Part shown: positions 1 to 32,000 of the stretch, piece after piece | How the letters are laid out: the number at the start of each line of letters is the position of its first letter | How positions within the stretch are numbered: position 1 is the stretch's first letter | Source of the DNA: Aliivibrio fischeri ES114 | GTDB lineage: Bacteria; Pseudomonadota; Gammaproteobacteria; Enterobacterales; Vibrionaceae | NCBI RefSeq assembly: GCF_000011805.1 | Contig: NC_006841.2 | Strand: one strand, 5' to 3' | DNA length: 32,000 nucleotides | Made by a program: the position numbers and the translations under genes | The notes under the pieces: model-generated | Databases searched by the model: none | The model's input: only the letters and a program-made list of their open reading frames with translations | Told to the model about the DNA's origin: nothing

Positions 1-962
1 TTAATAAAATAACGATATTGTGCTGACTCACCCCACGCATACTTTCCATCAGGGCTGATTGAGCGACTTTTTAATTCATATTGTAATGAATGCTCTCTAG
101 TGATAACTAAATAACCTTGTTCTTTTTTCTGCTCTTGTAATTCTTTTGGGTAGATGCTTACACCATACAAACGCTTATCACTCTTCTCATCATAGACACC
201 AACACCAAAATCAGAGACCACATACCTCTTCCCACCGTATATCACCCCCACTTCTGAAAAATGGAAGTCATCGTTCATTTGGGTAGTTTTTCCTGTGGTA
301 ATTTCGTATTTCCAATATTTGGCTCTGTCTTCAAAATACAAATAACTGCTGTCTTCCGCCCAGAGGAACTGAGAATGGCCCCTATCAGCACCCAAAACTA
401 TCGACTCTTGGGTTTCTAAATCAAAAATAACTTTTTCAACGTTATTACTCCAAGCTAAGTAGCGATTATTAGGTGACCGACGCATCATTTTAACCGTTAC
501 CGCTCTGTTATGTGCCCTTGGCGGAACAACATCTAAAAAATCAGTCACTAATCGTAAATCGGTGCCATCTGTTTTTATGCTCCAAATTTTGTCTCTCGCT
601 TCATAAATCGCTTTCTCATCTGATGAGGCATTAGTAAATTCACCATTGTCCCATCTAAAATCCACTCTCGGTAAGTCGTATGAATCCGTATTTGATAAAT
701 CTTCTCTTGGCCACTCTTTGGCGCTGTTCACCACAAAGCAGGGCTTCATTATTCCCGGTATAGTGCCATTGGCTTCTTTCATTAAGATGTAGTTATCTTT
801 AGTGACATAAACTCGGTTATCATCCCACTCTTGCTTGTTAAGCAATTCGACGTCAGTTTTGGGTGGTTCAACTGCTGTACTTAACGTTGAGGGTTCGTCT
901 TGGTTGCATCCGTTTAGGAAAATAAGCGCAGCTAATGCTGTCCATAGGTATTTTGAATTCAT
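1..962 (-). CDS. PD40/TolB-like beta-propeller lipoprotein, paralog of 5894..6985 (partial; 3' end lies beyond window start)
   Basis: Absent from the supplied ORF track because it has no stop inside the window. My manual reverse-strand translation from ATG 962..960 gives MNSKYLWTALAALIFLNGCNQDEPSTLSTAVEPP... and stays open to base 1 (320 codons). Lipobox L-N-G-C at Cys19. The blocks AKEWPREDL, SYDLPR, KIWSIKTDGTDLRLVTD, RSPNNRYLAW, WAEDSSYLYFE and SISPDGKYAWG align with the 363-aa lipoprotein at 5894..6985. The SPxxRY / SPDGKY blocks resemble PD40 propeller blades. AGGGA lies 5 nt upstream of the ATG. Confidence 0.8.
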   Translation of the reverse strand, partial: MNSKYLWTALAALIFLNGCNQDEPSTLSTAVEPPKTDVELLNKQEWDDNRVYVTKDNYILMKEANGTIPGIMKPCFVVNSAKEWPREDLSNTDSYDLPRVDFRWDNGEFTNASSDEKAIYEARDKIWSIKTDGTDLRLVTDFLDVVPPRAHNRAVTVKMMRRSPNNRYLAWSNNVEKVIFDLETQESIVLGADRGHSQFLWAEDSSYLYFEDRAKYWKYEITTGKTTQMNDDFHFSEVGVIYGGKRYVVSDFGVGVYDEKSDKRLYGVSIYPKELQEQKKEQGYLVITREHSLQYELKSRSISPDGKYAWGESAQYRYFI

Positions 963-1052
963 GGTATCCCTACACTAATTCACTGATTGCAATGTCTTGG
1001 TATAGAATGCTGGATTTATTAACCCAGCTCATTTAACAATAAGAACCAGTTT

Positions 1053-4000
1053 TTATTCAGGCGCAGATCGAGTTTCAGTTTTATCTTTTATCCAACCTTT
1101 CAACCATTTTTTCTGTTCTTCTTTACCTTTTTTCTGCAAAGATTCCCATTTTGTTTGAGCCGATATATTGACCTTAGCTAATTTATTTCCTACTTGAATC
1201 CAAGGTAAATTCCCCTCATAAAAACTCTTACTTTCTGGCAATGTTATCGCTAATGGAGGACCTGATAAATATTTGCTTTCAACCTTATCAATACCTTCTT
1301 GATATAAGCCAAAAAGACGTAATTCAGAAGAATAAATTTCATCAGTGTCGTCATCGAGTATTGGTCCAAACGGTCTTAGTCCTTTTACCTTTTTACCAGT
1401 TGGGGATATATAGTCTAAATCGAATTTCATGATATAAACTTTTCTAGTTCGTGTCCCTACATGCAGCATTGATTGTGGCGCACCTTTGACTCTTTCAAGC
1501 ACTTGAGAAGCAAAATTTACAAAGGATTGCTTCTCTTCAGTTTGAGCATCAAATTCAACGTAATTAGCGTCTATATTTTTATAGGTATTGCCTTTCGAAT
1601 ATTTCTCTATATTTTCAAGATCATAATTAATGTCCATTACATGAAAAACAGAACTAAAGTAACTTGGCCCTTTTCCCTTTGAATTCGCTTTTATAAGCAC
1701 AGAATCTTGCTCTTCAATACTTAACTTTAGCTGCATAGCGATTTTATCAAGATTGAAACCAATACTCTTATAATCTTCACGATTATCTTTATCTGCTAAT
1801 AAGGCCACATAAATCGATGCTGATTGTTCTTTACCCCAATTAAATTGTTGCGAATTTATTGGTTTTTGCTTATCAAACCACTCAAATTTATTTCCTATAT
1901 TTAGTGCAGCAAGCGGGGTGACATGCCCTTCTATATATGGCTTTTTACCAGCACCTTTACTACTTTCATTCGCTTTAACAAAGCTTTCAACGAGCAAATC
2001 AGCTTCATTAATTACCGCACTTTGATTACCTAATCCATCAAAGAGATATAACGGTTTAGTTGATGTATCAACACTCCCATCACTATGACATTGAAGCCCA
2101 TAGGTATTATTATCATCAATGCCATAATGAATATTGCTCATATCGTAAAGCACACCACCAACATCCAGTTTTTCTATCGAAACTTTATGCTGATTCAGCT
2201 TAAAGAAATACGACAGAGCTTTGTATTTACCATCTTGTTTCCACGTATCAAAATTTTCATACCAATAACCAGAAAACAAAGGTTTAAGACCGGGGATTTC
2301 ATACTCACCGAACCAATAGGTTGGTTCAAATTCAACAGCAGTTAACGTTTGTTTTTCGTCTTTATCCGCTGCATAGTCATCGCCTAATTGCTGTCTGTAG
2401 TATGACGTCAATTCTTTATCTGATGGCCCGCACACGGTTAAATCAGACACCTCTTTTGCTGAAAACAAAACTTGATATTGAGGGCCATTAACATCAAGCC
2501 AACCGCGATCACAACCATAACTTAATGTTGCTTTAAAGAATTTCTTCGCATCTTCTGAAGCATTTTTAGTTAATACGACTTGTAATTTGACACGAGTAAA
2601 TGGTGTGATACGGTTCGTTTTACCTTCTTCTTTCCACTTTGAATAAGGTATCCATGATTTATCATCATCTCGATCGTTAAGCACCAATAAACGACTAAAG
2701 CCAATATCGTCTGATTTTAAGTCTTGGGCGGTATTGTCAAATAACTTAGCAAAGTCCACAAAACCATTCTCTTTATCATCCATATACAAACTGGTTTGCA
2801 CAGGGAATCCAGTATTAAACGTACCTTGAATTTTAGCTCGTTTAACTAAATGTTTCGTTGCTTCATCCAACGTTGCTTTCTTATTCTTATTGGCATATTC
2901 CACAAAGAAAGAGCGTGCTTGCGATGCACCAGTTTTATCATCTCTCACTCGGTTCAGCCAATTCTGAGCCATGGTATTGTAAGACGTCAGAGGGGCTTCC
3001 CAATTATCATTAAGAATATAAGTTTCTATGTAGTCTTGAACTCGATCGCTTATGAGTTCTTTTTTATAATCACTATTTGAGCTACTCCCTAGCGATATTC
3101 TGGCAAGCAATTCAATTAAACCATTTAACGCCAAAGCTCGAAGTAAGAAGCGTTTTTGTAATTCTTCTGATGTTTTATTCGCCTTTAGAAACGCTTCTAC
3201 CTCTTCTTTTTTTGTTAACTGCTGTTCAATTTTTACCTTAAACCCACGATACTGTTGCAATACTTCAATGTGAATTTTACCTAACTGGTTTAGCTCATTA
3301 ACGTTCTTATATTTGGCTTTAAAATCCTTATAAGCCCCTTCTGTTAATATTGAATCTAAAAAGCTTAACCCACTGTCTGCAATAGTAGCACCCTCTTTAA
3401 TTAACATAACCCCAGCCGCGACAGGGGCGATAGGGGTTAACATTGCCACCCCCATCAAAGAGTTAAATACTGCTGACACTTGCTCTTTTTGATTATTATC
3501 TAACCCAACATCAATCGCCTGTTTTGCTTGACGAACTTTCTCTAAGTCAATCATACCGGTTCGGCTAGGAGGCAAAGCTAATGAGTAGGTTGGAGGCAAT
3601 AGGCTTATTTCAACACGTCTATCTTCCGCTAACGCTGAATCGTCCCCTGTTTCACTCATATCGACTTTAGCGTTGCCTGCACTTATTGGTTGAGTGTTGC
3701 CATGTGACAAAGTAATAATACGCTCAGGTAATGTGTTATCTTCTTTCGCTTTATCTAAAATTGCCTGCTCAACTTGTTTCGCGCGATCCTCAGCAATCGT
3801 CTTATTCGCCTTATCACTGCCAATTCGCCCTGCGTGCCCATCGATTTGAATTCGATAATCTGGGTGTGTTTTTAGTAGTTCAGCAATTTTCTCACAAACT
3901 TTATCGATATCACTACGTAATGTCGTACCTGTATTTGGTAGCTCCGACGAATTAAATTTGAAGTTAATATGAATAATCGCACGAGAGCCTTGCGTAATAA

Positions 4001-5894
4001 TACGCGCTATTTGCTCCTTACCGTCATTATTCAAAACCTTAGTGGCATCTGAAAGCTGCTTAGCCCAGTCCGCCTCGGCTTTTACCATCACAATTTTTTG
4101 CAAATAATCAGTGGTTGCACCATCAAAGTTTTCTTGTTCTTTAGTCGATTGTTTCTCTAATTCTCCTTGTTTATCTACTAGCTGATAAAAATCATACATA
4201 CTGCCAATACTGTCTATAATAGGTAAGCCTTTAGCCAATTTTGTATAAGCACTTCCTTCAAACCAACTTGCCGCGAGATTTCGAGTACTAACGGATGTCC
4301 CATGCTCTTGAAAGTTTTCTTTCATCTCTTTTAGCGCATTCTGCATAAACGTTTTATTAGCAAAACCGTTACGCACCATTCTTCCAAAAGTTTGTGGAGC
4401 AGTTAAATTAAATCGTTGTACTCTTTCGGTAAGCTTAACTGCATCAGTAAACGCATCACGCGCCTCTTTGACCGATTGCAACCCAAATAAGAAACTCGCC
4501 CCAGCAGTAAGCGGCTCAGGTAAAACACCTTCAACAGTTAATTTACCCCAAATGTTTTTTGCCACACTGGTTGCAATTTGCTGGCTAGATAAATCACCAA
4601 ATACACCAATGCCTTTTGTCGCAAAACCTTGAGTATATGATTGCGCTGTCTTTTGCACTGCGGATGCAACACCAAGCGTGGCGACACCAGTGCCTTTCAA
4701 CGCCACTGTATTTCCTTGCTGTGCCATAAAATCAGAATAGCTAGGTAGTGCCGTTGGATATTGATAAATTAGACACTCTTCAAGAGAGATCAAATCACCG
4801 CATACCATCGCCAACTTACCAAAACCGCTTATCGGTTTAAAAGTGACTTTTTCATGCAGTTCATAAATATAAACATCTTGAGTAAAATTTGTTCCAGAAC
4901 GAGTATCATTCGCTTTAAACTTTAACTGACCTTGCTTTACTGAATCAGGAAAAATAGGTTCTATTCCTTCTTCTAATATTTCTTTTTGTTTATCTAAATA
5001 GTCTTTTACCCAGAAACGTGTTCGCAGTAAAAAATAACCATCATCAATTAATGTAGAATCAAAATTAAACACTACGCTCGGTAGTGTAGCTTTAGCTTCA
5101 TCTGTTTTTTCTTGGTTAGGGTTAGGCTTAGTGATAAAACTCGTAGCCAAGACATCCTCAGCTTCACCTGAAGCATCTTGTTTTGATTTCACTTGAATAA
5201 GAGAGACCTCTGCCCCCACATACAAATCACTGCTGAACACCACCCCAACTGAGTGAAAAGCAGGGGTAATAATGCCTTGAATCTCAGTAACTTTGCTTTT
5301 TTTTATACTTTCATACCAATCATTGTAATCACTTTGTTCATCTGTCAGCGGTTTATCAGACTCTTTTTTATAAGGTTCAGCTAACTGACTAACTTTTATT
5401 TTACTGATGGCAAATTCAATTAATTTGGAATATTTTTCTTCCGTTTTTAATTTATTGGAATAAATATCTTTTAGTGAATTGTTTAATGCTTTAACACTGG
5501 TGTGTGTTTCAGCCAGTTGTCCAATCACATTTAATGGCGGAAACATTAATGAATATGGTTTATCTAAATTTAATTCATTAACCGTTAATGGCTGCTTATG
5601 ACGTAAAAAAGTTTGTTTTTTTGTTATGGATTCAGGTGCTGTATTCTCATCAAAATAACCCAACTGACATAATAAACCGTCTTTATTCGAGCCCCATAAT
5701 ACTGGCTTTTCAGCATCATCAACCAAAACAGGCGTAAAAGGGATTGGGCGAACATTGCGCAAATCATCAGCCTCGGTTACATCAGATGATTGATGCCAAG
5801 TCGCTTCAATTCTCTCACCCTCTTCATCTAGATAACTTTTAAAGTAAGCCCCTAATAGATAGATTCCGTGATCATAGGTATTTAAATCAGACAT
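1053..5894 (-). CDS. Giant (1613 aa) protein of unknown function with an internal divergent OmpA/Pal/MotB-like domain; candidate secreted envelope-targeting effector
   Basis: Uninterrupted 4842-nt ORF. ATG at 5894 is preceded by AAGGAGG (complement of 5902..5908) at 7-nt spacing. It overlaps the upstream lipoprotein stop by 1 nt (TAATG). The N-terminus MSDLNTYDHGIYLLGAYFKSY is not a signal peptide. OmpA_C-like block at aa 636-766. One strong hydrophobic helix at aa 808-832. I recognise no catalytic motif in the remaining ~1480 aa (no GxSxG, HExxH or HxKxxxxD). Confidence 0.9.
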   Translation of the reverse strand: MSDLNTYDHGIYLLGAYFKSYLDEEGERIEATWHQSSDVTEADDLRNVRPIPFTPVLVDDAEKPVLWGSNKDGLLCQLGYFDENTAPESITKKQTFLRHKQPLTVNELNLDKPYSLMFPPLNVIGQLAETHTSVKALNNSLKDIYSNKLKTEEKYSKLIEFAISKIKVSQLAEPYKKESDKPLTDEQSDYNDWYESIKKSKVTEIQGIITPAFHSVGVVFSSDLYVGAEVSLIQVKSKQDASGEAEDVLATSFITKPNPNQEKTDEAKATLPSVVFNFDSTLIDDGYFLLRTRFWVKDYLDKQKEILEEGIEPIFPDSVKQGQLKFKANDTRSGTNFTQDVYIYELHEKVTFKPISGFGKLAMVCGDLISLEECLIYQYPTALPSYSDFMAQQGNTVALKGTGVATLGVASAVQKTAQSYTQGFATKGIGVFGDLSSQQIATSVAKNIWGKLTVEGVLPEPLTAGASFLFGLQSVKEARDAFTDAVKLTERVQRFNLTAPQTFGRMVRNGFANKTFMQNALKEMKENFQEHGTSVSTRNLAASWFEGSAYTKLAKGLPIIDSIGSMYDFYQLVDKQGELEKQSTKEQENFDGATTDYLQKIVMVKAEADWAKQLSDATKVLNNDGKEQIARIITQGSRAIIHINFKFNSSELPNTGTTLRSDIDKVCEKIAELLKTHPDYRIQIDGHAGRIGSDKANKTIAEDRAKQVEQAILDKAKEDNTLPERIITLSHGNTQPISAGNAKVDMSETGDDSALAEDRRVEISLLPPTYSLALPPSRTGMIDLEKVRQAKQAIDVGLDNNQKEQVSAVFNSLMGVAMLTPIAPVAAGVMLIKEGATIADSGLSFLDSILTEGAYKDFKAKYKNVNELNQLGKIHIEVLQQYRGFKVKIEQQLTKKEEVEAFLKANKTSEELQKRFLLRALALNGLIELLARISLGSSSNSDYKKELISDRVQDYIETYILNDNWEAPLTSYNTMAQNWLNRVRDDKTGASQARSFFVEYANKNKKATLDEATKHLVKRAKIQGTFNTGFPVQTSLYMDDKENGFVDFAKLFDNTAQDLKSDDIGFSRLLVLNDRDDDKSWIPYSKWKEEGKTNRITPFTRVKLQVVLTKNASEDAKKFFKATLSYGCDRGWLDVNGPQYQVLFSAKEVSDLTVCGPSDKELTSYYRQQLGDDYAADKDEKQTLTAVEFEPTYWFGEYEIPGLKPLFSGYWYENFDTWKQDGKYKALSYFFKLNQHKVSIEKLDVGGVLYDMSNIHYGIDDNNTYGLQCHSDGSVDTSTKPLYLFDGLGNQSAVINEADLLVESFVKANESSKGAGKKPYIEGHVTPLAALNIGNKFEWFDKQKPINSQQFNWGKEQSASIYVALLADKDNREDYKSIGFNLDKIAMQLKLSIEEQDSVLIKANSKGKGPSYFSSVFHVMDINYDLENIEKYSKGNTYKNIDANYVEFDAQTEEKQSFVNFASQVLERVKGAPQSMLHVGTRTRKVYIMKFDLDYISPTGKKVKGLRPFGPILDDDTDEIYSSELRLFGLYQEGIDKVESKYLSGPPLAITLPESKSFYEGNLPWIQVGNKLAKVNISAQTKWESLQKKGKEEQKKWLKGWIKDKTETRSAPE
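3399..3473 (-). other. Predicted transmembrane/membrane-inserting helix (aa 808-832) of the 1613-aa protein
   Basis: AVFNSLMGVAMLTPIAPVAAGVMLI is a 25-residue, almost uncharged hydrophobic stretch about 40 aa after the OmpA-like domain. Two weaker Gly/Ala-rich amphipathic stretches lie upstream: aa 401-413 GTGVATLGVASAV and aa 461-474 PLTAGASFLFGLQS. Judged by eye; no TM predictor was run. Confidence 0.5.
3597..3989 (-). other. OmpA_C/Pal/MotB-like (peptidoglycan-associated) domain, aa 636-766 of the 1613-aa protein
   Basis: GSRAIIHINFKFNSSELPNTGTTLRSDIDKVCEKIAELLKTHPDYRIQIDGHAGRIGSDKANKTIAEDRAKQVEQAIL...RIITLSHGNTQPI...AEDRRVEISLL follows the canonical pattern F-F-S-x-L ... i-x-I-x-GHTD-x-x-G-x-x-x-x-N-x-x-LS-x-x-RA-x-x-V ... 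G-x-G-x-x-x-P ... NRRVEI. Divergences: GHTD is GHAG here (the Asp is lost) and LSxxRA is IAEDRA (the Arg is kept). Confidence 0.75.
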
Positions 5895-6985
5895 TATTTA
5901 TCCTCCTTAAACCATAAACCATTGTTTGCTAATCCATTATAAAGGATCCCTTCTCCTGACATGGCACCATGTGAAAAAGCACGCCATGACCATACTTTAT
6001 CCTCTACACGATCAACGATAGTAACGTAAGTCATTTTGCTTAATGCACTATAATGGGCGTCTTTACCTAAAATTTGAGCAGGAACAAAGCCATCAACCAT
6101 TTGTTTCATTGTTTGCTCTTTGGTATCAAACATCCAGCCATAATCTTGATTTGATCCCCATGCAAACCTTCCTGTTGGACTAATAGACTTCACATTAAAA
6201 ATTCTTTCTTTATCACTTAATGAGCGATCTGAACTCAAAACAAATAAACGCTCATTTGTCTTTAAGTTATAACCCACAACTGCGGCATCAGTCACTTTGA
6301 TAATTTTATCTTCAGTTAACACTGCTTCAGTACGAATTTTATAATCAATCTCACTAATTTCACCAGTCTCTGAATCCCAACGCGAATAGCGATTACGATA
6401 TCTCTCATGATACAAATAGCGACTGTCCTCAGACCAAAGCATATCAAGTGGAGAGGTAGTCTTCTGTACAACTGTCACTTTACCTGTTTTTAAATCATAC
6501 ACACTTTTATGACCACCAGAGCCAGCCCAAGCGACGTAACGATTATTTGGCGAACGAGTTAAATTCCGCACCGCCGTTAAATCTATGGTTGCATCAGTCA
6601 CCAAGCGTAAATCTGTTCCGTCGGTTTTCATGCTCCAAATTTTAAGCCCGCTCTCATATTCATCTTTTGAGCTTGAGTTAGCCCACGCAAATTGAAAGCG
6701 CGGTAAATCGTATGAGCTAGCGTCATTAAGATCTTCTTTTGGCCACTCTTTGGCTTTTTCAACAAAGTAACGTGGAAAATCTTGGTACATTACTTTTAAT
6801 TCTTTTTTTCGCCCAAAAGCCGCATGTTCACTGCTTTCCATAATGTAATAATTATGCACGCCGACATAGGTACGATCTGGATGCTGTTCAACCTTTAATT
6901 GAGCCGCTTCTGCTGCCACACTTTCAGGGTCATTGCACCCCATTAGAGTGATGCTAAATAGTGCGAGTAATAGTATTTTTTTCAT
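5894..6985 (-). CDS. PD40/TolB-like beta-propeller lipoprotein (363 aa); candidate immunity/partner protein
   Basis: Signal peptide plus lipobox MKKILLLALFSITLMGC|NDPE (Cys17, +2 Asn, so probably outer-membrane sorted). Repeated blade-like blocks: IWSMKTDGTDLRLVTD, RSPNNRYVAWAG, WSEDSRYLYHE, SISPTGRFAWGS. The start is 4 nt after the upstream stop. Its stop overlaps the downstream ATG by 1 nt. Confidence 0.8.
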   Translation of the reverse strand: MKKILLLALFSITLMGCNDPESVAAEAAQLKVEQHPDRTYVGVHNYYIMESSEHAAFGRKKELKVMYQDFPRYFVEKAKEWPKEDLNDASSYDLPRFQFAWANSSSKDEYESGLKIWSMKTDGTDLRLVTDATIDLTAVRNLTRSPNNRYVAWAGSGGHKSVYDLKTGKVTVVQKTTSPLDMLWSEDSRYLYHERYRNRYSRWDSETGEISEIDYKIRTEAVLTEDKIIKVTDAAVVGYNLKTNERLFVLSSDRSLSDKERIFNVKSISPTGRFAWGSNQDYGWMFDTKEQTMKQMVDGFVPAQILGKDAHYSALSKMTYVTIVDRVEDKVWSWRAFSHGAMSGEGILYNGLANNGLWFKEDK

Positions 6986-6989
6986 TGTT

Positions 6990-8765
6990 CTAGCCTATTA
7001 ATTCTGAAACTTTAATTTTTGTTTTCAAAACGGATAATTCGTATTCTGTTGTCCCTAAATCAGCACTTGCGCCGCGAAGAATATCAACCTCTTCAACTTC
7101 TTTTGGCCAACCAGAAAATGGGAGATTTAAGAAACCTTCATCGTCAACTTTTGCTTGCCTGAAATAAACTTTCTGTGACCATTCTTGGTCTTCATTTCTT
7201 AACATTATGAAATCATCAGGTTGATCTGTTGTGCTGCAAATTCGGTAACGTAATGTAATTTGATTTTTTGGTGGCATCACCGTCATTGCTGCAATGTTGC
7301 TATCACTTTGCTTATTGATTAATTCTGAACCAAAAACTGAATTATCAACTATAGGTAACTTGTAAATACTATCGCCTTCAAATGTTTGCTGTTTGCTATA
7401 AACAGACATTTCATCAGTGGATACCGCGACATTAATATAATCAGCCTCTAGCGCGTTGATGTCATTTTCATTCAATGATCTTTGGCTATAATAGACATAA
7501 CAATCAGTTTGCTGTTGGCCTAATATTTTATAAGGCAACCAAATATGAGGCATGGGATGACTTATTCGTTTCGTATTATTTGAGCCATCATCTTTTGTTG
7601 GGCTTTCGTGTGTCGCTAGACATATTTCATCGTGATCAAAATCTACAAATTTTAATGTGACCTCTTCTTCTCCTAAATCAAATACTCTTGCTTGTTCACA
7701 TAGATCGAGTTCACCAGAAAAGACTTTTTTTCCTTTTTGATACAATTCAAATTTTTCAAAAGAGACATTAGATTCTGGCAGAAACTCCGATCCTGTAATA
7801 TTTACATGGTAGGTTTTTGATTGGCTTGGATTATCACCTTGATGATAATATTCACAAAAATAACCATTTTTATTAATAGCGATTTCTCGCCATACTTTAT
7901 TTTTCCAAATAACGTAAAAGAAACCAGTTTTATATAATGTGTGTTCGGTTTCTTGCCTCTTCATTGGCACCACAGGCACTAACACATTATCCCACTCTGC
8001 CATTTCTGTTTCTTTGGTTACAGGAGATAATGATTCGCTCAGTAACAGGTTTATCTCTTTGGCTGAATTCATGCTTGGTAACGTCAAGTACAGCGCTCTA
8101 TTTCTATCATCTAAATACGTAAATTCGACGAGACTCCGGTGTCCATTTTTGCTGTCTTTTTTCGGCTTTACTGTCTTTTCATTGATGTTTTTTAATTTTG
8201 AAATCGAGATTGATGCCGCATTATTAGGCCATTGCCCTGCAAACTCGATGACGATTTTATTATCACTCTTTTTTTCTGAAATAGGAGTGATGGATGAAGC
8301 GTTTGAACTTGAACGAAGTAAGGTCGGTTTTGCTTTTAAACGAGAACGAGTAACCGACGGGTTAACCACTTTATCAATACGTTTTTTTAGACCACTTCCT
8401 TGAGCTAAATTCAGAGTATCGATACTTCTATGTTGGTTCATTAACGATAATGCAGCCCACTCCCCCTGCTCAACCAATTGACGAATACGACTGACGGTTT
8501 GAAATACCCCTTGTGAATCACTAATTGCAGAGTGACGCTGTAAATTAATAGGTAACGATGCTTTTAATGAAGATAGATCAGTAAAACGATTAAGATGATT
8601 CAGTAATTCATTGGGAGTGAGAATATACGGTAAGTCTTTTTGGGTAAGTAAGCGACCGGGGATAAGTTTAAATTGGCAGAGCATCTGCATCTCCACATTC
8701 AGTGTATTGAAAGTATCTAAAAATAAATTGCCTGCTATATAAATATGAACAGAGAACTCAGTCAA
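6990..8765 (-). CDS. Hypothetical 591-aa (or ~564-aa) protein, first gene of the operon; no signal peptide, no recognised domain
   Basis: Long ORF. The track start at 8765 is a TTG codon (TTGACTGAG). In-frame ATGs at 8690 and 8684 (..GTGGAGATGCAGATG..) have GGAG 6 nt upstream of the second ATG, so the true start is probably 8684 or 8690. A Ser/Arg/Lys-rich linker (aa ~138-170) separates an N-terminal ~135-aa region from a large beta-rich-looking C-terminal part. Confidence 0.8.
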   Translation of the reverse strand: MTEFSVHIYIAGNLFLDTFNTLNVEMQMLCQFKLIPGRLLTQKDLPYILTPNELLNHLNRFTDLSSLKASLPINLQRHSAISDSQGVFQTVSRIRQLVEQGEWAALSLMNQHRSIDTLNLAQGSGLKKRIDKVVNPSVTRSRLKAKPTLLRSSSNASSITPISEKKSDNKIVIEFAGQWPNNAASISISKLKNINEKTVKPKKDSKNGHRSLVEFTYLDDRNRALYLTLPSMNSAKEINLLLSESLSPVTKETEMAEWDNVLVPVVPMKRQETEHTLYKTGFFYVIWKNKVWREIAINKNGYFCEYYHQGDNPSQSKTYHVNITGSEFLPESNVSFEKFELYQKGKKVFSGELDLCEQARVFDLGEEEVTLKFVDFDHDEICLATHESPTKDDGSNNTKRISHPMPHIWLPYKILGQQQTDCYVYYSQRSLNENDINALEADYINVAVSTDEMSVYSKQQTFEGDSIYKLPIVDNSVFGSELINKQSDSNIAAMTVMPPKNQITLRYRICSTTDQPDDFIMLRNEDQEWSQKVYFRQAKVDDEGFLNLPFSGWPKEVEEVDILRGASADLGTTEYELSVLKTKIKVSELIG

Positions 8766-8880
8766 ACCCTATTGCCCTTCACACTTATCTTCCTAGGTCG
8801 ACGTCTCTTGTTTTTGTAAATATCCAACCTCTTAATTACATTCTTAGCTTTATACTCCGCTCTTCATGAATTAATGTGAA

Positions 8881-8907
8881 ACAAAAAACGGCCCAATTAA
8901 GGACCGC
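8881..8907 (-). terminator. Rho-independent terminator of the antiporter gene; upstream boundary of the 4-gene operon
   Basis: The minus strand reads GCGGTCC-TTAATT-GGGCCG-TTTTTTGT. That is a 6-7 bp GC-rich stem (one G-U pair), a 6-nt loop and a T6 tract, about 30 nt after the stop at 8936. Confidence 0.7.
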
Positions 8908-8935
8908 TTCATTGCTGTCATCTTTAGGTAAACGT

Positions 8936-10477
8936 CTAGCCTAGCTGATTTCCAGCCACCAATTTGCTTTTATTGAACATATTCTCTGGAGTTAATTTAG
9001 CGAGTGTTACTACCAATGTAACCTGCGCTATTAACGCTAATATGAAAATAAGTGGGTTATCAAAAATGCCTGCAATTAGAAAGCTGACAAGTGCGATTCC
9101 ACCATTTAATAATGCATAAGGGAGTTGTGTCTTAAAGTGTTCAAACTGATCACATCCTGCTCCTGTTGAAGATAAGATCGTTGTTTCAGAAATTGGTGAA
9201 CAGTGATCGCCAAACAAACCACCAGAAAGTACAGCACCAATACATACAAACATCGGTGCATCAATTGTGATAGCTGTCGGAATAACCAAATGCATCATAA
9301 TCGCAAATGTTCCCCATGACGATCCCGTAGCAAATGAAATGATCGCTGCCAGTAAAAAAGATACCGCAGGCACTAACCAATATGGAAAGCCGTTTTGAGC
9401 TTGCTCTGCAATATAAGCTGCCGCACCTAACTCTTTACCAACTGAACTCAGAGTCCATGCAAGAATAAGGATGATTGCAACTTGCATCATGTTACCCATT
9501 CCTTTCATGTACACAGAAATACCATCCGATAGACTTCTTACCTTATTCATTGCCATTAAAATAATTAGTGTAAATGCGGCAAAGAAGTAAGCGGTAGACA
9601 AAGCAGAACGAAACACTGAACCAGAGACTTTTTCAAATGGGAAACCTAGAGGTGCAAGCATAAATACCAAAACAGCTCCCATCACCAATAGCGGTGCCCA
9701 TACAAACGAGGCTTTTGCATTTTTATGCGTGAATATTTCTTTTGAAATATCAGACGACGCATGAAGTTCGCCCTTACTTGCTATCGCTTCAGCTTTTGCC
9801 ATTGGGCCAAAATCCAATTTCTTTAATGCGACAAGTGGAACAATCGCTATCGCTAAAATTGCGTAGAATTGATATGGAATTGCGCCTAAAAATGCATCCC
9901 AATCTGTAATATCAGTGACATTTAATGCAGTAAATTCTTTCTGAATTAACCCCATGATATACACACCCCAACCAATGAATGGAATTAAAATAGCCACAGG
10001 TGATGAGGTTGAATCAATAATGAAGGCCAGCTTTTGACGAGAGATTTTTAATTTATCGAAAAGAGGACGAAAAACTGGACCAACAATTAATGGCGTACCT
10101 AAATCAGAGAAGAAAATGATGATCCCCCCTAGCCATGCCGAGGTTTGTGCCTGAAATTTACTTTTTACCCAAAGCGTTACTTTTTCTGCAAATGCAAGGC
10201 CACCACCCGACTTTTCCATTAGCGCAACAAACCCACCAATGAAAACCAGCAATACAATCACTCCGGCATTATAGCTATCTGTTAGTTGAGGAGAGATATA
10301 ACTTTTAACCATAACACCAAATGTTTCAAACGGGCCAAGCGTGGTAAACAAACCGTTTAGCATTGCTACTCCACTCAAAACACCCGCAAAAAGACCAACC
10401 ACCACATTACGCGTCGTTAACGAGATAATCAGCGTTATAGCAATGGGGATAAGGGAAGTAATGTCTGTCTGTTCCAT
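8936..10477 (-). CDS. Na+/H+ antiporter NhaC-family membrane transporter
   Basis: Polytopic membrane protein. The block GGIIIFFSDLGTPLIVGPVFRPLFDKLKISRQKLAFIIDSTSSPVAILIPFIGWGVY is typical of the NhaC/Na_H_antiporter family as I recall it. The ORF extends to 10522, but ATG 10477 (MEQTDITS...) has AAAGGAAC 7 nt upstream, so I prefer it. Confidence 0.7.
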   Translation of the reverse strand: MEQTDITSLIPIAITLIISLTTRNVVVGLFAGVLSGVAMLNGLFTTLGPFETFGVMVKSYISPQLTDSYNAGVIVLLVFIGGFVALMEKSGGGLAFAEKVTLWVKSKFQAQTSAWLGGIIIFFSDLGTPLIVGPVFRPLFDKLKISRQKLAFIIDSTSSPVAILIPFIGWGVYIMGLIQKEFTALNVTDITDWDAFLGAIPYQFYAILAIAIVPLVALKKLDFGPMAKAEAIASKGELHASSDISKEIFTHKNAKASFVWAPLLVMGAVLVFMLAPLGFPFEKVSGSVFRSALSTAYFFAAFTLIILMAMNKVRSLSDGISVYMKGMGNMMQVAIILILAWTLSSVGKELGAAAYIAEQAQNGFPYWLVPAVSFLLAAIISFATGSSWGTFAIMMHLVIPTAITIDAPMFVCIGAVLSGGLFGDHCSPISETTILSSTGAGCDQFEHFKTQLPYALLNGGIALVSFLIAGIFDNPLIFILALIAQVTLVVTLAKLTPENMFNKSKLVAGNQLG

Positions 10478-10809
10478 AGTAACGTTCCTTTTTATACTGC
10501 AAAAGAGTAAATACTTATTCAATTAAATTGACTATATATTTCACAATCACAAATGTATAGTTTTTTATTCACTTTTTATGAGTTTAAATTCACGCGTGTA
10601 TCGAGAGTCTCATTTTAGAAATCACAAGATATTCACCAAAAAGCACTCCAAGCAAAAAAACCATTCATAGAACATATAAACCAAGGGTCGCCGATACTTT
10701 ATTTTATAAAAGTGCTTGATTAGCAGCAATTTTAGGTTTTCACCTCTTTTCTATTAGCTACAGATATTCTTCAATCATTCATAAGCTGCTTAATTAAGAG
10801 AGCAAGGAT

Positions 10810-11280
10810 ATGCCTAGATTAATTACGTTAATGATTATCTTATGTTTAGCATTTAATAGTTATGCAAAGGAAACCATTTGGACAGATGACAATATTCATT
10901 TCAATTCTCTAATCTATGCTCAAAATTCTGATGATGCCTTCATCCAATCCGTAGTAACTTACGATTGCAAAAAAATTGAAATTTCGGTGGGATTTAATGA
11001 AGCGCCTCAATCATCTTTAACGGCAGTGATTAATAACAAAACGATCAGACTCAATAAATTTGGGGTCAATTATTATGGATATGCCGTATACAAACCAAAA
11101 AGTGAAACGGCAGAAGAATTGTTATTAGATCAATTTAGACAAGAAGCACCGATTCATTTAGTCGATGCTCTTGGAGATAGCTATTACTTCACTACTCAAT
11201 ATTACTCTCAAGCAATGAAACATAGACTCACCGCATGCTTAAAAAATAGAGATAAGTATTCACTACAAAATAATAGCTAA
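10810..11280 (+). CDS. Hypothetical secreted protein (156 aa)
   Basis: Sec-type signal peptide MPRLITLMIILCLAFNSYA|KE. AAGGA lies upstream of the ATG. No recognised domain. Confidence 0.6.
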   Translation: MPRLITLMIILCLAFNSYAKETIWTDDNIHFNSLIYAQNSDDAFIQSVVTYDCKKIEISVGFNEAPQSSLTAVINNKTIRLNKFGVNYYGYAVYKPKSETAEELLLDQFRQEAPIHLVDALGDSYYFTTQYYSQAMKHRLTACLKNRDKYSLQNNS

Positions 11281-12189
11281 TTAATAATGATGAGATTCTT
11301 TCATTGCTTTCTTGAAGCATTCCGCTGCTTTTAGAAAAACAGGCCCTTTATCTGAATTTTGGCTACTGATTAGCCCACATCCCCATGAGATATCCCCATC
11401 AAAAAATGCCACATCACATCGCTTTATTTGATTAGATTTTACATACGGCTCTGCAAGATGGATTGGTAGAATACTCCATGCCAGTTGGGATGCTTCCAAG
11501 CACGATATAAGAAAATCATTACGAGTTAAAACCTGATAATTAGCACTGAATATCGCTACGTTATCAAGCTCGGCTGAGAGTAAACTTTGCAATATTAACT
11601 GTTTCTTTGTTTGCATTAACTGAAGCGAACATGGCTCATGATCAAGTAATTCAGAATTAACACTTACATACACACCAAAATGTATTGAACCAATATTAAT
11701 CCCTGCAAGACCTTCATGTGGCTTACTACGATAGGATATTAGCTGTAACGTCAGGTCTACCTTTCCTTCTTGAATTGATTGAATAGCGAGATCCTTTTGT
11801 TGCGATAAGTAATTCACTCTCGTATATGGAAATGCATTCGATAACTCTTGTTCTGTTTTCACCAGTACTGACATCGGCATTGTTTCGTCATAACTGATGG
11901 TCAAACTGTCTTCTATATCGCTACCTATATTATTTGCAATATTTTGAACTTCTAAACGTTGTTCCAGTAGCAATGTCGCATACTTATATAAACGTGTAGC
12001 ATCTGGGGATAGCTTTGGCGTTTTTCCTTCTCGATTAAATAGTTCAACCCCCCAATCTATCTCAAGAAATGCAACCAATTGATGAACCGTTGATCTGTCT
12101 TTTTTAAGCTTTCTTGCTGCAGCACTAAAAGATCCTTGCTCTACCACCGTAGCAAATGCTTCTAATTGGTCAAAAGTAAATGTCGCCAT
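11281..12189 (-). CDS. LysR-family transcriptional regulator
   Basis: N-terminal wHTH FDQLEAFATVVEQGSFSAAARKLKKDRSTVHQLVAFLEIDWGVELFNREGK followed by a LysR substrate-binding-length C-terminus. ATG 12189 is preceded by GGTGGAG. The track start 12204 adds MRWRI. Divergent from the hydrolase gene. Confidence 0.9.
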   Translation of the reverse strand: MATFTFDQLEAFATVVEQGSFSAAARKLKKDRSTVHQLVAFLEIDWGVELFNREGKTPKLSPDATRLYKYATLLLEQRLEVQNIANNIGSDIEDSLTISYDETMPMSVLVKTEQELSNAFPYTRVNYLSQQKDLAIQSIQEGKVDLTLQLISYRSKPHEGLAGINIGSIHFGVYVSVNSELLDHEPCSLQLMQTKKQLILQSLLSAELDNVAIFSANYQVLTRNDFLISCLEASQLAWSILPIHLAEPYVKSNQIKRCDVAFFDGDISWGCGLISSQNSDKGPVFLKAAECFKKAMKESHHY

Positions 12190-12202
12190 AATTCTCCACC
12201 TC

Positions 12203-12223
12203 ATGTTGGGTTAATCCCAACAT
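12203..12223. promoter_or_regulatory. Perfect interrupted dyad ATGTTGGG-TTAAT-CCCAACAT containing a T-N11-A LTTR-type box
   Basis: 8-bp perfect inverted arms with a 5-bp spacer. The inner TGGGTTAATCCCA fits T-N11-A. It sits in the divergent lysR/hydrolase intergenic region, centred about 90 bp upstream of the hydrolase ATG and just upstream of the lysR SD. Confidence 0.55.
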
Positions 12224-12302
12224 ACCAGAGATTACATGTGCGATAAAGCACGCAATAATAGCCATATTGATGAAACACATCCTCTTCCATTAAGGAGAAA
12301 CA

Positions 12303-13343
12303 ATGATGAAACGTTCTTTTATTTCGACTGCTTTAATTGGTGCACTTACTTTGTCTGCCATTGCTCCAGCAGCACAAGCATGTACTCGTATACTCTGGAA
12401 GACACAAGATCACGGTACGTTTGTCACTAGAACAATGGATTGGTCAGAACAAACACATCCACATTTAATGAATTTCCCTGCTGGTAGCTCTTATTTAGCT
12501 CACAGTGAAAAATCAAATAAAGTGACATCTAAATACGATGTAACAGGCTTAACTACCTACGGTTTTATTACTGATGGTGTTAACTCGAAAGGTTTAAGTG
12601 GTAATGTTTTGTATGATGGTGAAATGGATTTAGCCGTTAAATCATCAAACAAAAATGGTTCATTAACTTACTTACGTAATATGCTGTCACAGTATCAATC
12701 AGTGAATGAAGTTGTTGCCGCAATCAATGAAGGGGCTCCTTCTATTGAGTTTGTTGAAGGAGTACCGATTCGTATTGCTCTTCACATCTCATTTCAAGAT
12801 ACCACAGGCGATAGTGCAATTGTTGAATGGAGAAATGGAAAACCTCAAGTATGGCATGGTAAGCAATACACCGTAATGACAAACCAACCAGGCTACGCAC
12901 AGCATCTTGCTAATGTAGAGCGTTCAAAACGTGGTTGGGGTGAAAAAGATAAACAATGGAGTCAAACCAATCTTGGCACAGGCGGCAATACCAACCCAGA
13001 AGACCGTTTTATTCATGCGACTTACTTTTCTGGTCACTTAACTGAACCAAGCAGTGTAATAAACGGTATTTTAAAATTAGATTCAACGAGCTTTAAAATC
13101 CCTCACGATGCACCAAATAAAATGATCAATGGAAAAATGGCGGGATATGCGACGGAGTACTCTGTAAATCGTCACCTTGATTCTGGTGAAACAGTAGTCC
13201 GCTATCAGTGGGGCGATGCATTTAATCAAGTGCAATATAATGTTAAAGAAATTCAAAAATCAGGCGAGAATATTGCGTTTGATATATCAAAGCCAGGGCT
13301 TTCAGGAAATATAACTCAGACAGTAATTAACAACGCTCGATGA
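12303..13343 (+). CDS. Periplasmic linear amide C-N hydrolase, choloylglycine hydrolase family (penicillin V acylase / bile-salt hydrolase / AHL-acylase-like Ntn hydrolase)
   Basis: Signal peptide ends AQA|C, which exposes Cys as the N-terminal nucleophile (CTRILW...). Family blocks: RTMDW, DGVNSKGLSGNVLY, VMTNQPGY, NPEDRF. AAGGAG lies 6 nt upstream of the ATG. Confidence 0.85.
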   Translation: MMKRSFISTALIGALTLSAIAPAAQACTRILWKTQDHGTFVTRTMDWSEQTHPHLMNFPAGSSYLAHSEKSNKVTSKYDVTGLTTYGFITDGVNSKGLSGNVLYDGEMDLAVKSSNKNGSLTYLRNMLSQYQSVNEVVAAINEGAPSIEFVEGVPIRIALHISFQDTTGDSAIVEWRNGKPQVWHGKQYTVMTNQPGYAQHLANVERSKRGWGEKDKQWSQTNLGTGGNTNPEDRFIHATYFSGHLTEPSSVINGILKLDSTSFKIPHDAPNKMINGKMAGYATEYSVNRHLDSGETVVRYQWGDAFNQVQYNVKEIQKSGENIAFDISKPGLSGNITQTVINNAR

Positions 13344-13380
13344 GATAAAAGATTCTCATAAGGGTGAGAATACTAAGACC

Positions 13381-13416
13381 AAAGCCGAATGTATTTACCA
13401 TTCGGCTTTTTATTTT
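13381..13416 (+). terminator. Rho-independent terminator after the hydrolase gene
   Basis: AAAGCCGAATG-(7-nt loop)-CATTCGGCTTT gives an 11-bp stem followed by TTATTTTAT. Confidence 0.8.
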
Positions 13417-13419
13417 ATC

Positions 13420-14397
13420 TTATTTATCAGCAGGAAAAACCACACCAGTTTGTTTGCGGATTTCTGAGGTTACTTTTGATATAAGCAATGAACGCTCAAC
13501 CGCTTGTATATCCATTTGATTCGATTCAACTTGCTCGGAAAATTTAAACGCTTCATAAAACATTGGATTGGCGTTTTGTTCAAGGGTCAAGTCTTCAGTT
13601 TCTCCACCACGGTTTACTTTCGTTACTTTTTGGCCAATAGAGATCATCTCAGCTAAGATCGCCCCCTCTTCACCTTGAATCTCACTAGGTACATAAGAAT
13701 CACTGGTCTTAGAGTGCATAACAACAACATCAAAGCCATCATAACCACAAATGATACTGCCGTTACCATCAACACCTGAATCTAGTAGATGCGCCTGTGC
13801 TTGAATGGATTTTGGCTCACCAAATAACTCAACCATAGAACCAACACAATAAAAACCGATGTCCATAATCGAGCCATTTGAAAACTCAGGATTAAAAGTA
13901 TTTGGGTTTTCACCATTAAGGTATTTAGGGTAACGAGAAGAATACTGACAATAAGTGATGTGCGCTTTTCTAATAGCCCCTAAACTTGGCAAGTGCGACT
14001 TAATTTGCTGAAAGTTAGGTAAATATGGCGACATAAAGGCTTCAAACAGCACCACGTTATTTTCTTGTGCGGTTTGATAAGCGAGTTGTGCTTCTTGATA
14101 ATTTGAAGCGATTGGCTTTTCACAAATGACGTGTTTGCCATGCTTCATCATCTTAATAGATTGTGGCGCATGAAATGAATTCGGACTTGCGATGTACACC
14201 GCATCTACTTCATCACACGCCGCTAATTTATCTAAACAATCAAAGGTTAAAGTGACACTAAATTTATCTGCAAATGCTTTAGCTTGTTCAAGTGAGCGTG
14301 AATACACTGCAGATATTTGATATTTACCACTTTCTAGTGCAGCCGCTAAAAATCGTTCTGTGATCCAGTTAGTTCCAATAACAGCAAGTTTTATCAT
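13420..14397 (-). CDS. Gfo/Idh/MocA-family NAD(P)-dependent oxidoreductase
   Basis: N-terminal Rossmann MIKLAVIGTNWITERF, plus the EKP motif (VICEKPIA) typical of the family. 325 aa. Confidence 0.85.
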   Translation of the reverse strand: MIKLAVIGTNWITERFLAAALESGKYQISAVYSRSLEQAKAFADKFSVTLTFDCLDKLAACDEVDAVYIASPNSFHAPQSIKMMKHGKHVICEKPIASNYQEAQLAYQTAQENNVVLFEAFMSPYLPNFQQIKSHLPSLGAIRKAHITYCQYSSRYPKYLNGENPNTFNPEFSNGSIMDIGFYCVGSMVELFGEPKSIQAQAHLLDSGVDGNGSIICGYDGFDVVVMHSKTSDSYVPSEIQGEEGAILAEMISIGQKVTKVNRGGETEDLTLEQNANPMFYEAFKFSEQVESNQMDIQAVERSLLISKVTSEIRKQTGVVFPADK

Positions 14398-14427
14398 GAT
14401 CCTATCTCTTTATTGATTTTATTTTGT

Positions 14428-14775
14428 TTATTTCGCTTGAAGTGCCTGAGCTTTAAATTGAACACCCGCCCAACCAGTTACCATAAAATTGCGAATGTTT
14501 TGATGATCATCCCCTTGTGGATTTTCTAATACATCCTGACGATAATATTGCCCAAAACACGCTAATGTTTGATCTACACTGAGTTGATTTAATAAAGCGA
14601 AAGCAAAAATCTTACATGAGCCATTATTTTGATCAGCCAAATTAACCGTATTACCATTCGCAAATTCTGTTGGTGTAAACTCATAGTGAGACTCTATCAC
14701 GGCCATGGTTTCGGTAAATTCAATCAATTCAGGCTGTGTGCTTAGTTTTTCAATAAATGCGTTTAACGTCATCAT
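14428..14775 (-). CDS. HopJ-family (type III effector HopPmaJ-like) small protein
   Basis: 115 aa. The blocks NNGSCKIFAFALLNQLS, TLACFGQYYRQDVL and GDDHQNIRNF match my recollection of the HopJ/PF08888 family. Lies 30 nt upstream of the oxidoreductase, so probably co-transcribed. Confidence 0.7.
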   Translation of the reverse strand: MMTLNAFIEKLSTQPELIEFTETMAVIESHYEFTPTEFANGNTVNLADQNNGSCKIFAFALLNQLSVDQTLACFGQYYRQDVLENPQGDDHQNIRNFMVTGWAGVQFKAQALQAK

Positions 14776-14813
14776 GACTTCCTTTTATCAACTGGTTTTT
14801 ATCTAAATCCAAT

Positions 14814-14848
14814 ACAAAAAAACCTAGATAGACGTTCTACCTAGGTTT
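14814..14848 (-). terminator. Rho-independent terminator after the small GNAT gene
   Basis: The minus strand reads AAACCTAG-(13-nt loop)-CTAGGTTT followed by TTTTTGTATT, immediately after the stop at 14852. Confidence 0.7.
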
Positions 14849-14851
14849 CAA

Positions 14852-15130
14852 TTATTTCGCTAATACATCTTGCCACTGTGGGTTTTTATTCATGTAATGA
14901 ACCACATAAGAGCAGACAGGCACAATCAATAAATTGGATGTTCTCATCTCATGTAAGAACGACTCCATCATTACTTTGCCGTAGCCTTTTCCTTGTAGCT
15001 CATCAGGGATCCGCGTGCTTATTACATCAAGAATATTACCTTTCTTTTCGTAGTAAACTTTGGCAACTGCATCGCCTTCCAGAGCAATTAAGTAACATTT
15101 ATTATCAGGATCATGAGTTATCATATTCAT
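14852..15130 (-). CDS. Small GNAT-fold N-acetyltransferase (YjdJ-like, 92 aa)
   Basis: LQGKGYGKVMMESFLHEMR and the VPVCSYV motif resemble the single-domain YjdJ-type GNAT (PF14542-like). Confidence 0.7.
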   Translation of the reverse strand: MNMITHDPDNKCYLIALEGDAVAKVYYEKKGNILDVISTRIPDELQGKGYGKVMMESFLHEMRTSNLLIVPVCSYVVHYMNKNPQWQDVLAK

Positions 15131-15170
15131 ACCTACATTCCCTCTTCCTTCTTAAGTACAACTACTTTAA

Positions 15171-16349
15171 TCAGTTCCACTTAAAAATGCGAGTTTCGTT
15201 TCCTTCTTGTGGCGCTTCTGGGATATTTAACGACAATAAGAATGAAATAAAGGCCATTCCAGCACCTACGTAAAACACAGCGGCTGGTGATACAAGCCAT
15301 ATCAAGCCAAAGCTCACAGGGATAACCACGGCTGCAATATGGTTGATAGTAAAGGCTACTCCAGCCGTTGATGCCATATCAGCAGGATCGGCAATTTTTT
15401 GGAAATAGGTTTTAATCGCTAATGCTAAAGCAAAAAACAGATGGTCAATAATGTACAATGCTGCTGCCATTTCCGAGGTTTGTACCAATGCATAACCAAC
15501 AAAAACAAAAATCAGACCGATGTATTCAAACATAAGAGCTTTGCGCTCACCAACAACACCAATCCAACGTCCAATCTTTTTAGCAAATAACCAGTTAAAT
15601 ACGTAGTTGGCTAAAAACAATAACGTGATTTCAGAAGCCGAATACCCGAACTTCTCAACCATTAAGAAGCCAGCAAACACCATAAAGATCTGACGACGAG
15701 CACCACTCATGAAGGTTAATGCGTAATACAACCAATAACGCTTACGCAGTACCAATTTCTTGGTTTGTTGTGTTTCGGTTTCAAAATTTGGAAACGATAA
15801 CCACATGAAGATCGTCACGATTAATGCAATTGAGCCTGCAATGAAGTAAATCCATTTAAACTCTAATTGTACTAATTCAAGCAATACCCATAACACGCCA
15901 TAAGTACATAAAGAAGCAAGCGCACCGATAGAGATAAGTTTACCGAGCATCTCTGGGGCTTCTTCTTTGGTTAGCCATTGCAATGATAATGATTGCTTTA
16001 AGGTTTCAAAATAGTGAAAACCCACCGACATCAATAATGTTGTGCATAATAAGCCATATACACTTGGGAAGAACCCAGTAATAGCAACACCTACCGCTAA
16101 CATCACCAAAGAGAGGATCATGAACTTCTGCTCACGAATAAAAAGAAGGACGAATACAGCGGTAAATGCAAGAAAGCCAGGGATCTCACGGACACTTTGT
16201 AATAAACCAATGTCCGCCCCAGTAAAAGCGGCTTTTTCGATAACAAAGTTATTTAAAAGTGCATTCCATGTAGAGAAAGCAATAGGAACAACAATAGATA
16301 TTAAAATCAAAAACGTTTTGGGATTTCTCCACTGAGCTAGGCTCGACAT
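15171..16349 (-). CDS. MFS-type transporter (about 12 TM segments)
   Basis: 392 aa and uniformly hydrophobic, with about 12 helices and a central loop (QQTKKLVLRKRYW). Substrate unknown. Confidence 0.7.
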   Translation of the reverse strand: MSSLAQWRNPKTFLILISIVVPIAFSTWNALLNNFVIEKAAFTGADIGLLQSVREIPGFLAFTAVFVLLFIREQKFMILSLVMLAVGVAITGFFPSVYGLLCTTLLMSVGFHYFETLKQSLSLQWLTKEEAPEMLGKLISIGALASLCTYGVLWVLLELVQLEFKWIYFIAGSIALIVTIFMWLSFPNFETETQQTKKLVLRKRYWLYYALTFMSGARRQIFMVFAGFLMVEKFGYSASEITLLFLANYVFNWLFAKKIGRWIGVVGERKALMFEYIGLIFVFVGYALVQTSEMAAALYIIDHLFFALALAIKTYFQKIADPADMASTAGVAFTINHIAAVVIPVSFGLIWLVSPAAVFYVGAGMAFISFLLSLNIPEAPQEGNETRIFKWN

Positions 16350-16433
16350 GATAGTGACTCTTATTAATATTTAGATTTACACACTGTAACATATTTCGTT
16401 GAAACATCGTCTTAACGCATGGCGATCTTTACT

Positions 16434-17321
16434 TTATTTACCTTTTAATAATGAGACTAAGTACTGAATACTTTCTGATACTTGTTCTGTTTTGGTATAA
16501 ATCCCAACACTGCCTGATTTTTCTGATCCTTGTGGAAGCGTCACAATTCCCAACTCCGCCATTTTTTCTTTAACTTGATCGGTATAAGGCATGATCGCAT
16601 CACTGGTTTTTAGCATATCAATACTGGCTTTTAAGGAGTTAAGTTCATACACAACTCCTGTTTTTTGCTGTTTAAGATTGAACGCTTCCATACCTTCATC
16701 ATTCAAAATCTTCGTGTGTCTGATGTGATCAGGAGTAACTTTTATTAAAGGGTAATTATCCAACTCATTTGATGTTAGATCATTTGATAACAATGGATGC
16801 CCTTCCCTTACAAACCACGCTTCTTGTTCGATAAATAAAGGCATAAACAATACACGATGTCTTGGATCGATATTTTCAATTTCATGGCCGATAAAAAGAT
16901 CAATATCACCATTGAGTAATTGATTTAACATAGAGAGGCCATTACCAAACTCGATATACATTGAGTTATTTGGATGCTGCTCCACAAATTGTTTAATCAC
17001 TTCAGAAGCAAAACACTCCCACCACGCCTCACCAATACCTAACTTTATCTTACCCTGACTTCTGGCTTTCATGTCGGTCAGTTGATGCATCATTTGACTG
17101 TGTTTTTCAAACAAATCTTGTACATAACGATAATAAAGCCAGCCAGAGCTTGTCAGTTCAACCCCTTTGGATTTTCGATGAAACAAAATCACATCTAAGT
17201 TTTCTTCTAGTTTCTTAATTGCTGTCGTTAATGTCGGTTGACTAATAAACAGTTTTTCAGAAGCGCCTTTAATGCTGCCTTGACGAGCCACTTCATAAAA
17301 ATAGCGTGATGATTTATCCAT
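16434..17321 (-). CDS. LysR-family transcriptional regulator
   Basis: wHTH YFYEVARQGSIKGASEKLFISQPTLTTAIKKLEENLDVILFHRKSKG. The track start 17330 is GTG, and ATG 17321 (MDKSS) is more likely. Divergent from the GH13 gene. Confidence 0.9.
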   Translation of the reverse strand: MDKSSRYFYEVARQGSIKGASEKLFISQPTLTTAIKKLEENLDVILFHRKSKGVELTSSGWLYYRYVQDLFEKHSQMMHQLTDMKARSQGKIKLGIGEAWWECFASEVIKQFVEQHPNNSMYIEFGNGLSMLNQLLNGDIDLFIGHEIENIDPRHRVLFMPLFIEQEAWFVREGHPLLSNDLTSNELDNYPLIKVTPDHIRHTKILNDEGMEAFNLKQQKTGVVYELNSLKASIDMLKTSDAIMPYTDQVKEKMAELGIVTLPQGSEKSGSVGIYTKTEQVSESIQYLVSLLKGK

Positions 17322-17360
17322 AATAAACACTCAGTAATTATTCTGACTTCACAATACCCA

Positions 17361-17383
17361 TGATATAAATTTTTTCTATATCA
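17361..17383. promoter_or_regulatory. Inverted repeat TGATATA-N9-TATATCA in the LysR/GH13 divergent region (candidate operator)
   Basis: 7-bp perfect arms with a 9-bp AT-rich spacer, about 85-105 bp upstream of the glucosidase ATG. AT-rich context, so it could be chance. Confidence 0.3.
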
Positions 17384-17465
17384 GAGTTCAAATTATCAAT
17401 TATTCATCACCGTTTTTTTTCGCTATATTGCGTTTAATTTCTTTTAGTTAGTGGAATAAAAAAAT

Positions 17466-19097
17466 ATGGAAAAGCGTTGGTGGCATAACAGTGTTGTATA
17501 TCAAATTTACCCTCGTAGCTTCTGTGACTCAAATAATGATGGTATTGGTGATCTACAAGGTATTATTAGTAAACTGGATTACTTGCAAGGTCTTGGTATT
17601 GATGTCATTTGGCTTTCTCCTGTTTATCAATCTCCAATGGATGATAACGGTTACGATATCTCTGATTATCAAGCGATTGCGGCTGAATTTGGCACCATGG
17701 AAGACATGAAGCGTTTAATGCAACAAGCAGAAGATCGCGGCATTAAAGTGGTAATGGATTTAGTGGTTAACCACACATCGGACGAACACGCTTGGTTTGT
17801 TGAAGCAAAAAGCGATAAAAATAGTCAATACCGTGATTTTTATATCTGGCGTGATACGGATGAAAACGGCGAAGCACCCAGTGACATTGGATCCATTTTT
17901 GGTGGTTCAGCATGGCAGTGGGATGAAGAAAATCAACAATACTATTTTCACTTATTCTCTAAACGCCAACCAGATTTAAACTGGGAGAACCCAGAAGTTC
18001 ACCAAAAAGTATTTGATATGATGAACTGGTGGATTGACCAAGGTATTGGTGGCTTCCGTCTAGATGTTATCGATTTAATCGGCAAAGAAGTCGACAAGAA
18101 AATCACAGGTGATGGCGAGCGTCTGCACCCTCTTCTTCAAAAAATGAACCAAGCGACATTCGGTGATAAAGACTTGCTTACGGTGGGCGAAACATGGGGA
18201 GCAACACCTGAAAGCGCTCAACTTTATAGTGATCCTGCTCGTCATGAGCTATCGATGGTGTTCCAGTTTGAACACATTACCCTACTTTGGGAAGATGGCG
18301 ATAAATGGAAACCTAAACCACTTGATCTCGCCCTATTTAAACAAGTGATGACCAAATGGCAAGTAGAGCTAAACAATAAAGGTTGGAACTCGCTATTTTG
18401 GAATAACCACGATTTACCTCGTGTTGTCTCTAAATACGGTTGTGATGGCCAATATCGTGTTGAGTCGGCAAAAATGCTGGCAACGACTCTGCATATGATG
18501 AAAGGCACGCCTTATATTTTCCAAGGTGAAGAGATCGGCATGACGAACGTCGCATTCGATACATTAGAAGAGTACAAAGACATTGAAACGTTGAACTTCT
18601 ATCGAGTAAAAACCGAATCAGGTGTAAGTCATGAGAGCATGATGAAAGGGATCCATGCCAATAGCCGTGACAATGCGCGCGCACCAATGCACTGGGATAA
18701 CTCTGATAATGCAGGATTTACTCAAGGTACACCTTGGATCAAACTGAACCCGAATTACCCTGAGATCAACGTTGCCGCAGCGCTAGAAGATAAAAACTCA
18801 ATCTTCTATCACTATCAAAAACTGATCGCTCTAAGAAAGCAGAACCCTGTGATTGTATATGGTGATTTCATTCCTCTGTTTGAAACGCACTCTGCCGTGT
18901 TTGCTTATGAGCGTAAAGATAACGACCAACACTTAGTCGTGCTAAATAACTTTAGTGCAGAGCCACAAACATTAGCATTGCCTGAGCATATTGCTAACCG
19001 CTCTGTAGAATGCTTAATCAGTAATCTTGAACCAACAACACAATTAGGCTCTGAGTTGATATTAGCACCTTATCAAAGCTTGGTTTTAGCGCTTTAA
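17466..19097 (+). CDS. GH13 alpha-glucosidase (oligo-1,6-glucosidase / trehalose-6-phosphate-hydrolase-like)
   Basis: WWHNSVVYQIYPRSF, DLVVNHTSDEH, GFRLDVIDLI (nucleophile Asp), VGETWG (acid/base Glu) and FWNNHDLPR form the canonical GH13 conserved regions. 543 aa. No adjacent PTS gene, so I do not assign treC. Confidence 0.9.
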   Translation: MEKRWWHNSVVYQIYPRSFCDSNNDGIGDLQGIISKLDYLQGLGIDVIWLSPVYQSPMDDNGYDISDYQAIAAEFGTMEDMKRLMQQAEDRGIKVVMDLVVNHTSDEHAWFVEAKSDKNSQYRDFYIWRDTDENGEAPSDIGSIFGGSAWQWDEENQQYYFHLFSKRQPDLNWENPEVHQKVFDMMNWWIDQGIGGFRLDVIDLIGKEVDKKITGDGERLHPLLQKMNQATFGDKDLLTVGETWGATPESAQLYSDPARHELSMVFQFEHITLLWEDGDKWKPKPLDLALFKQVMTKWQVELNNKGWNSLFWNNHDLPRVVSKYGCDGQYRVESAKMLATTLHMMKGTPYIFQGEEIGMTNVAFDTLEEYKDIETLNFYRVKTESGVSHESMMKGIHANSRDNARAPMHWDNSDNAGFTQGTPWIKLNPNYPEINVAAALEDKNSIFYHYQKLIALRKQNPVIVYGDFIPLFETHSAVFAYERKDNDQHLVVLNNFSAEPQTLALPEHIANRSVECLISNLEPTTQLGSELILAPYQSLVLAL

Positions 19098-19122
19098 ACC
19101 TATATTTTGAACTGCCTAATAG

Positions 19123-19160
19123 CGCCCTATTACTTTCATTGGTATAGGGCGTTACTTTTT
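19123..19160 (+). terminator. Rho-independent terminator between the convergent GH13 and response-regulator genes
   Basis: CGCCCTAT-(13-nt loop)-ATAGGGCG followed by TTACTTTTT. Confidence 0.65.
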
Positions 19161-19166
19161 GCATTA

Positions 19167-19970
19167 TCACATCCCTTTAAACAAACTTTGAGCACTTCTG
19201 CTTACGGGTAATTTCACACCACCAATATGAACATACAAATGCCCCAGTAAATCCTTTTTCACTTTTTCTATTTGAGCAACATTAACGATACTTGAACGGT
19301 GAATTTGCCAAAAATGATCTGGATTGATCTTTTGCTGTAACTCTTTTAGCGAACTGCGAATAAGGTATTCCGTTATATCGATATCATTTTGCTTGGCATA
19401 AACCGAAACGTATTTATCCTCCGCTTTAAAATACAAAACATCTGAAACAGAAATTAAATGTAGATCTTCACCTTTGTACGCTTTAATCCAACATAAATAT
19501 TCTGGTTGTTGCTGTGCAGACAGTTGCTGTATCTGAGCAAAAAGATCACTCAATACATCTTGATTTTGTTTAGGCGCTGAGTGTTTATTTTGCTGAGTTA
19601 CCCTCTGTTTTAGTTTTTCACAGGTGGCTTCAAGTCTGGTTTCAGAGATGGGTTTTAACACATAATCAATCGCATTGGTTTCAAACGCTTTTACCGCAAA
19701 TTCATCATAAGCGGTAATGAAGACAATTAACGGCGCTACGGTACCTTTTTGTAATTTTGCCGCCAATGCCATGCCATCTAACTCTGGCATTTTTATATCT
19801 AAAAAGGCGATATCCGGTTGGTGTTGTTCTATTGCATCAAGCGCTTCTTTACCGTTAGCACATACTGCTACAATATCTAAATCAAACCAAAGATCGGATA
19901 ACATTTTTTCTAAATGAAAGCGTAATAATGGCTCATCATCGGCAATAACGGCGGTAATGGATTGACTCAT
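19167..19970 (-). CDS. LytTR-family two-component response regulator (AlgR/BtsR-like)
   Basis: Receiver domain ([11 protein letters not shown]...[14 protein letters not shown]...K) plus a C-terminal LytTR DNA-binding domain ([11 protein letters not shown]). There is a 4-nt ATGA overlap with the kinase gene. Confidence 0.9.
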
Positions 19971-21019
19971 GAATACTCCCTATTTAATTGAAGTAATTTA
20001 TCCGATGGAATTGTCACCTCTGCACTTACACCACCATCTTTATTTTCAGTAATACGAACGGAAGCACTGCCATCGAACAAATCATATAATCGCTGTTTGA
20101 TATTATTTAAGCTCATCCCATGTCCTTTACTTGGCGGTACTGACTCCAATCCAACTCCATTATCAGAGATAACAACAATAAACTGATTATTCTCTTGCTT
20201 AAACTGAACCATAAGCTGCCCTCCCTGCGCACTCGGCTCTATACCATGGGTAATGGCATTTTCAACCAGAGGCTGAATTAACAGAGGTGGCAGAGAAATA
20301 GACTCAATTATCTGATTATCAATCTCATACGTTAAACGATCTCCTAAACGGATCTGTTGAATCGATAAATAAGCATTTAATAGCTCAATTTCTTGCTCAA
20401 CGGTAATTAATGGATTTCGGTTTGTCTTTAGCGATCCTCGCAGCAAATCCGTCAGTTTCTCTAGCATCAATTTTGCTTTATTGCTGTCTAACTCAATTAA
20501 CGCGCTGATATTCGCTAAGGTATTAAATAAAAAATGTGGCTCAATTTGACTTTGAAGCTGACTTAACTGGCTTAATACTAGCGCCTTTTCTTGCTCTAAC
20601 TGTTTACGCTTAGAGAGTGCCAACGCTTGCTCTGCTAACATGGTTTTCTCAGTTGCGTGAAAGTAATAGAAACAGATAGCGGTAAAGATCAATCCTAGTA
20701 ATACGATGGGCTGGAGTGCTTCTAAGGTGGCGAAATCCTCATATTTATTTAGCCATAATGATGCGTGAAACGTACCTAATGTGATAGAAAGCACCATGGC
20801 TAATACGGTGGAGTAGGCTTTTTTTAAAGTGGGAAAATTATTCTCTAAGACAAATGAGCATAAAACAGCACTGTAGCCATAACCTAAACTAATAGTGATA
20901 TGCTCATAAAATGGTGATGGCCAAATATTGCTCGTCATCATGGCAATAACTGTACAAAACAGCGTAGTAATCAGCAAACTTTTCACTAATTGCATTATCG
21001 TTTCTTTTCGCTCACTCAT
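19967..21019 (-). CDS. LytS/YehU/AlgZ-type sensor histidine kinase
   Basis: About 4-5 N-terminal TM helices, then the His_kinase H-box [14 protein letters not shown] and the HATPase N-box [21 protein letters not shown] upstream of ATG 21019. Confidence 0.9.
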
Positions 21020-21095
21020 TAGAATCGTCCTTTTATATTCAGTAATAGCATATGCTTATCGGATAAATTTGCATACGCTGAGTCGCTTTTTCCTA

Positions 21096-22274
21096 TTAAA
21101 AAACGCGCGGCAGTTCCATTTCTACACTTGAATCACCTGAATCATGAAGCAAATAATTTAGCCATTGCGTGGCTATCACTCCGTTATCTTCTGGTGAATA
21201 CAATACATCAAATGTTGGGGTAAACTGACTTAACCATGAGAGGTCTTTACTCCACTGCCACCTTGTCCATGCGTTAGGATCTAAGCTCCAATGAAACATC
21301 ATGTTATGTTGAACCATATTGACATGATTAAAACCTTGTTGATATGACGCTGTTGCTACAGTAAGCGCATTATTCCACTCGTTTTTACTCCATGCTCGAC
21401 TGTCATACCAATACTCTACAACGACACTGCTTCCGATTTCATTTGCCCAAGTTAACCCTACTAGCGCTTGATAGGCATTCTCTTCTTTTTCTAAAGTGAC
21501 AGGATAACGTGTGATACTTGGCTGCTGATAAGAAAGATACTTTGATTGATACACTGCCGAGCCATGAAACTCCCACGCGGTATCTAGCACAGTAACAACA
21601 CTGGCTCCCAATAACCCTTGTCGAACATCATCATAATAAGCAACCCATTGGTATTCTGTATCTCCCACTAACGCATAGCGTCTTATGCCAATCCCTTGCT
21701 GTTCACCTTGCTCTTCTAACTCACTTCCTTTTTGTTGCGTCCATGATGAGTCGGTATAAATTAACGACCATTCACCTTGGTCATCAAAATAAGAGACCGA
21801 AGCGACACCGGCCCCTTCCTCTACTTGTATACCAACAGGGTTTCGACGATAAGGGGTAAAAATATCCAGCGGGCGATATCCATAACCAACACCCCAATCG
21901 ACTCTTACTTTACCCAACTGTAAATCCAATGGAATATCGGCAATATCAATGCTGCTTTGCCAAAATAATTCACTGACAATCAGCTCACCTTCTGCACTTT
22001 TATCTTCTAATTGATTGCTAGACTGGTAATAAAGATCATTACCTTTAAGAGCCACCACCGCATTCCAGTTCTGATAACCGATTTGAACATCCAGTAATCC
22101 ATTAAATGACTCTTGGTGTTCATTGTCTGTCATTTGAGAAAAAACCGTCTCTCGCTGTTGAACCGTTTCGGCACTCAGCATCCAATCCCACTCGAAAGTC
22201 ATCTCAGAGGCTTGAGCGCTTAAAGAAGCCACCCAAGCACTACAATATACTAGCCGTTCTAGCCAAGATTTCAT
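21096..22274 (-). CDS. Putative outer-membrane beta-barrel protein
   Basis: Signal peptide MKSWLERLVYCSAWVASLSAQA|SE. Alternating aromatic-rich strands. C-terminus ...ELPRVF ends in Phe (OMP beta-signal). The track start is GTG at 22280 (GTGA overlap with the upstream stop). The ATG at 22274 is the alternative. Confidence 0.6.
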   Translation of the reverse strand: MKSWLERLVYCSAWVASLSAQASEMTFEWDWMLSAETVQQRETVFSQMTDNEHQESFNGLLDVQIGYQNWNAVVALKGNDLYYQSSNQLEDKSAEGELIVSELFWQSSIDIADIPLDLQLGKVRVDWGVGYGYRPLDIFTPYRRNPVGIQVEEGAGVASVSYFDDQGEWSLIYTDSSWTQQKGSELEEQGEQQGIGIRRYALVGDTEYQWVAYYDDVRQGLLGASVVTVLDTAWEFHGSAVYQSKYLSYQQPSITRYPVTLEKEENAYQALVGLTWANEIGSSVVVEYWYDSRAWSKNEWNNALTVATASYQQGFNHVNMVQHNMMFHWSLDPNAWTRWQWSKDLSWLSQFTPTFDVLYSPEDNGVIATQWLNYLLHDSGDSSVEMELPRVF

Positions 22275-22276
22275 GA

Positions 22277-23074
22277 TCACAAATCCAACTGTTTGGTGCG
22301 TGACAGATAAGCAGGGTTATAATATTTATCGGCAATCTCTGTTGGTGTAATTTCTTTATATTCAATCACCGTTTTTTGATTGGTTTGAATTTGATCGTTT
22401 AACACCATTGAAATCACTTTGGCTTCACCTTCCCTTACCCCTTTAATAAACCACGCTTCTTTGGCCATTTTTCCTGACCGCAAATACAAATCGGCTTTAA
22501 TCGGAAAACCCGTTCCTTGCTCTAACCATAAATCGATAGTGAAATAACTCGCGCCTTTTGTTGTCGCTTTTAGTTTAATCTTCTCAGTTTGAATCGCTTG
22601 ACCATCGGTTAGCTCGAACGTTGTCGATTCAATCCACTTACCTTGATAATCCTCACTCCACGTTAACGTTGAAATGTCACCCACAGAGGCTTCACCGAGT
22701 AACTTTTGCATCGGTGTAATACGAATTGGGCGGCGACTTTTCGGCATGAGTAACCAATAGTTATCCCCTAGCATCAGCATCTTTTGTCCGGCTTCCACTT
22801 GAGAATTAAACAACACCAAAGATTCTCGATCTTCTCGTGTGTATACCGTGTATTGGCGAGTTTTATCTAGCTCGTCATTTTTGTATAGCTTAACCTCAGA
22901 AACCACTTTTGCTGAACTTTCACCTAAGCGAAAATCATCGGCCTTTTTCACCAGTTGTTTCACTTGAGCCTCGGTTAGACTGCTTGTGTTATCCATACTT
23001 TGTATTGTTGCGGTTGCGGTCGATTGGAAGCCAACAAGCACGAACAGAATAAATAAGTGAGATAATTTAGACAT
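22277..23074 (-). CDS. LolA-like outer-membrane lipoprotein-sorting-protein family protein
   Basis: Signal peptide, then the blocks ESLVLFNSQVEAGQKMLMLGDNYWLLMPKSRRPIRI and LLGEASVGDI. These match what I recall of the LolA_like family commonly encoded next to FtsX-type permeases. Confidence 0.7.
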   Translation of the reverse strand: MSKLSHLFILFVLVGFQSTATATIQSMDNTSSLTEAQVKQLVKKADDFRLGESSAKVVSEVKLYKNDELDKTRQYTVYTREDRESLVLFNSQVEAGQKMLMLGDNYWLLMPKSRRPIRITPMQKLLGEASVGDISTLTWSEDYQGKWIESTTFELTDGQAIQTEKIKLKATTKGASYFTIDLWLEQGTGFPIKADLYLRSGKMAKEAWFIKGVREGEAKVISMVLNDQIQTNQKTVIEYKEITPTEIADKYYNPAYLSRTKQLDL

Positions 23075-24335
23075 AAATAAGCGCCTCTGTAATGGGTTTT
23101 TTCACGCCTTTTTTGGCCGATAAGTATGCTGCCAGTAAACAAATACACACAACACCAACGCCAGCATAAGCCACTAATTCAAATGAGAAATAAATATTCA
23201 GTGGGTAACCGTCCGTTCTTCCCGGTGGTGGTGGCATCTGCACATCAACCACTAACAGCAGTATTGTCGTTAAGGCTGTCATTACTGCACCAAGCACCAC
23301 TCCTATTACCGCAAGTAAGCCAGCTTCTCGTAAGAATGAGTGAATGATCTCGTTAGGATAGCTTCCTAATGCGGATAACGTGCCGATCTCACGTGTTCTT
23401 TCTGTTACTGACATCGTCATGGTATTAAACAAAGCCACAAAAACGACTAATCCCATCACAAAGCCCATCACACCAAAGATAAGATCATATAAATCTTTCA
23501 CTTTGTTGTAGAAAAATGCGCGTTCTTGCCATGGAGTGATTTCAACGTCGTAATCAAGTGGCATTGTTTCTAACTCTTGAGCTAATCGTTGATGTAACTC
23601 TGCAGTTTTCTCGGTATCAAATAAAAATACCGATAAGGTACTCACTTTCTCTGATAGCAGTAGCTCTTGTGCAGAATCGATATGAATATAAAGCTGACGT
23701 TTATCTAACTCAGGCACCCCCGTTGAATAGGTACCATGCACTTTAAAATCAAACGCGTTAAGTGCCCCTTCGCTGGTGGTTGCCAGTATGGTTACCCAGT
23801 CACCTACACTGACGTTGAGGTTTCTCGCTAAATCCACTCCAAGCATGATTTCAGGCTCCATGACATCGTATCGACTTGAGGTAATGTCGGTTAACGTTTT
23901 TCCTGATCTCATGTCTAAAAATGGGCCTTTCATATCGAACTCTCGATCGTTCACCCCAGTTCCCATGAAAATCGTCGATTTTACACCATTAGAAATTAGC
24001 CCTGTAAAATCAATTCGAGGTTGTACGCCTCTTACCTCATCGTATTTCATCATGGTGCGAATTAATTCTGATGTATCTGATAATCCATTACTTAATGGCA
24101 TCTCTTCATCGCTTTCAAAGTAACCCGGTTGACTTAATGTAAGATGGCCCGTATCTCTGGCTGTCGATTCTTTCAGTGAGTCATAAGTATATAAACCAAA
24201 CCCACCCGCACTGGTCAATGCAAATACGGTAATCGTAATAATTAAGATAGAAAGTGCGCTACGACGGCCGTTTCGCAATAAATTCAACCACGCTAAACGC
24301 AGAGAATAAGGTAATAGTGAGATTAACTTGCGCAT
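23067..24335 (-). CDS. MacB/FtsX-type ABC transporter permease with a large periplasmic domain
   Basis: TM1 (ALSILIITITVFALT), a periplasmic domain of about 230 aa, then three C-terminal TMs of FtsX type. ATG 24335 (MRKLISLL) has GGAGG 8 nt upstream. The track start 24389 would overlap the ATPase gene by 67 nt. Confidence 0.85.
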   Translation of the reverse strand: MRKLISLLPYSLRLAWLNLLRNGRRSALSILIITITVFALTSAGGFGLYTYDSLKESTARDTGHLTLSQPGYFESDEEMPLSNGLSDTSELIRTMMKYDEVRGVQPRIDFTGLISNGVKSTIFMGTGVNDREFDMKGPFLDMRSGKTLTDITSSRYDVMEPEIMLGVDLARNLNVSVGDWVTILATTSEGALNAFDFKVHGTYSTGVPELDKRQLYIHIDSAQELLLSEKVSTLSVFLFDTEKTAELHQRLAQELETMPLDYDVEITPWQERAFFYNKVKDLYDLIFGVMGFVMGLVVFVALFNTMTMSVTERTREIGTLSALGSYPNEIIHSFLREAGLLAVIGVVLGAVMTALTTILLLVVDVQMPPPPGRTDGYPLNIYFSFELVAYAGVGVVCICLLAAYLSAKKGVKKPITEALIYV

Positions 24336-25009
24336 GACACGGCCTCCTTGCTGATGGTTCCATCCAGTAAGTTGATGCACGTATCGCAATGTTGCGCCAT
24401 TCGATAATCATGCGTTGCAACAATAAAGGTGGTGCCAATTTCCTTCCCGAGCGCTTTCATAATATCAATCACGGTCTCTGCGGTTTGGCTATCTAAACTG
24501 GCTGTTGGCTCATCCGCAATAACCAAACTTGGTTTATGAACTAAAGCACGTGCAATAGCGACACGTTGCTGTTGTCCACCAGAAAGGTTATCAGGTCGAT
24601 GGTGAATAACATCGCCTAGCCCCACTTTTTCTAGCATTTCAGTGGCTAAGATCCTTTGCTCTTTACTGCTGTATCCATTTAACACTAATGGGTATGCTAC
24701 GTTCTCTAATGCGGTCATCACGGGGACTAAATTAAAACGCTGAAACACAAAGCCCAGTTGGTGACGTCGTAACTTAGCGGCTTCAATAGGGTCTTTAGGG
24801 TAAAACTCACCATCCATTTTAATTTCTCCCTGATAATCCATATCAAGTAAGCCTAAGATGTTTAATAAGGTACTTTTTCCTGAACCGGATGGCCCGCATA
24901 ACGCCACCATGCTGCCTTTTATGATAAAACCATCGACTTGTTTCAAAGCCTCCACACGCTGTAAACCGAGCTGATAAGTTTTTTCTATTCCTTTAAAACT
25001 GATCATCAT
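24323..25009 (-). CDS. ABC transporter ATP-binding protein (MacB/LolD-like)
   Basis: Walker A GPSGSGKST, signature LSGGQQQR, Walker B LVIADEPT, H-loop ATHD. Confidence 0.95.
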   Translation of the reverse strand: MMISFKGIEKTYQLGLQRVEALKQVDGFIIKGSMVALCGPSGSGKSTLLNILGLLDMDYQGEIKMDGEFYPKDPIEAAKLRRHQLGFVFQRFNLVPVMTALENVAYPLVLNGYSSKEQRILATEMLEKVGLGDVIHHRPDNLSGGQQQRVAIARALVHKPSLVIADEPTASLDSQTAETVIDIMKALGKEIGTTFIVATHDYRMAQHCDTCINLLDGTISKEAVSCAS

Positions 25010-25015
25010 TATCTC

Positions 25016-25657
25016 CTAATTACTTGCGGTAATAAGCGATTGGGCGTTAAGGGATTCTGGGTGGGTGTTATCTTGTTTTAGCATCACAGCGAGCCACTCT
25101 TCGGCTTGCGCAGTGTCTTCTGCTCTAAGTGCTGCTTGTACTGCGTATCCGTATATCCAAGCCGTCGCTTCATAAGGCTGCTGTTGAAATGTTGGCTCTG
25201 AAAGTAGAGCTAAATAGAGATCATAACCACGCTCAAAGTGATTAAACATATCAGGAAGTTGTGAATAGGTTGCCGCCGCTAGGGCACGAGTAAGATAAGA
25301 CTCAGGCAAACCAGAAACTATCGTCTGTTCTTCAATTGGTGCATTTTCTGTCGCGAGTAAATTTAACCCTTTCCCTATTTTCGCTAGTCCTTGTTCAACG
25401 TATTTCATTGCGGTCCATGGCATCATGGCATCTCGACCTTTTAGGGTTTCTGCACTTCCTAAATAGACAAGTGTCAGTGGTGTTGCTCCATCTGTTTGAA
25501 TCAATTCCTCAAAACGATCATAAGCCTGCTCGACAAGATCTTCATTTCCTGCTGCCGCTTGGTTATATACAGAAATGTCTTCATCCGTTAACGCCGCTTG
25601 AGTTGAAAACGTCATTACACTTATTAATAAACTTACCATTGCTGTTATTCGTTTCAT
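25016..25657 (-). CDS. Hypothetical secreted alpha-helical protein (first gene of the ABC cluster)
   Basis: MKRITAMVSLLISVMTFSTQA|AL signal peptide. AAGGA lies 8 nt upstream of ATG 25657 (the track start 25696 is GTG). Helical, TPR-like composition. No recognised domain. Confidence 0.6.
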   Translation of the reverse strand: MKRITAMVSLLISVMTFSTQAALTDEDISVYNQAAAGNEDLVEQAYDRFEELIQTDGATPLTLVYLGSAETLKGRDAMMPWTAMKYVEQGLAKIGKGLNLLATENAPIEEQTIVSGLPESYLTRALAAATYSQLPDMFNHFERGYDLYLALLSEPTFQQQPYEATAWIYGYAVQAALRAEDTAQAEEWLAVMLKQDNTHPESLNAQSLITASN

Positions 25658-25842
25658 CTGTCTGTCCTTAATTAAATGATCCTGTTTGATGTTCACAGAT
25701 TAACTAAGACAAAAATAAAAAAACGCTGAATGCGACGAACGGTAAATAGAGAGGATGAATGGTAATAATGAGTTTAAATACTTGTCATCGATACCTATTC
25801 TGGTTAAGTTTAACGCTTACTAATTAAACAAGGATGCGTGTA

Positions 25843-26337
25843 ATGGAAATAGTGATTCGCCGAACAGAAGTAAAAGACATTGATGGGTTGTGTGAATTAT
25901 ACAGCCAACCTCAAGCTCAGGCGCAAACTCTCCAACTTCCTATTCCATCACGTGCTCTCTGGGAAAAACGACTCTCAGCAATACCTGACAATGTTTACAG
26001 CTATGTTGCCCTTATTGATGGGAAAATTGTGGGGAATATTGGCTTTGAACATGTAACACGCCCAAGAACCCAACATGTTGCGCACTTTGGTATGGGGGTT
26101 CACGATGACTATCACGGTCGTGGTGTTGGAAGTAAATTATTAGAAACGGTGTTAGATCTTGCTGACAACTGGCTCAATGTGAGACGCATTGAAATTGATG
26201 CGTTTGTCGATAATCACGCAGCTCTAAGGCTATATAAAAAATTCGGGTTTGTTATTGAAGGAGAAGCTATTGATTCTGCGTTTAGAAATGGTGAATTCAT
26301 CAACACCTACTATTTGGCTCGCATTAATCGTAACTAA
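25843..26337 (+). CDS. yhhY: GNAT-family N-acetyltransferase (YhhY-like)
   Basis: MEIVIRRTE..., VGNIGFEHVTRPRTQHVAHFGMGV, GRGVGSKLL, NVRRIEIDAFVDNHAALRLYKKFGFVIEG and RNGEFINTYYLARI are collinear with E. coli YhhY as I remember it. ATG 25843 has AAGGA about 9 nt upstream. Confidence 0.65.
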   Translation: MEIVIRRTEVKDIDGLCELYSQPQAQAQTLQLPIPSRALWEKRLSAIPDNVYSYVALIDGKIVGNIGFEHVTRPRTQHVAHFGMGVHDDYHGRGVGSKLLETVLDLADNWLNVRRIEIDAFVDNHAALRLYKKFGFVIEGEAIDSAFRNGEFINTYYLARINRN

Positions 26338-26413
26338 CTTCTCTCTTCTTTTTGGTAGCAAACTTAATTAAACGTGGCGGTCTGTTTCTGAATATTAGGA
26401 GCAACCGCCATAC

Positions 26414-26683
26414 TTAGCGTAATTGACTGTCTTTACTTGCTCTGCGGTTATAAGCACTGAATGCTTTTTCACGCGCATCTTCTTTTGCCTGACATTCAAC
26501 ACACAGCTCTACACCTGGTATTATGTTTCGTCGTGCTTCTGGAATTAATTCCCCACACTCTAAACAATAATTCGTATCATTGTGCTCATGATGAAGATGC
26601 GAACGAGCACGGTTAATTGCATCAATTACAGTGGCATCTATTTGTTCTTGAACGCCACCATCTCTTGTAAATCCATTAGCCAT
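26414..26683 (-). CDS. ybiI: DksA/TraR-family C4 zinc-finger protein (YbiI-like)
   Basis: CLECGELIPEARRNIIPGVELCVECQ forms the C4 finger. The C-terminus YNRRASKDSQLR matches the E. coli YbiI tail as I recall it. 89 aa. Confidence 0.75.
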   Translation of the reverse strand: MANGFTRDGGVQEQIDATVIDAINRARSHLHHEHNDTNYCLECGELIPEARRNIIPGVELCVECQAKEDAREKAFSAYNRRASKDSQLR

Positions 26684-26795
26684 AATGGTCTCCAGTTAAT
26701 GAAATAACGACTAGGAGAGCATTATCTATTATTTACAGTACTCTGATAATAGCGCCAAATGTGAATTACTATTACAGTTGTGTAATAAACAAAAT

Positions 26796-26828
26796 TAAGG
26801 GGATATTAAAAAAGCCGCAAAATTAACT
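26796..26828 (-). terminator. Rho-independent terminator after the YbiB-like gene
   Basis: The minus strand reads AAAGCCG-(13-nt loop)-CGGCTTT followed by TTTTAATAT, about 40 nt after the stop at 26867. Confidence 0.65.
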
Positions 26829-26866
26829 TACGGCTTTCATTCATAGCTAGAACATTAAATGTGTCG

Positions 26867-27871
26867 TTAAGCGATAGTTTTTACATACTCTTCCCAATAT
26901 TGAGTAGCAACTTTAATCGCCTCTTCTCTTGGGTAGTTTTCTGCTCGCTTATTTGCCCACAATACATTAGCCACATTAAAAATAACAGTGTTCGCCATTA
27001 GCTGTAATTGTTCTGATTTAGTACCTAACAAACAAAATTGAGGGACTGGTAAATCTTCAATTAATGCTTCTTCCCAATACAGCTCTTCACATACCCCTTT
27101 TGATGCACACCATAGAGACTGGCTAACTTTAGGATTAAATTCAGATTCTCCACCCATACCTTTAAAGCACAATGCTAATTCAGAGCAGTCATCCGTTGCT
27201 TGTTGTAAGCGAGATTCCGCTTCACCATGCAGTTGTGGTAAGCCTGGGTGAAAGCTACCACGTAATGAAATAGGCGCTGATGCTGGGTTTAGCATACGTG
27301 CACAGGTATTCGCAGGGGTACGTAAACCATATTCATGTTGCCATAACAGCATGGTTTCTACTTGCGGTGCATAAACCGATAGAGGCAAATAAGCGATATT
27401 GCCATCATCTAGTGCTTTTTGTGTCTCGGTAATACTTGTACAACGTGGAATATTTAACTTATCAATTACTTGAGATACGTGCTCTCGGGTGCTGCCCAGC
27501 TGTAAGTGACCATGAATTAACACTCTAAAGCCTTTGTTCGCAAGAATTTGTGCTGCGTACAACTGCCACGAAGGACCTTGAACCTGACGCTTACCTGCAA
27601 AACATGCCCAATCAATATCAACATTAAGATCTTTTAATTCAGGAGTCTGAACATTACGAACAAATTCACGAATAGCCGTGGTAAAGCCACTTATCTCATC
27701 AACCGTTTCATTCTGAACTCGGATAAGCATCATCAACATCGCCATTTTATCATTGCTAATGTCGCCAGAAAGATACTCTTTCATTACTTGATAAGCTTGT
27801 TCAAACGTCAATGGTTTGCGACTGCGTTCACCACGCCCTACGCTTCTAATGCATTCTATAATTGAGCTCAT
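26867..27871 (-). CDS. ybiB: TrpD2/YbiB-like protein (anthranilate-phosphoribosyltransferase fold, nucleic-acid-binding family)
   Basis: From ATG 27871 (AAGGA 5 nt upstream): MSSIIECIRSVGRGERSRKPLTFEQAY... is collinear with E. coli YbiB (..IIKEIGRGKNHARDL..). It has the glycosyl-transferase-family-3 helical N-domain followed by an alpha/beta domain. The 38-aa extension in the track ORF (to 27985) has odd composition and no homology. Confidence 0.65.
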   Translation of the reverse strand: MSSIIECIRSVGRGERSRKPLTFEQAYQVMKEYLSGDISNDKMAMLMMLIRVQNETVDEISGFTTAIREFVRNVQTPELKDLNVDIDWACFAGKRQVQGPSWQLYAAQILANKGFRVLIHGHLQLGSTREHVSQVIDKLNIPRCTSITETQKALDDGNIAYLPLSVYAPQVETMLLWQHEYGLRTPANTCARMLNPASAPISLRGSFHPGLPQLHGEAESRLQQATDDCSELALCFKGMGGESEFNPKVSQSLWCASKGVCEELYWEEALIEDLPVPQFCLLGTKSEQLQLMANTVIFNVANVLWANKRAENYPREEAIKVATQYWEEYVKTIA

Positions 27872-27993
27872 GACTGTCCTTGTATTTTCTTTATAATTTT
27901 CAACTACACAGACGTTATCACATAAACAAAAAAATCCAAGAAATTCATAATAATCTACAAACCTCTTGGCTATTTTCTCAATCATTCAATGTC

Positions 27994-29019
27994 TTAATGC
28001 ACTTTCTCTTCTCGCTCGACACCTCGAAAGAAAATAGGAAACAACTTAATTAATCGATAACAGATCCAAATTAAAATACTTGTGACAATAACAGCAACAA
28101 CAATAGACGACACTCGATATAAAATAGAGAAGAATGCGTCTTTTTGTCCCGGAATTGCACCTGTAATAGGTATTGTTAATGCAGCCATCGCAGAGAACCC
28201 TATTCCTTTAATAGCAGGATTTTCACTGGCTAACCATTTACAAAAATAACCTGATGCAATCGCAAAACTTAATATATATAAGATAGGATTATCGTATAAA
28301 TCATATAACACTAACTGAATAGCCATGGCTGCCATACAACCAGCTAACGTTCCTACGATTCGGATACGAGCCATCATCAATGATCCTACTAATGTCATTG
28401 GCGAAAGCATAATTAGCATCGACGCTTGAGCGGATAATGAATCATTTAAATTTGCGATTTCGAAAATCAAAAACACAATCATGGCGACCATCCACCCCAA
28501 AGCCGTTTGCTCTAACATGTCTCTTGGATCTTTACTTTGCCCTTCTACTTTCAAGATTGGAGTGTGCGCTTCAATTGGATCAGGAAACAAATAAAAAGCC
28601 ATGGCGCAAATTGGCACCATCATAATGGCAGCAACCCATACCCCAATAATAAAGTTCTCTAAATCAAAAGTTGGATATGACCCAAAATTCAACAAAATTG
28701 AACCTACCAATAGCCCTGTGTATCCGAATAGATAACTGGCTTTATAATGCATGGCGTGACATTTAAAAAGCAGCATAATACCAACGGCAACGGTCATCAG
28801 TAATGGGTATGGCTGTAAAAAGCCAACGATCAATGACACTTGAATCCCTACCCAAAAAATACTGATTAACAGCTGTATGAACATCTGGGCATTCCAGCGG
28901 TTCAAATTAGATAAAATAAACAATGGGAACAAGGTACCAAACATACCATTCGACCAGCCAAATACCGTGCACATGGCAAATCCAACAACACAACCAAACC
29001 AAATTCGTAATGCTTTCAT
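27994..29019 (-). CDS. FUSC-like (DUF2955-type) inner-membrane protein, half-size AaeB-like efflux component
   Basis: 341 aa with about 10 TM segments in two hydrophobic halves joined by a charged loop (KVEGQSKDPRDMLEQ). Starts 12 nt after the HlyD-family gene stop. This pairing is typical of AaeA/AaeB-type systems. Confidence 0.55.
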   Translation of the reverse strand: MKALRIWFGCVVGFAMCTVFGWSNGMFGTLFPLFILSNLNRWNAQMFIQLLISIFWVGIQVSLIVGFLQPYPLLMTVAVGIMLLFKCHAMHYKASYLFGYTGLLVGSILLNFGSYPTFDLENFIIGVWVAAIMMVPICAMAFYLFPDPIEAHTPILKVEGQSKDPRDMLEQTALGWMVAMIVFLIFEIANLNDSLSAQASMLIMLSPMTLVGSLMMARIRIVGTLAGCMAAMAIQLVLYDLYDNPILYILSFAIASGYFCKWLASENPAIKGIGFSAMAALTIPITGAIPGQKDAFFSILYRVSSIVVAVIVTSILIWICYRLIKLFPIFFRGVEREEKVH

Positions 29020-29031
29020 GTAAGCCTCACA

Positions 29032-30099
29032 CTAATAAATGTAATGTAAGTAGCTGATCATGGTAATTAAACTATGGCCAATGTAATCAATCACACTGTT
29101 TCCTGAAGTGTAAATAATTACGGTTGCACGCGAACCAACAAATAATCTCGGAGACAATGGTTCATCGCTCGTTAAATTAACGCGTACACGTTGTGCATCA
29201 CGCACCCAACGATTACTGACTTCAACACTACTTAATTGACCATTGGCTTTTTGTTGTGCAGAAGCAACACCATAATCACGGCTCTCTACAATTAATGGAA
29301 ATACCTCTCCAGGCATCGCATCGTAAGCAACTTCTGCTCTCATTCCTTTAACCATTTCTGAAGTTGCTTTCTCACGGTAATCGGCAGAAACCCACAGAGA
29401 ATCCGTTGGGATAAAAGTCAATAATGGTTGATTAGCATTTGCAAACACACCCACATGCAATTGCATATTGGTAATAATCCCTTCATTCTGAGCAACCACT
29501 TGCGTATGCTCTAAATCTAACTCTGCTTGTTTCAAGCTATTTTTCGCTGATAACACAGCACTGCTTTGCCCATTCCCTTTGCCTAACTTCACTTCAAGAG
29601 CATGAACTTTCTGTTTTGCTGCCATTAAGTTCGCCGCCGCTTGATCTCGTTTAGTTAGTGCTGAATCCAAACCTGAAGCTGAAACTGCGCCAGAATTCGC
29701 TAAACGCTTAATACGATGATATTCACGATTGGCATTATTCGCGGTCACTTGTGTTGTCTTTACATTTGATCGTGCTGCCTCTATATCTGCAACTAATGAT
29801 GCTTCTTGTTCTTTTGCTTGCGCTAACGCTATCTTCGCTTTTTGCACAGCAAGTAGATATTTTTCATCATCAATTTTAAATAACAACTCTCCTTTCTTAA
29901 CCAACTGATTATTTGTATGGTTAACTTCAACAATACGCCCTGACACCTCAGGAGAAATTTGAACAACAAACCCTTGAACTTTACTTTGAGTCGTTAATGG
30001 TGTGAGTCTATCCGCCATCACTAAATAAGCGGTAACGATAAGAAACAATACAATTAGAATTCGCATCCATTGTTTAAATTTTTGTTCTGCAGCTTGCAT
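29032..30099 (-). CDS. HlyD-family membrane-fusion protein (AaeA/EmrA-like)
   Basis: N-terminal TM (MRILIVLFLIVTAYLVM), lipoyl-like hairpin motifs (GFVVQISPEVSGRIVEV...GELLFKID), a long coiled coil and a beta-barrel C-terminus. The track start 30120 is TTG, and ATG 30099 is more likely. Confidence 0.85.
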   Translation of the reverse strand: MQAAEQKFKQWMRILIVLFLIVTAYLVMADRLTPLTTQSKVQGFVVQISPEVSGRIVEVNHTNNQLVKKGELLFKIDDEKYLLAVQKAKIALAQAKEQEASLVADIEAARSNVKTTQVTANNANREYHRIKRLANSGAVSASGLDSALTKRDQAAANLMAAKQKVHALEVKLGKGNGQSSAVLSAKNSLKQAELDLEHTQVVAQNEGIITNMQLHVGVFANANQPLLTFIPTDSLWVSADYREKATSEMVKGMRAEVAYDAMPGEVFPLIVESRDYGVASAQQKANGQLSSVEVSNRWVRDAQRVRVNLTSDEPLSPRLFVGSRATVIIYTSGNSVIDYIGHSLITMISYLHYIY

Positions 30100-30213
30100 A
30101 TATATTCTCGATAAAACCAAAATTGACGTGATCTAACTCTCATTATAAGGCGTGATTTCAAAACGAATAGATGGCAAAATAGAACACATAAGACCTATAA
30201 ATAGGACAATAAC

Positions 30214-31101
30214 ATGTACAAAAACCGTAAATCTTTGCCTTCATTTGATGATATTTATCTTTTTGTCCTTGTAGTAAGACACAAAGGGATAAGTGCTGCT
30301 GCGCAATTCTCAGGCCTACAACGCTCGAAAGTCAGCCGTCGATTACAAGAATTAGAAAAGGCGTTAGGTCATCAATTATTAATCAGAACCACAAGATCAA
30401 TTGAGTTAACCAAACAAGGAGAATGGTTATATCATCAAGCATCAAACCCAATTAACACCTTGGTTGACGCAAGTTTATTGATGAGAGATCACCATGTAAC
30501 ACCAAGAGGAACATTAAGAGTAGCAATACCTCCTGCACTTGGTATGACAGAAGTATTCTCAACTCTTATTGAAAAATACATAGAAGAAAACACTGAGGTT
30601 AAATTAGAAATTGAGCATCATGTTCAATCATTAGACTTACGCAGAAGCAATATAGACTTACAAATATTACCAAGTTACATCGAACCACTGCATAACGATT
30701 ACATCCAACAACGTTTAATTCAAATCCCATATAGCATGGTTGCGTCTCCAAATTATTTACGTATTAATGGTCACCCAGATAACGTTACTCAGTTGGATCA
30801 ATTCCATTTATTGGCAAGTCGATATAATAAAAGTTTATTGCCTCAAGGATTAAATTATCAACTATTTAGTGATGATCTGAATTTATTACAAAAATTAGCA
30901 ATATCAGGAAAAGGGATCGCTTTACTGCCATCCATTCTAATTGAAGAAGATATTAAGCAAGGATTGCTTGTTGAAGTATTACCCAGAAAATCATTTACCG
31001 ATTTAACTATTACTCTAATTTATCCAACACCGCATTATTTACCTGAAAAAACACGAGCAATGGTAAATTTATTCAGAGCCACCTTCTCAGATTTACCTTA
31101 A
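30214..31101 (+). CDS. LysR-family transcriptional regulator (AaeR-like position, divergent from the efflux pair)
   Basis: wHTH FDDIYLFVLVVRHKGISAAAQFSGLQRSKVSRRLQELEKALGHQLLIRTTR. AGGA SD upstream. Confidence 0.9.
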   Translation: MYKNRKSLPSFDDIYLFVLVVRHKGISAAAQFSGLQRSKVSRRLQELEKALGHQLLIRTTRSIELTKQGEWLYHQASNPINTLVDASLLMRDHHVTPRGTLRVAIPPALGMTEVFSTLIEKYIEENTEVKLEIEHHVQSLDLRRSNIDLQILPSYIEPLHNDYIQQRLIQIPYSMVASPNYLRINGHPDNVTQLDQFHLLASRYNKSLLPQGLNYQLFSDDLNLLQKLAISGKGIALLPSILIEEDIKQGLLVEVLPRKSFTDLTITLIYPTPHYLPEKTRAMVNLFRATFSDLP

Positions 31102-31135
31102 AAATCAGCAAAATAACTGACAATCACTTAAATAT

Positions 31136-31170
31136 TAGCATTTTAAATAGAATCGAAAATTAAAATGCTA
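31136..31170 (+). terminator. AU-rich hairpin 35 nt after the LysR stop (possible weak terminator)
   Basis: TAGCATTTTAA-(13 nt)-TTAAAATGCTA has 11-bp perfect arms and is followed by TGTTCTAGATTTTCG. The stem is AT-rich and the T tract is interrupted. Confidence 0.35.
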
Positions 31171-31369
31171 TGTTCTAGATTTTCGAGCAATATATTATTA
31201 ACCACATGAATAGGACGGGTTAGCAAAAACGGAAATAAATGTCCATAAATGCTACAACCTTTGTCTCAAAAATACGATTTTTTTGACAGTTTGTCAGAAA
31301 GATAACCAAATTTAGGGCACGTTATTTTTTATTATAACTACTCAACTAGCCCAAGTGAGCCCTAAATAT

Positions 31370-31409
31370 AAAGCCAATATCATCAAATGATATTGGCTTT
31401 ATTCTTTTT
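31370..31409. terminator. Strong hairpin terminator downstream of bioD (probably bidirectional)
   Basis: AAAGCCAATATCA-TCAAA-TGATATTGGCTTT has a 13-bp perfect stem. The plus-strand tail is ATTCTTTTTA and the minus-strand tail is ATATTTAGGG. Lies 22 nt after the bioD stop. Confidence 0.8.
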
Positions 31410-31431
31410 ACTTAAACAGTAAACTAAATAA

Positions 31432-32000
31432 TTAGTTATCTAGGGCTTCAAGATGAATGTATTTACCCATATTTTTGCGTTTCACACTTGGCATATATGG
31501 AATTTCACCTAATTTTGGCGCAGGCATTTTATCTTCTAGCATCTTAATGATTTCAGCGTAGTTTTCTGTACCTGGGTTTACTCGGTTAGCTACCCAACCA
31601 ATAATCTCTAAACCATCATGTTGAATCGCTTCAGCAGTTAGCATTGCATGACTTAAACAACCGAGTTTAATCCCAACAACCAATACCACTGGCAATTTTT
31701 CTTGCTGTACCCATGTTGATAAACAATCATCTTTAGATACAGGAACACGCCATCCACCGGCACCTTCAACTAAAACAACATCTGATTTCTCTTTTAATGA
31801 AGCTAAACCTTCAGATAATACGGAGTAATCAATAACCACATTTTCTGCTTCTGCTGCAATGTGTGGTGATGCAGGCATTAATAATGCATACGGGTTTACT
31901 TCTTCGTAGCGTAATTCAACATTGGCTACAGCACGTAAATGGATCGCATCAGAGTTTTGAACGCCTTCGCCTTTGTCTTCAGAGCCTGCTGCTACTGGTT
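31432..32000 (-). CDS. bioD: Dethiobiotin synthase (ATP-dependent), 5' end beyond the window
   Basis: [45 protein letters not shown] and GEIPY are collinear with E. coli BioD. The frame stays open upstream of the track Met (31878) to base 32000 (..[47 protein letters not shown]), matching BioD residues before the TSPHI motif. Confidence 0.95.

Follow-up and report, generated by a model that had tools for sequence, protein, structure and literature searches.

Genes and features of the locus

The stretch of DNA analysed here (the window, 32 kb) belongs to chromosome II of Aliivibrio fischeri ES114, a squid symbiont, and carries the genes VF_A0721, VF_A0720, and VF_A0719 together with another lipoprotein gene. 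The proteins of the three named genes are exact database matches to the three window ORFs. The minus-strand ORFs lie at 6990-8765 (591 aa when read from a TTG), 5894-6985 (363 aa), 1053-5894 (1613 aa), and 1-962 (320 codons, leaving the window), and these coordinates agree with the four genes described in an earlier note on this DNA, whose successive junctions are a gap of 4 nt, an overlap of 1 nt, and a gap of 90 nt. The features discussed below are the following:

8885-8910, minus strand: intrinsic-terminator-like hairpin (10-bp stem with 5 G-C pairs, then a T-run)
6990-8684, minus strand: MIX-domain co-effector VF_A0721 by homology (564 aa; VP1388 homolog; exact match to WP_011263551.1 / AAW87791.1)
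7440-7982, minus strand: MIX domain, aa 235-415 of the 564-aa VF_A0721 (boundaries from the supplementary table of PMC6267618)
5894-6985, minus strand: immunity lipoprotein VF_A0720 by homology (363 aa; VP1389 homolog; exact match to WP_011263550.1; signal peptide, lipobox LMGC)
1053-5894, minus strand: giant toxin VF_A0719 by homology (1613 aa; VP1390 homolog; exact match to WP_011263549.1)
4776-4799, minus strand: strictly conserved acidic motif GD[LM]xSLEE, aa 366-373 of VF_A0719 (conservation across 20 members)
3600-3962, minus strand: OmpA_C-like peptidoglycan-binding domain, aa 645-765 of VF_A0719 (Pfam, NCBIfam, Foldseek)
3393-3479, minus strand: only strongly hydrophobic segment of VF_A0719, aa 806-834, VSAVFNSLMGVAMLTPIAPVAAGVMLIKE (Kyte-Doolittle maximum 1.97)
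1-962, minus strand: second immunity-family lipoprotein paralog, lipobox LNGC, cut after codon 320 by the window edge

A Na+/H+ antiporter gene (8936-10522) lies upstream of the operon, and the hairpin at its end, which had already been taken for the antiporter terminator and is located at 8885-8910, forms the upstream operon boundary. At the other end, the operon extends beyond the four genes that had been supposed: a third lipoprotein paralog (400 aa) comes next in the 99.99%-identical strain VCW2E2 (L001), the only genome in which the DNA left of the window was viewed. No T6SS core gene was found in the 32-kb window, for which the earlier note had listed no vgrG, hcp, PAAR, or DUF4123 gene, and none occurs in the 10 kb around the VCW2E2 toxin gene.

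The MIX-domain protein VF_A0721

The ORF of VF_A0721 can be extended to the TTG at 8765, from which the length of 591 aa had been read. Most likely, translation starts at the ATG at 8684 and yields 564 aa, the longer form being unlikely: a GGAG stands 6 nt upstream of this ATG, the homologs all measure 562-574 aa, and the alignment with the V. diabolicus protein starts at the residue that the ATG encodes. The protein had also been described as an unknown, a label now superseded because it has a MIX domain at aa 235-415. In fact, VF_A0721 itself (WP_011263551.1 / YP_206679.1, NC_006841.2 816990-818684) was catalogued as a MIX I effector by Dar et al. in 2018 (PMC6267618), where the entry reads MIX1, aa 235-415, Cluster 5, a cluster shared with the V. 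parahaemolyticus VP1388 homologs. The MIX call is based on this published table and on the central motif hRxGhhYhh, which takes the form YKTGFFYVI at aa 251-259. Identity to the T6SS1-adjacent V. diabolicus MIX protein is 40% over 565 columns.

The giant protein VF_A0719

VF_A0719 shares 43% identity with V. parahaemolyticus P0144 (1643 columns, 1296 bits), a protein that falls in the 90%-identity cluster of the T6SS1-adjacent V. diabolicus toxin, and likewise 43% with the V. diabolicus triad toxin. The family is collinear over its whole length. By homology, VF_A0719 would be a periplasm-acting lytic T6SS effector. Neither VF_A0719 nor VF_A0721 has a hydrophobic N-terminus or signal peptide, in line with what had been noted for the two large proteins.

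An OmpA/Pal-like domain and one strong hydrophobic helix had been claimed in the giant, and both were recovered: Pfam PF00691 (OmpA) matches aa 645-747 with an E-value of 5.4e-15 (56 bits against a cutoff of 27.2), and the hydrophobic stretch at aa 806-834 is conserved in homologs. NCBIfam returned matches of the Pal/YiaD type for the domain, and Foldseek retrieved OmpA, Pal, and MotB domains with a probability of 1.0 and target TM-scores of at most 0.76. In the NxxLxxxRA-type motif, N697, R704, and A705 are each at least 95% conserved across 20 family members. The peptidoglycan-binding Asn/Arg motif, the fold, and the above-threshold profile match assign the domain of VF_A0719 to the OmpA_C-like/Pal type.

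Among the same 20 family members, no conserved Cys, His, or Ser nucleophile was found outside the OmpA-like domain; H687 is conserved inside it and S777 just past it. D367, E372, and E373, together with E348, are at least 95% conserved in these 20 diverse members, and the GD[LM]xSLEE motif is a candidate active or interaction site. The structure models from this analysis are of low confidence (pLDDT 51 and 53). The acidic motif, the absent Cys/His/Ser nucleophile, and the retained OmpA-like residues narrow the hunt for the mechanism of this toxin family. VasX_N, DUF4123, PAAR, and Tle/Tae/Tme, the effector and adaptor families for which a profile check had been suggested, gave no Pfam or NCBIfam match in any of the four proteins.

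The immunity-family lipoproteins

VF_A0720 is 44% identical to the V. diabolicus triad protein over its full length. The family carries a hydrophobic N-terminus and a lipobox L-x-G-C whose G-C is invariant in all 11 members, and VF_A0720 and the paralog at 1-962 are 35% identical (BLASTP, E 5e-45), so the description of the two as lipobox-bearing paralogs holds. The label "PD40/TolB-like" does not: PD40 (PF07676) matched one of 11 members at an E-value of 0.072, and TolB membership was not detected. Instead, Pfam returned weak generic beta-propeller matches (THOC3, EML, and WDR3 propellers), and the family profile found regucalcin (1.2e-5) and WD40 proteins in the PDB, which supports the prediction of a generic beta-propeller body.

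The paralog at 1-962, presumably VF_A0718, is intact in ES114 and frameshifted by one extra C in VCW2E2; it is 74.5% identical to the third paralog of that strain. Most triads (L006, L007, L009, L012-L014, L017-L019, and L021) have no lipoprotein gene after the giant, and the downstream copies are therefore optional extras. They would be additional, probably non-cognate immunity genes.

A very probable binary effector module

All three proteins align end to end, at 40-44% identity, with the T6SS1-flanking triad of V. diabolicus, V. parahaemolyticus, and V. harveyi, and the order of MIX co-effector, immunity gene, and giant is identical in all 14 distinct loci mapped (the window and L001 counted as one). 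Judged by this homology, the cluster is very probably a T6SS "binary effector module" of the VP1388-VP1389-VP1390 type. It is a copy of an already described weapon cassette and not a new system. The earlier note had called the system undescribed; the family was published under the above name by Dar, Jana, Bosis and Salomon (EMBO Rep 2022, PMC8728615), who name A. fischeri, and the MIX protein appears in PMC6267618.

In V. parahaemolyticus, VP1388 binds VP1390, both co-precipitate with VgrG1, and neither is secreted without the other; VP1390 sent to the periplasm lyses E. coli, VP1388 is non-toxic, and VP1389 alone gives immunity and binds VP1390 (PMC8728615). The large proteins are secreted by T6SS1 and kill immunity-deficient siblings (PMC8728615). 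Triads were reported in 1,375 strains, A. fischeri among them, and Aliivibrio was found to have additional copies of VP1389 and more than one operon (PMC8728615); 65% of the published operons lie near T6SS core genes, so that linkage is typical, not obligatory. The searched literature held no experiment on VF_A0719-0721, and the function of the ES114 proteins is transferred across about 43% identity. By this transfer, VF_A0721 would bind the 1613-aa toxin VF_A0719, and both would be loaded together on the VgrG spike and secreted only as a pair. In the prey periplasm, the toxin with its peptidoglycan-binding OmpA-like domain would then slow division and cause septal blebbing and lysis, while VF_A0720, exported to the periplasm of its owner, would bind and neutralise the toxin.

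The earlier note had offered two readings, the first being an orphan T6SS effector-immunity module, possibly composed of two tandem pairs. The kind of system was recognised correctly, the genes being full-length vp1388-vp1389-vp1390 homologs; the tandem pairs do not stand. Such an arrangement, with the 591-aa protein as a toxin protected by its own lipoprotein and the giant as a second toxin protected by the other, would fit the presence of a lipoprotein gene after each large gene, and VP1388 was indeed first reported as the effector and VP1389 as its immunity protein, as cited in PMC8728615. However, the later work found the smaller large protein, VP1388, non-toxic and VP1390 toxic, with the middle lipoprotein VP1389 binding the giant as the sole immunity gene (PMC8728615), and most triads do without a lipoprotein gene after the giant. 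Two pairs are thus very improbable.

The second reading, in which a self-contained Tol-Pal-like complex would maintain the envelope or defend against phages and need no secretion system, is barely credible. It would accommodate the OmpA-like domain and the beta-propeller lipoproteins, the orphan copies without a T6SS gene within 10 kb, and the published "dyads" found in genomes without a V. parahaemolyticus T6SS1-like system (PMC8728615). PADLOC also gave a weak ZorB (ZorB/MotB) match (E 1.7e-4) and a PDC-M50A match (E 0.045). However, the ZorB match is confined to the generic OmpA/MotB-like domain, which causes it, and PADLOC found no defence-system protein model beyond this shared domain. 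The ES114-type surroundings, for which a defence island had been considered, consist of ordinary metabolic and regulatory genes. The large proteins lack an export signal, their V. parahaemolyticus counterparts leave the cell through T6SS1 and kill (PMC8728615), and 8 of the 14 distinct mapped loci abut vasH, clpV, hcp, and vgrG.

T6SS linkage and the orphan copy of ES114

In these eight loci, the triad is directly followed by vasH and clpV (on the opposite strand), hcp, and vgrG, which answers in the affirmative whether the operon sits beside vgrG/hcp in some strains. They come from A. fischeri T6SS2-positive strains (two), A. sifiae, A. logei, V. diabolicus, V. harveyi, V. bivalvicida, and Vibrio sp. 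JPW-9-11-11. The closest Aliivibrio relatives (82-88% identity) stand directly beside the vasH-clpV-hcp-vgrG genes of T6SS2. ES114 lacks T6SS2, a system like the T6SS1 of V. parahaemolyticus (7 component homologs vs 16-20). The ES114 module is an orphan, the T6SS2 island that bears its closest relatives at its edge being absent from the strain, and the ES114 proteins may therefore not be secreted at all. The toxin may still be fired, for example via T6SS1 and an auxiliary VgrG, or immunity may be the main reason why the locus persists.

The empty T6SS2 island site is marked by a single 16-bp repeat, about 7.6 kb away from the triad, and the flanking tRNA-Gly is about 3.3 kb away. In ES114, both the MIX gene and the 4.8-kb toxin ORF are intact. 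dN/dS is 0.14-0.29 across all three genes and 0.16-0.24 for the toxin alone; between ES114 and Aliivibrio sp. 1S175, both of the T6SS2-negative pattern, the toxin has a value of 0.17 and the MIX gene one of 0.14 (dS 0.3-0.7). Part of the remaining interest of the locus lies here: ES114 has no T6SS2, yet the triad is intact, selectively constrained, and close to the empty island site.

One possible explanation, which we regard as real but doubtful, is that the ES114 triad is no longer a weapon and represents the leftover of the edge of a T6SS2 region that was lost or never acquired. It would be kept for the protection that VF_A0720 and the paralogs downstream give when T6SS2-positive V. fischeri fire related toxins. 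ES114 is attacked and killed by T6SS2-positive strains, and the proximity of the island repeat and of tRNA-Gly, as well as the two extra immunity paralogs after the toxin gene, would fit such an origin. So does the decay at sister orphan loci: the giant is split in A. finisterrensis (150 + 1387 aa) and reduced to a 128-aa remnant in Aliivibrio sp. S4MY1, and VCW2E2 carries a frameshift in an immunity gene. However, the toxin and MIX genes of ES114 are undamaged, and the low dN/dS relative to 1S175 would be unexpected for a useless toxin gene. Moreover, ES114 is still killed by T6SS2-positive strains, and any protection by the immunity proteins is therefore partial.

Alternatively, selection could maintain the ES114-type triad as a sub-lineage of its own that has adapted to another firing apparatus, which we consider unlikely. 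ES114-type triads are orphan and antiporter-adjacent, and the genomes in which they have been found so far, among them ES114, VCW2E2, and Aliivibrio sp. 1S175, show the T6SS2-negative pattern. VF_A0721 is overall only 53-58% identical to the MIX proteins of T6SS2-linked Aliivibrio triads; its N-terminal ~300 aa share 28-54% identity with these alleles and its toxin-proximal C-terminus 92-96%. With this diverged N-terminus, the module could dock on another spike, that of the conserved T6SS1 with an auxiliary-cluster VgrG. If true, this would be the first antibacterial cargo of the V. fischeri T6SS1 and a hidden weapon in "non-lethal" strains.

VF_A0719-0721, hitherto labelled "hypothetical / OmpA family / WD40", and their neighbours can now be annotated as a T6SS binary effector module plus an immunity-gene array. 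Competition studies of squid colonisation use ES114 as their standard "non-lethal" prey, and an intact toxin, co-effector, and immunity set beside an empty T6SS2 site matters for reading strain compatibility.

Comparison with known systems

The ES114 triad shares with V. parahaemolyticus VP1388-VP1389-VP1390 the gene order, the tight junctions, the signal peptide of the immunity protein, and the OmpA_C-like domain in the middle of the toxin. Sizes are similar (564 aa alike for the co-effector, 363 vs about 367-375 aa, and 1613 vs about 1592 aa), the MIX I domain spans aa 235-415 in ES114 vs 236-415 in V. parahaemolyticus, and the extra immunity copies fit those given for Aliivibrio in PMC8728615. 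Unlike the V. parahaemolyticus module, the ES114 copy does not adjoin a T6SS, sits in a strain from which its cognate T6SS2 is absent, is known from sequence, and, with the third paralog of VCW2E2 included, has two further immunity paralogs after the toxin gene.

Closer relatives are the T6SS2-edge triads of A. fischeri (L019, L021), A. sifiae (L012), and A. logei (L013), with the same gene order and toxins 82-88% and immunity proteins 68-85% identical. In A. logei, the same antiporter gene stands upstream as in ES114. Unlike in ES114, these triads lead directly into a 166-aa gene, which A. logei L013 lacks, and vasH, clpV, hcp, and vgrG, and no extra immunity genes follow the toxin.

A likeness to Pal/TolB is given by the OmpA-like domain and by a predicted beta-propeller partner in the periplasm to which the OmpA-domain protein would bind, and the septal blebbing reported for VP1390 resembles that of tol-pal mutants. 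Unlike Pal, the toxin has 1613 aa, only about 120 of which are OmpA-like. Furthermore, nothing points to a contact of the immunity protein with the OmpA-like domain, which ranks with the best-conserved regions of the toxin, whereas the immunity proteins vary.

The V. cholerae vasW-vasX-tsiV2 operon likewise combines an immunity gene with a MIX-class T6SS cargo effector, and this effector depends on the accessory protein of an upstream gene. There, the MIX domain resides on the toxin VasX, a pore-former. In the ES114 module, by contrast with this general picture of V. cholerae, MIX is found on the partner predicted to be non-toxic and the two large genes flank the immunity gene. Unlike classical adaptors, a partner of the VP1388 type is itself secreted.

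Gene Organization and Identity

The layout claimed in the earlier note, with four minus-strand ORFs at one end of the window, was confirmed by ORF reading:

8885-8910: terminator-like hairpin at the 3′ end of the preceding Na+/H+ antiporter gene
6990-8765, minus: ORF of 591 aa when read from TTG (VF_A0721)
5894-6985, minus: lipoprotein ORF of 363 aa (VF_A0720)
1053-5894, minus: giant ORF of 1613 aa (VF_A0719)
1-962, minus: fourth ORF, 320 codons, without a stop inside the window

The junctions are also as proposed (a 4-nt gap, a 1-nt overlap, and a 90-nt gap), and every operon ORF is intact within the window. The first gene is real, but its 591-aa TTG start had to be corrected: translation most likely begins at the ATG at 8684, giving a protein of 564 aa. 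This start is favored by a GGAG 6 nt upstream, by the alignment with the V. diabolicus counterpart, which begins there, and by the length of 562–574 aa found in homologs and by gene callers. The TTGACT hexamer beginning with the TTG at 8765 could instead be a −35 box; the site did not pass a promoter scan. Likewise, the four genes of the proposed four-gene operon are present, but the cluster runs past the window. In the VCW2E2 locus (L001), which is 99.994% identical to the window over 15.9 kb, a third lipoprotein paralog of 400 aa comes after the fourth gene.

VF_A0719, VF_A0720 (annotated as "lipoprotein, putative"), and the 564-aa VF_A0721 match WP_011263549.1, WP_011263550.1, and WP_011263551.1 exactly. 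A supplementary table of PMC6267618 lists the ES114 564-aa gene at NC_006841.2 816990-818684, minus strand, which equals window 6990-8684 plus 810,000. In a literature search with the VF_A locus tags and accessions, no paper found named them in its main text.

Relationship to the VP1388–VP1390 System

The neighborhoods of the homologs are decisive for the identity of the ES114 triad (VF_A0721, VF_A0720, and VF_A0719). Homologs of the giant protein occur throughout Aliivibrio (76–100% identity) and, over the full length, in several Vibrio species (37–43%). In V. diabolicus, a triad of 564-, 367-, and 1592-aa proteins adjoins genes for a sigma-54 activator, ClpV, Hcp, VgrG, and a DUF2169 protein. 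This neighborhood corresponds to the T6SS1 layout of V. parahaemolyticus, where the published operon list gives vp1388-1390, vp1391-1392, and then hcp1 and vgrG1. Identity to the V. diabolicus counterparts, end to end, is 40% for VF_A0721 and 44% for VF_A0720. A 90%-identity cluster of 313 sequences, mostly from V. parahaemolyticus among those read, has the V. diabolicus giant as its representative, and the giant of the window is 43% identical to one V. parahaemolyticus member over 1643 columns.

The vp1388-vp1390 operon was characterized by Dar, Jana, Bosis, and Salomon (EMBO Rep 2022, PMC8728615). In their study, VP1388 is a MIX-domain "co-effector" that is nontoxic alone. VP1390 acts as a toxin in the periplasm, where it slows division and leads to blebs at the septum and to lysis. 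The two proteins interact, co-precipitate with VgrG1, and are secreted only in each other's presence. The gene between theirs encodes VP1389, which has a signal peptide, binds VP1390, and is the sole immunity protein. Such "triads" were present in 1,375 strains, with A. fischeri named explicitly and 65% of the operons at the edges of T6SS clusters; in Aliivibrio there are several operon copies, and extra copies of VP1389 lie in or beside the operon (PMC8728615).

The ES114 cluster is thus a member of a described and experimentally characterized T6SS effector–immunity system. Given the full-length homology and the two publications (PMC8728615, PMC6267618), the locus is already known rather than new, and the system cannot be called "undescribed", as it had been: the family is published and the ES114 MIX protein is catalogued. 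The suggestion of an effector–immunity module was well founded, as the triad is homologous to vp1388-vp1390. Its variant with two tandem effector–immunity pairs is rejected, as it conflicts with the nontoxic VP1388 and the single immunity protein VP1389 (PMC8728615).

The MIX Co-Effector

The protein catalogued as WP_011263551.1 (VCW2E2) and YP_206679.1 (ES114) was assigned to the MIX I effectors by Dar et al. in 2018, with the MIX domain at aa 235–415 of VF_A0721 and in one cluster with the VP1388 homologs of V. parahaemolyticus (PMC6267618). The central MIX motif hRxGhhYhh reads YKTGFFYVI at aa 251–259. Pfam and NCBIfam gave a single sub-threshold match for the 591-aa protein (DKNYY, E 0.064), and phmmer against PDB sequences gave none for the MIX protein. 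Neither VF_A0721 nor the giant has a hydrophobic N-terminus, in line with the earlier reading that the large proteins lack signal peptides.

The Giant Toxin

The earlier description of VF_A0719 as an OmpA-like domain plus one strong hydrophobic stretch holds: Pfam places an OmpA domain at aa 645–747 (E 5e-15), and the single strongly hydrophobic segment is aa 806–834. Pfam and NCBIfam found no further family in the protein, and phmmer matches among PDB sequences were limited to OmpA, Pal, and similar domains. AlphaFold2 models of residues 1–800 and 780–1613, built on a 14-sequence alignment, were poor (mean pLDDT 53.1 and 50.8). With Foldseek, OmpA-like domains were the sole matches of the N-terminal half model; the low-pLDDT model of the C-terminal half had no match in the PDB (best E 0.23). 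A profile for the C-terminal 614 aa, built on 11 diverse members of the family, gave a best E of 1.3 against the PDB and no Pfam match.

The alternative of a self-contained envelope or phage-defense complex is rejected: the PADLOC match to ZorB is weak and confined to the OmpA-like domain, and the window holds no defense island.

The family is small, with 79 cluster representatives among 1.84 billion, and a second homolog search with the alignment profile returned the same 46 proteins and none in addition. Its members are collinear over the full length even at 13–30% identity, and the giant is therefore not a domain-swapping polymorphic toxin. Across 20 diverse members, conserved Cys, His, or Ser nucleophiles are absent outside the region of the OmpA-like domain; a Cys-His pair (C365/H99), considered as catalytic, is invariant in close relatives but not conserved across this set. 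Among the strictly conserved polar residues are the OmpA-type peptidoglycan-binding N697 and R704 and an acidic cluster of E348, D367, E372, and E373, with the motif GD[LM]xSLEE at aa 366–373. For an enzymatic toxin, the best candidate would be acid-based chemistry at this acidic motif; a nonenzymatic action through peptidoglycan binding is equally plausible.

The Immunity Lipoproteins

VF_A0720 and the fourth gene product each have an N-terminal signal peptide and an L-x-G-C lipobox, and sequence comparison bears out that they are paralogs. The downstream paralogs are 35–43% identical to VF_A0720 and 74.5% to each other. The "PD40/TolB" label was too specific, as the searches support only a generic β-propeller (weak propeller matches in Pfam/NCBIfam). 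In PADLOC, the lipoprotein had one marginal match.

VCW2E2 carries an extra C relative to window position 19 (nt 944 of the 1-962 ORF; compared region L001 14933-16160), which splits its second immunity gene into ORFs of 320 and 104 aa. ES114 reads in frame at this position, so its second immunity gene, which extends beyond the window edge, is intact at that site. VF_A0720 is most variable at aa 200–300; co-variation of this region with the variable C-terminus of the toxin was inconsistent among the five pairs compared.

Genomic Placement and the T6SS2 Island

Fifteen loci were mapped by blastp against reference proteins, and a locus was termed orphan if its toxin gene had no T6SS core gene nearer than 10 kb.

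Arrangement of the triad in the mapped loci
Triad, then directly vasH and clpV (opposite strand), hcp, vgrG: two T6SS2-positive A. fischeri strains; A. sifiae, A. logei; V. diabolicus, V. harveyi, V. bivalvicida, Vibrio sp. JPW-9-11-11
Orphan: ES114/VCW2E2, Aliivibrio sp. 1S175, Aliivibrio sp. S4MY1, A. finisterrensis; V. profundum, Vibrio sp. WXL210

The T6SS2 of V. fischeri forms a strain-specific island of 50 kb on chromosome II, arranged like T6SS1 of V. parahaemolyticus. It is absent from ES114, which keeps one copy of the 16-bp repeat that bounds the island together with tRNA-Gly (PMC6130350, PMC9972734, PMC9515649). In L001, the antiporter gene is followed by the triad, two immunity paralogs, tRNA-Gly, a chitinase-like gene in convergent orientation, the 16-bp repeat, and a patatin gene. 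Two features downstream of the operon mark the island boundary and the empty site:

L001 18109-18183: tRNA-Gly(TCC), about 2.2 kb left of the window
L001 22444-22459: exact 16-bp T6SS2 island repeat GTTTAAAAAAGCAGAA, about 6.5 kb beyond the left end

The repeat is absent within the window. By this gene order, about 7.6 kb separates the ES114 triad from the empty island site, which lies just left of window position 1. In A. logei, the antiporter gene, the triad, and T6SS2 form one uninterrupted block. In L019, from a T6SS2-positive A. fischeri strain, the triad nearest to that of ES114 (toxin 86% identical) borders T6SS2 beyond the chitinase gene, and the slot just before tRNA-Gly holds a second, divergent giant paralog with about 26% identity over the C-terminal half (L019 1-2442; in A. 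sifiae, L012 3-3725). Thus, two different triads flank the chitinase-like gene in T6SS2-positive Aliivibrio.

As the earlier note had it, vgrG and hcp are missing from the window, and T6SS genes are absent across its length. Homologs of V. parahaemolyticus T6SS1 components number 7 in ES114 versus 16–20 in T6SS2-positive strains (PMC6267618). The V. fischeri T6SS1 is conserved, has no hcp and vgrG of its own, and in ES114 influences the survival of zebrafish embryos (PMC12077117); two auxiliary clusters are retained in ES114, according to published V. fischeri T6SS work. The ES114 triad may be fired by another apparatus, or immunity may be the main function for which the locus is retained.

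Selection and Turnover

Comparison of ES114 with Aliivibrio sp. 1S175, which shares the T6SS2-negative pattern, indicates purifying selection on the triad: at dS 0.3–0.7, the toxin gene has a dN/dS of 0.17, the MIX gene 0.14, and the immunity gene 0.29. Along the toxin gene, dS per 200 codons lies between 0.03 and 1.17, varying with the partner compared; this range and the variable blocks in the immunity protein and the toxin (aa 1–400 and about 1400–1613) point to recombination mosaics. The sister orphan loci bear signs of decay or recombination turnover. Besides the split immunity gene of VCW2E2, the A. finisterrensis giant is broken into 150 and 1387 aa (L011 10001-14805), and Aliivibrio sp. 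S4MY1 has a 128-aa remnant of the giant N-terminus and a duplicated immunity gene between the immunity and toxin genes (L010 10001-11486).

Other Genes in the Window

Elsewhere in the window the genes are of ordinary kinds, among them those for LysR regulators, a choloylglycine-hydrolase-family protein, an oxidoreductase, a HopJ protein, an MFS transporter, an α-amylase, a LytTR two-component pair, and a MacB/LolA-like ABC system. The HopJ gene (14428-14775, minus, 115 aa) has a strong match (E 5e-52) to the HopJ type III effector family and lies between the oxidoreductase and MFS transporter genes, with no secretion system nearby. Three ORFs have no Pfam match:

10810-11280, plus: 156 aa, signal-peptide-like N-terminus
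21096-22280, minus: 394 aa
25016-25696, minus: 226 aa

The latter two are embedded in the MacB/FtsX, ABC ATPase, and LolA-like cluster (22277-25009).

Proposed Mechanism and Comparison with Known Systems

[quoted passage not shown] There, VF_A0719 would bind peptidoglycan via its OmpA-like domain and cause lysis, preferentially at the septum. VF_A0720, an anchored lipoprotein of the periplasm, would bind the toxin and block it. The downstream paralogs would serve as extra immunity genes, probably against non-kin alleles. The remaining interest lies in an orphan module in a T6SS2-negative model strain and in the mechanism of the toxin.

In the part of a 2025 review that deals with VP1388 (PMC12826047), the OmpA_C domain is placed in this protein. 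This contradicts both PMC8728615 and the sequences considered here, in which the OmpA-like domain belongs to the giant (VP1390/VF_A0719) and not to the MIX protein.

A further difference concerns the MIX protein itself. VF_A0721 is 84–96% identical to MIX proteins of orphan loci versus 53–58% for T6SS2-linked ones, and the divergence from the latter is concentrated in the N-terminal ~300 aa. When window 6990-8684 is compared with the two T6SS2-positive A. fischeri strains (L019 7205-8899 and L021 7205-8899), the MIX proteins are 58% identical (28–54% in the first 300 aa, 92–96% in the last 100 aa), while the toxins are 84–86% identical. The opposite pattern, in which the N-terminus is conserved and the C-terminus diverges, is reported for V. 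parahaemolyticus (PMC10734457).

What the first reader, a model, noticed from the sequence alone, without database searches (positions are those of the whole stretch)
3399..3989. OmpA/Pal-like domain buried in the middle of a signal-less 1613-aa protein, with the canonical DAP-binding Asp replaced: a topology paradox
Seen in sequence:
- The OmpA_C-like block (aa 636-766) is preceded by about 635 aa with no signal peptide and no convincing TM helix.
- It is followed about 40 aa later by the only strong hydrophobic helix (aa 808-832).
- The GHTD motif is GHAG here (Asp replaced by Gly), whereas the Arg of the LSxxRA motif is retained (IAEDRA), as is the C-terminal RRVEI.

Established knowledge: OmpA-like domains act in the periplasm. 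In characterised members (A. baumannii OmpA, Pal) the Asp of GHTD and the Arg of LSxxRA contact the m-DAP of peptidoglycan. MotB/ZorB-type proteins place the TM helix N-terminal to the domain.

Inference: a producer cell could not easily place this domain in its own periplasm by Sec-dependent insertion, because that would require N-out translocation of about 800 aa. This favours delivery into another cell's periplasm, or a non-PG ligand for this domain. Loss of the Asp means PG binding should not be assumed.
Basis: partly seen in the sequence, partly recalled or inferred. Interest (0 to 1): 0.7.

Follow-up and report, generated by a model that had tools for sequence, protein, structure and literature searches.

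The report
Known T6SS toxin with OmpA-like domain
The signal-less 1613-aa protein is Aliivibrio fischeri's copy of VP1390, a known antibacterial toxin that a type VI secretion system injects into a rival cell's periplasm, so the "topology paradox" already has an answer; the lost peptidoglycan-binding Asp is real and is typical of the whole toxin family.

Summary
Window 1053..5894 (-) encodes a 1613-aa protein, VF_A0719 of A. fischeri ES114. It has a Pfam OmpA domain at aa 645-747 (E 5e-15) and no signal peptide. Its only strongly hydrophobic stretch is aa 805-839. It reads GHAG where Pal/OmpA have GH(A/T)D, and the Arg and RRVE are kept.

The protein is not an orphan oddity. It is the third gene of a triad (MIX co-effector, lipoprotein immunity protein, OmpA-like toxin) homologous over its full length to V. 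parahaemolyticus vp1388-vp1389-vp1390. That "binary effector module" was described by Dar et al. 2021. VP1390 is secreted by T6SS1 together with VP1388, kills from the prey periplasm (septal blebs, lysis), and is neutralised by periplasmic VP1389. The paper names A. fischeri triads and flanking extra immunity copies.

What this analysis adds:
- The Asp is replaced by Gly or Cys in 75 of 81 family members, against Asp in 95 of 115 ordinary OmpA domains. The domain is under purifying selection.
- Relatives without the OmpA domain exist.
- The flanking domains match no solved fold.
- This ES114 copy has no T6SS gene within the 32-kb window, and ES114 is reported to lack the cognate T6SS2.

The toxic mechanism remains unknown.

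The parts
6990..8690 (-). VP1388-like MIX co-effector gene. The mechanical ORF runs to a TTG at 8765 (591 aa). The probable true start is ATG 8690 (M26), giving 566 aa.
   Evidence: 40% identity over the full length (E 2e-156) to the 564-aa gene at the same position in the V. diabolicus T6SS1-adjacent triad; that alignment starts at M26. ATG checked. Called genes in sister A. fischeri loci are 564-565 aa. No Pfam family.
7416..7964 (-). MIX-like region of the co-effector, about aa 268-450 in 591-aa numbering. Contains LVPVVPMKR and YKTGFFYVIW, which resemble the shhPhR and hRxGhhYhh motifs.
   Evidence: Position transferred through the alignment from the MIX domain of VP1388, aa 242-423 (PMC8728615). 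Motifs were read by eye and recalled from memory. No MIX profile was available, so this part is inferred.
5894..6985 (-). VP1389-like immunity lipoprotein VF_A0720, 363 aa, lipobox LMGC with Cys17, weak beta-propeller signature.
   Evidence: 44% identity (E 4e-99) to the middle gene of the V. diabolicus triad. Exact match to AAW87790.1. N-terminal signal and lipobox. Weak WD40/propeller hits. Its stop overlaps the toxin start codon at 5894.
1053..5894 (-). VP1390-family T6SS toxin VF_A0719, 1613 aa.
   Evidence: Exact match to AAW87789.1 / WP_011263549.1. 43% identity over 100% of its length to the >=90%-identity cluster that holds the 1592-aa V. parahaemolyticus protein found on 904 contigs. 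That homologue lies next to VasH/ClpV/Hcp/VgrG.
4785..5867 (-). N-terminal alpha/beta domain, aa 10-370. Proposed interface for loading and for the co-effector.
   Evidence: AF2 pLDDT is mostly 75-90. No significant PDB fold match, best E 0.035. This region does not BLAST-align in dyad-type relatives that lack a MIX gene. Function is inferred.
3990..4772 (-). Helical, Gly/Ala-rich linker region, aa 375-635.
   Evidence: AF2 models helices with low confidence, pLDDT about 30-60 apart from aa ~440-480 (about 77-82). No TM-grade hydropathy.
3597..3989 (-). OmpA_C/Pal-like domain, aa 636-766 (Pfam match aa 645-747).
   Evidence: Pfam E 5.4e-15. Pal 1oap E 1.2e-5. dN/dS 0.12-0.27 between A. fischeri alleles.
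3783..3839 (-). Pocket motif GHAGRIGSDKANKTIAEDR. Gly689 sits at the canonical DAP-binding Asp position; Arg704 is retained.
   Evidence: Translation. Alignment to Pal [20 protein letters not shown]. Family census at the Asp site: Gly 41, Cys 34, Asp 2 of 81, against Asp 95 of 115 in generic OmpA domains.
3378..3482 (-). Conserved hydrophobic segment, aa 805-839, with a central T-P-I-A-P. Possibly a membrane-inserting hairpin.
   Evidence: KD peak 1.97. The P-x-A-P pattern is conserved across the superfamily, and the segment is also present in OmpA-less members. AF2 pLDDT is about 30 here. Translation.
2805..3377 (-). Helical region, aa 840-1030, carrying the most conserved family motifs (KRFLLRALALNGL, NDNWE).
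   Evidence: Invariant blocks in A1 and A2. AF2 helices, pLDDT 60-75 for aa ~870-990 and about 45 for aa ~990-1030.
1065..2717 (-). Beta-rich C-terminal region, aa ~1060-1610.
   Evidence: AF2 pLDDT mostly 70-94, with dips to about 57. No significant PDB fold match: best E 6e-3, TM <= 0.1, arrestin/Ig-like sandwiches only. No Pfam family.
1..962 (-). Second VP1389-like immunity lipoprotein paralogue (MNSKYLWTALAALIFLNGC...), cut by the window edge.
   Evidence: 35% identity to the 363-aa lipoprotein, E 5e-45. The syntenic locus L004 has two full-length copies here, 404 and 405 aa.

Best explanation
The protein is a member of the VP1390 family, the toxin of a type VI secretion "binary effector module". 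It needs no signal peptide because it never crosses the producer's inner membrane by Sec.

Proposed sequence of events:
1. It is made in the cytoplasm and binds the MIX co-effector encoded two genes upstream. I infer that the binding is through its N-terminal ~370-aa domain.
2. The pair is loaded on the VgrG spike.
3. The T6SS fires the pair into a neighbouring cell's periplasm.
4. There the Pal-like domain places the toxin at the cell wall, or at a wall-associated partner.
5. The conserved core from about aa 776 onward (hydrophobic hairpin, helical region, beta-rich C-terminus) causes septal blebbing and lysis.
6. Sibling cells are protected by the periplasmic beta-propeller lipoproteins encoded on either side of the toxin gene, which bind the toxin.

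What is shown and what is inferred:
- Shown for the V. parahaemolyticus orthologue: co-dependent secretion, VgrG association, periplasmic toxicity, binding to the immunity protein.
- Shown here: homology of all three genes, the domain anatomy, and family-wide loss of the DAP-binding Asp.
- Inferred: which domain does what, and whether this ES114 copy is ever fired.
For: - The triad order and tight coupling match vp1388-90.
- All three genes are homologous over their full length to the V. diabolicus / V. parahaemolyticus group: 43%, 40% and 44% identity.
- That homologue, and A. fischeri alleles at 82-86% identity, lie directly beside VasH-ClpV-Hcp-VgrG-DUF2169.
- Dar et al. 2021 show T6SS1-dependent co-secretion, co-IP with VgrG1, PelB-dependent toxicity, septal lysis and VP1389 immunity. 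They explicitly report A. fischeri triads with flanking extra immunity copies.
- There is no signal peptide or upstream TM segment.
- The immunity genes carry lipoboxes.
- The gene is intact and under purifying selection, dN/dS about 0.16-0.21.
- Distant dyads keep the toxin-immunity pairing (hhalign probability 98% and 96%). They lack the MIX gene and have an N-terminus that does not align to this one. One sits behind VgrG-PAAR-Rhs.
- OmpA-less relatives retain the region from aa ~776 onward.
Against: - No T6SS gene lies in this 32-kb window.
- ES114 is reported to lack T6SS2, the system related to V. parahaemolyticus T6SS1. It has only T6SS1, which has no hcp or vgrG in its cluster and no demonstrated activity (PMC6130350, PMC9972734, PMC9515649). 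Deployment of this copy is therefore unproven.
- I could not match the sequence to accession NP_797769.1 directly. The link goes through a >=90%-identity cluster of V. parahaemolyticus proteins and through gene context.
- The domain-to-function assignments are inference. Neither flanking region has a recognisable fold or catalytic motif.
- PG binding by the OmpA-like domain is untested, and the canonical Asp is missing.
Confidence: 0.88

Rival explanations
1. Relic or immunity-island reading. In ES114 the triad is an orphan left beside the site of the lost or absent T6SS2 island. The toxin is no longer delivered. The locus is kept mainly because its immunity lipoproteins protect ES114 against T6SS2-positive A. 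fischeri strains carrying related toxins. This concerns present-day function and does not dispute family membership.
For: - ES114 lacks T6SS2.
- The window holds no T6SS gene, no tRNA and no island repeat.
- Immunity paralogues are duplicated downstream.
- The syntenic locus L004 also carries a 163-aa fragment of a divergent toxin gene, typical of effector/immunity graveyards.
- Speare et al. note that nonlethal strains keep auxiliary effector/immunity clusters.
Against: - The 4.8-kb toxin ORF and the co-effector ORF are intact.
- dN/dS is 0.07-0.08 over aa 771-1613 against the closest allele. That is hard to reconcile with long disuse, although the comparison cannot isolate the ES114 branch.
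- ES114 is still killed by T6SS2-positive strains, so any protection is at best partial.
- ES114 retains T6SS1 and two auxiliary clusters that might supply a spike.
Confidence: 0.3
2. Membrane-active toxin. The toxic step is insertion of the conserved hydrophobic hairpin (aa 805-839) and the surrounding helices into a prey membrane, as in colicin-like or Tme-like effectors. The OmpA-like domain would serve only as a wall tether.
For: - The hydrophobic segment is the most widely conserved feature and persists in OmpA-less relatives.
- It is unpacked in the AF2 model, pLDDT about 30, within an all-helical region of about 260 aa.
- No invariant His, Cys, Asp or Glu column appears in the 46-sequence C-terminal alignment.
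- Prey cells take up propidium iodide.
Against: - No similarity to colicin or other pore-former families.
- The summed Hessa-scale value is +3.4 with two Pro, which is marginal for a TM segment.
- The immunity protein is a periplasmic lipoprotein propeller rather than an integral membrane protein. Immunity to pore-formers is usually an integral membrane protein (established knowledge).
- Septal blebbing of cytoplasmic content points to a cell-wall defect.
Confidence: 0.25
3. Producer-envelope protein. The protein would be a PG-anchoring component of the producer's own envelope (a MotB/ZorB-type stator unit, a TssL-long-form/TagL-type T6SS anchor, or an unusual outer-membrane protein), inserted by an unrecognised route.
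For: - It is annotated as "OmpA family protein" or "outer membrane protein".
- There are weak hits to PADLOC ZorB (E 1.7e-4) and TIGR03350 TssL long form (23 bits).
Against: - Those hits cover only the OmpA-like domain and fall far below cutoff: 23 bits against 139.8.
- There is no signal peptide and no TM helix N-terminal to the domain.
- There is no MotA/ZorA-like partner gene.
- VP1390 is secreted and is dispensable for T6SS1 activity.
Confidence: 0.02

Closest known systems
VP1388-VP1389-VP1390 binary effector module of Vibrio parahaemolyticus T6SS1 (Dar, Jana, Bosis & Salomon, EMBO Rep 2021/2022; PMC8728615)
   Same: - Same three genes in the same order with tight coupling.
- 40-44% identity over the full length for each gene.
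- Central OmpA_C-like domain in the toxin and no signal peptide.
- Immunity protein with a signal peptide or lipobox.
- Extra immunity copies flanking the operon, as that paper describes for Aliivibrio.
- Sister alleles in A. fischeri sit at the edge of the homologous T6SS cluster.
   Different: This copy has no T6SS gene within the 32-kb window, in a strain reported to lack that T6SS. Nothing about this particular gene has been tested; no paper in the library mentions VF_A0719.
Pal / OmpA C-terminal / MotB peptidoglycan-binding domains (e.g. E. coli Pal 1oap, A. baumannii OmpA 3td3)
   Same: Significant profile and sequence match. The Arg of LSxxRA, the Asn and the RRVE motif are conserved.
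   Different: - The Asp that pairs with the Arg to hold the m-DAP carboxylate (AbOmpA Asp271/Arg286, PMC12108004) is Gly here, and Gly or Cys in 75 of 81 family members.
- The neighbouring Tyr is Ala.
- The domain is internal to a cytoplasmically made protein rather than C-terminal to a signal peptide, a barrel or a TM helix.
Other periplasm-acting T6SS cargo effectors with periplasmic immunity proteins (Tse1/Tse3, Tae/Tge classes) and MIX-domain effectors
   Same: Delivery to the prey periplasm, a cognate periplasmic immunity protein, a lytic phenotype, and association with a MIX marker.
   Different: - No amidase, muramidase or lipase fold or motif was detectable.
- The MIX domain is on a separate, co-secreted protein rather than fused to the toxin.

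Membership tests
VP1390-type toxin of the T6SS binary effector module | Full-length homology to VP1390 | tested here: met
   43% identity over 100% of the query to P0043, E 0. The >=90% cluster of P0043 holds the 1592-aa V. parahaemolyticus protein seen on 904 contigs. I had no sequence for NP_797769.1 itself, so the link is indirect.
VP1390-type toxin of the T6SS binary effector module | Internal OmpA_C-like domain in a large protein without a signal peptide | tested here: met
   Pfam OmpA at aa 645-747, E 5.4e-15. No N-terminal signal or upstream TM segment by hydropathy.
VP1390-type toxin of the T6SS binary effector module | VP1388-like MIX co-effector encoded as the first gene of the operon | tested here: met
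   40% identity over the full length, E 2e-156, to the first gene of the V. diabolicus triad. MIX motifs were seen by eye only; no MIX profile was available.
VP1390-type toxin of the T6SS binary effector module | VP1389-like periplasmic immunity protein encoded between co-effector and toxin | tested here: met
   44% identity, E 4e-99. Lipobox LMGC. A second paralogue lies downstream.
VP1390-type toxin of the T6SS binary effector module | Genomic association with a V. parahaemolyticus T6SS1-like cluster (true of 65% of operons in Dar et al.) | tested here: not met
   The window holds no T6SS gene, and ES114 lacks T6SS2 by literature. The feature is met for alleles at 82-86% identity in other A. 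fischeri strains and for V. diabolicus. It is not an obligatory feature.
VP1390-type toxin of the T6SS binary effector module | T6SS-dependent secretion co-dependent with the co-effector; toxicity in the periplasm; neutralisation by the immunity protein | not testable with these tools
   Shown only for V. parahaemolyticus VP1390.
Canonical peptidoglycan-binding OmpA_C/Pal domain | OmpA_C profile match above the curated threshold | tested here: met
   56 bits against a cutoff of 27.2.
Canonical peptidoglycan-binding OmpA_C/Pal domain | Asp of GH(T/A)D that binds m-DAP | tested here: not met
   Gly689 aligns with the Asp of Pal GHAD. In the family the site is Gly 41, Cys 34, Asp 2 of 81; in generic domains it is Asp in 95 of 115.
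Canonical peptidoglycan-binding OmpA_C/Pal domain | Arg of LSxxRA that binds m-DAP | tested here: met
   Arg704 is retained; the site is Arg in 81 of 81 family members.
Canonical peptidoglycan-binding OmpA_C/Pal domain | Actual binding to peptidoglycan | not testable with these tools
   No experiment found in the papers read; later reviews state PG binding without an experiment.
MotB/ZorB-type stator or TssL-long/TagL-type anchor | TM helix N-terminal to the OmpA-like domain, a MotA/ZorA or T6SS membrane-complex partner, and a full-length profile match | tested here: not met
   The PADLOC ZorB hit (E 1.7e-4) covers only aa 645-763. TIGR03350 scores 23 bits against 139.8. There is no upstream TM segment and no partner gene.
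Colicin-like or Tme-like pore-forming effector | Sequence or fold match to a pore-forming domain, and a membrane-embedded immunity protein | tested here: not met
   No Pfam hit. No PDB fold match, although the model is poor in this region. The immunity protein is a lipoprotein propeller with no TM segment.

The most novel reading that the evidence does not exclude
The OmpA-like domain of the whole VP1390 family may no longer be a canonical m-DAP binder. The Asp has been replaced by Gly or Cys in 75 of 81 members, while the Arg is invariant and the domain evolves under purifying selection. This suggests a re-tuned pocket that recognises something else in the prey periplasm. Candidates are a modified or septal form of the stem peptide, or a protein partner of Pal-like domains. 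That could explain why lysis starts at the septum. The OmpA-less relatives show that the domain is a targeting add-on rather than the killing part.
Probability: 0.2. Interest if true: 0.55.

Novelty: already known. Interest (0 to 1): 0.25.

Why it matters
Little changes for the biology of this locus. It is a member of a published T6SS effector class, and A. fischeri triads were already catalogued. Three modest points could still be useful.

- PG binding. Reviews list VP1390 as "peptidoglycan-targeting" on the strength of its OmpA_C domain, yet the family almost universally lacks one of the two residues that hold m-DAP. PG binding therefore deserves a direct test.
- Where the toxicity lies. The region from aa ~776 onward is the conserved core and persists without the OmpA domain, while the N-terminal region co-varies with the presence of the MIX co-effector. 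This gives a rational map for truncation experiments on a toxin whose mechanism is still unknown.
- The ES114 copy. ES114, the standard "non-lethal" squid symbiont, keeps an intact, selectively constrained toxin and co-effector without the matching T6SS. That raises the question of whether T6SS1 can fire it, or whether only the immunity genes matter.

Tried and rejected
- **Repeat homologue search.** A second homologous-protein search with alignment A1 returned the same 46 proteins. Diversity came only from the full HMMER scan of representatives.
- **TolB-Pal mimicry.** I considered whether the immunity beta-propeller binds the Pal-like domain as TolB binds Pal. A profile of eight immunity homologues hits generic WD40/propeller proteins weakly (Notchless 1.2e-4, regucalcin 3.6e-4) and does not hit TolB. 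No PD40 Pfam match appears. The idea is unsupported and kept only as speculation.
- **Catalytic Cys-His dyad at GHxC.** Rejected as the general toxic mechanism, because the experimentally toxic V. parahaemolyticus cluster members and this protein have Gly at that site.
- **Other family searches.** Pfam on the isolated N- and C-terminal parts and on six OmpA-less relatives found nothing. PADLOC gave only a weak ZorB hit restricted to the OmpA domain.
- **T6SS2 island check.** I tested whether the window contains a junction of the T6SS2 island. There is no 16-bp island repeat and no tRNA.
- **Literature.** The supplementary datasets of Dar et al. are not held, so I could not confirm that VF_A0719 is listed by accession. 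No paper mentions VF_A0719.
- **Redundant call.** One search repeated at a looser threshold and added nothing.
Full report
**Observation**

The finding's coordinates (3399..3989) lie inside the minus-strand ORF 1053..5894. That ORF encodes 1613 aa, and the coordinates correspond to aa 636-832.
- Pfam places an OmpA domain at aa 645-747 with E 5.4e-15, 56 bits against a gathering score of 27.2.
- NCBIfam gives sub-threshold partial matches to YiaD, Pal, LptF, OmpA and others across aa 643-764.
- The best solved-structure sequence match is E. coli Pal (1oap), E 1.2e-5.
- In that alignment GHAGRIGSDKANKTIAEDRA pairs column for column with Pal [20 protein letters not shown]. The Asp of GH(T/A)D is Gly689, the Tyr of YN is Ala, and Arg704 and RRVEI are kept.
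- A. baumannii OmpA uses exactly this Asp/Arg pair (Asp271/Arg286) to bind diaminopimelate (PMC12108004).
- The N-terminus (MSDLNTYDHGIYLL...) is not a signal peptide. M1 is invariant among the six homologues aligned in A1, and the ORF cannot extend upstream.
- In 19-residue hydropathy scans the only strong segment is aa 805-839, with peak Kyte-Doolittle 1.97 at aa 814-832. It contains two prolines and has a positive summed Hessa-scale value, so it is a marginal TM candidate.
- Nothing upstream of aa 636 exceeds 1.34, and that peak lies in confidently modelled beta strands.

**What it is**

The protein is identical to VF_A0719 of Aliivibrio fischeri ES114, chromosome II (AAW87789.1). The gene before it is VF_A0720, annotated as a putative lipoprotein.

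On the minus strand the order is:
1. a 591-aa ORF with no Pfam family;
2. the 363-aa lipoprotein, whose stop overlaps the next start codon;
3. the 1613-aa protein;
4. a second lipoprotein, 35% identical to the first, cut by the window edge.

Full-length homologues exist throughout Aliivibrio (76-93% identity) and in Vibrio (37-43%). The V. diabolicus homologue belongs to a >=90%-identity cluster dominated by a 1592-aa V. parahaemolyticus protein found on 904 contigs. It lies in the arrangement 564 aa - 367 aa - 1592 aa, directly beside genes for a VasH-like sigma-54 activator, ClpV, Hcp, VgrG and a DUF2169 protein. The 591-aa and 363-aa window proteins are 40% and 44% identical over their whole length to the first two genes of that triad.

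This is the vp1388-vp1389-vp1390 operon at the start of the V. parahaemolyticus T6SS1 cluster, characterised by Dar, Jana, Bosis and Salomon (PMC8728615). That paper shows the following:
- VP1388 (MIX domain, aa 242-423) and VP1390 bind each other and co-precipitate with VgrG1.
- Each needs the other for T6SS1-dependent secretion.
- VP1390 is the toxin. It is toxic to E. coli when exported with PelB and far less so in the cytoplasm.
- It causes blebbing and lysis, often at the septum.
- VP1389 binds VP1390 and protects only if it keeps its signal peptide.
- Triads occur in 1,375 strains, including A. fischeri.
- Aliivibrio genomes often hold more than one copy.
- Extra VP1389 copies flank the operons.
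- 65% of operons adjoin T6SS clusters.

The protein reaches a periplasm by injection, and it is the prey's periplasm rather than the producer's.

**Context in A. fischeri**

Alleles 82% and 86% identical to VF_A0719 sit next to VasH-ClpV-Hcp-VgrG-DUF2169 in other A. fischeri strains (L003, L005). This is the T6SS2 island that resembles V. parahaemolyticus T6SS1 (PMC9515649).

The ES114 copy is elsewhere, downstream of an NhaC/Tet(35)-type antiporter gene and a terminator-like hairpin. The window contains no T6SS gene, no tRNA and no copy of the 16-bp island repeat.

A strain with a 93%-identical allele (L004) is syntenic with the window. It continues with two immunity paralogues, a 163-aa fragment of a divergent toxin gene, and a Big_7/CBM_5_12 gene. 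In L005 the same Big_7/CBM gene separates a divergent 1578-aa paralogue (25% identity in the C-terminal half) from the T6SS2-adjacent triad.

ES114 is the classic T6SS2-negative, non-lethal strain. Its T6SS1 lacks hcp and vgrG in the cluster and has no demonstrated activity, although auxiliary clusters exist (PMC6130350, PMC9972734).

Even so, the toxin gene is intact and constrained. dN/dS is 0.16-0.21 overall against three alleles and 0.07-0.08 over aa 771-1613 against the nearest one. dS varies from 0.06 to 1.1 along the gene, which indicates recombination.

**The Asp substitution generalises**

A full HMMER scan of 1.84 billion representatives with aa 414-1613 found 30 proteins at E < 1e-30 and 67 at E < 1e-10. 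Many are 1500-1750 aa long and align over the full length at 21-34% identity. They come from Vibrio, Aliivibrio, Pseudoalteromonas and Spartinivicinus.

| Site | VP1390-family members (match to the region after the OmpA domain) | Ordinary OmpA-domain hits from the same search |
|---|---|---|
| Canonical Asp position | Gly 41, Cys 34, Ser 3, Asp 2, Ala 1 (of 81) | Asp in 95 of 115 |
| Arg position | Arg in 81 of 81 | Arg in 111 of 115 |

These counts are; a first pass is.

The OmpA-like domain itself is under purifying selection, dN/dS 0.12-0.27. Loss of the Asp is therefore a maintained family trait and not decay. I found no mention of it in the papers read. Later reviews simply state that the domain binds peptidoglycan.

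**Anatomy and likely division of labour**

The AF2 models were built on 41-46 diverse sequences.

| Region | AF2 result |
|---|---|
| aa 10-370 | well-folded alpha/beta domain, pLDDT mostly 75-90 |
| aa 375-635 | helical, low confidence except aa ~440-480 |
| aa ~795-868, including the hydrophobic segment | helical, pLDDT about 30 |
| aa ~870-990 | helical, moderate confidence |
| aa ~990-1030 | helical, low confidence (pLDDT about 45) |
| aa ~1060-1610 | beta-rich, pLDDT mostly 70-94 |

- Neither flank has a significant match among solved structures by Foldseek or in Pfam.
- The 46-sequence alignment of the C-terminal part has no invariant His, Cys, Asp or Glu column. This is weak evidence against a classical hydrolase.
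- Six relatives of 1100-1330 aa align only from aa ~776 onward. They have no OmpA domain or any other Pfam domain, yet keep the hydrophobic segment.
- Distant subfamilies from Pseudoalteromonas (L007) and V. tapetis (L008, behind VgrG-PAAR-Rhs) keep an upstream gene homologous to the immunity family (hhalign probability 98% and 96%). They have no MIX gene, and their N-terminal ~550-640 aa do not BLAST-align with ours.

From this I infer three roles:
- The N-terminal domain is the interface for loading and for the co-effector.
- The OmpA-like domain is an accessory targeting module.
- The region from aa ~776 onward is the toxic core.

None of these assignments has been tested.

**Rivals**

- **Producer-envelope anchor (MotB/ZorB, TssL-long/TagL).** Excluded by the absence of an upstream TM helix and partner genes, by sub-threshold domain-only hits, and by the published secretion data.
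- **Membrane-active mechanism through the hydrophobic hairpin.** This remains possible. A soluble lipoprotein immunity protein and septal extrusion of cytoplasm fit a wall defect better.
- **Relic or immunity island in ES114.** Whether the ES114 copy is ever fired is open. The relic reading is plausible, but the strong purifying selection on the toxin argues against long disuse.
- **TolB-Pal-style interaction between the immunity propeller and the Pal-like domain.** Considered, but it has no sequence support.

**Verdict**

However, the feature is a member of an already described T6SS effector class, in a species already named in that description.

The residual points of interest are the family-wide loss of the DAP-binding Asp, the existence of OmpA-less relatives, and the presence of an intact module in a strain without the cognate T6SS. 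Interest is low to moderate. Novelty: already known.

Noticed in passing
window 1..8765 (whole triad); literature on ES114: ES114 is reported to lack T6SS2, the T6SS related to V. parahaemolyticus T6SS1. It still keeps an intact co-effector/immunity/toxin triad with dN/dS of about 0.2 overall and 0.07-0.08 in the C-terminal half against the nearest allele. Dar et al. say the vast majority of triad-bearing genomes do have such a T6SS.
   Followed up: partly
window 1053..5894 (-) compared with L004, L005, L003: Divergence is mosaic along the toxin gene. Against L004, dS is 0.45 in aa 1-400 but 0.06 in aa 771-1613. Against L005 and L003, the OmpA-domain dS is about 1.1. This suggests recombination between alleles, with the N-terminal part the most variable.
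   Followed up: partly
L004 14936..17855; L005 1..6308: The locus syntenic with the window continues with two full-length immunity paralogues (404 and 405 aa), a 163-aa N-terminal fragment of a divergent VP1390-like gene, and then a 1121-aa Big_7/CBM_5_12 gene. In a T6SS2-positive strain the same Big_7/CBM gene separates a divergent 1578-aa paralogue (25% identity) from the T6SS2-adjacent triad. The ES114 triad may therefore sit just outside the T6SS2 island site.
   Followed up: partly
Family members P0069-P0132 (position aligned to window aa 689): In 34 family members the canonical Asp is Cys, directly after the conserved His (GHACQVG, GHTCDIG). A His-Cys pair in a PG-binding pocket is curious. 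It cannot be the general toxic mechanism, because the V. parahaemolyticus cluster members (taken to be the VP1390 orthologue group) and this protein have Gly.
   Followed up: partly
P0106, P0122, P0123, P0124, P0143, P0152: These relatives of 1100-1330 aa align only from window aa ~776 onward. They lack the OmpA domain and any Pfam domain, but keep the hydrophobic segment and the downstream core.
   Followed up: partly
window 8690..8765 (-): The mechanical ORF for the MIX co-effector starts at a TTG (591 aa). Homologues align from M26 and sister loci-565 aa, so the real start is probably ATG 8690 (566 aa).
   Followed up: yes
L008 1..12755 (V. tapetis): A distant toxin-immunity dyad without a MIX gene sits at the end of a VgrG - PAAR - 303-aa - Rhs (1674 aa) module. 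This suggests an alternative loading route for family members with a different N-terminus.
   Followed up: partly
window 8885..8910 (-): A terminator-like hairpin (10 pairs followed by a T-run) lies just after the NhaC/Tet(35)-like antiporter gene and upstream of the triad. This is consistent with the triad being its own transcription unit.
   Followed up: no
window 14428..14775 (-): A 115-aa HopJ type III effector family protein (Pfam E 5e-52) lies among ordinary metabolic and regulatory genes. It is also present in the syntenic locus L004.
   Followed up: no
window 21096..25696 (-): A cluster of a LolA-like protein, a MacB/FtsX-type permease, an ABC ATPase, and two ORFs with no Pfam family (394 and 226 aa). 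Unrelated to the finding.
   Followed up: no
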